NCBI GenBank assembly: GCA_965637545.1
Contig: OZ281495.1
Location: forward strand, 21,886,001 to 21,950,000
Reading direction: 5' to 3'
DNA length: 64,000 nt
Source of the DNA: Phallusia mammillata
Taxonomy: Eukaryota
Shown: one piece after another, positions 1-64,000 of the stretch
How positions within the stretch are numbered: position 1 is the first letter of the stretch
How the letters are laid out: every line of letters begins with the position of its first letter
Position numbers and translations under genes: made by a program
The notes under the pieces: model-generated
What the model was told of the DNA's origin: nothing
The model's database searches: none
Seen by the model: only the letters and a program-made list of their open reading frames with translations

Positions 1-3000
1 CTCGAACGAAGGCAGATTAAGAATCGATTTTACATGCAGAAAAATCAAAACACAACCTCAACAAAAGCATATACGAAAAAACACAAATAAATAGGCTTGA
101 TACGTGCATGGCAGTGGCAAGTCTTTACGCCGCATACTCGGAAAACATACGTGCGTTCTGGTAATTTCTACCTAGGAATTCGTAACTTTGAAAGGGACCT
201 TTGTAAGCAGAGTACCAATTCCGTGTCCCACATCATAACTTTGTTTCACCTAGACACATGCAGTCCCCGAGTGTACAGCAATTTGCCGCTGACAACCAGT
301 TTAATCCTCTGTTTGTTTTCACTTTAGTGAGCCGCAACAGCTAGAATTAGAAGCTACGAATTAAGTAAACACGCCATAAACCGACAAACGGCAATTAATC
401 CTTTATTTGCGTGCAACACCTTCTGTATCATGTATACGTGCAACGTCCAAATTCGTGCGAGGCTGGTGTGCGGTTTGCAAACCAACACAAGTAAGTATGA
501 CGGACTTCAAACGTGGCTTTGCTTCATCGAGCTTCCCGCGTCTGCTACGAGATTTACGCATTTGTGACGTCCAATAGGTGAATCACACAACTTTAATTAC
601 TGCAGCTGCTCCAGGTTTTGCTCGTACCCATCTTTGAAAGGCGTTAAAGATGAAAGCGCCGATTCGTTGAGTTGGGCTGCGGCAGACCTGGGCGCGGTCG
701 AGGCATTGTTGCTGCAAACCTCCAACCAATGTGTTGACTACAAACGCCAATGGGACTTCAAAGTTCAAAAACGCTGATCAAAAGCCATCGTGACGAACCT
801 GTGCCAAGTTATTCGCAAATATTTAGCAGAAAAGGCAACGCGAGAGGTGTGAGTTATATCTTTGGGAAAGGTAAGGAAAAAGACCGCAGATGTCATGTTC
901 CTGTGCGAGAACAGAGTTTCTCGTCGCACCACACAGTTTAGTAATCTGTTAATTTCATTGTTTGCGGTGGAGCATTTGCACTTGCGCCGTTAAGCGTTTC
1001 GCCCTAATCTAATAACCGTCCGCCGCAGGGTCGACAAGTTCATTGCGTGCCCTGTTTCCTGCGCAAGGTTTGGGGCATTCCTCCAAATGCAACCAATGAA
1101 GCGTTATTCGGACGTTTGATGTTCTTGCAAGTGAACGCAGCTGTTTGTGCATTCGTTGTGAGTCTGTTTGGTTACAAAATCATAGATTAGGTGATGCATT
1201 GCCCTGAACTTTGGTAATCCAAACCGTGTAAGCCAAAATAAACGCGGGTCAGACTTGCGAGGAAATAAACATCCATCATTGCTCACGAATGTGAATACCT
1301 TTGCAAAACTGCCGACTGTGAGGTGGCATTGATGTATAGCTAATGTGCCCCTACATACAGCATATTTGTATGTATACCACTCATCGTGTGCAGGGGAAAT
1401 GTGTACATTAGGAAATGCGGCTTAAATGGGTCTCAAATTTTTTGGTTAGCTCTTTCATGCTGCAGCATCCAAAGCTTTAGCGGTTTGGCTTACGCTTGAA
1501 CGCTTGACTCGCAGAGAAAATCAGACGAAGGTGCATCAAAGCAACATTGGATCAATGTAAGGGTTGCTCGCAATCAAGCGACGATGACACAAACACACTA
1601 AACGGCCGCGACAGACCCGTGACCGATTTGACATCAAATTACAACCAGGCACTTTCGCCGGGCACGGGCCTCAACTTCAGCTGATAAATTAAGAGATCCC
1701 TTCGGCATCGCTTGACATCACACAGCTGGGCGAAGAGCAAATGCCAGGGTAAAGCCAATGCGGAATTATGGTTGGGATGCGATAACGTCTGTGGAAATAG
1801 TGCAGAAGAACGTGTTTAGGTAAAGCTGTTTTCAAGTACAGCATGTAAACATCCAACGGAACAGGAGATTGGTTAAAAACAATCAGGTTCTTGTAAACAG
1901 ACGTGCTCAAATGTATTTGAAGCATTGTCTAACAGTGGTGCATGAAAAATCTCCATCCGTTCCAGTTTATTTTGGTAACGGGTCGGAAATGCCCGGATCG
2001 TTATTCAAACAAAAATTGTTTACAACAAGTATCTGCGCCTGTTGTTTTGAGGAGATAAAACTCAGTGGGGCGGAAAGGGATGTAAAGGAGACAACGAAAA
2101 GTAAAACGGAACTTTGTTTTTCGATGCACTGTCAAAGACCAGGAATTTAAGTTACAGCAGTTCTTTTCGTTCGCGCAGTGATTTTCCCCTTCTTAAATTT
2201 CTGACACAAGTGTAGAGCCAGTCACAGATGAGGCGCCAACGTAGCCGCATTTTTCCTTTGCGGAGAAATATGTGTCTAGCTTGTCAACACGTATTCGTTC
2301 CGCTTTGCTGGCCCGCAACGGCCAAGTCCGAAAATGCGCGCATCAATGATAAGTGATTGATGTTTGACGTCGATTTGCCGCGCAAAACAAATCGTCCCGC
2401 TGGCCAAATCAAAGCGGCCCATCTGCTCTCCGTCCTACACCTTTTGCACTGTAAACAGTTAATTTGCTCGCTGACCATAAAATTAGAACATGACGCGTCT
2501 GGCAGCTTTGCCGCTTGACAGAACGAAAAGTTCAAATCGCGTCGAGTCCAGCCGGCACTTACAATCATCAGGATGAATATCCCAGGTCAACCCAAAGGAC
2601 AATCATCTTTTTCATGTGAAAGTCCATCCGCCTACAATGGAATGGTTGTTGCCGGCGATATCAAACTGATCCACAGACTTACTGCTTACGACTTCGGCTC
2701 ATGTAGGAAAACACCATTGTAAAAGAGTGACGGCTTTGCGTATATAATTTGACTATAGCAACTATTATATTGTTTTAAACCAATACGGTAGACATCTTGT
2801 CAGAGTAAAGGTCAAATGCCTTTGTTTATGCATTGTACTTTGTGGCCTCTCCCCCCAAAACAATTAGAATTACTCTATTCACGCAAACCTCCGCAAAGAA
2901 CACACCAAACGATACAACAAGTCAATGAACTTAAAACGCAAGTAAAGGCATCACTGTCATGCATTTACACATTCCGCACATACGTGTCACTCAAGAAAAA

Positions 3001-5312
3001 CGTCAAAAATGGTTTTGTCTCGCTCTTAACAAACCATCTTCACGTGACTAGTGTCATTTTGTGCCAAAGGTCTGTGATGCATCACAACAACGTGCACGCG
3101 CGATGAGGAAAGCAGCATGCGGACACCTGTTAATTAAATCACGCTGTTGTGACTTAAATCGTCCCGATCCTCCCTCTATGAACGCGCGCACTTGCATGAC
3201 TCTGCTTGCTGTTTGCAGTCAGAACGCAGTGGCGCGTTGGTGAATGTCACCTGGTAGTTGGCACGGAGCAATAGATGTGCAAGTGCTTGAAACCGTTGCA
3301 CTCGAATTCTGCCTATATTTCACGACCAGCACGCGACCTTCGCTTTCCCGCATGCAGGTGCTATTTCCAAAATTACTTACGCCTTTTTTTCCGGGACGCA
3401 TGGGCAAGACTCTTCACATCCAACGAAACACTGTTGAATATCATGCAGTCGCAGGTGACACCACTTGGTTACTCTTTAGCGCCCATTGGCGGCAAAGCAA
3501 TTACTTCATTTTCTTCGTATATGTGTAGTTGGGAAAGCTGATGCAACAGGTGGCGTGTGCCTATTATTATCCCGAAAACTATTGAACTTCAAAAGGTATT
3601 TTTGTTGTTTTCGTTCGGCAATTTCAATTAGGAAACAACTGCAACGCAGTATTGTATTGATAGATTGCAGAGTACGCTACCCGGGTGATAAAGTACAAGG
3701 TGTGAATTGAGTTAACGTTTCCTGCTGAACCAACTGCGTGGTTTCGAACCCACCTTTCACCTTAAAAATGATCGATTTCACTCGATCCTTATACAAAATG
3801 AGGCGATTCGTCAGAACCGCAAGTACTGCTGATATTTGAAGTGCGGGGAAACTGAAATTAAAGAATTCTTCGCGGAAAATCTTATGCATGTCCGCCGTTT
3901 CATCTCTCAGCGCTTGGCTGGCCAGCAAGTGACGCGAGACCCACTAATTGCTTTCTAATCTTTTGTTGAGCATTTTTCTTGTCCATGCACCCAAGGCGGT
4001 TGGTGTAGCTGGATGCCTGAGGTGCCGCTCACAAAGGTTGCCTGTCAGCTTGTCAATCAATTACCAGCACGGAACTTTGGCACTTGATGCCTGGGATAAG
4101 TGCTAATTGATCTGTTTAATTAACGAGTCGACTTTCTTCAGTGAACCTCTTGCCCCCAACGAGGTAAGGGGCTCAACGCTGCGGTTTACTGTGTGGGGGA
4201 TTTAGTTTTTGACAGCCAGACGCGAAATCTAGTGTTTATGCACAAAAAACAAAGTACCTGACGTTGAGATCAAACATAAGATCGATACAAATCGTTGTAC
4301 TATCGATACAGTTTTGGTTAATCATTTCAGTCTTTTTTGCGTTAAGAGAAAATCTCTTGCTGGTTTGAAGAGAGGTTTTTCAAATGTCATCGCAAAAGAT
4401 GCCGAACAGACAAACGGCGATTTCTGCATCACAGGTTTCCTGGAGGGGCGTGTTAACTTCGGAGACAGTCAGCTGACAAGAAATCAACAAAAGTAGGGAG
4501 CAGGTCGTGGCCGAACATTCTTTTTTCGCGCCACCACAACTGCGATAAAGCGGGCTGCCGCAACAGGCGTAAAAGTTCCTGCGAAAGCGTTGTTGTTTTA
4601 GCCAATTGCTTGTGTCAAAGCCCTACAACATGAAAGCGATACGGTGGCACAGATTCGTTCAAAGCAGGTCACCGCCTAGTGCCCCGCACGCCCGACTCTA
4701 ACCGGATCTACTTTCACCGTAATCTGCTCCCGAAAATGTTGGTACTCCACCATGGGGAGTCTGTAGCAGGACACGACCCTTGTTTGTGAAGAACGTGCGT
4801 TCACGAAAACTTGCCCATTAGACTAATACCCGATGATGGACGAGTTGCTTGCGTAACAAAACCTGTCACGTTTCAGGCAGCACTAACATATATAATATAA
4901 GGATAGAATAGCAAAAACAGAACTTTAACATTCCTACGATGCCTGGTGTTAATAAATCACATTTGAAAAATACTTGTTTAAAAACTTGTAAAAATCCGAT
5001 CAAGAACTCCCGGATATTTCGAATATGTTGTTCAGGATCCAGCTAAAAAGGAAATGTACTCTGGTGTGACATCTGGTTTCCAAACGCTTGCCACGTAACA
5101 GCTTAAGCCGTCATTTGCTCAGTTGCTCAGTTGCACAGGCATACTGCTCGCCTATGACGATGAAATAACAGGTAATTAGTATATTGCATTGTGTTGTATT
5201 GCTTTACATGCCGTGGAACGGAAAACGGATATGACGGCCGTATAGATAGAACATCGGAGGATCCTTCGATTGTATAGTCTCGTTCAGCAAGTTGGTAGGT
5301 GGAACAGACAAG

Positions 5313-8300
5313 ATGAATCAGGAAAGTTTGAGTTTGTTATTGGTCTCGATTTTATGTGGTTCCACATTTATTCAAGGTAAAGTGAAAAAAGAAATAGAAT
5401 TGTCTTGTTCCGTAGAAATTTGAACTGTAAGCATTCTATTAGGAAGTATGCCGACAAAGATGAAAACTTATAAGGACATGTAAACAAATTTGCCAAAGTA
5501 TATTGTCAATATATTGGCAGTACCTTTTGGGTGGGAGTTATTACTTTTGTTGGGAAAAGCCTATTCAGGCAAGGTTATGGGGCCTAATCATTTTATGTTT
5601 ATACTTTAAATAAATCGACATACAACATTTACAGGAACAGATATCCCAGATGCACACGAGATAGTTTATCCCAAAAAGGTTCTTCCGTCAGGTGAACTGA
5701 CATCGTCACTGTCGACCTACATCAACCCTGATGTAAGTCATATATAAAAAAAAAATATACATGTAACGGCATAGAAGTGACAAACTATTTGTTATTAGGA
5801 GAACGACGGTATGCATGAAACAAACTGTCGGTATCAGGTGGAATTCGAAGGACAAATCTACGATATCGATTTAGAACTTAACACTAGGATTGTGGCTGGA
5901 AAATTAACGCTCACGGATGGATCTAACGGCCGTACAACCTCTCCCAGCAAACAGGTTTGATTGAACATTTGTCATGCACAGGCTTGAAAACGACTCTTGT
6001 CAAAATACGCCAACAGGCGACGAAAAAACACACAATTACTTTTCACTGTGAGACATATAGATTTGGTGGATAAATTAATATCTTTGCTGCCACGCAGGAC
6101 ATCAACTACAGTCAGTACACCGGTACTGCAAGGAAAGTTAAGCAACCGCCCAGCAAGGAATTGTACGACGCCTATTTTGAAATTACGGAATTTATGGAGT
6201 AGGAAAAATGTTATATTAATTATTCACTGTTTATTACGCCCAACCTTTGCTACCTTTCTTAAAGGGGAATGATTGAGACTCCTGATACAATCGTTATAAA
6301 ACCATACAACATCGGCCATGTTGCATTTCGTCGTTCTGCAATAAAAGATGATGAGAAAATATTATGTGGCAATGAAGCTTTGGAGAAAGGAGAGATGAAA
6401 CAAAGAAGGGCAATGCATCAATTTTTAAGTACGGTGATTTATATTTGTGTGTGAGAATTTGTAACACAGGGTGCGGTAAAAGAAATAAGTTTTTTTTTAA
6501 ACTTTTTTTCCATGCCTTTTCCATGATTTTCCAAACTTGATTTTGTCACAATAATCACTCAAAACAAACTATTAAAGGTTATCTACAGAAACTAATTATA
6601 CCATATTAAGATCTGCCTGTGAACGAAGACTTCGTAAATGGGCGAGTAAAACGAAATTTGGAAGACAAAACAAAGTATCTTGAACTACTCATTATGGTTC
6701 CCTTTGATCTGGTGGGTCTGAATGAATTATGTTCGAAGAGGTCGGTAAAAATATGACAACGCATTATTTTCCACAGTTCCAATATTTTGGCGAATCTGTC
6801 CTCGACATGACAACAGCTATGCTGCGGTTAACGAACGCCATGGATTGCCTCTATAAACCGGTTGATATCCGAATCGTATTGCGACATATTGAGTATTTTA
6901 GCCAAGGAGATCCCATTCGTCTTGATTTGAACAGCTATTTAACAGTAAGGGCGTACGCATGAACTGACTGTATTAGATTCCTGGACTGGTGCCAAACAAA
7001 TGTGTGTGCAAAAATGTGAGAAATACAGTACAAAGCCCCGGATTTTTTATGATTGCCATTATATACGTTACGCTTTTATCAACGTAACTAAGTATGTTTT
7101 TACAACACATTGGGATTATTGGCGACCCCAGCAACAAAAAACTGCATTAGGTTTGTTCCCCTTGTTACACGTAATCAATCAGTCAATGGGTTCATTTTCT
7201 TGTTACAGACCGTGATTGCCGCGGAAGCCTACGTAAAAACTAGGATCCAGAGAGACCCAATGGATTCGCCTTGGCGAGATATAGACCACGTTATTTTAAT
7301 GAACAACGCCTCGTATGTCGAGATAACAACAGAGGGAAGAGTTCTTGGAGTAGCAAGGCTCTGGCAATTGTGTTCGGCACACTCTCTTTCATACATGGGG
7401 GTATGTACGTGAACTTGTAAATACTACTTAAATGTAAGTACAAAGAAAAACATGAAAAAAACGAACATTGAAGTATTTGTACTTGTAACACGGCATTGTC
7501 CTAACTGAATGACTTTCCAAAACCTTTCAAACACCGCGTGTCAGTTTACTAGTAAATTATAACAAACTGAAAAAAGGGGAAGTAATAGTTTCAGTTATGT
7601 TAAACTGTACTTAAATATGAAACCTATACTTGGCGTGCCATGAAAACTGACGTCGGACGTCAACGTGGCGTGACAGAAATTGTCAACCACTGGTTTGGGC
7701 GTAACGGTATTTTCCAAACCGAGTAGTTATGACTTTGTTCCTTCTGCGCAACTATAAATCCATTGCAATGTTGGGCAATGCACCTCGATTTTAATGGTTA
7801 CATGAAGATTTTAAATGGGTTTAGAATGGTTACATTTTAGTTCCAAGACGATGGACGAATGATTCGTGATTTGGTTGCCGTTCACGAGGTGGGGCATTCA
7901 ATCGGTTTACCGCACAATACTGCGGCCTGTGTTTGCGGTGAAGAAAACTGCATTATGAATGCCAGGGTTACAGTGTAAGTGGTAAAAGTATGAACTAAAA
8001 TATCAATCATGATCGTACATACTACGTCATTTTGAGTGTTGAACCAATCAAAAAGTAGCTTTTCATATACAACACGTAAGTCTAAATGTGATTATTACTT
8101 CTTTCAGACCCTATGCCTCAAAGTGGTCAAACTGCAGCAGGCTACTTATGACCCATGAACTTGAGTCAAGCACCGGAAGATGCTTACTAAATGTCCCCGA
8201 ACCTTCAATGCTCGAGCAAATAAACTCATGTGGAAACAAATTTTTGGAAGCTGGGGAACAGTGTGACTGTGGGACGGTGTCTGAATGCGAAAGGTCAGTT

Positions 8301-11300
8301 TGAGATTTAAGCCAATGAAACAAATCTACTGCCAAATATAGCATAGGAAACAACAAATATAAAACCTTAATCATGCAGCAAAAACAGCTCGGAAAAAAGG
8401 CACCAAGTAACCGACTAACCAAATTGTGTTGTGAAGAAAGACTGGAGGTCTTTAGACTACAAACAACCAATTTATTTAAGAACCCCCCCCCCAAAAAAAA
8501 AAAAACTTTGACGAATTGTAATAGTCCATCAGTTTGTGATTTGAATAAATATTTCAGAAATTAGGCGCGTTTTTGTTTCGCAGTTAGTGTTGCAATCCCC
8601 GAACCTGCCAGCTGTATGATTTTGCACAATGCGACGGAAGCCAGTCGTGCTGTAATGCAGCGACCTGCCGTTTTGCTACAGCTGGAACAATGTGTCGGAA
8701 ACCGTGCGATCCCGAATGTGATTTACCGGAGTACTGCAATGGAAACAATGCAACAGTATAAGCCTATTTTATAACACGCTGTTTTAATGACATTTTTTGG
8801 AAAGAACTTAGTTATGTGACCTGCAGAGAACACGCTTTAACAAGTATTAAACCCAAACCATAAGCTACGAATGCAACTTATCCGTTTACAAACTGAACTT
8901 ATACAAAATATAAATTGTTTGGCAGTGCCCGACAGACAAACGGGTCGAAGATGGAGCAGTCTGTAATGCTGGTCAAGACCGGTGCAAAGGTGGTTATTGC
9001 TTTACTCTAAACCGGCAGTGTGAACAGCGATTTGGAGCAGGTAAGATTCAGTTGATTTTTCTGCGCGGTTGACTGAAAACAACACCAAATACATCAATCA
9101 ACAAATCGCTAAAAACAAATATCGAGGTTTACTGTAAAATCTTCCTACATAAAGGTGCAACACAAGCTCCGGTAAACTGCTACGCATTAAACCTCCGGGG
9201 AGACGCATTTGGAAACTGTGGAGTCAACGAAACCGGTTCCTACATCCCTTGCAGTGTCGCGTAAGTCATCCTTTTGCCTTGTTTACGTGCAATATAAAAG
9301 ATGTTACACTGTGTTTTTCAAGTGACGCATACTGCGGTAAGCTTTCCTGCCAAGGTGCTGCGACAATATATCGACCCAGCAGCTTTCAAACTCAACATAT
9401 GTTTGCGAACTTTTCGGACGGGACTCTTTGCGTTGTTCACATAGAACCAGCCATTCCAGGAGTTTTTGACTTTAGCTACATACAAGACGGAAGTGGCTGC
9501 TTTGGTAACTCTGGGGTAAATGAATAATCTTGAGTTTGACTTACGTTTTGTAAGCTATTAACCTTAACGTCGCAATCTTATTTTTTCCGACACCTTGTAG
9601 ATCTGTGACAAGGGCAAATGTGACTTTTCGCATGTCTCTCTCTGCGACTCCTCATGCAACGGGGTAAGAAATTTCCCTTACTTCAATAAACTTATCATAC
9701 GTGATGAAATGGATACACTTGCATATACCACAGACGTGCAACGACGCTGGTAATTGCTTCTGTTCCGATGGATTTGCACCACCGAGCTGCACTGCGCCCG
9801 GAAACGGAGGAAGCATCGACAGTGGCCCTCCGCCCGTTGCAAATCCAAGTAGGACGTGTTGTTGTTGTACCATGCTTTCAGTTTAAACCCTAAACAAGTC
9901 TAAATAACGACGGTATTTCAAAATTGATAGACTGCGATTCATACAATACCAGTGTTAAATGGAATGATAACAGTGCAGCTGAAAGTGAAATAGCAGTGGA
10001 TGTCGTTTGTGGAAAGAAAATTATGATTAGGTATGTTTTGTGGTTTAAACAGTAAATTAGGTCTGTATAAGCCGCTTTCATTTATATTTTTGCTGCAGTT
10101 TTAACCTGTGTCCTTTCATTGCCCGTGGATATAACGTCGATGATTTGGTAGTGATCGCAGCAAATGAAGATTTCGATCCATTACAGCAAGTAAGTAGTCG
10201 TTGCCCAAACAATGTTACTCATAAACAGCGATCCTGTAGTTGTAGGCAAAACCGAAACGTGTAAACATATCACATTAATCGACTTAATTTTAAACAAAGA
10301 TAACCCGGTAGTGCTGCCACTGTTTTGTTAATCTCACCGACAATAACCACCAACATTATATAACAGAACGTAACTGTCGGAGATGAGTGTGTTGCCAAGC
10401 CCGGAGTTCTCGCAGTAGGAGAAAACTGGAGAGCTAGCATTGCGTTCAGCGTCGATGCCTGTGGTGGAGAAATGAAAGTGAGTTTAATTAAAACAATAAA
10501 TGTTTGATGGTAATCTATCGCAGGCTTTTCGAACAAAAACGAACCGATAGAAACAACCTTTCCATAAGTGCTAACAGTTCGCGTAACCTAAAACAATTCC
10601 ATTCTATCCTAGTCTGGAGAAACGTTTATCACCATCTCCAATCGATTTCGGGCAATCCGCACTGGTCGCACGGATGCTACGGAAACGATTGTCAGAGTTC
10701 GTCCAGAGGTTATCTACGACTTCTCCTGCAAATATGAGAGATCTCTCTACATGCAAATCTCGGCCCATCCAAACAAAAAGTAAGACAAGCGTTCCAAAAA
10801 TCTAAAAAACAAATCCTACGCTGATGCTAGGAAACTTTTTTTTGAAGAAATTTATTAGGCTACGAAGAGGCGCACAAGTATTACGAGGTCAAACTGTCGT
10901 TTTTTGCGGACGCCTCTTACGAACAAAAACTTCGGGTCGACCGGGATATTGTGGTTGTCGGAAACCGAGTGTTCGTACTGCTTGAAATACAAGAAGATAG
11001 CCCAAACCTTGTGCTGCAGGTTAAACAGAAATCCTGTGCGATGTTGCCACTCAAAAATGACAAACTGTAATAATGTCCAAATTTTCAGACTACGAAATGC
11101 TGGATATCACATGTAGCAGACGTTGAAGCAGAACCTCTTTACCACGTCATTGAGGACAGGTAAATTACCCCATTCCAAGTGTAACGTTTTTTTTTCGTGG
11201 TCTTTAGCCTACTTCAGCAACCACAGCTTTGGTGAAAGAATTTATCAAAGAACATACTTATACGTGTAGGGAGCATTTAAGAAGTTCCATGTGTTTTTGA

Positions 11301-11710
11301 ATATGCGCAGATGTCCAGATGTAGATCAGCTTGGGGAAGTTGGGGCCAATGCCATGAGTCAAAATTGCGTTAATCACCAGTCCAGATTTTCCTTTTTGGC
11401 ATTTTCCCATCCAGTGGGAGCAAACGCCAAGGAGCTCCATCTACACTGCAAAGTGCAGACCTGCCAGAATAACTTATTCGACTGCAGCTGTCCAGTAAGT
11501 TATCACAACTTTTATTTTGTCAACTCTTCTGTTTTCCAGCAATAGTTAATTTATTGTAGCTGTCATAGCATGAGCCGTTGCCAATACAAAACATTAAAAT
11601 GTCGATATTTTTTTCAGGTGTGCGACAATGTCAGACGTAAAAGAAGTCACGAAAGCAGTTTTGGAATCGAGAGAGTACTGTCGATTGGACCGTTACTGCT
11701 AAAGCGTTGA
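5313..11710 (+). CDS. Secreted ADAM metalloprotease-disintegrin fused to a C-terminal ZP module, copy 1 (24 exons; possible premature stop at 8585-8587)
   Basis: Hand-spliced exons: signal MNQESLSLLLVSILCGSTFIQG (5313-5376); prodomain HEIVYPKKV and Cys-switch-like KILCGNE; furin RVKR (6643-6654) then TKYLELLIMV; HEVGHSIGLPH (7883-7915) and Met-turn CIM; disintegrin CGNKFLEAGEQCDCG...ECDLPEYC; Cys-rich FGNCG, CGKLSC; EGF and GGSIDSGP; ZP motifs VVCGKKIMI, DACGG, FSCKY, KCWIS, RFSFLAF, LHCKVQTC; final exon VCDNVRRKRSHESSFGIERVLSIGPLLLKR*. Confidence 0.9.
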
Positions 11711-11763
11711 CCTAAAACTTAATTGAGTCATGTATTACATGTGGTGTGTTCTAGTGCTAGTTA

Positions 11764-11769
11764 AATAAA
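11764..11769 (+). terminator. Polyadenylation signal AATAAA of ADAM-ZP copy 1
   Basis: AATAAA about 55 nt after the TGA stop at 11708-11710. Confidence 0.6.
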
Positions 11770-12036
11770 ACACATACCAGGTCAAATCAAGCTTTTAGAT
11801 AATTACAGAGCTAAAGTAAAATATTTGTAGTTGGTTTAATTTGTCCAAGAACGCACAATGTTCAACTTATTCGGAGACGGCACATTTCAATCAATGTGAC
11901 AGAAAGACTGCAGTGGGAAAACAATATTTCACAGCTCACATAAAAAAATTATCTCACGGATAGCCCGGATGTAGAGACAACGTCAACTGTTATTTTGAAA
12001 TGTAGTATTTAGTCAGTTATTTGTCTTGTTATCAAC

Positions 12037-15000
12037 ATGGTGTGTTCCACGACATGGTTTCAAATAATATTTATATTATTTCTCAATGGTAGGTATTTGT
12101 TTTGTTTGCAACTTAATTTGTTTCAGATAATAATACACTACAGTTGGTGTTATTTTTTGTACCGTTAAAATTATTGCACTGAACCACAAAAAAACAATTG
12201 ATTAGTATTACAATACGGCAAGTATTATTACCCATTTTTGTGGGGTATGTCAGGAGTAAGTTTAGTTGATTCACGTTTTGTTTACGTATTGTAAAAGTTG
12301 AGTGCCATAAATGAGATTAACAACACACGGTTCCGTTAAAGACATCCATCAGAAAGGGGATTTTAGGTTCGGCATGATTCGGCCGAAATTATGTGACCAT
12401 GTAGTTGAATATTTCGCTTCGGGCCGAATCTTTTGGGGTGGGATCGGTACATCAGTAATTATAACACTTGAGCAATTCGTTGTAAAAGAAATACTAGTAT
12501 ATCTTATCGCTTGCAATTTATTCTAAAATTATTGAGCAGCTGTTCTTTGCATTTTGCACAAACTTTGCATACTGCAAAGCGCTCGTGCGATGAAAATTTA
12601 CCACACCTATCCAGTGTTTTTTTAAGGTGTTTTGGGGGACCGAAACGGTCCCCCAAATTTCTCCAGCGGTTTCCCAAAATTGCCAGTAGCCTAATAAATA
12701 ATTCGTTTAAGCAAATATGGCTATTTTTTGGTATTTAAATGAAATACTTGCGGTCTCCTAAAACTACTTAGCGGTCACCCAAACCAAACCTTAAAAAAAA
12801 CCTGCACCTATCTATCAACAGGGCTGAACAAGGCGGCGACAAACTTAAAACCCAATAAACTTCAAGATTACGAAGTTGTTTATCCGAAACAACGAATTAA
12901 TGGAGTTTGGAGTAATGATCTATCGACAAAAACCAAAAATACGGTTTGATATCTTTAAAACAAAACAATTTCCGAGGTACAACAAATGCAACATTTTTTT
13001 CCAGAACTATGATGGTTTTCACAAAAAACATGTGATCTTACAGCTGGAAACAATGGGTCGCGTTTTCGAGTTAAAACTAACCCTTAACTTGGATATCCTT
13101 GATGAACTATTGGTAACAGTGCACGAGTCCTCCGGAAAAGCTTCGTTTCCGGACAGAAAAGTTCGTTTTAAGAATTTTTGTAACTTTACCATGTGTTTTT
13201 AATGCTCATTACGTTACAGAATATGAATTTTTGTTTTTATGGCGGCAAAGTGTTTGAATATGAAAAGGAAGTAGGGATGGTTGCAATGAAAACGTGCGAA
13301 GGACTGGAGTAAGTCACTTGTAACTCTCAAATCACCACAAACTTTATTTCAGTCGTAATTATACAGAGGTTACCTCATGATTAACGACCTTAATGAAACA
13401 ATAGTCATAAAACCAGATGTTGAAAACGCTAACCGACACATTACTCAACTCGGAGAAAAGCTACCTGAAGGAGAACTCAAACAATGTTTCCAACTTGACA
13501 TGTCAAAAACACTGGACATCGAAATGAGTATTTTTTAATTTTCTTAAAATGTATGTTAATTTCCAAAAAAATCTTAAAGTTTCGTTTATAACTTGAGCTC
13601 CTAAACCAACAAATCGGCAAGGCAACAAAAAGTGAAGTTTAAGCGCAAAATGGTTGTTGCATCTTACATATCCTACCTCTTTAGCGAATAAACCTGACGT
13701 TGTCGCGTGCATTCATTTAAACATTGTTGCGCTTAGATCGTCCCAATCTCAGAAAAAGGCGAAGCGTTTTAACAGAGATTAAATACATCGAAGTCATGTT
13801 TGTCATCACATTTGATCTGGTAAGACGTTTAAAAGTAGTTTAATCGGATTCAAGCAATGAAAACTACTACCTAAATAAATAAGTTTTATGCGTTTGCAGT
13901 ATTCTAACTTTGCTGAAAACCAATTGAAAGAAATGATGTTTGAATATGCTAATGCCATGGATTGCCTATTTCAACCGATAAACATTAGGATTGTCCTAAG
14001 CAGCGTAGTGTTTTTCGACAAACAGTATTTGTTCAATGTATCATCACCTTTACAGGTAAGATTTTTTCCGTTAATCGCTAGACAACAAATGCAAATTACT
14101 TAGTTGTAGCATATGCAGTTAACATTATGCATGTAAGCATGTTAATGCGGTGTACAACGAGGAGAGATATATTAAGTGCGGTGTTCGACAACAAACTTTC
14201 CACAGCCCTTAAGTAGAAATAAAACCGTCCCCTTAACAAAACACCACAACTTCGCACTTTCAATATAATTTCAATGTCACCAGACTTTATTGGATTTTGC
14301 TGAATATCGTCTGCTTCAACTTGCAAAATCATCGGAAAACTCTTCCTGGCACAAATCCGACGTATCGATTTTGCTCTCATACGGGTCATACATAGACAGA
14401 GACAGCACATCGTCCACGCTGGGGATTGCTTTTCCCACACAAATGTGTCAAACGTCTTCAGTAGCCTACAGCAGTGTAAGTTGCATCGTCATGAAGCTGA
14501 CGGTCACGGTCACTTTAATTTTCCAAACAACCAAGCCTGGTGTGTATTAGGTCCGAAAAAATAACCGATTACCATTCGTAACTACACTAGTTCTGGTTCA
14601 CGAAGTTGGCCACGTGCTTGGAATACAACACGACAAAGAAAACTGCGTTTGTGAACAACCGTACTGCATGATGAGCGCCTATTTAAAATCGTAAGTATAT
14701 TTATGCTATCGATAAAAATAAATTTACAATCATTTTCGAAATGTGCGTTTTCGAAAAAATCTCAACATTCGAGTTTCATAGTTGTTTAAAACAGATTAAG
14801 TCAGACACACTGGTCCAACTGCAGTAAGCAGGAGTTAAACCTCGAACTGGAGATAAGCACCGGTGCATGTTTACTCAATAAACCTACTTCGATGCTGCCG
14901 ACCGTTGAATGCGGAAACAAGTTTGTGGAAGCAGGTGAAGAGTGCGACTGTGGCACTGCAGAAGAGTGCAAAAGGTAGAGTAAGATTTACTGCTGGGTAT

Positions 15001-18000
15001 CATCGTGAAAAGTGGATGTGTTATTAGACCTACTTAAAATCTATACCACATACGTCAACTTTATACTGTTAAGTTAGAAAACAACCTTCTTTTGATAATT
15101 GATAAAAAAGATCAAAGATGAAAGAATATGTGTTTTGCCTCAGCCGTTCCAACAACACACATACAAAGTTCGCTTGGGTCATGAGCTAAAAATATGACCC
15201 ATGGCTGTAAATACTTGTCGCATATTTTTATGATTACCAGCGGCGCGTAAAGACTGGTGACTGAAATTGAACGTTCACATAGGATAAAAAAACGCCCTTT
15301 CTGATAAAACATCTGATTGAAGGCCTTCTTACCATTGCAACAAGATACAAATCACAAATTCCCACCACAAGAGCTACAACAATGAAGTAAAATGTATCAC
15401 GACATGTAACTTAACATCAGGATCTATTGCACAAAACTATGAACCAATCTTAACAAAACTAGAAACAGTATTTTGATGTAGTCACTTTAAATAAAATGCG
15501 TATTCAACTCAGCTTTTGTTGCAATCCACACACCTGTAAGTTATGGGAATTTGCTGAGTGTGACGAGGAAGCTTGCTGCGATCAAAAGACGTGTAGGAGG
15601 GCGCCACCTGGTGTTCTGTGCAGGGAGCTTTGTGATCGTGATTGCGATTTGCCGGAGTATTGCGACGGCGAAAATGTTATGGTGCGTTCGCTGCATTAAA
15701 TTACATGATACTTTGCTGCTTCCTGTCACTAGCTTCTACAAATATTTTTTTGTACCAAACACATTTGTTAAACTACACAGTAAGCATCAATTGCTGTTGC
15801 GGCGTAACAAACCTTTATAACTGCGTTTTCTGGATGCATTGTAGTGTCCAGCGAATAGGATTGCGATGGACGGAACATGGTGTAATTCGGGAATGGACCT
15901 CTGCAAAGATGGGTATTGTATGACAAGGGATAAGCAGTGTGGGATAATTTTTCAAAAAGGTGAAAAAAATATTTTGTTCGTACAATAAAATTTGACAAAC
16001 CTAATTTTTTGTATTTTCTTTCTTGAAAAACACTTTTTGCTTTGAATGTAACCGCAGGTGCTGTAAAGGGGCACGAGTTGTGCTATCTCTTGAATGTAGT
16101 TGGATTTCAAGGAGGCAACTGCGGAGCAACAACCAACGGATCATTCATACCCTGTTCTTTGGAGTAAGTCCGGTATATTGTACTAACAGTTTCTTTGCAA
16201 CAAAGCCATATGCTTATACACTAAGAAAGATAGATTCCCCTAGTAATCCGTTTCATAGGCGCCGAGTAGGCGGTGGCGGGCTTGCGCCGTCCCCCTGGGT
16301 TTGTCAAGCACGGTGGCGGCCAGCGTGTAAATTTGGGTTAGTTTATAGCCGTATCGTACGAAATATCGTAAAATCTGAAGAATATTAACAACAATTGTGC
16401 CATTTAACGAGCGTGCTGGCGATTCAGCCACAAAACTTGGCTAAAAACTGCAACTTGTTGTGGTTAGTGCCTTGTTTATGACGTTTAACACACAATTGTC
16501 TCAGTGAATGTTCGGCCATTGTTGTGTACAATGCAAATGTGTTGTAATAAATGGTTATCTAACGTGATTTAAAGCAGCAACAACTTGACGAAACACTTTT
16601 GAACGTTGCTAAACCAATAATAAACGCTACAGCAACATGTTGCAATTGCCAGCTAAATATTATTTCAAACATATTGCTTTTTTCTTCTAATTTTGACGAA
16701 CGTTGCATTCCATGGAAAGTTTGGGCTTTGAGTTCTTGTGGTTGTACGCATTAGTGACGTCACACAAAGTGACGTCATATTTTACGTCCACCACCTTGCT
16801 TTTTTGCAAAACTCGGCGCCTATGGTCCGTTTTATATTTACTAGCTCCTACTTAATGGTTGATTTCATGTCGCACTTGGATTTACATATGTTACTCAGCA
16901 CAAATGTTTCTCAATACGTGTGTGTTTAACCTAGTAACGCTTTTGTTATTCATTCTTTTAATTTGGAAGGACACGTAGGTGAAAAGCACGAAATACGTTT
17001 GTTAATTTCACAATTATGCCAAACCATCAAAGCATCGTGGAAACTGACATTATCTGACCGAAACACGTAAAGCAACGACTGAACATAAGTAACGGTTAAA
17101 TACCTTAAAATGCACTAATGAAAGGAGCGTAAAAGAAACGTGCCTGTTCCCTTTAGGAAAGGGTGTCTATGATGACAATGAACCTAGCTGGCTTAAACCA
17201 CGCGGTCGTTAATTGCCATATTTTTTATCAGCAAGGTTGTATTATGTTTTCAACAACAGAAACCAGGATTGTGGAAAACTGTTTTGCGACAATGTTACTG
17301 GATTTCGTGTTATGCAATCAATGAACTCGTATGGTGAAATACTAAACTTTTCTGGACATGCATGTACGTATGCACACACACCAGAAACCCCAGGAGCAGA
17401 CGCGTATTACGTAAAGGATGGAACAGCATGCAGCACAAACGGCGTAAAATGTTTAACAATATTAACTGTTGAAAGAAAACGTTTTGTTATGTTACGTAAT
17501 ATTAGTAAAACAAGAGGTACAGTTCGATAGATTGGCATAAATAATTTTTTGTCACATTTAAATTTAAAAGAGAATTCATTTGATGTTGGTGTTCTCAAAC
17601 ACCATGAGATATATTTTTTCGCCAGCAACACTACGACGGCGCATATCAGTTCACAAAGTTGTAAAAATTATGAACGTTTAGAAACGCTACAAACGTTTTG
17701 TTTAGGTTTGCAACCAAACTGTATGTGAAGAAACGCCTTTAAACGTTTGTCCCAATTGCAGCTTGGCAACAGGGGTAAGTCAAACGTATTAAATGAAGCT
17801 CACGATATAATCGATCGTTAACCTTTACGCAACTAAAAAGGGAGAAAATGCCTTTTTTGATTTCACAACATTATGTGAACCTGTAAACAAAGGCTCACAA
17901 ATACTAAGCGTTATAATTTACGACTATACCTGATAGGTTTGCAATGATATTGGGCACTGTCACTGCCATCCCTTCTACAAAGGAGAAAATTGCAGTGTAT

Positions 18001-20166
18001 TTGACCCATCAGCTGCCGGAGGTAGTCCCGAGAGTGGCCCAGCACCTTTGTCTTTTCCAGGTACATGCAAAAGCATTTTCGTTCATTACATCCCACAAAA
18101 TGTGGTTTACGTATTTTTAGATTGCTCTGGCTACAATGTGACAGACAAATGGGATTCGTTTTCAGACATTGTATCTGAAATCAACCTAAACGTAATGTGT
18201 GGTATGGTGACGTACGTAAGGTAGGAAATGTAACATCGTATACAGGACAAAAAAATATCAAATTACTTATTTGCTGTATGTTATCATGCACTTATTTGTG
18301 TTATTATCTTGAAAATGCAGTTTAGATCTTTGCCCATTTATTGCTCGAGGGTACAAGGTTGAGGATCTTGCTCTGTATGACAGGAATTTGACTTTTAATC
18401 CCTTGTTTAAAGTATGATGAGCTTTGCCTTTGGTTACAAACTTATTTTTGGCTTTTATACCTTAATTTATTGTTTTGAGCTGCAAAATGTTCAACCGGAA
18501 TGTGTAATGCAGTCAGAACCATTTGTGGAAGTTGCCGCGCCAAGAGGGAAAATCGTAATATCCAATACTTTGGCTCTTGAACGTTGTGGAAGTCAAGTAA
18601 AGGTAGTGTACTGCCAAAACAAAATGAATGTGGCGGGGGTTGCACGAAATTAGACCAACAAGGATCTAACAAACAACGAAATGATTTAAAATATGACATA
18701 AGATCAAAACAATCAGTAAAAAATAATAGATATTTAATACGTCCGATGCATTTATACCACAATATATAACAGACAAACGGAAGCTGGACGACTTTTACAC
18801 ATCAATTACGAACAATTAAACCTGCAGCAGTCGACACGAGCAACACAATTGCAAGATCGTCCCCAGCGTTTATCATAGACATTGCCTGCACTTACGACTC
18901 GGAACTGACTGACATAATTAAAAACCGACCTATTCTTCGGTAAATAATTCATCCATACAGTAGCATACAATAGCGTTTTTATTAGGGCAAATTAACACAA
19001 TTATCGCTTCACTGTATAATCATATTACAACAAAATATGACCTCAACGTTGAGTAAAACAACATTTTTTTAATTTTATTAAGAAAATTAAATAAGTTTTG
19101 TAGTTAACCTGGCAAATACTTTTTTGGTCTGACATTAGTTGTACATTTTTGGAGCAAAAGACCGTGAATAACTACTGGTTTTTATTTTTAATTTGTTCAG
19201 GTGTACGTTGGACGCTGATATATCACGCGTTGGAAGCCAAGTTTTGCAACTACAGGCTTACCCCACTAATTTGTATGAGGAGCCTTATAGCGAACGACAA
19301 CCAACACAAATCTCGGTGGGAGAAAGAGTTTTCGTCAAGGCTGAACTAAAATCATATTACACAAAGCTAGTGTTGCAGGTGTGGGTGTAAAGCCAGAAAA
19401 TTGCGCCAGAAACGCTCTTAAACTATTATTTTTAGTTGATCAACTGTTGGGTTACCTCAGGTCCTTCACCAAACGACCCGTGCGCATTTAACATCATACA
19501 AAATGGGTATCTATGCTCATATACTTATATTTTTGTGTGTTGTTGTTATCATCCGTTTTACTAGGTGTGCCGTATCTGATGCCCTAGGCGTTGCAGGTGG
19601 AAATATCGTTTACAACAACTGTTTCTCAATGCATGCCAATTTTTCCTTTGTTGCCTTTTTCTGGGCAAAGTTACCTGCACAAGAAATGTACCTGCACTGC
19701 CAGACCCGCGTATGTCACAGAGATACGGAGGATTGCTCATGTCCGGTCGGTAGCAATCTGTGCAAGTATAGTAGTGTATAATTTCTGTAAACACCAAAAA
19801 CCAAACAAACTAAGAAGTTGTTAACGTGGTAAAACCTAATGGTTTGATATACATTTAACGTTTTTAAACATTCTGGGCAATAAACAACAAGTTCGTATGT
19901 CGTAAAAAAAATTTCACGTTTCGTTATATTTGCTACCGTCCTCATCAGGACAGTGAAACCAAGGGTTTAACTTGTTGTCTCGTAAAACAGTAAGAAAGGG
20001 TTGATGTAAAATTACAAGTTAAAGCTATTTCTTTTTTAAGTTCTTAAAAGATAATCTTAAAATTAAGTGTTATTTACAGAGTTGCAATGCAAAACGACGG
20101 CGCAGATCAGTTCAAAACAGAAATGAAATTACCAGCAGCCTGGGGCCCTTTACTGTGAAAAGATAA
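12037..20166 (+). CDS. Secreted ADAM metalloprotease-disintegrin fused to a C-terminal ZP module, copy 2 (24 exons, apparently intact)
   Basis: Signal MVCSTTWFQIIFILFLNG; DYEVVYPK; NFCFYGG...KTCEGLEG; furin RKRR then IKYIEVMFV; HEVGHVLGIQHD (14599-14634) and CMM; CGNKFVEAGEECDCG...DCDLPEYC; GGNCG, CGKLFC; EGF and GGSPESGP; ZP motifs VMCG, ERCGS, IACTY, NCWVT, NFSFVAF, YLHCQTRVC; last exon SCNAKRRRRSVQNRNEITSSLGPFTVKR*. Exon structure matches copy 1. Confidence 0.92.
12612..12804. mobile_element. Non-autonomous hAT-type MITE in intron 1 of ADAM-ZP copy 2
   Basis: TIRs CAGTGTTTTTTTAAGG / CCTTAAAAAAAACCTG; perfect 8-bp TSD CACCTATC; related inverted copy at 63090-63235. Confidence 0.88.
16254..16824. 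mobile_element. Non-autonomous hAT-type element in an intron of ADAM-ZP copy 2
   Basis: 14-bp TIR CATAGGCGCCGAGT / ACTCGGCGCCTATG; TSD ATCCGTTT / GTCCGTTT (7/8). Confidence 0.85.
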
Positions 20167-20198
20167 TTTTGGCTTTTGAGTTTTTTGTTTATTCTGTG

Positions 20199-20204
20199 CA
20201 ATAA
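20199..20204 (+). terminator. Polyadenylation signal AATAAA of ADAM-ZP copy 2
   Basis: AATAAA about 33 nt after the TAA stop at 20164-20166. Confidence 0.6.
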
Positions 20205-20501
20205 ATATTTAAACAGTTTGGCGTATAAATTAACGTTTTGTGGGAGGTATATGGTAAAACATGTGACAGATCTTTGTTTAATTTAACAAAAAACGAACAT
20301 GTTTTCGTAAAACATGTAGTTTGCAATAACTTATTAATTAACTTTGATGTAAAAGAAAACATCACTCTCAGTTTAATGCAGGTCGTTTATTTTTCATATG
20401 TTAGTGCCGATGAACAACAAATGATTAGTTTTAGACACACGTGCAAATGGCTTTGAATCAATAAGCATGCAAAAGCTTGGTTTCGTGACGACAGCTAAAC
20501 T

Positions 20502-22429
20502 TTATCCTTGAGCCCTCAAGTAGCGAAGAAGCTGTTCAATAAGACTGCGAAGTTGATCGCTGGTCAAATCATTAGGCTTTTGGTCTGGTTTTGACTTCGG
20601 TGGCATGATTGTGGACTTTGCAGGCCCACCCTGGCACTGACGACGACAGAGCGAGTACTTTCGACCGGCCTCAAAGCTCTTATACCCACCAGCAGGAACA
20701 CATTGATCGCAGGTTGAGCAGTCGACAGTCTGTGGCTGCTGTTGGCGACCTTGTTGCAGTTGCTCGCGAGTGCAGTCGCCGGGACGAAGGTTTGCCTGGG
20801 TCGCTTGCTGTTGACGAGCGAAAAAGTTAAAAAAGGGAAAACCACTGTTAGTGCCCTGTGTGGACGGCGCCTGTCTTCCTGCAACACGCTTCTCTCCTGG
20901 ACATTCCGACTTAAAACCCTCAGATGATCCACCCAGTCCAGAAGGCCTTTGGCCATTGGGTGGTCCAAAACCGAAACGAGGTCTGTTTCCATAGGGAAAC
21001 CCTTGGCCACCACTAGGAGGTCCACGACCACCGCTAGGAGGGCCGCGACCACCACTAGGAGGCCCGCGACCACCAAAGAAACTTCCCATGTTGTCTGGTC
21101 GGGCGTTCTGGCCCCGACGGTTGGTGCAATTCGGCAATTGGAGAAGACCGCATTCCAAGCAATCGCAGCATCTGCAATCACAATTTTAAACGAATTTATA
21201 AACGTATAAAAGTAAACATATCAGGCTAACTGTGTCTTACCGGGGCTCAAGAGGAATTCCTTTAAAGCAGGGAACAACATGGTCTCTACCATTGGTTTCG
21301 CCAAACAAAGAAACATAACGATATTGCGACGGATCATCGTTGGGCTGAACAAAGAAAATAGCAGTGTTATAAGTGCAACAAAGTGTTTAGCATTTTTGTT
21401 CTTACCATAAAACCACCACACTCGTCTAGAACTTGCTTGATACCATCGTACATATCCGAGTCATAAATTGGAAATCCGTCTTCTGCCACGCCAATAATGT
21501 GAGGAGTGGTGGGGTCGTATGGAACACCTAGGCACCTTTATTTAAAGGTATGATATTTTTAACAACGGAGATAACAACAAAATTCTTAAAATTAGAAGCT
21601 ACATTCTGTTCCCAAATTATTTACTATGGTGTAAAAATATCACAAGGTAAAAATTATGTTAAAAAATCACACTGCTTAAAAAAACTCACGATAGTGCCTA
21701 CAAATTGCATCAAAAAGCAAAAACTTACGTGGTGTTTGGTGCACGATGAAAGTGATATTCTCCATGAGGGCTAGGATGGCCATTGCAACCATCAAACGTA
21801 CCCTCGGGCATGCTGTTCACATCCACACAGTCCGCTTCAAGATGATTGTAAAAGGCTGTTCCGCTCGTTGCAAACCCTGTGAAAAATATTTTTCTATTTA
21901 AACGCGTTAACATTTTATCATAACACATTATTGCTGGAATAAAAGTCGAAGTTTTTACATAGTCTTTAAGTTTTTAAATATCCTAAAACTAGCTTTGAAA
22001 AGTGTCAACAACATAGCCGGTTACGTACCAACAGACCCCATTGGAGCACAATAAGTTTCAGTTCTGGAAGCAACTGGGGAGCGTGGAATAATCATTGATT
22101 TGGCACGGGTGCAGATTCTTGCATCAGGTCGGCAACAGTTCATATCAGTGTTGTAGCAATCACCTACAGAAAACAAATGTTTGGAACTTTTACAAAACAC
22201 GGTAAATAGATAATATTGCATACACTTTTGACTTACTTGTTTCATGTTCTGGAACACCACTGATTGTTATCTTATAGTTTCCCTCAAATTTCTCGATGGT
22301 AAAAGCACTTGTGTTACGAATCGATCCTTGCAAGTTGTACTTCAAGATAAAGAATTCACGATCCGTAAGTGCCAAAGAACCAGTCACCAAACTTAGGACG
22401 AACACAAAACGCAAGACAGAGGCCAACAT
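20502..22429 (-). CDS. Secreted YHYH-domain protein with Gly/Arg/Pro-rich and Cys-containing C-terminal tail (6 exons)
   Basis: Signal MLASVLRFVFVLSLVTGSLA; spliced frame gives ITISGVPEH, PMGSVGFATSGTAFYN, FDGCNGHPSPHGEYHFH, IIGVAEDGFPIYD, LDECGG, QYRY, PCFKG, matching the motif series of the YHYH family; last exon is the 20502-21158 ORF frame. Confidence 0.82.
21005..21075 (-). repeat. Coding 21-bp tandem repeat x3 (GGRGPPS)
   Basis: GGRGPPSGGRGPPSGGRGPPSGG in the last exon of the YHYH gene. Confidence 0.85.
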
Positions 22430-24764
22430 TTCTTGACTTAGTCGCTGTAAAAGTGATGTTCAGCAAGCAAAGTTGAGTGCGCAGTTGATACGGAACTGTA
22501 CCCAACAAGCACCTTATATATACTTTTCGCACATGCACCGTGAACTACAACGGTGCTCCGAAAATATACAAACGCCCCCGGCCGACGCCGCAGGGCTTCT
22601 ATTTATGCGAATCCAAGAAAAATGTTTCGCAACAAGCACATTGGCGGGGTGGGCTACATTACAAGCCTTCGCATTGTATAAATCTTTTTCCTATCTCACT
22701 AAAACAGGTGAAACGAAAGACAACATAAAAGATCTACAAACTGAACTAATGATTTTGTTGTTTCGTTTTGTTGTTTAAAAGCCATGCACAAACACGAGTT
22801 TGCAAATCAGTTCCATTGAATGTACTCCTGCTAACGGTTAGTAGTACTGTTAAGGGTTTCTTGATCCACACACAAACATTAACAAAACTTTTCAGGCTAT
22901 GTACTCGGGTGCGTCCCGGGTTCAAAACCCGCCACAAAAAATGCAATCAATAACCACCGTTCTAATCAAAGCTAAAAACTTAAAACAAAAATTGATTGTC
23001 TGAAACATGCCAGTCTTTTAACAATCAGTGTTTTTCAAATTTACGGTTACGTTACACGTTTTTTAGTCAAAAAGAATTTAGAAGTGCTGCAGAGAACAGC
23101 TGACGTCCAAGGTCGCAAGAAGTTGTTATGCCGGCAAAAGATTATTTAATGGCGCAGGCAGTTGCATTTAGATACATTTATAATGGTTTAAAATCTTCAA
23201 CAAAGCCCTAAATTTGAACAGTGTTCACATCAGGAAACCAGAGCGACAGTGACGTCAGATTGACGTAGCAGGGTCGATAAAAATATTTTTTAGTCTTTTT
23301 AATCTTCTTACTTTAAATTGCCACGAAAACATGCAGCTATTTCTATTGCGATAATATCGGGTTTGCATTGCCCAAGCCGTGTGATATATAAGGATATCCG
23401 GTATTGGATGTGGCTAACGCTTGCGGGCATTTGCGTCACAATGGACGATTAAATTAGTATCACTTGACCCTTCAGGTCCCCAAATCGACCAAGTTGGCAA
23501 CATATTGTGCTAAAAACGAGAGACGTCATAAATAGAAAAGCGTATGAACTAAAATAAATCTCCTACGTTAAATATTGTCTTTAAAATAGATTTGATCAAA
23601 GCAAAAAATACTTTGGAACACGTTTTCAAAAATTTTAAACAGGCATATTTCATAGCAGTTTCGTCAATGGGTCGCTTACAAAAAATTGTATGTGTATATA
23701 TTTTAACACCAATTTACCCAGGATTTTTCCTAATTTCTGCATTTTTAACGACCAAACGCGGTTTTCCAAACCAACAAAAAATGTCACCTTGCACATCTTA
23801 TCCAATATTGACCGTGCAAACTTTTAGTAAAACACTAGCTTATGAAAAATGTTTTAGAAGTGCTTAAACATGCTAGTTTAAACTGCACAACATCACTAAT
23901 TATATAATTAATAAAGTATATGAAATAAAACTTAACCATGTATGTTTTATGCCTGAAATTATACAGAAACCAATAAACACTACATGTTTGTGTTTTAGCA
24001 ACCATGTCAAACAACATTTAATGTCCACAAACAAATACCAACTAGAACGGTGGCTTAGAACATTTTGTGGTTGCACATACACTATAACATATTTTAAAAC
24101 ATTAATATATTTCCTATGCTTATTTTATACTGGGTCCCATATTATCCACCGTCTTATATAACCTTGGTTGTTTCTGCAGGCAGAAACTCATGGGTCCCCA
24201 CACATGCAAAGTTGAAAATAATGTATTTCAAGAGATAACCACGTGAAAGTTGGGTGTTGTAAGGCAAAACACAGTGATCGACACCAGACTTAAACAATAA
24301 TACTACATAGAATGGCATTTAGTGTTTATCAGAGGATCTTTCCCGTAAATAGTAGGCATCTTCTGTCGACGATCACTGATTAAATAGTGAATTATCTGTC
24401 CCCCTTTTTTTCTGTGTGCGCACCGATCCCTTATCGCTTTTGGCAGTCTTTGTCCTTCGTATGGCTTAGACGTAGTTTAGAACTTGCGTAGTTAGCAGCG
24501 GTTGTAGCAGGTTGCTGTTTCCTTTTTGGTGTGTTGCTAATTTTGATTGGCTTTATTACTTGGTTTTGGTTTTACTTTTACACCCGTTGTTTGACAGACG
24601 ACTGATGATGCCCTTACGGGTGAAATATATATCGTTAAATAACATTTGTTGACTGATTCTGGTTAGGAAGCGCTGTTGCTTCGTCAATTATTCTTAATAC
24701 TACGTAGAGTACAAACTATACAAATCGATTTTACCCCACATATTGTTTGAAGTATGTCCTATTC

Positions 24765-25284
24765 CAGGGATGGCGAACCACTGACCCGCGGGTCACAATG
24801 TGACCCACCACGTGAATTTCAGTGACCCACTTGTAGTTTCAAAATTGTATACTGATTACTAGTGGTAGGGTTACCAGACTTCCAAGAATAAAAAGCAACA
24901 CAACAGTTAACTTCAAGCCCTTTGTCAGATTGCCTATTGTCTTAAAATTCAGATTGTTTAGTCAATTGTGAGGCAACAAATATGTTTATTTAAACGTACA
25001 ACTTGTTGTAACTTTGTTGACGCTGTTCGGTTCAACATATTCATGCGAATCTTTGTTTTCACACAAGAATTTCATAAAATCAAGTGACAAGAATCGTCTC
25101 AGCTCAGATATGACTGCAGCGTGTTTTAACCTGAAAACTACCTAAGATTACAAGACTTTCAGAAAAAATGCAGCAACAAGCATCTTAGCATTGACATGTA
25201 ATAAAATATGTGACCCACTTTGTTTTCTTTCCGAATTTTGATATCATGGTTGACCCATTCAACTAAAAAGGTTCGCCATCCCTG
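24765..25284 (+). mobile_element. Internally deleted hAT element retaining a transposase C-terminal dimerization-domain relic
   Basis: 15-bp TIR CAGGGATGGCGAACC / GGTTCGCCATCCCTG; TSD TCCTATTC / TCCTATTT; about 25014-25145 translates LLTLFGSTYSCESLFSHKNFIKSSDKNRLS...* (hAT FGSTYxCExLFS motif). Confidence 0.88.
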
Positions 25285-25424
25285 TCCTATTTAATGTTAT
25301 TTGTTGAAGAAAAGAAAAGAAAGAGTAAATAGTGACTCAACAAAACTCAATAAATGAGGACTTAAAATAGTAAGTTCAATAAACTTTGCAAATTTCATTT
25401 AATTTCAACGTTTTTCAAAAATTC

Positions 25425-27250
25425 ACTTATTTTAGGGGGCTGTTGGGGAAACGTTTGAGATGAAGGGTAAAAAACACAACAATCAACATTTATAAATGGC
25501 AAATCCTACAAGCTATCAAAAGTTCATTCGATTTATAAATTGTTTAAAAAATAAACCCATTTTAGGGGGCTAGTGGAGTAATGTTTGGGCTACAAGGTAA
25601 AACACATCAATTCAAATCTACAAATAGCATATTGCCACCCAAATTTACCGTAATTTTCCGTGTATAATGCGCAAAATTTAATCAATTTATTGTCCTAAAA
25701 TCTAGGGTGCGCACTATGCATGGGTACAACAATTTTTGACGAAAATCTGCCTCGAAATAAAACTTGAAATCAGACCTTTCTTCTTGTTTGTTGTCAATCG
25801 CACATCACATTTAGCCATCCTGATTCCTGCCCAACACACTTAGTCAGTAAAATTCATAATCGTTTGATGTGATGGTGCAATCCTACACTGCCCATTCAGC
25901 GACAACGTAAATGGAGTGATGTCATTGCCGATATGCAACGGATCGAACTAAAATTTTGTATATAAGTTTGAATTTAATTATTCTGATTTTTAGGTATTTT
26001 AATCTGATACTTATAAATCTTCATTTGTGTTTTAAAATAAAAATGTTCTCTGCCAGTATTAAGATCAGTTCCGCTTGAACGCGACCAGTAAGATCTCGTT
26101 TGCTGTCACGATGTACCCTACACAAATCCTAAACATTTTTCGCTATCGAGTTTGCGAGCGCATGCGCAGTGATACTGACCGGCAGAATAACATCCGGTTG
26201 TTTCAAAAGATAATCTTTTTTCTGAAATAATTTTACGTTTACGGACTTAAGTAAGAGTCAAAAGTTTGGTTGCGTATTATACATGGGTACAGGCTTTTTT
26301 CCAGCATCGACATGCCATTTTTAGGGTGCGTATTATGCACGGGTGCGCACTATACTTGGAAAATTACGGTAAGTCAATTCCGACACTGTTTTATCAACTC
26401 ACCCATTTTAGGGGGCTAGTGGGTTGAAATTGGGGCTACAAAGTTGAACACAACAATAAGCTCCTATGAATGGTAAATTCTACAAGCTGTCCAAATTTCA
26501 GCCAATTATGAAACAGTTTAAACAACTGACCCAATTTAGGGGGCGAGTAGGGTAACTAATGAGGTTTGACACACAAACTAAAAAAATATGAAACCACAAA
26601 GACTCAATCAACAGAACTGCGAAATTTCAGCCCAATTCGCTAATGTTTAATTTGATCCCTAATCCACTAATGTTTATTTTGACCACTAGAGGTGTTTTAG
26701 CAACAACTGTTAATGTTTCAGAGGCCAGAGGGGGCAAAAACGTCTACCAAGCAACCCACATACACGAGTAACATACAACTGGTTGTCCATGTAACACTAT
26801 CACGCCACAGAAATCTTTCGTTTGTGGTGCCCAATAAAATATAAATACATTTTACACTTTGGGGGCTAGTGGGGTAAATGTTGGGGCTACAGGGTTAAAC
26901 ACAACTCTGACACTGTTTGAAAACGTACTCATTTTAGGGGACTAGCGAGGAAAATTCTGGGGTTATTTATCAACACAAACAAAGTGGGATGTACATCTAC
27001 ATCACTCTATTCACTATATATGTAAGTTTCAGCCAAATCTATCAAACACTTGATGGCAAAACAAGTCGTACAAACTTTGGGAAGATAAAAAAACACTATA
27101 GGGGACTAGCGGGGAAAATACTGGGGTTATCAACACAAACAAAGTGGGATGCACACCTACATAACTATATCTACCATCTGTGCAAGTTTCATCCAAATCC
27201 ATCAACCATTTGATGGCAAAACGAGTCGGACAAACTTTGGGAAGAAAAAA
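25425..27250 (+). repeat. Degenerate tandem repeat array (about 130-170 bp units, core TTTTAGGGGGCTAGTGGG)
   Basis: Core recurs near 25430, 25556, 26402, 26531, 26858, 26930 and 27098; the last two units are very similar; array is interrupted by the 25648-26369 MITE. Confidence 0.7.
25648..26369. mobile_element. TA-flanked MITE (Tc1/mariner-pogo-like)
   Basis: TA-CCGTAATTTTCC...TATAATGCGCA and TGCGCACTATA...GGAAAATTACGG-TA inverted termini; subterminal GGGTGCG repeats. Confidence 0.8.
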
Positions 27251-27972
27251 CAAGAAAAACAAAACATACAAACAATTAGAGTAAAATCAATATGTGTCCA
27301 TAATAACACTTTTAGAGAAAAAAAAAACATATTCAGTGGCAGTAAACTGTTTAAATTAAGAAAAGTCAAGTTTATAATACACTTTATGCAGGCATCCAGT
27401 TGACACAAAGTGTAACAAGTACTACAATATTCTTAAAGAATCACAAAATAACATTACTGGATAGCATTTAGATAGTTATTATTTTTGAACTCAATTATAC
27501 AAGTTAGCATGATATGTCATCACAATTAGGTGTTATACCTTATTTCTGAATAATACTCAGACATGTTTACTAATGTAATTTTAAACAAAGAGGTGTATGC
27601 CTAGTGCAAAACTGCTCCAATAAAACATACCAGTAATACTCTTGGCAGCCAATTGAATTTAATTTAACATGAATCATGCACCCCTTAAGTCTTTTCTTTA
27701 TATATTTTTTATTTATAAAGCTACATTAAATAATGAAGCAAATTTGTAAATGTCATTTAGCTTTGTGTACTATTTGGGCCTAAATTGAGTTTATTTTGCT
27801 TGGTGAAAGGAAACATAATGACACAATAACACTAAGAAATTCACCAAACTGGAAATAGCTGCGCAACATTAAAATGTTATGGAGTGCAAAACAATTGGTA
27901 AATCATGGAGCTACATTGTATGAAAGGTGCTGGGGGTCAAGAAAGTAAGGTTGGTACATTATTGGTAACCAC

Positions 27973-28694
27973 TAGGGTTTCTCAAATTTGCCACTTTGGC
28001 TTATCCTATGATTCCGGGACAAAAACAACCTTAATCCCGGGATCCCGGGAAACCCCGGGATTTTATTCGATTTTTGTCAAATTTAAAACATGTTTGTTTG
28101 CTTCATTTTTTAATGTTAGTGGGCCGGCTAAGCATAAATGCATTATGTTCACGAGGCCGCTGTAGAGCTGCCTGTTATATTCCAAGTTTAAAAATATTTT
28201 TACAATTAAAATTATTTTTTGTTAATTGAAATCAGTTTTCCATTAGGGCGGTTGATGAGTCCAATTTAGTTCAACTCATTATGTTCCACTGGGTTGGGGC
28301 AATGCCGCTCAAGTTTTTTGCTCAGGGAAACAAAGCTACCGAGATAGGATTAGAACCCACAAGCTTGTGACACACGTCGATGGTGCTATAACCACTCGGC
28401 CATCTTGGAATTTTTAAAGAGAGAGCTATAACGTGAATTTGACAAACTAAATAGCTATAACGTGGGTTCTAACACTGTTGTAATGTTCGCAACAACAGAA
28501 TTATTTATCATTCCTGTTTGAATTGTTACATGAAACCTCGGGAAATCCTTTAATTCACGGAAACCCTGTGGGTTTCGCACCCCTGGTTGAAGAGTGCAAC
28601 TTAAAAAGCAATCAAATTTTGTCCCGGGATAAAGAGAAAATCCCGGGATAGATTTTTTGCCGAAATTGTCCGGGATCCCGGGAAAGAAACTCTA
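27973..28694. mobile_element. Non-autonomous hAT-type element containing a SINE
   Basis: TIR TAGGGTTTCT / AGAAACTCTA; perfect TSD GTAACCAC; subterminal ATCCCGGGA repeats at both ends. Confidence 0.85.
28230..28409 (-). mobile_element. tRNA-derived SINE, copy A
   Basis: Minus strand starts TCCAAGATGGCCGAGTGG (Pol III A box) ... GGTTCTAATCC (B box), then TTTCCCTGAGCAAAAAACTTGAGCGGCATTGC, shared with the copy at 36752-37370. Confidence 0.75.
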
Positions 28695-30852
28695 GTAACC
28701 ACAACTAGGAGGATGTTTATGGGACCAGGGGCCCTAAAAACTAACACCTCATGTTAGGGAAAGTGGGCTGGTTCAACAAAACCACCAAAAAAAGAAACTC
28801 GGTTGGAATGTTTTAAGCGGGTAGGAAGAACACACATAAAAAGTAGTTACAATTAAATACTACACTTTGAACTATCATTGACCTATATAACAATGTAGTC
28901 CCACCTCAACTGTGCCATTTTCTGCGTAGTAATTTTTAATTAACTTGGTACAACTTTGTTATGTTTAAATGCCTGTTTTGGCCAGTGGTTACTGTTGTAT
29001 CTATCAACAAATGTAAATTTTGTGTTACATTCAACAAATGTAAAATTAAGTATATTCCTACAATACAAAATCCTAGCAGTTTTGGAGTTAGGATACGTAC
29101 AATGTTTGGAAAAAATGTCAGTTTTGATGTTAGAATTTGGCACATGGAAGTACGTTTTGTTTTAGCAATACGTTGCAACAATAGATTACAAATTAAAAAT
29201 TGTTGGTACACACAAGTTTATTCACCAACCTTAAATCTTAGAAAGTCGTGAACTTGTATTGAGCTTTAGGTGAAAACCAACCTCCAAAAGTTGAGTGTTT
29301 CCAGGAGATGAATTTCACAGTGCTGTTTGCCTTACTAGCCACCCTCCAACTGTTAGTTGTTGTTGATGATGTTGACCAAACCGCGGGAAGCATTCTGATT
29401 GGCAAATGCAAAAATATGGTATCCTGGCAAATCGAAATAGAAAGTAAATTAGAGAAACAATGTATGGTATTAGCATAGATTACTTACAAGTTATCTATGG
29501 TGTTAGGTTTCTCTGTCGCTCATTAAATACCAATTTAGTCTTCATAGTGCTATAGCTAGATTTCTTGTGAAATAAAACAAACATAATTTGATAAAAAAAT
29601 AGGAAAAAATACCATACAGCATATTGGCCAATAATATATCCAGCATCAGAGGCGAGCATGATCCAAGCTTAGTATGGCAGCTGGCAAGGTGCACCAACCG
29701 ACTGACCGCAGGCCTAAATCTATTTGGTACTAACATACAAGAAAACATAGAGCTTGAGTTTTCCCGCAACAAATTGTAGGATTAATTTCACCTAGTTTCG
29801 CAGGACGCATCAAAGTGATTTAAGCGGTTAAACCAACTCCACCACATCATGATGATTATATTACCCTCGGAGATATCAGTTAGATTGTATGTAGTATCTA
29901 TGGTTAGATATATTTTTGGTAGTTTTTATTTATATTTCTTTGTTTTTGTTATCTACCACTATATCTTGTCACAATGCTGATCCAGTCACGGCGCCACTCG
30001 TGCGGTTCTTTTGCAAGAGTTTTTCCGTTTTTGCATCAATGCAGTACAACGTATTCCAAGAAAACCAAGATTTATGTGCCGAAGCAACGTTCTACAACAA
30101 CAAAATAAAACAAGTTCTCGGCCCACTCCCCACTTAAAAACTATACCATTCCAGTTGTAAAACATCTCTAACGGGTCGATCCTGTCCCCGGGACATGTTG
30201 AACATCACGTAACCGCTATCGTCAAAGAACAAACGTTACGATTGTTAAAAAGATGAAAAACTGTACCTGTTTCACTTTACCAAAATACCACACAAATATT
30301 TTATTGCAGCGTAAAAAATTACGTAATATCTGAAATTGCATACAGTGGTAACAACTCACGCCACATGTTTATTACAGTTTTGCAATCGAGCCCAGTCACC
30401 GGGGTTTACGAAGACCAATGGCGTCCTGGCAAACTGGACTGTGCCTAATACAGCTCGGTAAAACATCCGTTACGAAAACATGAAAAGCACAAATAGGCAA
30501 ATTTCTGAATCGTAATTCAATTGCACTTCAAATTGTCGTCGATTAAACTTTGCCCCCGCCCCCTCAAGAATTTGCACCAACCAATAGGATTTCACAGCAT
30601 AGCCAGTCAAGTTTCGTGCTTAGCGAAACACAAATGGTCAAGACAGGATTAGACCTGATAACCTAGTTTGAAAATTACTGCGCCAAAGCAGCAACAAAAC
30701 CCACAAAACAGCAAAATGCACTTGACAAATAAAGGTGGAAATTGTAAATAAAATTTTGGTAAAATGAAAGCTTTGGCTCAGTTTAATTATGTCTGGCATA
30801 TGTAGAAGAATGATGTTAGTTTTTTTTCAAGTCCTTATATTGAGATAAGCAA

Positions 30853-33073
30853 TTACAGTCGGGACAAATAATAAGCTTCAGGTACTATAAGATTTTGTCC
30901 CTCTTGCAGCTCCTTGATAGACCTACAACCTAAAAACATACATGTCACATGTACAACACACAGATATTGCCAATTAAAACAGTTTTATGGATTTTGAATA
31001 TTGCAAAACCACATAATAGCAAAAAATCATACCCATTAGCTGCAAGGAATTCTTGAATTCATCTTTAAGCATTGACAAAACTGTCCTAACACCTTCTTCA
31101 CCCTTAAGTTAAAATTTTATGTATTTTTATGAGCTAACAAAAATACTGACCAAAGCAAAAAAAACTTCAACATTTAACCCTGTAAACACTCACATTGTAT
31201 GCTAGACCCCACAGCACTGGTCTTCCAATGAAAACAGCCTTTGCCCCAAGAGCAATTGCCTTTAGGACATCTGTACCACTTCTCACACCTCCATCCAAGT
31301 ACACCTCACATCTACCATTTACTGCATTTACCACTTCAGGTAGTGCATCAATCTATAGAAATGCAATTGCACATGCTTTTAGAGATGGCGGGTAAGTGAT
31401 TTTAGCAACTCATAAGCTATGGCTGTGCACCAATATTAGGTTTTAATTAAAATCTTTTATTAGGCTTAATCTGGTAAATGCGTCATTATAAATACAAACT
31501 CTTAGAAGAAATGCAGCCAATACTTTAGCAAGGGATAAAAAACCTTTGTAGTAACAGAACTGAAGTTGGCTTATGTCAGAGTTTTTAGAACTGTGATTTC
31601 GTGCACCAGTTCAATATTAAAAGCACAGTTATGATCCATGCCAACCAACCGTTGCTGGTACACCATCCAACTGGCGAGCACCATGGTTGGAAACCACAAT
31701 TCCATCAACTCCGTGGGCTACTGCTTTTAATGCCATCTCACCTTATACACATATGCAAAATAAAGCCAACAGGTAAGTTCAAAGAATATCCATCAATCAA
31801 AGTTATAAAAAAATCATAAACCAGGAAAGCAGTAAAATACTTTACTTGTCACTATCCCTTTTAGGACCACAGGCATTTTGGTAATCTTCTTTAACCATTT
31901 TACATCAGACCACTGTAGCGAAGGGTCAATCATAGAGTTTACATAGTCAGAAAGGCCAGAGTTGTCACTACTCTTTACCCCACTTGCTTGTTCATGGACT
32001 TCAAAATTTGCAAGTCTAAGAATCATAAACATATTTTTATGGCAAAAATCAACATGCTGTCATCCAGTATGTTTTAATGACAGCTTTGAGGTCTGTTAGA
32101 CATTTGAACCTACTTTAAATTTGAAGGAAGAGAAAAATGATTTTTGACATCTTTGTATCTTTGGCCAAGGACAGGAGTGTCGACCGTTAAAAATACACCC
32201 TTGAAACCACATTTTTCTGCTCTTTTTACAATTTGTTTTGTTACTTCTCTATCCTGGATTAAGTGCAACAAAAATTACTTTTTTCTTACCACACCAATAC
32301 TGTACCAGTTAAAATTTCTACTCAAGGTAATTAACATGTACGGTAATTTATATTTAAGGATGCAAATACATATTCTTTAAGTTTTACCTTGTATATATAG
32401 AGCTGCATCCATTTTAATGAATTTCCAGTTTCTGTGGCAACCTCTTCAATACTGGTTGTTGCCCATGTACTAAGCATAAAACCTGAACCAACTGATGCTG
32501 CAGCTGCCAAGGATAAAAAATGTCATACAGTACTTAAACTCAGAATTATGTATACATTGTCAATCATTTAAAAGAAAACCAAATGCATAAAACCAAAAAC
32601 GAAAAAAATATCCTCCGCGCAAAAAAAACAACTTTCCAATCTGGAACAAACCTTTTGCAGCAGCAATTTCACCACATGGGTCTGCCATTTTGTTCATTGC
32701 TGTGGATGCAATGCATATGGGTATGTCAACTTTTTGACCAAGAACTGAGGTTGAAATATCAACACATGAAACATCATTTAAAACCTTGGGTCGTAAGCGA
32801 TACCTGAAAACAAAGTGTAAAAAAGGAAGCAAAAATCACTATTATATATATATATTGAACAATCTATGCCACGTACCTTTTGAATGCCATGCAGTTGTCG
32901 TGTAGTGTTTGCTCATCTGTTGCGCCACTACTGTAATAATCCCAAGCATTTTTAGTCAAACTTTCCTTTGCCAACTGTTCAAAATCCTGGATGCAGACAG
33001 GTTTTGATGCCCCCAAGCCCAAAGGTTTAAAACCAACCCAGGGTAAATTAGTATGATCTGATTGATCGTCCAT
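30853..33073 (-). CDS. HAO1: FMN-dependent 2-hydroxyacid (glycolate) oxidase, peroxisomal
   Basis: Exons encode [70 protein letters not shown]...[46 protein letters not shown]; C-terminus YLSRL* is a PTS1. HAO1 versus HAO2 orthology not resolved; start Met inferred. Confidence 0.9.
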
Positions 33074-33525
33074 TGATACCGAACACAACTTTAAAGACAA
33101 ATGAGCCAACTGATAATACTCATATTTTTGTCTCTCCCATGCCGATGTTAATGTTTACAAACGTTGTTTATCCAACCGTGAAAGAGTAAAAACTTTGAAG
33201 GTTTAACTTTTTGCATTCGCTGGCAGTAAATTGTCAAATTTTTAACAAAAAAATGATATAAAACATTCTGATACAAGCACTTATTTTTTTACTTAACATT
33301 GTATCAAGATTTTCCAAAAATGTATGTACTAACATAGAGATCTCCATGACGTATTTATTGCAGTTTTTGTTCCGCATGATTAACTCACGTGGAGGTAAAG
33401 ACAAGAAAAGTCACAAAACAAATCACTTTACTTTAGCATCAGTCTTTTTACAACTGAAGTGTTTTGTGCGGTATATCTGTAAAAAAAATTGTAGTGTTGA
33501 TGTACTGTAACATTAAACAGGTGGT
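33074..33525. promoter_or_regulatory. Probable bidirectional promoter region between HAO and ZNHIT2
   Basis: Divergent start codons about 450 bp apart; CACGTG E-box near 33386. Confidence 0.4.
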
Positions 33526-34713
33526 ATGGAGACCGATCTAGATTCAAAGCCTTTGTGTTCCGTTTGTAAATTAAAAGAATTTAAATATACCTGTCCGAGA
33601 TGTAACATACAATACTGCTCCACCTCTTGCTACAAAGCTCCTGGTCATTTTGCTTGCTCAGAATCATTTTATCAGGAATGGTTTGTTCAAGAAATGAAAG
33701 AGCGCAAAGTTTCCTTTAGCGAACAAGAAAGAGTTTTGTCAATGTTGCAAAGAGTTGAAGAAGAGACTCCAATTGATGAATATATGGATCAGACTTCAAC
33801 CCTTGAGGAAAGACTTCAGGCATTAAACTTAAGTAGTCTCAAAGAAAAAGACACAGAAAAACTTTGGGATATTCTTACACCAGACGAAAGGGAACGGTTT
33901 AAAGCCGCTGTACAAAAAGGAGAAATTTATGATTCCTCTGGCTGTTCATTAACACAGCCATGGAAACCTTGGTGGACAACAGCTAAAAGCTTGATAGAAG
34001 ACATTAACAAGCTAAAAGATATTTCTTCGGCCCTTTGTCCAAAAATCATCAAAGTGCCCGAACTTATGTCTTTGTTGCCAAAAGGCAAAAATCTATCACC
34101 ATTGGTTGCATTCAACCTTGTTAACACACTATACCCTTATGTTTTATTTCAACGATTATATAATGGTTGTGGTACTAGTGATTTTGTCAAAGATTTTAGT
34201 TGTTGCTGCATTAAAGCGTCACTTTTTCTTGACCAGAATCAAACTTTTTTGAATGCTGAAGAGGCCTTAAACAGTGCCATTAGGTTTTCAGCAGATACAT
34301 GTCAAAATGAACATATTTCTGTAAAGGAAGCAGCACTGACAGAAACAATAAAAGATGTAGGTCAAATTTTAACTGGACCTGCAGAGGACAAAATGTCTGA
34401 CTATATATGCTCTGCTTTGTCTGATTTACACTTTGCATGCAGTACACATAAAAGAAGTTTAAAGAAGAACTCAAATACAAATCAGGGTGATGGATATACA
34501 AGTGCAAAGCAATTGTTTTCTATCATAAAAAAGTTGGAGTTTCTTATTTCATGGAGCTCCCATCAGAATGCATGTCTTCCTCTCCTTGCAATGGAAGTTT
34601 TTGAAATATACAAACAAAAGAAAGCGGAATTAAAGGCTTTTTTGGAAATAAGTCAATCCGTAGTACGCAAACCTAACACACCAAAACCGCCACTCATTCA
34701 GGAAATAAATTAA
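33526..34713 (+). CDS. ZNHIT2: Zinc finger HIT domain-containing protein 2 (intronless CDS)
   Basis: 395-aa ORF with N-terminal zf-HIT CSVC...YTCPRCNIQYCSTSCYK..H..CSESFY, then LWDILTPDERERF, WKPWW and C-terminal KKLEFLISW...PLIQEI, typical of ZNHIT2. Confidence 0.9.
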   Translation: METDLDSKPLCSVCKLKEFKYTCPRCNIQYCSTSCYKAPGHFACSESFYQEWFVQEMKERKVSFSEQERVLSMLQRVEEETPIDEYMDQTSTLEERLQALNLSSLKEKDTEKLWDILTPDERERFKAAVQKGEIYDSSGCSLTQPWKPWWTTAKSLIEDINKLKDISSALCPKIIKVPELMSLLPKGKNLSPLVAFNLVNTLYPYVLFQRLYNGCGTSDFVKDFSCCCIKASLFLDQNQTFLNAEEALNSAIRFSADTCQNEHISVKEAALTETIKDVGQILTGPAEDKMSDYICSALSDLHFACSTHKRSLKKNSNTNQGDGYTSAKQLFSIIKKLEFLISWSSHQNACLPLLAMEVFEIYKQKKAELKAFLEISQSVVRKPNTPKPPLIQEIN

Positions 34714-34896
34714 TTGATTTTTTCTTTCTTTATACTTATGTTGGACCCCTACTGTGTCTTTTGTTTCATCACATACATTGCCATCATCTGTAAAGTTTTA
34801 TGATCATCATAAATTATCATGTTTGTATGTTACCGTTTTATTGCATTTGCTTATATGCATATCTTCTTTTCTTTAAAGGAGGTTTATGATAAAACT

Positions 34897-37800
34897 ATGC
34901 TTGGTGGCCAAGTTAAATCCATTGTTGCAAATCAGAATTGGGAATCCATTCCACTTGTGGTTGGTGGGCGAGACACTCCAGCTCCAAAGTTCAAGGACTT
35001 GATTGCATTTGAAGAATTGACAGATTATTCATTGGTATTAATACGTGTTGTTTTATTTGATTTATTAAAATTATTGGTTTCTCTATCTCATCTATCATCA
35101 ACATACCATCCATATGGTGAAATAAAAAAAGTATGACAAATTTTTACACTGCATGTTGTTTTGCAGAAAGAGATAAACTTGTCACCAAAATATTTAGGTT
35201 TTGTCGTTTACAAAAACAGTTAATATGACACAATTTCCTTAAATCTAACAACAAGTTTTCCAATGTTCAGTTTTTGCCTGTTTTCAATTAAGCAACTCAT
35301 ATGTCATCCCAAAACACTAATTTGCACTAAAATTGTATTTTACAGGTGGGCGAGAAACAGGAAACAAAAGAAAAAGATATCACCACTTCGAAAAAACAAT
35401 CTGTTGCCAACAAGAAGAGAAAAAAGGATCGTCAAGCAAAGCAAAAAGCTTTAAAAAGAAAGCTATTTCTAAATGAATTGGAAAACAAAACTAAGTGTGA
35501 TGCAATATTGACATCAAACACCAATAAAAAACAAAAGTTGGTTGAAAATGTCCATGCTACCTGCAATAACAAACAAATTGTAGAAAATGTGTTGGAGCCA
35601 GTTGACACAGCAGCATGGAATTCCTTGTTTGTTCCTGAACCAATTCTGAAATCTTTATCAGAACTTGGATTTTCTAAACCAATGCCAATACAAGAACAGG
35701 TAAGTTTCTTTTTTAAACCTCTAAACATCTTATTTGTTCATGCAAAATACTGTGCTTATACAAGCAGCAACAAAGGGAAGCTACATCCTCAAGTTAGAAT
35801 CAGACAGAACTCGTTTATGGGCACTTTTGCAAATGCAATTTACTGAACTTGGTGTTTGGATATTTTGCTTTGTAGTATTTAATATGGTTAAGTTGACCAC
35901 TGTTTTAAGCAGTACTTTTGCACGATATGGACTGCATAAATAACATACAGCGCGCATTTTTTACTCAAAAAAAAATCTATTTCTTTTACATAGACTCTAC
36001 CTGTTGCTATTCGTGACAAGCGTGATATATTGGGGGCTGCTGAAACAGGCAGTGGGAAAACATTAGCCTTTGGTATTCCTCTGTTACATCACCTTATGGA
36101 GGACAAGGAAAGAAATCTCCTTCCCAGTACAGCAAAGGATCTTCCAGGAACTGTTGTATGTTGAGAAAATATGTTTAGGTTTGAAATTTTCTAATGTTGT
36201 TTTGTGTCATGTTGTGAATGTTAGGTAGAGGAACCATCCAGTGACTTTGAAGATGATGACCCGACTCCTGATGATGAAAAAAGTAACGACAATTCTGCTG
36301 CTAGAAAAGTTTTACCTGCATTGATATTGACTCCCACAAGAGAACTGGCCATTCAAGTAAAATTGTTGATTTTCACAAAAAACATTATGGCCACCTTTGT
36401 TTATCATGATAAAATAGGTGAAAAGTCATTTGATGAAAATTTCGAAGTACGCTGGTCTTTGGGTGGTGTCTGTTGTTGGTGGAATGGCTTCTCAAAAACA
36501 AACACGACTGCTCTCCAAAGGACCTGATGTGGTTGTTGCAACCCCAGGAAGACTCTGGGAACTGATGGACTCTGGTATTTGTAATCTTGATGACACTAAT
36601 TTGTTAATATTTCAGACATGGCGCTGTATAAAATTGAATCAAAAATTGACCTGAAACCAAAACTCATCTTGACAAGCAACTCTCAGAGGCAACTGGCACT
36701 TTGACTTCTGTGTGGTAGCAATTGTGAATCAGATCAATTTAAAATTTAGTTGCCAAGTTGGCCGAGTGGTAGAACCTTGTGATCATATCGGTTCTAATCT
36801 TATCTCGGTCGCTTGTGTTTCTAGTGATGGGACGAGTACCCGGTATTCGCTACTCGGTATCGATGGCATCGAACGATTTCAGTGGTATCGATACTCGTAC
36901 TCGGTATCGAAATATTTTGTCTCAGTTTTCGATACCAACGTGCGAGTACCGAAGACCGATTTACACCATAAGAATACGAGCAACTTTATGCCAATATCTG
37001 CTTCGGACAGCACAAAATTGGAAAAAAGTTCCGTCAGTTTACGCATATCTTTTTCGCTATCAAGTGGAGATCACATTTTTCGGCATGTGTGTGTGCATGC
37101 CTATACCCTGACCATGGCAGATAAATTAGCCAGTGATATACAACTAAGTACAACACTACACTTAAGTACTCGGTACTCGGTATCGAAGGTATATACATGT
37201 GGTACTCGTACTCGGTATCGGTACTCGCGTCAAAACCTGGTAACGTCCCATCACTATGTGTTTCCCTGAGCAAGAAACTTGAGCGACATTGCTCCAACTC
37301 ATTGGTTCCCAATGGGTTTAACTAAACTCAAGTCATCAACTGCATAAAACCGAAAAAATAAAAATAAAAATGGTCAACGGACTTGCAATACAAACAGGCA
37401 GCTCGACGGCAGAATCATTGTAAACATAACTCAATCAGGCGTTGCACGCCCACCGAGGATAAAAATATAACAACAACCAACCAAGTGTATGTAACAATTA
37501 CCTATTTTACAGGGCACCCATACTTAGCTCACTTGCACAAGCTACGTTATCTTGTGATTGACGAAGCCGACAGAATGTTGGAAAGGGGCCACTTCGAAGA
37601 CCTCACTCGGTTACTAGATGCTATTAAAAGGAGAGGTGCTGACAAGGTGTGTAAAGATGGTGTTGGAACAACTATGTTGACTGTAACATACTGTTTAACT
37701 GTTTATCCATACATTCAATCGTTTGACATTTTTGCTTAAAAATTATACTATGGACAGAAACGGCAAACCTACATATTTTCTGCGACCCTCACCACTGTAC

Positions 37801-40800
37801 ATCAAGGCCCAAGCCGAAAAAACGTGAAGGGGGTCAGTGAAGGTCCAACGAAGAGTGCTAAATTAGACAAACTGGTAAAGCGGATTGGCATGAGGCAGAA
37901 ACCACACGTCGTTGATCTTACCACGGTATGGAAAAAGCAGCATCCGGTCTTTTTCATATCGTTTTAGAGCGCAAAATTGAGTCATGTATGCTTTGATTTA
38001 CCTGAGAAAAACTGTTTTACTCCTAGAAATGATCAAGTCCAATTCCGATTTTATAAGAAATTCATTCCCCTAAGCTAAGAGGGTGAAAAATACGGACAAC
38101 AGATTTTCCAGTTTACAAAGATGCATGCCTTGGGACCGTTTTGTACGCCTTCTGCAAGTAACGGGACATATTTTAATGCGTTCGTAAGAACACCGGTTAT
38201 TGGACTGTGGGAGTCGACTTAATACAATCCGATTGTTTGCATCAATGGAGGCCAAATGCTACATTTTCAACTCTGCGACCCTAGTATAACGGAATAGCGA
38301 TTATAAAGTATATTTTACCTGAAGGTTGTCAATATGCTTTTGCCCCAGATTATCCAAAACTCGTGGTGTGTTGGACTTATTCCGCCTTTTAGGTTTTAGT
38401 GACATAATTTTAAAAATATTTTGTTTGAACTCAAACATTGGATGTTTTAAAATCTTAAGTTTTTTTTCGGTTGACTCTTACTGCAAATAATCTTCATGCG
38501 TTATATAAATGATTTATAGTATTTGCCGTTGCTATTTTACAGAACAAAGTAACTGCGGAAAAACTGTCGGAGGCAAAAATTATTTGCGATGTTTCCGAAA
38601 AAGATTTTTATCTTTACTACTTTCTAAAGTCGTACACAGGACGAACATTGGTAAGTCTTATGATATGACTTCCGTCAGGTGGGGACAAAGAGCTGTCGGG
38701 GGAGTCAAATCGTTTTTGTTTTGTTTAAAAGTGACCTTAATCAACTTGCTCGCCCACCGCTAGGTAGTGCTGTATAGTTTTCAGAATTCAAAAGTAACCA
38801 TTCATACTGTTTTATTGTACATAAAAAAAATTCATACTGTTTTATTACACATACTGTCAGCACACAGATGCTTATGGTTATCGGTGGTTGGCACCCCTTG
38901 TTTGCGTGCCAACCTTTTGAGGTGATTTTTTACACTGCGGCTAATGGATTGGCACGCGAGGTGATTTTTCATGGCACCTCAACCGGTTTGCGTGTTTATA
39001 TTAAAGTACCAATTTTGCATGTTACATTGCCCGTTTTCAGTTTTTTATCATGTCATTGTCTTAAAATCCACCTTGCACTCACAAGTCCGTCTGCTTTCTG
39101 CTTACTATTGATATCTGATGGCACAAACCACTATCACCCAAAAAAATGTAGGCACGCGAAGTCATTACTATTTGAAAATAACAAGTAAATTGGGACGCGT
39201 CTCCCAAAAGGTTGCCGACCCCTGTATTACATTGTTTGTTTTCGGTTCGTTACGATTTTGTACTTATATAAACGCAGCGTACACGTAGAGAGCTGTCTGC
39301 TTTCTAATTATTTTTCAAAACAGTTGGCACGAATAACCATTACTCAAAAAAGTGTTGGCACGACAATTACCACTGTGACTCAAATTTGCTCGCGGCGTTT
39401 GATATGTTGCCAAACCCTGATATATATTTTATGAGGATCTAAAAACAGTACTTTTTGTCAGATTTTTACGAACAGCATTGACTGCATCTTTCGCTTGTCC
39501 GGAATCCTTGAAGTTCTAGGATGTCGTCCGCTTCACATCCACGCAAAGATGCAGCAGCGTCAAAGATTAAAACATCTTGAACGTTTTCAGGCGGATAACA
39601 TGTCTGTGATGATCGCAAGTGATGTAGCAGCTCGAGGTGAGCAAATTTTGACGACTGGTTAGGTATTGACTAAATACGCTTTTTAATTTTGTCATTTAAG
39701 GGTTGTTTTTTTTGATTTACTTCCTTAAGCATACAAACAGAATGGAGTATAGGCCATTTTCTAGATTGGGCCACAGACTGACTGTGTTGGTTGAGAGAAA
39801 GTAAGGCGTGTTGCGTTACGACCAGAATACTCGCTGACCTCGAATATGAAATATTTTTTGCCGAACAAGTTATCATGCGTGTCGGAATGTGTATTTGCTT
39901 CGATATATTACACTGGGCAACAAAAAAATATTTTTTTATTGGTGTCTATAATTTTTTACTTGATTTTGACTATTTCCAGTGCCCTGATTTCAAAAATGCA
40001 ATCGGTTTATTTGTATCACGTCTAGTTTTCATGTTATGGTACATCCACGTTTGAAAAACAATCTATATGTATACGCTATAGTGAAACTGGTTTTGAGGAT
40101 TTTATTTGGAATTAACGTTTAATTGCAAGAACAAAATTTTGAATTTAATTTTAAATGTAACAGGTGGACACTCCTAACCAACAAAATTCAACATATAAAA
40201 CAAAAAAAATGTTTCAAATTTGTAAGTTTTTAGGTATATCGGGTATAGGCCTACACATTTACTTCTGTAACTTTCAGAAATGACTGGCAGCAATATCGTC
40301 CCGTTTAATTGACCAACAGCAGTTAGCCAGGACCACATTATTTAGACACGTCTCGTTTTACTGATATCCTGTTGGAACCTTTCAGCTTAATTCTCAGCAT
40401 TTATATCCCTTACGTTTTAAGGGAAGTGTAGCTTATTTTCGTACCGAATTTTTCAGATCGCTTAATAACTTAGTTATGTACTCTTTTCTAATAATTTCAG
40501 TCCCTTTCTACTGTTTTTGTTCATTACTGCAATATACCACTCAACATTAGGTAAGTGGAGCCCATTGCTTGCCCTAAACCCCCAAAGTCACATCGAAGTG
40601 TGCAAGATATGCACATTTGATACAAATCGTTTTTTTTTCTTTTTAGTTGTGTTGTATGGATATTCACCAGTAAGGTAGCATAAAACATCTTGTTAATTCA
40701 TGCAACACCTTATAGATGACCTAGCCACTATTAATTTTAGTTTTACCACCTTGCTTTACGAGTCTGAAAATCACTCCATAAAACACGTATAGTTTAAAGT

Positions 40801-43723
40801 TACCACTAGCCTGCACCAACCATTTTTAGGCAGAGCATTAGCATAGAACACATATTCATGCTATGAAACTGACTGCACTGTAGGAAATTGATGTGTATAA
40901 TGTAACAAAGCTTTAACAAACACATAAAAGCATGATTTTAATGTCATTGAATCAATATGGTCATAAATTTTGATTTTGTAGATAACTTAAAAAGTTGATC
41001 TGATTGAAGAAAACCGTAATGATTTTTGAAATCAGCACCCCAAAATTAGTCAATATCAGTTTTAACATTAAAGACACCAAAAATTGTGTTGGCCAGTGTT
41101 ATCAGTACATCTGTTTGGACGATTATAATAGCGGCATTCACCTTCGATTTTTTCGAAATCTTCTGCGCCACCGGCGGTGGAAAGTTGGACATCCACAAAT
41201 AGACCGTTCACCGTTTGTTTGTGGCAGCGAATCTTGCAAACGGCGACATGTAGGCCACTGGCAAGTCTGGTCGAAAAATTTCCCACGGCCATTGCAGAAT
41301 CTTTATATTTCTTCGAAAAATATATTGCTCTTATATGGTCATTCAAAAAATAGTGCGAAAAATGATTATTCAAACAGTTAAATGTACTGTGATATTAGGC
41401 ACACAATTAAAAACAAACTCGTTAGATGTTTTTTCTTACTACCGGTTTAACGAAAGCATCAATTTTAAATTTATTTGACCGCATCCGTAAGTACATGCCC
41501 AGCTTCATTTTTTTATGAGCGCTGTTGTTGAGTCAAAGTATCTATTATTTGTTTACTCAGGGCCAATTTTGTTTCGGCTTTCCAAGTCTTGCGCTAAAAC
41601 CAACGTTTCGTCAGGTCACACACAGTTTTCTAAATTTTATCAAAATATTCTCAAAAAGTCAGTTTTGCTGAGATGTTTTAACAGTTTCATGATCTAATCT
41701 TATCGTTTTTGCATTTTGAGGTATCACACAGCAGTTAAATGACGCAAAACTGGAGTTTTCGTTTTTGCTTAACTTGTTTTTTTTTTGTCAACAGGCCTGG
41801 ATATCCCAGATGTAAAGCACGTAATTCACTATCAAGTTCCACGAACTATGGAAACGTATATTCACAGGAGCGGTCGTTCGGCGCGGTCAGGTTTGACACA
41901 GGCATTGTTTTTGCCTCCCAGTTCGCTATCTGCCTTTGGGTTTTTATAAACCACGAACCCACATTTTAGAGTTGGGATAACAACTGCGTTTGCGCTAATC
42001 CTTGTTTGACCTTTTTAACAGTTATGTAAGGGATAACGAGCGCTCACCTATTTTTGAATATATGGTGATAGCTTTTTTTTATAAGAAGTAACAAAATCAC
42101 ATAAACCTTTATGTCACATTAATTGCAAATTGTTAAATACAATAGTCCATGTGATAGAGCAAAACGGTGTTTAGACAAAACGTCCACCAAACGCCAACCC
42201 TTATAAATGAATACAACAACCTGGGGGTTAAAGTATGTTCCAAAACACTGTAAATTTGTATCTTGCACTATTCGACTACACACTGTTTACCTCTTTACAA
42301 GCAACCTGATACAAATTCTCCGTTTTGTACAGGCAAAGATGGCTTAAGTTTGATGTTCGTGAGTGCAGAGGAGATGGTATTTTACAAGCGTGTGTGTAGA
42401 TCCCTGAAGAAGGACGACGGGATGCCCCTATTTCTCGTCAACCAAAATTACATGGCTGCTGTCCGCAAACGCGTCAACATTGCACGAGACATAGATAAAA
42501 TGTCGCACAAAATCAAAAAGGTCAGTCGGTGGCATCGCTGAATCACATGGTAGTTGCTGTCTAGCGTTTCACCTGCTGTAATTTTTGAGTTTCGGTCGCG
42601 GTTTCGGCGAAATTCAGAGCCACATAAGTTTAAGTGGTTTCAACTAAAAAAAATTCATCTGGTATATTTTGACATTGAAAGCGAAATTCAGTAAACGTTT
42701 TGACAATTACTCATGTCTTTTATCTGATTAAATGTGTTGTCATTTCATGAATAAAGATCCGTTCGCAGTGTTCTAAAAAAATATTGACAAAAATATCGGT
42801 TTAAGTTCGATATTCTTGTCTGTTGTCTTTTTAGCAAGTTTTTGCTTCTTTATCATGTGTGTAGAGCACATCTTGCATAATGAAATCAGTTCTACATATT
42901 TACAAGATAATTATACTATACTTTTCCATACATGTGCAGACAAATCTTCACAACGACTGGTTTATAAAGAACGCCGAGGCAATGGAAATGGCATTGGACG
43001 AAGACATGCTGATAAAAAATGACGATGACGATGAATTGAAACAAGTTATAAGTTCGAAAAAACAACAACTTGCTGCGTTGCTGAAGAAACCAATCTTTCC
43101 TAAAGGATTTTCAGGTATGATTTCACAGAGATTTTGTAACATACATAAATATACTTTTTCAAATTCATCATTGAATATACGTTGACCCAGAGTGACGCTG
43201 CTTTTCGGGCCTGGTTCGAATAAAACGGGCTTGGTTTGGTCATAACATCACACTCGGCATCATTTGTTTTGTAATTTCGGTTTGATATATCCAACTTTCG
43301 GTTGCGGGTCGGGTTTCGGGCTTGTACTTTCTGGTTTGGGCCTTAATTTCGGTCAGCTTACAACTCTGCATTGAGCCGCTGTAAATTCGTGCAGTGGTAC
43401 CCCCCAAAAAACGAACATATTATTGTACTAAGTTGCAGTACCAAATAAGGTTGTATACAGCATTTATGGATAAATTATTTGTCGAGTGTAATCGGCCTCA
43501 AAGTCTGTCTTCAATGGTTAAACTCGAGTTAGGCCCTATCAGTGTACCGTTTTCTACATTTTGTTAAAAAAGTAAACACAACCTCATTTGGACAAAACTA
43601 ACATGTGCTGATTTGTTTGCAGGAAAGTTTATCACACAGACTGGTGAGCTCTCGCTACCTGGTATTAAAACTGAAAACGTCTTTAACAACAGAAAAAAAG
43701 AGAGCAGAAAAAGAAGAAACTAA
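34897..43723 (+). CDS. DDX24: ATP-dependent DEAD-box RNA helicase DDX24 (Mak5 family), multi-exon
   Basis: N-terminal FEELTDYSL; Q motif GFSKPMPIQ; [12 protein letters not shown]; LTPTRELA; ATPGRLWEL; VIDEADRM (~37560); FSAT; ARGLDIP; [10 protein letters not shown]; C-terminal [19 protein letters not shown]...RKRRN*. Confidence 0.92.
36752..37370 (+). mobile_element. tRNA-derived SINE, copy B, split by a MITE (DDX24 intron)
   Basis: GCCAAGTTGGCCGAGTGG...GGTTCTAATCT head; body resumes after the MITE with CCTGAGCAAGAAACTTGAGCGACATTGC; A-rich AAAAAT-type tail near 37353-37370. Confidence 0.75.
36822..37256. mobile_element. hAT-type MITE inserted into the SINE
   Basis: 13-bp TIR TAGTGATGGGACG / CGTCCCATCACTA; perfect TSD TGTGTTTC; internal TACTCGGTATCG repeats. 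Confidence 0.92.
43188..43368. mobile_element. Degenerate hAT-type MITE in the last DDX24 intron
   Basis: Imperfect TIR CAGAGTGACGCTG / CAGCTTACAACTCTG; flanks CGTTGACC / CATTGAGC (6/8); CGGG-rich subterminal repeats. Confidence 0.5.
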
Positions 43724-44468
43724 AGGGCTCAAAATAAATCACTATCCTTTACGAAATCATTTGCGTGTTATATTTACCAGCATGAGAGTCAAACAGAATG
43801 GCTTTCTTGAGCCTGACAACTTCAGTACTAACGTTTGTAAGTTTCTATTTGACTTAAAACAGTATATTTCTAATTAAAAACACGTTAACTTTGCTTTTGT
43901 TTAAAATATTTAATTACACATTTTGATTGAGGTACAACCACATGGAATTTGTATGATTAAGGCGACCATAACATTTTCGGCAATGTGTGTGTATTCTGAA
44001 AGCACCAAGAGTTGTTCAAAGATTTATGTTGTGAAATGCAAATGAAAGTTAGCCTAGTTGTTATAAAAATGTTTTTCTTTATTCCGAAAACCCGGGTTTG
44101 GGCAAACCCAAAAATTCAATCATCAAAAACATCGATAACAATGTTTATTTGTCAAATAAATTCAAAAAAAGTATTTGTAAAGAAAAATAGGAAAAATTAT
44201 TTTGAAAATGTTGCAAATGCGAAATGTACCTGGATGCATTCTGGCTTAAATTCCGATGCAATATTACCATTGGTGGTAGTTTGACTGAGTCAAACTGCGC
44301 AAAACATCGAAAAAACAATAAATAAACACTGAAAAACAAACAAACAAAAATATGTTAATAAAATAAGCTACAAAAGTTGGAATGCACAGCGGCGTAGCTT
44401 AAATGACGAAAATTACAGTAGATTGACCACAAACACGACAAGAAAATGAACCCTATGCATAAGTTCTG

Positions 44469-47400
44469 TTAAGCCTTCGATCGGATAGAGATTTGATTTT
44501 TCAGTTCCAAATGCACAAACTGGTGGTTGGTGTACTTTACAACCGGTTTCATTGTTTTACAACGATGGTAGGCGACAAAACCGACAGCAGCGATGATAAG
44601 AAGACCGACAACAGCGATGCAGCTGGCGATAACTTTCGTATGTGTAGAGTGCTTTTCCGTTGTAACGTATTCCGCTTGCGTAAGTTGCACAGTGGCGTTT
44701 GGATTACCTCCCTGTGATTTTGCACTGCGTCCGACCGACATTACTATCATGTAACTTGCGAAATCATCTTCATGGACATCTCTGAAATACAAACACAAAT
44801 TAGCGAACAATACCAATGTGTGTTTTGATCAAACAATTTAGCACAAGGGCTAGATCTTATAGTATAACATCGATTTTGTAGTTTTGTGATACGATTTTAG
44901 TGGAATTATATGCTTTGTAAGTCTTACTCGAAAGTAACTGACGCTTGAATTTTAACACTCTTTGGATTTCGTTCGTTGCCTTGTGCAATGTGGCTGAAAC
45001 ACGGTAAGCGAACCATCGTCCTACAACAACAACAAAATCATCAAATAAGAATAACAGTACAAACAATAGCGGGTGTAAATTTCAAGTAGAGCAAATCGTT
45101 AATTTGTTTAATCGATTCATTAGTTTTAATTTAACGCCATTAGTTAGTGCCCAAAGTTTAATGGATTGAGCGGGTGTATTTTTTTGCTACTATTAATGAA
45201 AGCTATGAATGGATTCAAGGTTTTTATTGGTTTACAGCAAACAAACCCTAGAATATTTTTTGTACTTACGCGTCGCAAGAAATGTTTCCAGAAAAATATC
45301 GTGCTGAATTGCTCAGCAAACTTTTGAAGCATAGCATAGAAACGTTGTTGTTTGTATCAATCTGCAATGACACAAATGGTATTAAAACGTGTAAATTGTG
45401 TAAAACAAGATTTTCTCTGGACGTACCTTCATCCACCGAACAGATGCCATGAAATAAGGAACGTCGTAGTATCCCAAGTCCCCTGTGCAGTTTAGTGAAA
45501 CTCGAGATCCTACTTTTGCAGGAACGACGCTTTTCGTGCATTTTACAAGCACGCGTGAGAAAGACGAAGCCTCTGAAGAATTGAAATGTAACATTAAATT
45601 AACTTCTAACACGGTTAAATTGCTGACTCACGTTTCACGCAGACAGGATAATGTGTTACGTACTGCGTCTGCCCGTTGTGCGTCACGGCACAGGTGTAGA
45701 TTCCCGGATGTTCGTACGTGATTGTGTTAATATGCATCTGACAAAGAAAGTATAAAGGTTGAATCAAAACATTGTGTTTAGAGCAGGGGTGTCCAACTCG
45801 AACACACCGCCGTGCCAAATTTTGTTTTAGAATATACTCGCGTGCCACTGTTTGGTACTTTTTCCATACCATTTCTTAAACGTCCTAACGTGACGGGCTC
45901 AATTTATGATACTCCAAAAACTTTTTATTATGTTTATGCGACACAAGCTACAAATAGTTTGCAACGGGGCTTAAGTTTTGTCAAAAAACGAACAGTTTAA
46001 TTGGTGGGTTCGGTAACTTTACTAATTTTTACTCAAGTTAGAATAATCATCTGAATTTGCAAAAGCTGGTGTGCCATTTTCAAATGCTCTGCGTGCCACT
46101 TTTGGCACGCGTGCCACGTGTTGGACACCCCTGGTTTAGAGGCAAAATTTTGCTGTTATTGAAGATCCGTAATGTGTTCCATCTTTCAAACAACCGTGTG
46201 AGTAAATAATGTAAGAAATTGGACCAATTTTATCATTTTTTATGGCATGTTAAGGATGGTCTTTAATATTTTACAATGTAAAGTACTTAAAATATGTCCT
46301 CTAAAAGTCTAAAGTCCTCTAACACAATGGTTACCGAACTTTTTCATATTTTTTTCAAAACGGTCCCTTTGCCATTATTTCGAGGGCTCGCGGTCCTTAA
46401 GCCTCAATGTGTATTTCATAAAAACGGAAGTTGATTGCAGGATTTTAGCTAGTTATGCAAAATTGCGCATAACACTCATCCAAAGACATCACAAACAGGA
46501 CAAAAAACATTACGATTGTGCGCGAACAATTGCATTTTTGATAGTTGTCATTCAATAAAGGCCATTGTTTAGCAATGGAGACATTCGATTCTCAATTCTA
46601 CTTTGATTTAATCTTATTTAGTGGCACAAACTGACGCCAAATAAGATTATAGAATTACTTCAACTGCTTTGCGGTCCCCCCAAAATTGCCTCACGGACCC
46701 CTAAAGGACCGCGTTTGGGAACCGCTGCTCTAACATATCTTCTGCCTACCCGGGGTTTGTTGGAGTAAGCTGATTTTCGATAATTCTCGTTTCCAACTGC
46801 GGTGCAGTTTCGCAACCACGTAACATTTAATAAAGTTTGTGCGTGTGCAGAACTCCCTCCTTGCAGATCCACATCATCTCCTAGTAAACAAGAAATACTC
46901 AGGTTAAACTAATAAGTCTAATTTTACGGCATTGTAAAAAAATGTGTCTCTACCTGCACATTCCAGACTTATAGTTTTGCCGATGCTCGCTGAATTGAGT
47001 TGTTTTCGACCAAGGTTGCTTAATGCCTCTTCGCATGTTTGTTCTTGTAACGTGGTAGCGTTGACAAAAATTGGCTGAGCCCAGCACGTCGATGACGACT
47101 GTTAGATAGAAAAATAAGCTTATGTGTTGATTTTGGAAAAATGATAGGAAATAGGATTGAAAAACATTTGAATTGTGACTTAGTTTGTAACAAAATACAG
47201 TTGTCGGGTCTTGTTTAGAGGGAGGATCGTACATTGCAGTCTATGTATTTGTGTCTATGGCAAATTTTGCCTTGGTTCTAGTTTACTTTTTTTCGAAAAA
47301 TTTTTTTTTCTGTTGTTTTACAACAATAACTTTAAATTTGCTGTAAATTTTGATTCCGACCTTTAAAACAACAAGAAAGTGTCGTGGACTAGCTTTTTCA

Positions 47401-50400
47401 ACGTCAGGCATGTCAAGATTGAAAGACATCAGATCCTCAAGTATTCCCGTTTTGTGAAAAAGAAGCTTACTTGTATTGTTCTGCCAAATCGTACACTAAA
47501 AAATAATTTATTATTTGTTAAATTAAAAAAAAAACTTATTTATCGCAATGTGTTATATATTATTAATTATTATTAATTGTTTTGTTATTATTTGATTCTG
47601 GTAATCAATCACATCTTACTGCTATGTCGGTAACGATTTTTACTTTTTATATGTTTAGCAAATCTAAATTATGAAAAGGTTAATTTCCTTTAGCACAATT
47701 TTAAGTTAAAAAAATTATTTAAGTTAAAAATTACTGAAAAATATTTTTCACAATAATCTAAATAATTTGGTTGCAATTTGTGTGCATTTTAAACGATTTT
47801 TACCTCAACTGGATTGCTTTCTGGGAAAGTGTAATCGTACTCCGATTCTGTTTCTGTTTCATCATACATCTCACTTTCCAAAACATCGCAGCGAAGTACA
47901 AATGGCCAATTGAGATGAGCATTTACTGTCATAACTGGTTTACGTTTACAAGACGCACTGAAAACATCCACAGTCTCTTGCACCAAATCTATTGTGGAGT
48001 TTAAAACATCCCTTACACCCCACCCCCAACTAAACATGATCGCATAACGTCCAAAGTCTTCCTCTCGAACATTGCTGTGAAAAAAATATACATATATTTG
48101 TTTGATCCTCCTTTCTACAGTTGCATATTTATTTTAGGGGCCTTTTAATATCGCTTCAATGCCTATTATATTTCTAATTTGTGGTAATGCTCAATTTATG
48201 TATTTTCTTTCAAAAATCAATGTTTAAAAGAAATATAACTTGCATTGAAATCCCCTCCCACCACAACACCATATTTTATATCTGTTTTTGTTTACATCAA
48301 CAACCTTTCGGAAAACCGTTGTTAAAAACAAATTGGAAGAGTTCGACCGGAATAGTCAATTTTCTCAAAGAATTTTTACATAAATTGCAAGAATATCACC
48401 ATAGATGTCGTTATTAATAACACCATGAAATAGTAAGTAACTATGCAGGTAACATACAAACTTACTTAAAAGTTAACGAGGTTTGAAATACTCCGGTCGT
48501 CGGATTTCGCTCGGTTCCTTTGGGAACATAACTGTAGCAAGGCTCTTCTGGTATACCTGACCTGTGAGGAGCCAAACCACCGTAAGGATTTTTGCTTGCA
48601 TAAGAATAAGCCTAATACTTACGCTTTACAGGAGATGTTACCGTGGATCTGTTTTGAAGGCTCGCTGGACAAGCGTGTGGCGCACTCTAATGTCTGGTTG
48701 TTTGCTGGTATCTTTTTGCAAAACAGACCGTAAAGCATTGTTAAGAACTAATAAGCAACAAAAACCAAACACGCCCAGTACCTTTTTCCACACCACAGAT
48801 CTTGGTCGGAAACGAAACATTTTGGCATCACCGCTGCAGTTCAATGTAACACTGAAACCGACTTTTGCATGTACAATACGTTTGGAGCATTTAATTTTTT
48901 TCAACTCTCGTGAAAAAGATTGAGGTCCTGAAAAAATGTAAGCATGATTACGTTGAAACTTATCTTTAAGACAAATTTCTAACTTACGTTTAACGCAAAC
49001 GGGGTAGTGTGTCAAGTACTGCGTCTGTCCGTTGTGTGTCACAGCGCAGGTGTAAACTCCCGGATGTTCAAACGTTACATTGGCCAAGTTAAACTACAAA
49101 TATACGGAGCGGTAAAAAACTGGAAGCTATTTTCGTAAAAAATGTACCTACCGTTGGTTTGTTTGATCCTGTCATCATTCCGTAACTCTTGTTACTTAAC
49201 ACCGAGCAATTCTTCAACCATGAGACTTGAAAATTGCTTACGTACCCTCCATCATGCAAGTGCGGTTGCTTTCCTGTCATATAAATGTTTCGAAACAAAG
49301 TGGTTTATTAAAAGAATTTTTTTTTTTTTAACAAAATGGTATTAGTAAACAAGATGCTTTCCACAATTACATACTGTCGTAATTATTTACCGTTACATAA
49401 AAATCTGTATTTATTTCCGAGGATCAACGAATTGATGCTAGTGTTGGCTGCACGGTAAGTCGCCTCTTCGCAAGTTTGTTGCGGTAAATTTGTCGCGTTG
49501 ACAAAAATAGGCTGTGTCCAACAATCTGACGATGTCTAAACGAAAATAGGTGTTTGGAAATGGTTGTATTGAAAAATGAGTATTTCTGTGCATATTACAG
49601 AAATCAATATTACCCACCTTTACAACTACCAGAAAGTGTCGGGGCGAGCCGCTTTCAATATCGGGCATGTCCAAGTTTAAATCTGATAAAGTGTCCATTG
49701 TGCTTTTTTTGTACATGAGCAGTTCACCTGTACGATTCTTCCAGATCATACACTGCAAAAAATGGAACGCCTTAACGCCAATTTCGTCACCCTGTCAGCA
49801 CTATGTTGTATAGTCAACTCTTTTTTTCCGGAATCTTTTTCATCAGACAGTACAAATAATTTTGTCAAACTTCTAATCACCTCTACTGCGGTATCTTCTG
49901 CATAAGTGTATTCATATGATTCATAAAACGAGTTGTACATTACATCTTCTAAAACATTGCATCGGAAAGTAAACGGCCAGTTCATATACGCATTCAACGT
50001 TATTGCTGGTTTTGGTTGGCATTCTTCATTGATTTTCTTGAATTCTGTTACCAAAGGATTGTTTTTAAAATACAAAAACCAGTAACATTTGTTTTTACCC
50101 GTAAAGTTTATATAAGTGAGATAAGTTAAATACATTTCGGTTGGTGAAAGAACACAAAGAGACACACTTGGACTGGCATAATCACGTTAAAATGTTATGC
50201 AACAAAACCATAGCACGTAAATTGGATAATGACGAAACACGCTCAACCGTATACAGTTCTCACCCAAATCAGCGTTCCGCAAAACCACCGAGTTTGACAA
50301 CGTTGCGACATCGCCCGACGAACTTTTTAACCGAAGTTCATAACTTCCAAAATCTTGTTCTCGAACGGATCTGAAGATTGGGGAATATTATAGTTTTTGT

Positions 50401-53400
50401 TTTTGTGAAATTCAGAAAAGTACCTGTAAGTTTAAACAACGCTTTTCAACAACTATTGTAATGGGGTTAGTCACAAGCAAACAGGTCGAGGTGTTTGTAA
50501 AATAGTTAATCAGGTAATGAAATGCAAATAACGTATTATTTTATTCTTTAGCCTTTTGGAAACATGTCTAAAATTTGCGCTTTAAGTTGTTGATTTCGTG
50601 TAAGTTCAACTTTAACAAACACATTGTGTAACAAAACACTTGAACAGCCTGGTTCTTTTTGCTAACATTTTACTTAATATCGTCTGGGGAAACGTTTTTT
50701 GCAAGTTTCCTGTCATACTGTAACCGTCACAATGTACTTACGAAGTTGAAAGTGTCATTTTCCGTTGATCTACGGCCAGAAATCCGTCTTTCGCCGCATT
50801 GTACATGACACAGGTGCTTACAGTGACACTGCAGATAAGAAATCGCTCTTTATTGACAACAAAATAAATTTCCGTTTTTAGGCCCAAGGCGCTGCTAAAG
50901 AGTTTATGACGTGGTATGGAAACTTTCCCGTAACGCGACACAAAATCGGATATTTGTTGTAAATATTGTGGTGAACGTGGCGTCTGAGCCGATTTGCTCA
51001 ATATTCTCATAACTTGGAAAAGTCTGTATGTTTTTTTTACCCCAAACCACGTCTGAACTAACCCTTTTTTCCTTAAAACTGGTACTGATGCACATAGTAC
51101 TGATTGGAAACAAATTTGTGAAAAACATTTTGTTTAACTCTTAATTTCACAATTTTCTTCCGAAATGTAGACGGCCACACGCTTATCGAGAATGCCTTGA
51201 CGTAAATTACACACCTTTCACACGTAATATTTTCTTGTAATCCTGTTCCGGATCGAGTTAAATCGAAATTTTCACATATAGATGCCGAACTGAAGTTGTT
51301 CTGCAAAAGAAAGTCAAACCAGGAAGGTTAGTGAAGTGGCAGCATCTCACCCTTCAATAGACAACACGATTATTGACGATCGCTTATTTATAAATTACTG
51401 AATATGGAAACTCATTTTCAACAAAAATAAAGACTGCAGAAATGCAAAAATTGTGTGCCAAAAAAATTATGGCATTGTCAAATCCGTATTCAAAGGAAAT
51501 CAAAATACAATTACAAATCGAAATTTAGTAAGGTTGTCGATAGTACAGACAAGTGACGTTGGTCGTTCTACCATGGAAAATGCAAAGCGCAACCAAACTT
51601 TAAGACTTTAGGCGATTTTACTTTATTACAAGAATATATAACGCAGTGAAAAGATGACAATTGATTTATAAACTCAACTAAATCCTGACACTCACTTTAT
51701 TCCATGAAGCGTGCAAAGTCGACAGCGACGATCTTTCCATTGTGAACAAGCAATCGATTTGAGCCGATTTTCCCACGTTTGCTAAAACGACATCACTGTC
51801 GCAGCTCAAAAGAGGTAAATTTACTCCTGTGCAGAAAATAAAAAGTTGTATGTAGAGTCCTACTATGTGACAATAAAACTGCATCCTGTCATCACAACAT
51901 ATACGCAGAAAGTATATTTTTTCCGCAAACATATAATTGACGGTGCGGATTGAGCTTACTTTTTCAAAAAAATGTTTGGGGTGTTTCCATGTTACAAGTT
52001 ACACTAGACGTAAGAGACCATAACCTGAGGTGCTTGAACTCGTTATTTCTCCGAATCCTACTACTTTGAGGTTAACTGTTTATCCCAAGGCCAGCCAAGT
52101 TCACGCATTTAGGCTACGAAGTTAACAATTTAAGTTGCGTGGCACGCCAGGCGGTTATTTTCGGTCGACCACGCCAAATGACTCGGCGCAGCCTGGCGGG
52201 GTTTTACCCAAATCGATGCTTATTAAGATTCCTCGATAAAAATTGACAGGCCCTGTGGGCACAACGCTGTATCCGAACAGTTGCGCAGTGTTTTCCACGG
52301 TTTTCACTGATTTAAGTGCTTCTGCCCACCGATGTCAACTATTTCCGACAAAGTTGCCGCGTTTCTCTACAGACGACTGCGGCCCACCGTCATACCTCAT
52401 CCGTATCGCGCTGCGCTTATAATTAACCATGTTGGCGAGGCGATCATCCAGCTTAAGAACGCGGGAACTCCCGACCCGAATCAGCAAAGCTTGGAAACGA
52501 GCGCTCTCAGCAAAACATATTCCCGCTACTCCGGAAGATTTGAAACGCAATGCCGCCATATTTCTACTCGGGTATTTTTCACACTGCGAAACTACCATCG
52601 CTTCGCCTCCGATAAAATTAGTCTAATTGCCGGTAGTTTTGATGATTCAGGAACCTTTGAAATTAAAAAGGGAAGAGGAAGATTTTGTTGGACTATATTT
52701 ATGTGTATTAGTCATCGGAGTAACGGCTTGTAGAACAGGTAGGTAAAGGGATTTTGGAGAAGGGATTGTTTGCACCGGCAAGTATGCAACAGCTGTGCCA
52801 TAATGGTAAATTCAGGTACTTTGCTTTAATGTCAGAATTGCAAGTGTACGCCCACGTCTTCTGAATGTTAATTCATGCTGAACCTTTGCTAAGTCATGTT
52901 TGTTTGAAATATTTGCTGCATAGCATAAAAAAAGTGTGTTTTATTGGGAAAACATTGAAAGCAAAATATAAAAATATTGCCAAACATGAAAAAAATTACC
53001 AACCGTTTTTGCACAACTTGTAGCTTCCTGCATACGTCGTTATTTCCTTATGAGTTACAGCGCAACTGTATTCCGAATCCAAATCACTTTTCTAGAAAAA
53101 AAACACGAACGGCTTATATGCTGTCAAACATAAAATGACGGTGAATGTTACCTGACGAGACAAAGGTGTTTGAATGCCGCTAAAAACGGACTGGGAGCAA
53201 TTTCGAAGCCACGATACTTCCAAGTCCAAATCACTTGCAAGAGAATGTGTATCTGCAAAAGATGGTATATTTTTGCTAGAAGTGATATTACATGTTTATG
53301 TGTGAGAAGTTTTTAGAATATGGCACAAAATCTCCGGCTTACCAAAGCAAACATTTTCCCACATGGAAGGTGTTTTGGATTTGGGTTTGCAAGTCTCAGC

Positions 53401-56400
53401 TCGAAACAATTTGGTGAGATGAAGCCGACGAGCCCAGCAATGCGACCCAATCTATAAATCGAACACATTTTCAGATCAACTTAATAACTTGTAATGCTCT
53501 GGTATACCTTTGTAACAGAGATGAAGTTTGTCGGTGAATCGGATCGCAAAACGTCTGTGTGGTAAAGTGTAAATGCATTAGCATTGGATGTGGAAAGAAC
53601 TTGCGTCGTATTTAACAGAACTTGTCCATTCTCAGCGTCGAAGATAAGGCACTAAAAAATAAATGGAAATGTTGACTTCTTTGTTTATTCATAGCAATGT
53701 AAACTTAAACTTTTTTTGAATGATATAGTCTTAGAAAGTTATGGCTTTCTCTAAACACATGGTTAAAACGTTACCTCAAAGTGATCTGTATTGGTACTCT
53801 GGGCTGGTGGTGTAAGACTATTGCAGGATACGATGAATGGAAAACCGTCAATAATGTCATAGGTCTCCGACGGAACGTTCGTGCAATTTGTTATCATTTT
53901 CTTGAGTTCTAAAACACACTTACTTGGTCCTAATGCGGATATATTTCTTAGCTTTGATTCAATTTTTACTTCCTTCGATATTGAACCAACAATTACCTTG
54001 TAGAAGTGATCAACTTCAAAATAATTAATAAACAGCTACACTTACCAACATCATCATATCTCTGGAGCGACACTGTTGCAGTAAAGTTGTTTCCGTTTGA
54101 AAACTGTATTTTTACGTTGTAGTCGCCATAGTCCACATCTTCAACATTTCTGCGTTTAAAATTGCATTCGTAAAACGGTTGATGTTATGCATCAGGTTGC
54201 GATTTTTTGCATAATGTGGCGCAACAGGGAAATTCCAAACGGAAACACATTAGTGTCGATCGGCATTGGTAGGATTCGATTCAGAAACATTGTGGTAACA
54301 CTTCAACGTCGTTTTTTTATTGCATTTAGAAATTTGACCTTTCGAATAACATGCGGAAAACAAATGCATTTTTTTCCTACCTAAAAAATAAGTCGAAGTC
54401 AATATTCATCGTGTTGTTGATGGTTTGGTCTGAAGTTGTGCTGGATTGATGACAAGTCTCGACTTTGGTTGTGCTGGTAAAAGAATAATGTAAAAACACG
54501 ATGTGTTTGTGCAACAAAGCAGAGCAGAAACGAAGACACATGGGTTTGATGTGAAGATGACAAACCAAAGTTTAACTGTGTGACATTATACGACAATCTA
54601 CATAAATAAATAATGGTAGTTTTCCTTTCTATTTGCTAAAGAGAAACATACATTTAGATCCAATTAGTTAACCACAAAAAGCATTTAATTCTGGGGTAAG
54701 GTTTTTATAAATGTAGATGCATTGGAATATCTGTTCTAAATATTCTTGTATATAGCTTGTTTGTAGCTCGCTCTTTGTTTGTGTTGAAGTTTGTGTTTAA
54801 TTTGATACAGTACTCCGTTACAGCACTTTGCATAAAAAACTCGTCCACGTTATTTTTAGCGTCGCAAGCCACAGCTATTCACATGAAGAACCGGTGTAGT
54901 TTGTTACTCACGCTTGGCATGAAACCGCGCTGTTCGTCACTGAGTGGTTGCTTTGCGACGGAAAGTTGGTGGTGCATTTCGTAATTGGCGAGACTCCACT
55001 TGAAACCTATACAAAATGCCGCAAATTTGCATCAACCGGCCACAGGAATGGTCCAAAACGTTTATGTCGTCTTGGAAAGAACTAATTTAGAAGCGAGGCC
55101 TATTGAGATAATGCGATATCCGCTCAAACTAGCAATTATTATTGCCAAAACTGTTTTTATTGTTTTATTTCTAAATTTAACAACGAAATGACTAAGCAAA
55201 TTTCGGAGGAATAAACGACGTTTGCGGAATCCTGGGAGTAATAGTTCGAGAATGTGTAGTTGCAATACCTTGGTCCACGTAACGAGAGCTACGGATGGAT
55301 CAGGAATGTCTCTTCCAACTTCGACAGAGCATTGCAGACTTGCATTCCTACCAACTTTTGACCTTACAATTGAATTTGGGCACGAAATAGATGTAGCTGC
55401 AAGTTGACTTTTTGCTGAAAATGTTGACCAAATATGTTTTAAACTTGACCATATTATGTACTTTTAAGAATTATTACTACATTTGTTAAGGTGTGAAAAC
55501 CTGTTGCAGTTTGAAGTCGCGGGTAAATAGTAAATTTAAAAAAATTAAACCAATATATTTATTTATATTTTAAACTTTTTAAATGATAGTTTACTGCAAT
55601 AATCTATTTTTTATTTCTGCCCACTATATATATTTTTTGTTACTTTTTTAAAACATGGTTTAAAGTGATTTCGAGGTTTGGAAAAATGGCCACCGTCGAG
55701 ATCAGGCCAAGCAGCGGCAATGCGCATTACAAGTAATAGAATTTAAAAACCGATTATGCGAGTCTCGACTGAAGCTCTGGAGTTTTCCACTGCCTTTTGG
55801 AGGGTGTGTCAATAGAGGAATTTGACGGCAAAAGTACCCGTAATCATTCCGTGACCATTGGCATTGTGCCTTTAACACCGATGCTTGTTTTAGTTTGGTA
55901 ATTATATGCGCAAAGTGGTACGCAATCGAAAGGAATCAGGCTCATTAACTTGATGGAAATGCCCCGTTATTACACGGATATGGTATGCAAATCACTAAAC
56001 CGGGTGATAGCCTTTGTATCAAAAACACTTTTGTAAAGCAAAATATCTGGCTTCCTGCAAAAATGGTCTTTCTAGCGATGTTTATTAAACATAGTAAAAA
56101 TATAATATTGCTTGAATCGACGATACTCCCAATACGTTCAATAAACCAACAGGTATATAGTGTTTCAAAAACAATAAAATATTAACTATGTTTTTCAAAA
56201 AAGGACAACTTTTATACCCATTCTAAGATATGTGTATTCTCTGTTGAACTTATTCCCGGCACCATGAAACTTACCTCGAATGCACACTCGAAATTTGGAT
56301 AAATATTGGATTTGTCCATTGTATTCAACAGCACAAGTGTAAACACCTGCGTGAGTTGGGGAGGCTGCGGGAATCATCAGCTGTAAAAATAAAGTTTTTT

Positions 56401-57142
56401 TTAACCTTGTTTCTATGCCAATGCTATTAGCCAGCTTTTTGCAAGCAAACTACATTGACAACCTGTTTGTTACTGTGTCTTACATCGGAATTGTTGGTTT
56501 GAAATGTTGCGGTTTGAATCATTGAACATCCAAGCAGCCAGGAAACCTGTATTTCTCCCTTGTTCACTGTCATTCCTTTGGGAACTAAACGTAATTATAA
56601 AGGTCATCAGACAGGTCATTGGTTGATTATATAACGATTAAAATTATTTCAAGGTGGAATTATGCGTTTTTGTTGCCAGTTTTCGCAACAGAATTAAACA
56701 GTTTGTTTGACGAACGTACTTTCACATTCCAGCTTTATTTGGTTTCCGACGATAAATTCCTTTGAAACGATGGTGTTCACTTGTTCGCACGAGGTCGGAT
56801 TTTGCTGTTTTACAACTTGAATTTGCAACTCCTTAATGCTACAAGATTGTTTCTTGTCCTGGAAAGGTTGTAATTTTGCAATTGCTGCTGTTTGGGCAAG
56901 TTTTTAAAAGCCTTTATTTCTTTAAGCCGTGCACTTACCAAGACAGTCATTAACATGTCGAAACTTTGGTTGACTTGCTTGAAATAAAACGTCGGCACTT
57001 CTGTGTGGTTTACCAGAACATAGTGTGATTTGGCATGAGACAGCGTGCACTGCAAAAGCAACAAAATTATGTTCCACTTACACAAAAACTTAAACCTTTG
57101 GCAATGTTTAAAATCTAAAACAGTGCGCCATAACCTGACCAT
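44469..57142 (-). CDS. Type I membrane protein with about 11-12 Ig-like domains in four repeated triplets (IL-1-receptor-ectodomain-like), short cytoplasmic tail, no TIR
   Basis: Signal-like WNIILLLLQCTLSHA; recurring exons VSWLLGC/VSWLRNC/VSWLKNC/VTWLRNC; GVYTCAVEY/SEYSCAVTH/GVYTCAVTH/GIYTCAVTH; VGxxxxxxC...WxK; NVEDVDYGDY/SVREQDFGSY/NVREEDFGRY/DVHEDDFASY; TM VIASCIAVVGLLIIAAVGFVAY and ~33-aa tail. Some small exons (about 54.2-54.6 kb, 48.5-48.7 kb, 44.9-45.0 kb) were not fully resolved. Confidence 0.75.
45784..46133. mobile_element. hAT-type MITE in an Ig-gene intron
   Basis: 14-bp TIR CAGGGGTGTCCAAC / GTTGGACACCCCTG; perfect TSD GTTTAGAG; CGTGCCA subterminal repeats. Confidence 0.92.
46325..46727. 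mobile_element. Second hAT-type MITE in the same intron
   Basis: Imperfect TIR CAATGGTTACCGAAC / GTTTGGGAACCGCTG; perfect TSD CTCTAACA. Confidence 0.85.
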
Positions 57143-60100
57143 TTCTGCTACGTAGAGTCGATCGTTTCACAAAATTTAATTTACGATTCTGGATTCACGG
57201 CTTAGACAAGTACAGTAAATTTCGAACAATAAACATTATATTTGTAATAAAAAACTCAATTGAGAAGGCTGCAAGTACGCTCCAACGTGTCTTGCTCGAG
57301 TGGGCTATACTTTTTACCCGCAAAAAACACATGTACTTCATACCACAAGCACCTCCTATAAAACGTATTTTTTACGAAATGTGGCAATTCGTGATTTGCA
57401 AAAAAATTCTCGAGTTAGCCCGCACTAATTTCGTCACGTCTACGTGTTGTTTATCACTCCCCGTGAAATTTCGCCGTCCAGAATTATGTCAAAATTATAA
57501 GTTGGGCTATTGCGTCGCGTTAGATCACCTACGGAATAGGTCGAAAAGATACAAAGTTAGTTTAAGTTGTCACGTAATACGTGTTCTATTATTGAGCAAA
57601 AATGATTCACCTGAGAGGCCGCCCGATCGTCATAGTTTGTCGGCAGGACGCATTGTACGGCCAACGGCCAGCCGGCTTGAACTTGAATAACCTCACCTTC
57701 CGTCACTGTGCAGTTCGTATGGTTGCTTTCCGGATATAAATCTTTCCAACATTTTTAAAAATATGTTTTATTTTTCAAATAAAATATATCAATATAAAAC
57801 ACGGCCCAATTTTTTTTTTTTTTAAAGAATTCAAAATGTTTGTGTGCATTGCAAACCAAAATTTCATGGGAATAACATTAAATGTTTATAAAATATAAGT
57901 TTGTTTGAAATTGCTTCAAGGACAACGCATTATATTTAAAGCATGTTTAAGTGGTAGTCGTTGTAATAGAATTTCGCTCAAAAAGTTTTTCGAATGAAAA
58001 TTTTTGATACGAAACAGTTTTAACAAGCGTTTCCTTTTTTGGCCACATAACCTATCATAACTATACCTTGATCAACCAATGTCGGTTGCTCTGATAACGT
58101 CTGCCTTGCGGCAACTGACATAATCAAAATGAAAAGACATGAGACAATCATTGCACAGTTTTAGTCCAAACACAGCAGATTAGAAACTATGTTGAAAAAA
58201 AAAAAAAAAATTAACCTAAGCAACAGTTTAGGAATATATTCAACACATTTTATTGCATACATAAATACTAGTATGGTTATTGTTACCACCAATGCTGTTT
58301 TGCAATATTTTTGATTTTTTGCGGGTTTATCTACCACACAATCTAAATTTTCCTGCCTTTAGTCCTCGATTTTCTTAAATTCTGGAATTTACGGGCGGCT
58401 TACAATTTTTCTATACTACACTGGCGATCAAAATTTGTGCTATGTGAGTTGTTATGTATTGCTATCAGCAGCTAACTTTCGCTACGCTTGTTTTTGTTCT
58501 ATCGACTTTTCGGCACAACAAAATGGTACTACGTGTCCGCACCGTGATATTAGTCGGGGCAGGCGACACGAAAGCTCAGGTACTTTCCGCGGTTATTGGC
58601 GCTGTTATCAACAAGGCTCAAATCGATGACCTCTGCTAATCTGCGATTCCATGTAAAAAGAAGCAAAACGAGACCAGGCTCTTTGCTCCCTTCGCCAAGC
58701 GTCTCTAGCACGGTGTTCGTCGCGAGCTCGAATCTCTTGCTTTTAAACGCCACGAGCATCGTGTTTCGACTCATTTTATATGACGTCGCGGCCCAATATG
58801 GGTAATTCCATTTTCGGGCGCTCGCTTATGTATCATGCGTTTGCAGCGGGACGTCACGCTCGCTTTCGTTCCATTACCCAAAGTGACTCAGCTGATCTAA
58901 CCTCCATCCGTCCTTTTAGTTGTAAATCTGCAAGAACGGATGTATTTCATCCGTACTGACTAACAATGCGCTCGAAACCACCCGGTTCTTTCACTGCAAG
59001 TTGTTGACATGTAACTTAGAACAGACAATGCATTTGGACCGCATGAAAAATTTGCTATGACTCTATGACTATGAAGTTTCCAACCACATTGAACGTAAAT
59101 TCCACAGCTGCACTGGGATTTTTCACCGATGTGGTTCTGTATATCAGGTCACTGCACGGCGACTGGGTTAAAATGTAACACCGTAAATTATTTGCCAAAT
59201 TGGACTGAATGGTTCCGGGACAAACAACATCTTGGCTACCAATAAAAACACGGTGCACTAATAAACGTGTTCAGATACATGCAAATACGAAGGTTAGGGA
59301 AATATCCTCATGGGATTTTATGACATGCACAAATTCGTTTATGAAAGGTTGCCAATCTGTCGATTCATGCGGGCTCCAAATCAAACTTATTTTTGAAAAA
59401 TAGTTCAAATAGAATCAAACGGTTTTACCAACATGAAAATAAGCATCACTTTTTAAGAAATCCTCAATCAAGCAACAAATGACTAAATTCTCGACCATCT
59501 CACCAAACCACTGCATGTATGTAATGTAAACCAAAGGTGCGTAGAAATAACTTTAAAGTAAGCTTCTTAATACACTTTATGTACATTGTTGTGCTTAATC
59601 GAAATTTATAGATGTCCTTGATTCAACATTTTCTAAAGAAAACATATAGGCCTAACGGCGGCGATTTGCTGTTTTAAGGAAATCACGTTTGGTTTGACGG
59701 GAAGTTTCCGTATAGTTACGAGTTCCCGGATTGATTTACTACAACCCGCAATGTACGTGAATTCCACTGATCAGATAGAATGTAAGCATACAAGCAGATG
59801 CTATGCGTAGTTTTTTTGCATTTGTGTATACTGCCAATTCAAAATTTACGCGGAAGTATAAACGGGGGTTTATTTGCGTCTTCTTTATCAACAATAAAGT
59901 CGATCAATAGTTATGTAACCAGCAACAAATATTTCAATTCAATTTAAAATTGCATTTGGCAAGCCGCTTCTTTTTTATTGAGGTTGTAATATTATTGTTT
60001 CAATTGTTGTCAGTTTTTTGGGTCTTCGTATTAAAACATTTTGTCATATGACAGTAAAAAAAAAACTTTTTAAAATATTTTACTCGGCTTGGCCCACGGC

Positions 60101-60634
60101 AGTTTTGAAAAAAAAATCCTCTTAGGAGTATCAGGATTTTGGTGCTTAAACTTGATTACTTGGAGTAAGGTTTTTTACACTAAATAATAAAATTGTAAAA
60201 AATGTAACTTGATGTATTTGTATGCCCGAAACTTACCAAACACTGTGAGGGGCGATAGTGCCAAGGTAAAGAGGCCCTGCCTTGAGATTCTTTAACCTAA
60301 AATGTTGTCGAAGATTTGGAGGTCAACGAAGCAAATTATTTTTAACCCTAGGCTTGAAGCAGTTTGATGCGCTTCAACTCGCTCTAGCGTAAAGTAGAAA
60401 TATAATTTTCGTGTTTCTTGGCCGCTCATAGGCGCTGTTGTTGTATCTGAAAGGGAGCAGATAGTTGGCCTGTTGGTCCGATGCGCCTTACCTAAACCCA
60501 AACAAAAAAAACACGGTTGGGATCTTGCCTTGAGAGCGTTCTGAGTTCGAACCCCGTGACAAAAAGTGGGCAGGAACTGGGCAGACCTTATACACATATA
60601 AAAACCCAATCGGGACTTGGATAAATTATCCAAG

Positions 60635-60708
60635 TGCATGATTTTTCGATACCATTGGGTGTTATTAATTATAATTAATAACACCCAATGGTATCGAAAA
60701 ATCATGCA
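60635..60708. repeat. Perfect 74-bp palindrome with no spacer
   Basis: TGCATGATTTTTCGATACCATTGGGTGTTATTAATTA followed directly by its reverse complement TAATTAATAACACCCAATGGTATCGAAAAATCATGCA. Confidence 0.95.
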
Positions 60709-63089
60709 TGTACACGTGTTGTGTTTGGGTAGAACAAGTAACCGATTTGTAAATATTGCAAGACAGAAAAAATAAGAGATAATTTTCCACAAAATTGCAT
60801 CTTTAACAACACCTTATTTATTAAGAAACGAATATGTCAAAAGAGCTAGCTGTCTGCTGTGTGAGTTTGTCACTAGCAACTGACAAATTGTGGATTCACG
60901 AGAGACAACGTTACTTGAAATACCATGAGAAGTTATGCCTTCAAGTCTGAACATATCCGACAATGAAAGGCCCCCAAAACATGAACATGTATAATGAAGT
61001 AGGATTAAACATTAGTAAAAGTCGGAGAGTCGAGACAAAATGATTTGAGACACGTCGGCGCATAATGCGTGCTGTGGTCACATATAAATGTTTGGGTCAG
61101 TGACGTCGTTATTTAACCTATGACTCCGAGGTCAGTTGTGCTTTGACACTAAACCGAACGTTTCTACTAAACAGCGTCAAGCTGCTACTCACGCAATGTG
61201 ACTGACACCGACCGCATATCTTCACCTCGAGCGCTTGTGTCGTTCTCCTGACAAGCTCGACGAAGATTGATGACCTGAATGCTTGATTGACGCATTGTTG
61301 GTTTGCCTGAAACTTGGTTTGGAGAATATTAATATGTGTGGAAAAAGTTGTTAGCCATGAAGGCTTAATAGTGGAGAAATATTACCTTGAAAAAATATAC
61401 CTACATCGTAAACCAAAATTACAATCACGAAACTTTCAAGAAGGAAAATGTGTAATAAAGGCCGTACCTAGTCTCTGGATATTCGAAAGTTATGTTGTTT
61501 AAAAGCTTTCTAGACTCCTGATGCAGACTTGATTTAGCCACCAGACCTGTCGATCAAATCAGATTCCAAACATCGGGAGCTCTTTCGATTTGCGGGCTGG
61601 AAAGAAAAACACAGCGGACACAGTTAATTAAGGAATATAAGCTTGTCTGGACTCCGAAATATCTCTTTAGAAATCAACAAGCGTGTGCATTAGTCTCGTT
61701 CCAATACCCTTCATCAAGATGCCTTACCACGATTAGGACCTCCGTTTCGTTTATCACCGGTATGACGTAGTTGATCACATATTTTGGTTGAGGATTAGCC
61801 AATTACGTCCGTGGGGGCAGGGCGCCGGCATTTTCTTTCATCTTTTTTATCATGTTGATGATTTTTGTTGCGCAATTTATGTCTGGCACGGTATAGGTCG
61901 CAAAAAGTTTCCTCGCCAGCCAAAGGTGTAGCTCCTCAGCGTCTCCATGACTGAAATTTGTTCCGCTTTGCACAATCATCAGTCAAACAACAAAACAATG
62001 ACAAAATGTTATCATGTTACAAATAAGAAATTTGCAATGATGATTTGACTTTAAAAAACTCGACCGCATTGTTTGCATACCATGAGCTCGCGCGAAGGGC
62101 GATCCGGTTAGTGACCGGGAGCTGGAATTATTATACCAAGTCTTTCTGTTCTTCGAACAGCAAGGGAAGTTGTTGTTTTCGTTTATGCGCTCATACCAAG
62201 AAAGTCATTGGACGAAATCCGTGCTGTGAACGCCATTCACTTTCGAATACTCTTTTAATTGTGTAAATACTCTTTTAACATTTTATAGTTTTTGTAGGAT
62301 ATTTTCTATATTTTTTATGTGCGCTTTATATATAATTTTGCTGTTTTATTTTGAAATGATGGCGTGCGACAAACACAGAATAAAGAACTGTTGGCATTGT
62401 GTTGTTGAACTATGGGCACAATCTTGACCCAAGAAAATCGCTTTCAACGGAGCGACCAATTTTGTGAAGATTTTCAAACGGCAAGGCGCCAAACAAATAA
62501 GCAAGTAAACAGGGTTTGTTGTTTCTGTTACGTACATGGCGGAAAATTGTCACAGTAACATTGCTGTGTCATTTCACCACAACAAACTAGTATCTTGGTG
62601 TCCAAAGTTCGCAGGTTTCAACATGCCTGTGTAGTATAGTTTCTGGCAAAAAAGCCCTCAAAAATTAACAGGAAAACTGCCAACGCAAGTGAACAAAAAT
62701 AAGTTTTATATTTCAGCTTTCAATAATGTATTAGTTTTTTTCAGCTGAAACAACTTATCACTGGGGATGTCATTCTTAGTACCGCATGCTTTATTTCCCA
62801 TTTAATTTTGACGCGCCACGCAACTTTAGGCAAAATAGTAAGTGATTTAATACAAAAGTTGTAGAAGCACACAGAATAAAAAAAAGTTTCTTGTTTCACA
62901 TCGGCTTAACCTACATGTTTCCGATCACACAACAGTCACCATTTTTTACTGTTGTAGAAGCATTTACCTAAAAATTATATTTACTATTTTTTTCTTTGTT
63001 GGCCCATGTTTTTAATGTGTCAAACATTTTTTGGTCTTTGAATCATTCCACTGTCATCTTCACCCAAGGGAGAAAATCATATCAGCAAA

Positions 63090-63235
63090 CAGGTTTTTTT
63101 TAAGGTTTGGTTTGGGTGACCGCTAAGTAGTTTTAAGAGACCGCAAGTGTTTCATTTAAATACCCAAAAATAGACATATTTGCTTATTTGGGAAACCGCT
63201 GGAGAAATTTCCAAAACACCTTAAAAAAAACACTG
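63090..63235. mobile_element. hAT-type MITE, shorter inverted copy of the 12612-12804 element
   Basis: CAGGTTTTTTTTAAGG / CCTTAAAAAAAACACTG; perfect TSD TCAGCAAA; interior is the reverse complement of the 12.6-kb copy with deletions. Confidence 0.88.
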
Positions 63236-64000
63236 TCAGCAAACAAAACAAACTTGACAATATTTTTAACAATATCAAAGCAATTAAATTCACGGTTTTG
63301 GCATCAAGTGAAGGTAGGTGTCAAATTCAAGCACATTATTGTTTTTTTTTATGTTTGCAAGAAACTTAAAACTTTTTTAGTGATTGTCCAAATTACCTAA
63401 TCATTTGCTGCTGATTGATGGGTTTTTCAGTAATGATTCGTTGTTATGTCGAATGTTGTTTTTTCTAACTCAAGTCCTGTAAATAATAAAATCAATATAG
63501 GTTGTTTTTATAATTAAAACTATGTTTCTTCAGTCAATTTAAAGTTTCTAGAAATTTATTTTTATTAAATTACTTTCTCAGCGAGTATACAGTATACATG
63601 TTATACATCTGCCTCGGGTGTTTCCATGTTTCATCAATATTTGATGTGGCAAGAAACTCTGTTCTCACGCAGAAAGATTTAAAATTCGCAATTATTGAAA
63701 AAACGTCAGACCATGACGTTTGAATTCGTAGCGAAATTTTTTTACCTAGTTTATTACGCAGAATGTCATGTCATAAAGGTCAATGGATTCAAGTTACGCA
63801 AAAACAACGTACACCGACGTAAAGTTTTGGTATTTTGGGCTTTAAACTAATCATAATACCTTCTTTCATTATACCGATAGCAAGAAGATACTGCGTACAA
63901 AGTGATAACAGCAATGTATTGGACAATAATATGAGTAGCGCGGGCAATTGACTACTATATTAGGTACCATTTGCGTCAGGTGCTTAGCGGAGAAAGAGCG

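Follow-up and report, generated by a model that had tools for sequence, protein, structure and literature searches.

ADAM proteases are normally tied to the membrane, and the cleavage of zona pellucida (ZP) matrices usually falls to separate enzymes, such as ovastacin, hatching enzymes and hepsin. We know of no characterised subunit of a ZP filament that is itself an enzyme. On the protease side, the closest described relatives of the two Phallusia mammillata genes considered here are the B-group ADAMs (ADAM12, ADAM19 and ADAM33, with Ciona ADAMc1). These have the same domain order up to GGSxxSGP and the same phase-1 intron behind the EGF exon, but continue into a transmembrane (TM) segment and a cytoplasmic tail where the P. 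mammillata genes encode ZP-N and ZP-C, a furin site and an EHP. On the ZP side, proteins of the uromodulin (UMOD)/GP2 type resemble the pair in having an EGF domain directly ahead of ZP-N, a full ZP module, a cleavage site, an EHP and the Arg of the fg loop. UMOD differs in being GPI-anchored, in polymerising only via the membrane and in containing no enzyme, and its FXF motif is partial in the pair. For UMOD and the mammalian egg-coat proteins, membrane anchoring is needed for polymerisation; when UMOD is cut behind the EHP, it is secreted and does not polymerise (PMC7737619). The N-terminal domains of UMOD form the branches of its filaments, and the EHP also helps secretion.

Soluble ZP precursors (the liver-made egg-envelope proteins of fish, amphioxus BbZP2-5 and Oikopleura oik20) share with the pair the absence of a membrane anchor, but have no protease part. 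The fish egg-envelope precursors are soluble, lose their EHP and assemble at their destination. M12B proteases without a TM segment also exist, namely ADAMTS, in which C-terminal ancillary domains serve targeting, ADAM12-S and the P-III snake venom metalloproteinases, but these differ from the pair in lacking a ZP module. There is no sign that the P. mammillata genes act in venom or as toxins.

The window (the whole stretch of DNA analysed, 64 kb) contains two adjacent genes on the + strand, G1 and G2, each modelled with 24 exons and with GT-AG introns throughout (Table 1). The encoded proteins are 36% identical, intron phases agree at 23/23 introns, and 21 of the 23 intron positions fall within 2 alignment columns. 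In both, a signal peptide, prodomain, M12B, disintegrin, Cys-rich and EGF domains are followed by the ZP module (ZP-N and ZP-C), then by a furin site and lastly an EHP, without a membrane anchor. The first-pass annotation had described a tandem ADAM-ZP pair with this domain order, and both gene models, Pfam and a ZP HMM bear it out. The architecture thus stood, but gene details did not all survive: the start of G2 was corrected to about 12037, in a predicted first exon (12037-12088) that is the best hydrophobic phase-1 candidate, and exon 11 of G1 has an in-frame TAG. No further ADAM-ZP copies occur within the window.

Table 1. Positions of the features of the two ADAM-ZP genes in the window
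Feature	Position	Strand	Remarks
G1 (ADAM-ZP gene)	5313..11710	+	24 exons, 1038 aa; gene model, spliced contigs, length arithmetic
G1 exons 1-8	5313-5376, 5635-5732, 5799-5954, 6098-6198, 6265-6428, 6611-6711, 6777-6944, 7209-7400	+	
G1 exons 9-16	7841-7974, 8108-8293, 8584-8755, 8926-9040, 9155-9260, 9323-9515, 9601-9663, 9734-9848	+	
G1 exons 17-24	9931-10030, 10099-10189, 10367-10477, 10613-10779, 10848-11019, 11089-11159, 11311-11494, 11618-11710	+	
G1 exon 1, signal peptide	5313..5376	+	most hydrophobic stretch of G1 protein; outside read-compared region
G1 prodomain	5635..6654	+	weak Pep_M12B_propep match; alignment to ADAM12/19/33
G1 prodomain furin site RVKR	6643-6654	+	
G1 zinc motif HExxHxxGxxH	7883..7915	+	aa 363-373; Met-turn at aa 387
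In-frame TAG, G1 exon 11	8585..8587	+	reads give TCG (Ser), C at 8586, in 4/4 runs
G1 disintegrin, Cys-rich, EGF exons	8584..9848	+	end in GGSxxSGP (9806-9829)
G1 fusion intron	9849..9930	+	phase 1; removed by splicing in 3 runs
G1 ZP-N and interdomain linker, exons 17-20	9931..10779	+	C736, C781, C805, C849; fg-loop Arg838
G1 ZP-C, exons 21-23	10848..11494	+	FXF position F-S-H
G1 last exon	11618..11710	+	furin site RRKR 11633-11644, EHP 11684-11695, stop
G2 (ADAM-ZP gene)	12037..20166	+	24 exons, 1031 aa, open frame; predicted gene model
G2 exons 1-8	12037-12088, 12822-12943, 13005-13160, 13220-13308, 13367-13527, 13737-13819, 13900-14055, 14284-14475	+	
G2 exons 9-16	14551-14690, 14795-14974, 15513-15681, 15845-15959, 16058-16163, 17260-17443, 17706-17774, 17937-18060	+	
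G2 exons 17-24	18121-18220, 18321-18411, 18480-18602, 18773-18939, 19201-19378, 19436-19506, 19565-19745, 20080-20166	+	
G2 prodomain furin site RKRR	13751..13762	+	
G2 zinc motif HExxHxxGxxH	14599..14631	+	aa 354-364; Met-turn follows
G2 fusion intron	18061..18120	+	phase 1, 60 nt, 22 nt past GGSxxSG as in G1; predicted
G2 ZP-N, linker, ZP-C, exons 17-23	18121..19745	+	fg-loop Arg832; FXF position F-F-W
G2 last exon	20080..20166	+	furin site RRRR 20095-20106, EHP 20140-20151, stop

The G1 model was compared with four sequencing runs; where a run is called RNA-type, this is a software guess. A deep unspliced run had no joints. The EGF-to-ZP joint of G1 (9848/9931), which the first-pass annotation had singled out for checking, is present in spliced contigs from three RNA-type runs of two studies, and such contigs support at least 15 exon joints (15 listed and 6 more). 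By length arithmetic, they leave no room for an extra (TM) exon between the EGF and ZP exons. G1 is a single spliced mRNA from the protease exons through the last exon, so that its ADAM and ZP exons do not belong to separate messages and no TM exon follows the EGF exon. The RNA contigs stop near 11782, with AATAAA at 11764; in G2, AATAAA lies at 20200 and the joint 18060/18121 is predicted.

Given that the base at 8586 is C in every one of the four runs, the TAG in the window is most likely an assembly error. A 4-nt intron slide could rescue the frame on paper, but the contigs use 8293/8584 and read the C. The TAG, the predicted joint of G2 and the guessed run type might together suggest that separate ADAM and ZP genes were wrongly joined, or that G1 is a pseudogene. 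For G1 this is already refuted by the spliced contigs that cross the junction in three runs, and the jointless deep unspliced run and the uniform C also speak against it. No separate signal peptide precedes the ZP exons, and both copies have the same fusion; an artefact has practically no chance of being the explanation.

Exon by exon, Pfam identified Reprolysin and Disintegrin (E 2-3e-11), with weak matches to the propeptide (Pep_M12B_propep), ADAM_CR and EGF. Both proteins are 28-33% identical to ADAM12, ADAM19 and ADAM33 across about 500-700 aa, and in a tree without any tunicate ADAM they form a long-branched clade of their own (support 100/100). Thrombospondin type 1 repeats, the mark of ADAMTS, are absent: over their whole length G1 and G2 align to ADAM and then ZP sequence, which leaves no space for such repeats. 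The prodomain has a candidate cysteine switch, which in G1 (C174) is off the usual alignment column. Judged from sequence, the catalytic motif (zinc motif and Met-turn) is intact in both genes, in agreement with the protease initially proposed. This bears on whether the ADAM head could be mainly adhesive, a role found in many ADAMs, or split off, so that one precursor gives rise to two mature products, an ordinary soluble ADAM and a ZP subunit with a structural role. Ascidian HrVC120 is indeed cut between its EGF repeats and ZP domain to give HrVC70 (PMC9265791). However, G1 and G2 have no furin-type site from EGF to ZP-N, there are only two RxK/RR sites per protein, and the intact zinc motif and Met-turn argue against a purely adhesive head. 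We consider both variants very improbable.

A TM-like stretch occurs at most 70 aa from GGSxDSG in 103 of 109 ordinary ADAMs and in neither G1 nor G2, where the best KD19 hydrophobicity after EGF is 1.31 and 1.49. At the ordinary ADAM loci L012, L016 and L040, a phase-1 intron 13-19 nt past the motif is followed by a TM-type exon, and the fusion intron of the pair is homologous to this intron ahead of the TM exon. Read-through of the fusion intron, or a TM exon concealed in it, was rejected: in G1 the frame stops after 12 codons and the mRNA has no additional letters, and the G2 intron spans 60 nt. A membrane anchor is frequent, though not general, in ZP-module proteins. Neither a TM nor a GPI tail is present at the C-terminus, where the stop lies 21 (G1) or 19 (G2) residues past the furin site. 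The proposed loss of the anchor is supported by the missing TM stretch, the G1 mRNA without an extra exon and the stop soon after the furin site.

Exon 23 matches Pfam Zona_pellucida (PF00100) in G2 (E 2.5e-7, above cut-off) and in G1 (E 3.4e-5); ZP-N gave no Pfam match when exons were scanned singly. An HMM built locally on natural ZP modules matches the pair across both ZP-N and ZP-C (74 and 80 bits), all four ZP-N cysteines of natural modules align, and the ZP-C Cys pattern is complete. The ZP assignment scored 0.90-0.94 in Atlas. A single-exon AlphaFold model, with a pLDDT of 43, was of no use. The ZP-N of G1 carries extra C711 and C747; additional, unassigned cysteines are also seen in ZP-C of the ADAM-ZP proteins.

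Several motifs concern assembly. The EHP of the pair, xGPL/F, fits the consensus ..s.GPl.. (PMC9692296) and sits at the very end of proteins that are otherwise only 36% identical. Both proteins retain the Arg that follows the hydrophobic triplet of the ZP-N fg loop; in UMOD the corresponding residue, R415, is indispensable for polymerisation (PMC7737619). UMOD likewise depends on its FXF motif, of which each protein has only a part (FSH in G1, FFW in G2), a point against assembly. That the furin site, the EHP and the Arg of the fg loop have been retained would fit a protein that joins or docks on a ZP matrix, as the first-pass annotation had supposed.

If the ZP module does not polymerise, it could serve in dimerisation or as a substrate-docking exosite that guides a soluble ADAM towards growth factors or a ZP matrix without incorporating it. 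In betaglycan and endoglin, the ZP module serves in ligand binding. Such a role would suit the absence of the anchor that UMOD needs, the imperfect FXF in both copies and the extra ZP-C cysteines. However, both paralogues, old as they are, have retained the furin site, the EHP and the Arg of the fg loop, and a removable EHP is hard to account for without assembly, though it also aids secretion; we regard docking as rather unlikely, if worth keeping in view. The proteases could instead form filaments of their own, as homopolymers or G1/G2 copolymers, for example in feeding mucus, gut lining or tunic surface. The module resembles the UMOD/GP2 type: the linker of the pair aligns without large gaps, and the nearest solved structure of the tunicate-like match P0015 is UMOD; this resemblance would favour own filaments. 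Tandem genes could be partners, and the Oikopleura house has separate ZP and zinc-protease proteins (PMC3390340). Homopolymerisation of UMOD depends on the membrane, however, and the text and supplements of a Ciona gut-membrane proteome paper contain no ADAM or ZP term. This arrangement seems to us improbable.

On balance, we favour, with some hesitation, a soluble protease under two furin locks that enters ZP filaments and forms a catalytic branch on them. In this scenario, an ADAM-B-type gene would have lost its TM and tail exons at the ancestral phase-1 intron and gained a ZP cassette of 8 exons in their place, and the ADAM-ZP gene would then have been duplicated in tandem, long ago. The product would be secreted as a soluble zymogen with a furin-type lock at either end: the N-terminal prodomain would cover the zinc site, and the EHP, a C-terminal propeptide, would prevent ZP assembly. 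Both cuts, made at the destination, may free the active protease and allow the ZP module into ZP filaments. There it would most likely polymerise as a co-subunit, the partner being other ZP proteins or the paralogue, with the ADAM head as a projecting branch. The ZP module would fix the protease to an extracellular mesh and would therefore do the anchor's job. Of this scenario, the gene structure, the G1 mRNA, the intact motifs and the fusion intron are observed, whereas secretion, cleavage, activity, polymerisation, partner, substrate and tissue are inferences.

No paper in the searchable literature (subscription papers aside) and no database protein with an ADAM-ZP architecture was found, by exon-wise searches that are weak. 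Against 1.84 billion representatives, the ZP-C exon profile gave 17 matches, with 0 below 1e-30 and 0/17 aligning to the ADAM part; ten of them, scanned with Pfam, are ZP proteins without ADAM domains. In that search one paralogue's exon retrieves the other at 37 bits, with a threshold near 36, and an orthologue could therefore be missed. The ZP-N exon had no match in metagenomes and the disintegrin exon none in its search, and the loci retrieved with ADAM exon 10 were those of ordinary ADAMs, none of them close to a ZP match. Among the ADAM12/19/33-type proteins listed, PF00100 is present in 0/120. Two candidates were set aside: P0017 has a similar C-terminus but sits behind a C-type lectin, and ascidian ovochymase, considered as a protease-ZP protein, is given no ZP in a review.

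The novelty supposed at first holds for ADAM-ZP in the searchable papers, but not for metzincin-ZP proteins in general. Lingula ZP_LINUN (A0A1S3KFN6; PMC9848320, supplementary Table 1) likewise has a ZP module C-terminal to the catalytic domain of a metzincin. It differs from the pair in being a brachiopod astacin (M12A) with the order S-PRO-CD-CUB-5xEGF-ZP (PMC9848320), and is most likely an independent fusion for these reasons of family and phylum. It is known as a database entry, and we found no study of it. Closer to P. mammillata, Ciona ADAMc2 (JGI ci0100140827, chr_12p:381811-388419 in JGI v2; PMC1867822, supplementary file 2) shows, by eye, furin and catalytic motifs like those of the pair, lacks a hydrophobic TM behind GGSxDSGP, and has an end resembling the ZP-C Cys5 strand motif. 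Its model differs in having about 60 residues past the EGF exon, and it was treated as an ordinary ADAM (PMC1867822). From this inspection by eye, ADAMc2 is possibly a mis-modelled ADAM-ZP orthologue that went unrecognised in the 2007 gene list. It is conceivable, at somewhat less than an even chance, that an old conserved ascidian ADAM-ZP subfamily, ADAMc2 included, provides catalytic ZP-filament subunits, proteases that two furin-type cuts activate and that co-polymerise in an egg coat, a mucus net or a layer of the tunic.

From the perspective of gene evolution, the ADAM-ZP fusion is a clean case of exon shuffling at an ancestral pre-TM phase-1 intron, and the pair is a natural test of assembly by an anchorless ZP module. 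Vitelline-coat penetration, timely hatching and metamorphosis in ascidians need GM6001-sensitive metalloproteases (PMC6353882); G1 and G2 are concrete, testable candidates for the enzymes responsible. If the proposal is true, the ADAM-ZP protein would be a self-remodelling matrix subunit, and the matrix would carry its own remodelling enzyme.

The ADAM-ZP genes are real, and at least G1, the first of the tandem pair, is expressed. About 40% of the sequence words of 7800-11800, near the exonic share of that stretch, are present in several RNA-type runs. Further RNA-type runs of this species contain no such words, possibly a sign of restricted expression; the RNA-type label is an automatic guess and the tissues are coded. 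In contigs of three runs from two studies (X1, X2 and X5), all listed G1 introns are skipped at the model boundaries, including that at 9848/9931, and the EGF and ZP exons thus lie in one mRNA, as the first-pass annotation had proposed. One contig of 3127 nt and another of 3252 nt each extend from the protease exons to about 11782, just beyond an AATAAA. The offsets in the contig records, 648 and 221 nt, match the summed G1 exon lengths to the base, so no transmembrane (TM) exon is hidden behind the EGF exon in the G1 mRNA. The read comparison covered one stretch of up to 6000 bases, in G1; the splicing of G2 is predicted. Run X9 is a deep, DNA-type run, unspliced and near-identical to the window, and may be the source of this assembly.

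Features of the window and their coordinates
Feature	Position	Strand	Description
G1	5313-11710	+	24 exons, 1038 aa; hand-built model
G2	12037-20166	+	24 exons, 1031 aa; hand-built model, predicted
Multi-exon gene	20502-22429	-	tail-to-tail with G2
395-aa single ORF	33526-34713		HIT zinc finger at its N-terminus (Pfam, E = 1.3e-9)
Ig-domain exons	44469-57142	-	weak Ig_2 match at 48641-49087

The window sequence carries an in-frame TAG at 8585-8587, in exon 11 of G1. Base 8586 is C in all four runs compared, X9 among them, the normal exon junction is used, and with this C the frame is open. In 6 kb, X9 and the window disagree at three positions (5899, 7559 and 8586; two substitutions and one 1-base gap). 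Given that X9 departs from the window at two further places, the TAG is most simply read as an assembly error, and it could instead be a rare allele. The assembly thus has local base errors, and other stops in it need comparison with reads.

Exon-by-exon Pfam searches of both genes matched Reprolysin, Disintegrin and ZP-C, and more weakly the propeptide, ADAM_CR and EGF, in the order first proposed (signal-pro-M12B-disintegrin-Cys-rich-EGF-ZP). Both proteins have the HExxHxxGxxH motif, the Met-turn and the prodomain furin site, and the signal peptide is the most hydrophobic 19-mer of each. They are 28-33% identical to ADAM12/19/33-type proteins and alignable with them up to GGSxxSGP. ZP-N gave no Pfam match on single exons; a profile HMM made with natural ZP modules spans ZP-N and ZP-C of both proteins, scoring 74 and 80 bits. 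All four cysteines of ZP-N, and those of ZP-C, line up with those modules, which bears out the full module claimed earlier. At the end of each protein, a furin site is followed by the EHP and the stop.

Exon 4 of G1 (6098-6198) lacks two prodomain cysteines that G2 (13220-13308) and ordinary ADAMs have, consistent with joint loss of one putative disulfide. An extra Cys in the first long helix of the catalytic domain (G1 6777-6944, G2 13900-14055) is absent from ordinary ADAMs, and an Asp after the first strand is missing from both proteins; these are shared derived features of the pair. Also common to both are a Cys just before ZP-N and an extra Cys within it (9931-10189 in G1, 18121-18411 in G2), and the segment behind the latter shows unusually high conservation, with 53% across exon 18. 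These two cysteines may be bonded, like EGF IV and ZP-N in uromodulin, which are joined by a bond.

The genes were built by inspecting 4500-21500. Their introns are all GT-AG (57-1096 nt), with the same phase at 23 of 23 and positions within two alignment columns at 21. The two proteins are 35.8% identical overall; the disintegrin is the most similar part, at 55%, and the protease and ZP regions are at about 30-35%. This identity and the common intron layout point to an old tandem duplication in which both frames were kept open. The window contains no N, and no third copy was found in its 64 kb. Downstream, the last exon of the tail-to-tail gene encodes repeats of Gly-Arg-Pro together with a few pairs of Cys, without a Pfam match, and the single ORF is probably a ZNHIT-family gene.

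With regard to the origin of the fusion, a TM-like stretch lies at most 70 residues after GGSxDSG in 103 of 109 ordinary ADAMs, and none lies within 70 residues of GGSxxSG in G1 or G2. In other animals, three genomic loci of ordinary ADAMs (L012, L016 and L040) have a phase-1 donor 13-19 nt beyond the motif, followed by a TM-type exon; in L012 this donor (14461-14462) appears to be GC. Both G1 and G2 have their phase-1 intron 22 nt beyond the motif, and ZP exons come next (junction 9848/9931 in G1, predicted junction 18060/18121 in G2). We infer that, at the ancestral intron, a ZP cassette took the place of the exons for the TM and tail. In a tree built without tunicate ADAMs or an ADAM10/17 outgroup, G1 groups with G2 (support 100/100) at the end of a long stem within the ADAM-B-type sequences, and their deeper placement is unsure because of long branches.

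Full-text literature searches found no description of an ADAM-ZP protein, in keeping with the novelty first suggested, and single-exon searches found no database protein with both parts. We consider these negatives of moderate strength. The ZP-C exon of one paralogue barely detects that of the other, and automatic annotations of other ascidians may therefore already list such proteins. A metzincin-ZP precedent is Lingula A0A1S3KFN6 (astacin-CUB-EGF-ZP; PMC9848320), although its protease is an astacin. A 2007 Ciona survey stated that a TM-type structure is common to all ADAM genes (PMC1867822). By eye, its ADAMc2 model (ci140827, suppl. file 2) has no TM behind GGSxDSGP and its end resembles the Cys5 strand motif of ZP-C, whereas in ADAMc1 a TM is present, with a tail rich in Pro. 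ADAMc2 may be a truncated ADAM-ZP model, and the odds that it is a G1/G2 orthologue with a ZP tail are roughly even. On a metagenome contig (L079:630-1935), a C-type lectin ORF lies upstream of an anchorless ZP-C (P0017), which like G1 and G2 ends in CxC and carries the additional Cys ahead of the FXF strand. ADAM-ZP is apparently a new, undescribed architecture inside two known families.

In uromodulin (UMOD), a cut at the consensus site frees the EHP and makes assembly possible, which also requires R415 of ZP-N, the FXF motif of ZP-C and a membrane anchor; in the filaments, the N-terminal domains stick out as branches (PMC7737619). G1 and G2 share the cleavage site, the EHP (consensus from PMC9692296) and the fg-loop Arg. 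At the FXF position, G1 has FSH and G2 has FFW, so the motif is partly kept. A ZP module that only docks, without polymerising, is a possible but less likely reading. Both proteins differ from UMOD in lacking an anchor, as do fish egg-envelope precursors, which are soluble, cleaved and then assembled at the egg (PMC9692296). We somewhat favor a scenario in which the zymogen would stay soluble under two locks, its ZP module would enter ZP filaments, and the ADAM head would be exposed on the filament. A free-standing net of protease seems unlikely. RxK/RR sites occur exactly twice per protein, behind the prodomain and behind ZP-C, and division of one precursor into two products is very improbable. 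Action in the egg coat or at hatching is plausible, given that GM6001 blocked coat penetration and metamorphosis and delayed hatching in Ciona (PMC6353882); mucus or tunic would be about as plausible (PMC3390340).

Follow-up and report, generated by a model that had tools for sequence, protein, structure and literature searches.

ADAM-derived protease genes of Phallusia mammillata that end in a ZP cassette and lack a detectable membrane anchor

Introduction

ADAM proteases are defined by their membrane anchor. Two genes in a stretch of Phallusia mammillata DNA appear to encode ADAM-derived proteins in which this anchor is replaced by a ZP module, whose assembly is switched by proteolysis. The stretch, hereafter ‘the window’, comprises 64,000 nucleotides (assembly GCA_965637545.1, contig OZ281495.1, positions 21,886,001 to 21,950,000 of the forward strand). 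The locus raises the question of whether these genes are intact and, if so, what a protease of this kind might do with a ZP ending that has no anchor of its own.

An intact and expressed ADAM-ZP gene

Copy 1 extends from position 5313 to 11710 of the window (plus strand, as are all features of copies 1 and 2 given below). It was modelled exon by exon as 24 coding exons with 1038 codons, and all of its introns are of the GT-AG type. The first exon (5313-5376) encodes a hydrophobic N-terminus (KD19 1.51) that, as judged by hydropathy only, is a likely signal peptide. This is followed in the spliced model by a prodomain with the furin-type site RVKR (6643-6654), an M12B catalytic domain with an intact zinc-binding motif HExxHxxGxxH (7883-7915) in an exon that matches PF01421 above cut-off, a disintegrin exon (8588-8755; PF00200, E 2.7e-11), Cys-rich and EGF segments and, finally, a full ZP module consisting of ZP-N, a linker and ZP-C (exons 17-23, 9931-11494). 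The EGF exon is joined to the ZP module by a phase-1 intron. When single exons are used as queries against Pfam, the reprolysin, disintegrin and ZP-C domains score above cut-off, and the propeptide (PF01562, E 0.0026) falls below it. Both halves of the ZP module carry the conserved cysteines; ZP-C is recognized by PF00100 (24.9 bits for the last ZP-C exon), and ZP-N is recognized through alignment with tunicate ZP proteins, its exons giving no Pfam match when queried singly.

Evidence for transcription comes from sequencing runs that software guessed to be RNA, none of which is recorded as such. This guess is supported by the fact that their cover is confined to exons and includes GT-AG joints. 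About one third of the words of the locus are present in the runs so classified. Two contigs of 3252 and 3127 nt, from two runs of two studies, each extend from the catalytic domain to the ZP-C exons. Moreover, in the region 9700-12200 the same eight GT-AG joints, which are the last eight of copy 1, are found in all four RNA-like runs (two studies), and these include the EGF-to-ZP joint 9848>9931. The possibility that the gene is a prediction chimera, formed from an ADAM gene lying beside a separate ZP gene, is therefore ruled out, given that a single contig covers both parts and that the joint between them recurs in every one of the four runs.

The assembly shows an in-frame TAG in copy 1 (8585-8587). 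This is most likely an assembly error, because RNA-like runs X1 and X3, which derive from two studies, have C at base 8586, as does DNA run X9, a possible source of the assembly itself. A pseudogene was rejected on the same grounds. Relative to run X9, the window also differs by three substitutions and a one-base deletion, at 5248, 5473, 5899 and 7559. Copy 1 is real and expressed.

Two paralogues with the same gene structure

Copy 2 (12037-20166), which was modelled from sequence, likewise has 24 coding exons, and its 1018 codons are open throughout. Its spliced model includes the prodomain furin-type site RKRR (13751-13762) and the zinc-binding motif (14599-14631), and its ZP module occupies exons 17-23 (18121-19745; PF00100 31.2 bits for the last ZP-C exon, together with alignment). 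No cover of copy 2 was found in runs X1, X3 and X8, which had been selected with copy 1. A third paralogue (copy 3), located on contig C4, has an ending like those of copies 1 and 2.

All 23 intron phases are common to the three copies. Copy 1 is only 36% identical to copies 2 and 3, and copy 2 and the C4 paralogue are 74% identical to each other. The HExxHxxGxxH motif is present in all three proteins, within a reprolysin domain that also has the Met-turn. For the pair formed by copy 2 and the C4 paralogue, dN/dS is 0.19 overall, 0.13 in ZP-N, 0.17 in ZP-C and 0.33 in the 28-codon last exon, and ZP-N is the most conserved region (84%).

Several smaller features of these genes were also noted. 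The ZP-N/ZP-C linker of copy 2 (19201-19210) and of the C4 paralogue contains an extra cysteine that is not found in copy 1, and which is a candidate for an inter-subunit disulfide. In the models of the same two copies, the exon 19 acceptor is the rare GAG (18477-18479 in the window). Copy 2 holds high-copy repeats in its introns 1 and 13 (about 12230-12810 and 16250-16830), where the summed depth of the DNA run is very high. Operon-like, trans-spliced gene arrangements are known in ascidians. About 250 bases separate the 3' end of copy 1 from the ATG of copy 2 (11790-12037), with an AG acceptor at 12013, and this spacing could represent such an arrangement.

The C-terminal cassette and the missing anchor

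A sequence-only reading of the window had pointed to the endings of copies 1 and 2, which were said to consist of a basic cleavage site and a short tail, followed by AATAAA. Both endings were confirmed. The last coding exon of copy 1 (11618-11710), which is supported by the gene model and by RNA-like contigs, begins at a phase-0 AG acceptor and encodes a cysteine, the consensus furin cleavage site RRKR (11633-11644) and a 21-residue tail. Within this tail is a GP motif (11687-11692) flanked by an EHP-like strand (11675-11701) that was assigned at the sequence level by alignment to the corresponding motif of homologues. The stop codon (11708-11710) precedes AATAAA at 11764-11769, and the 3' ends of RNA-like contigs lie at 11771, 11782 and 11792, with the shortest contig stopping within the last exon. 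The last coding exon of copy 2 (20080-20166) is, in the sequence model, organized in the same manner: a phase-0 AG acceptor, RRRR (20095-20106), a 19-residue tail that includes an EHP-like strand (about 20131-20157) around its GP motif (20143-20148), a stop codon (20164-20166) and AATAAA at 20200.

Such endings are expected to be rare by chance. When an ending is defined as a basic site, 8-22 residues, GP-hydrophobic and a stop within 8 (a pattern that was formulated after the sequence had been seen), the six frames of the window contain two, compared with an average of 0.045 per control in 200 first-order Markov sequences. At least one ending occurred in 8 of these 200 controls, and two occurred in only one.

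Each of the three proteins has exactly two furin-type R-x-K/R-R sites, one at the prodomain boundary and one after ZP-C. This distribution fits the earlier suggestion that one convertase may perform both cuts.

The assertion that the proteins have no TM or GPI signal also held. No Kyte-Doolittle 19-residue window of at least 1.6 was found beyond residue 40 in a hydropathy scan of the three spliced models. Furthermore, only about 4-5 residues follow GP, and therefore a GPI signal has no room. It is conceivable that an anchored isoform is made by use of an alternative last exon, such that the anchorless form is one product among others, but we consider this very improbable. A search for such an exon in the RNA-like contigs yielded only the ZP-C-to-last-exon joint 11494>11618, which is present in all four runs (two studies), and no other joint or loose end was found at donor 11494 in these runs, with the caveat that assembled contigs drop rare isoforms. 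Copies 2 and 3 are without RNA support here, and this leaves some room for the idea, as do hydrophobic frames reached from downstream phase-0 acceptors within 3 kb (3 of 123, 0 of 134 and 1 of 146 for the three copies). However, the hydrophobic frames 3' of copy 1 belong to the signal-peptide region of copy 2, to an intron and to a catalytic exon. In addition, no splice donor is found between GP and the stop codon in any of the three copies.

Origin of the fusion and loss of the anchor

A conventional ADAM gene on contig C3 provides a useful reference for the protease portion. Its exons 2-16 can be matched to those of the fusions with the same phases, albeit with weak scores for exons 2 and 5, and thus the prodomain, disintegrin, Cys-rich and EGF order of the fusions is reproduced exon by exon. 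In this C3 gene the EGF exon is followed, past a phase-1 intron, by a TM exon and then by a tail rich in Pro. The same phase-1 intron leads into ZP-N in the fusions.

A fourth ADAM with an intact zinc motif is located on contig C1 (about 32,216,400-32,227,000, minus strand; loci L008 and L009). It has the same intron after the EGF exon, but here the intron leads to three exons that look like a degenerate ZP-C standing alone, with a stop past the last cysteine. A 71-nt exon of phase 0-2 scores 37, compared with 8 in the C3 control, and is followed by the cysteine pattern and the stop. No ZP-N, CFCS, EHP or TM was found in this tail, and its ZP-C-like frames gave no ZP match in Pfam. The C1 ADAM therefore appears, at the level of sequence, to keep only a degenerate ZP-C. 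Because it has neither CFCS nor EHP, an appended module can seemingly persist without the assembly switch.

For the ZP portion, comparison was made with other loci in the same genome, in which the scoring of 150 of 362 candidates gave at least 151 PF00100 matches. Dozens of near-identical ZP copies are clustered on contig C3 at about 2.9-5.7 Mb. The sample comprised 41 loci, of which 40 were drawn from the 150 listed ZP-C matches, being picked from among the best-scoring ones that reach the end of the domain, with most near-identical C3 copies passed over; locus L003 was added. An exon in which CFCS is followed by GP was found in 36 of the 41 loci with one pattern and in 34 with a stricter pattern, or 37 in union. 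Two matches, an intronic one at L047 (an SP variant with three codons to the stop) and one at L039, were discarded as spurious. The recurrence of the same CFCS-GP exon supports the EHP assignment by homology. Together with the alignment to tunicate ZP proteins, it bears out, as far as motifs can, the earlier statement that the ZP cassette (CFCS and EHP) is kept.

The sampled loci and the fusions diverge just past the GP motif. There, each of the 37 loci keeps its exon open for no fewer than 15 codons, compared with about 4-5 codons in the three fusions. Among the 34 loci found with the stricter pattern, a hydrophobic stretch lies in the same frame in 8, a candidate TM or EGF exon lies downstream in 21, and neither was found at the threshold used in 5. 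One of these five is L003, a ZP-TM gene labelled CUB-like by eye, in which a TM exon was likewise recognized by eye, and whose final ZP exon phases are, again by eye, the same as those of the fusions. Given that 37 of the 41 other loci read on for at least 15 codons, anchor loss is judged from these gene models to be a derived trait, specific to the fusions and kept in three paralogues.

Comparison with known ZP and ADAM proteins

The fusions are like membrane ADAMs (ADAM8/9/12/19/22/28 type, M12B) in the order of their prodomain, catalytic, disintegrin, Cys-rich and EGF segments and in their prodomain furin-type site. Membrane ADAMs are also the nearest database matches for the catalytic-disintegrin junction of the fusions, and the exon phases are common to this genome’s own TM-anchored ADAM. 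However, the fusions have a ZP module instead of a TM segment and cytoplasmic tail, and so they are ADAM-derived rather than canonical membrane ADAMs. No PF00100 domain was found among the 120 ADAM matches listed out of 656.

In their ZP-N/ZP-C cysteine framework, and in having CFCS followed by a GP-containing EHP, the fusions resemble uromodulin/GP2-type proteins and tunicate ZP-(EGF)-TM proteins (Clavelina XP_076801163, CAK8690020 and XP_076809685; Ciona savignyi H2Z692). Unlike the fusions, these proteins continue into EGF and TM segments, and relative to uromodulin the fusions have two extra ZP-C cysteines. A ZP-C profile searched against 1.84 billion representatives gave 18 matches. None of them is coupled to a protease domain of this type, and those that carry names include ZP-EGF-TM proteins of Clavelina and Ciona.

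An anchorless ending is by itself a known layout. Soluble egg-coat precursors of fish and birds are anchorless ZP proteins, as the sequence-only reading had noted. Other examples are at hand in two articles, where amphioxus BbZP2-5 are described as having no TM, with CFCS in BbZP3 and 4 (PMC3543715), and LZP/OIT3 is described as secreted and as having CFCS (PMC7909667). These precursors share with the fusions a signal peptide, accessory domains, a ZP module without TM and, in some, CFCS. Their extra domains, however, are LDLa, vWA, EGF or D8C, and only the fusions have a catalytic protease. Other reports mention truncated standalone ZP-C proteins in nematodes (PMC7456536) and ascidian coat proteins that combine ZP with vWA or EGF repeats (PMC9265791). 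A further analogy is found among astacins, whose architectures include ZP as an accessory domain according to the legend of figure 1 of PMC9848320; these would likewise pair a metzincin catalytic domain with a ZP domain, but in another protease family. The fusions can also be likened to ADAMTS proteins, described as secreted reprolysins held in the matrix via C-terminal modules, although the ADAMTS tether is made of thrombospondin repeats and not of a polymerization module activated by cleavage.

Searches of databases with queries of 60-76 residues, and of the open-access literature at the level of main texts, revealed no ADAM-ZP fusion. Since the queries were short and the literature was limited to open-access main texts, this absence is provisional. 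The cassette is ordinary ZP biology, and what is unusual is its position at the end of an ADAM-derived protease. The earlier emphasis on the anchorless ending therefore under-weighted the ADAM-ZP fusion, which is the real oddity of the locus.

Possible functions of the cassette

At the sequence level, all three copies have CFCS followed by EHP, an alignment places the ZP-N fg-loop Arg in each of them, and the linker between ZP-N and ZP-C is of normal size. The FXF position is F-R-F in uromodulin. Copies 2 and 3 share F-x-W with tunicate homologues, but copy 1 has F-S-H. A PDB search with the ZP-C profile returned only uromodulin, at E 0.17-0.24 and ranked under chance matches, and a word-index search with the ZP-C exon gave no match.

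The sequence-only reading had taken this module to be polymerization-competent. According to a uromodulin study (PMC7737619), EHP forms strand G of the ZP-C domain of precursors, and a subunit can enter a filament only once cleavage has led to the release of this strand. Neither the FXF motif nor the fg-loop Arg is dispensable for uromodulin polymerization, as reported there and in a preprint (bioRxiv 10.1101/2023.06.21.544075). However, the former source also describes EHP as necessary for ER exit and secretion even in polymerization-dead uromodulin, and uromodulin truncated right after EHP as secreted, uncleaved and non-polymerizing. EHP retention alone is therefore no proof of polymerization, and the competence of the present cassette, which is predicted from motifs, is unproven.

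These data give some substance to the second most likely explanation, which we nonetheless consider rather unlikely, and in which the fusions are soluble, non-polymerizing proteases whose EHP serves as the last ZP-C strand for folding and secretion, and whose ZP module is a binding or dimerization arm. The anchorless, non-polymerizing uromodulin construct and the role of EHP in ER exit would both fit such a protein, as would betaglycan and endoglin, which are named in PMC7909667 as ZP proteins that do not polymerize. The degraded FXF of copy 1 and the C1 paralogue, which seems to have ZP-C only, point in the same direction. Nevertheless, folding alone needs no tetrabasic site, and this site is kept in three paralogues as one of only two per protein; moreover, ZP-N is the region most conserved between copies 2 and 3.

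At the other extreme, the cleaved proteins might polymerize with themselves or with their paralogues, away from the producing cell, to form a fibre studded with active sites. The complete ZP-N and ZP-C, the normal linker, the fg-loop Arg and the F-x-W of copies 2 and 3 are compatible with self-assembly, and fish egg-coat precursors, which are made in the liver, shed their C-termini as they assemble. We nonetheless regard this as quite improbable. According to PMC7737619, homopolymer assembly of uromodulin needs an anchor. An early furin cut in a soluble, self-polymerizing precursor would also risk aggregation inside the cell, as is described in the same source for uromodulin without EHP.

Our preferred explanation, in which we place about as much belief as doubt, is that these are intact ADAM genes whose anchor exon has been replaced by a ZP cassette, and that they encode secreted proteases which are cut twice by a furin-like convertase and dock into ZP filaments formed by anchored proteins. 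A conventional ADAM gene would have been duplicated, a ZP cassette would have been inserted at the phase-1 intron that follows the EGF exon, and the TM/EGF continuation of the cassette would have been lost through a stop codon after EHP. During secretion, EHP would keep ZP-C folded and inert. One cut would then remove the prodomain and the other would free the tail of 19-21 residues, whereupon the opened ZP module could enter a ZP matrix as a minor subunit, with the matrix replacing the membrane as a tether. Potential partners are plentiful, as at least 151 ZP-C matches are found in the genome.

In favour of docking, the fusion and its ending are transcribed as one spliced contig in copy 1, and a putative cleavage site of basic residues after ZP-C is kept across paralogues that are only 36% identical; all three copies also have the fg-loop Arg. 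Weighing against it are the absence of the second aromatic of FXF in copy 1, the C1 ADAM with its apparent ZP-C only, and the dependence of assembly on a membrane anchor in uromodulin and mammalian ZP proteins, which by analogy might extend to the fusions. The uromodulin construct that ends after EHP fails to polymerize, and released subunits do not enter the filaments of neighbouring cells (PMC7737619). The negative result with uromodulin may not transfer to the fusions, however, since the site in uromodulin is cut by a membrane protease and those here are of the furin type.

A broader proposal is that these genes represent a lineage-specific ADAM that traded anchoring for ZP assembly, such that one convertase step both activates the protease and builds a filament carrying its own remodelling enzyme. 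This we offer tentatively and with slightly more reservation than confidence. If the protein does join a ZP matrix, this would be a novel means of positioning a protease, and the locus would offer a natural system in which to study how anchorless ZP precursors assemble. Phallusia is an experimentally accessible ascidian, and controls are built in: anchored ZP paralogues that share the last exon, a copy whose FXF motif is degraded and a paralogue that is likely to have ZP-C only.

Other genes in the window

A convergent gene on the minus strand (20319-22460) combines a repeat exon rich in Gly/Pro with an exon rich in His/Cys, is covered by RNA-like contigs, and has its 3' end about 120 bases from the AATAAA of copy 2. 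From a reading of the ORFs, the region 31800-57200 contains what we take to be an FMN-oxidase-like gene, a DEAD-box-helicase-like gene and, on the minus strand, repeated Ig-like exons. The ZNHIT2 ORF (33517-34713) matches a Phallusia mammillata protein at 100% identity.
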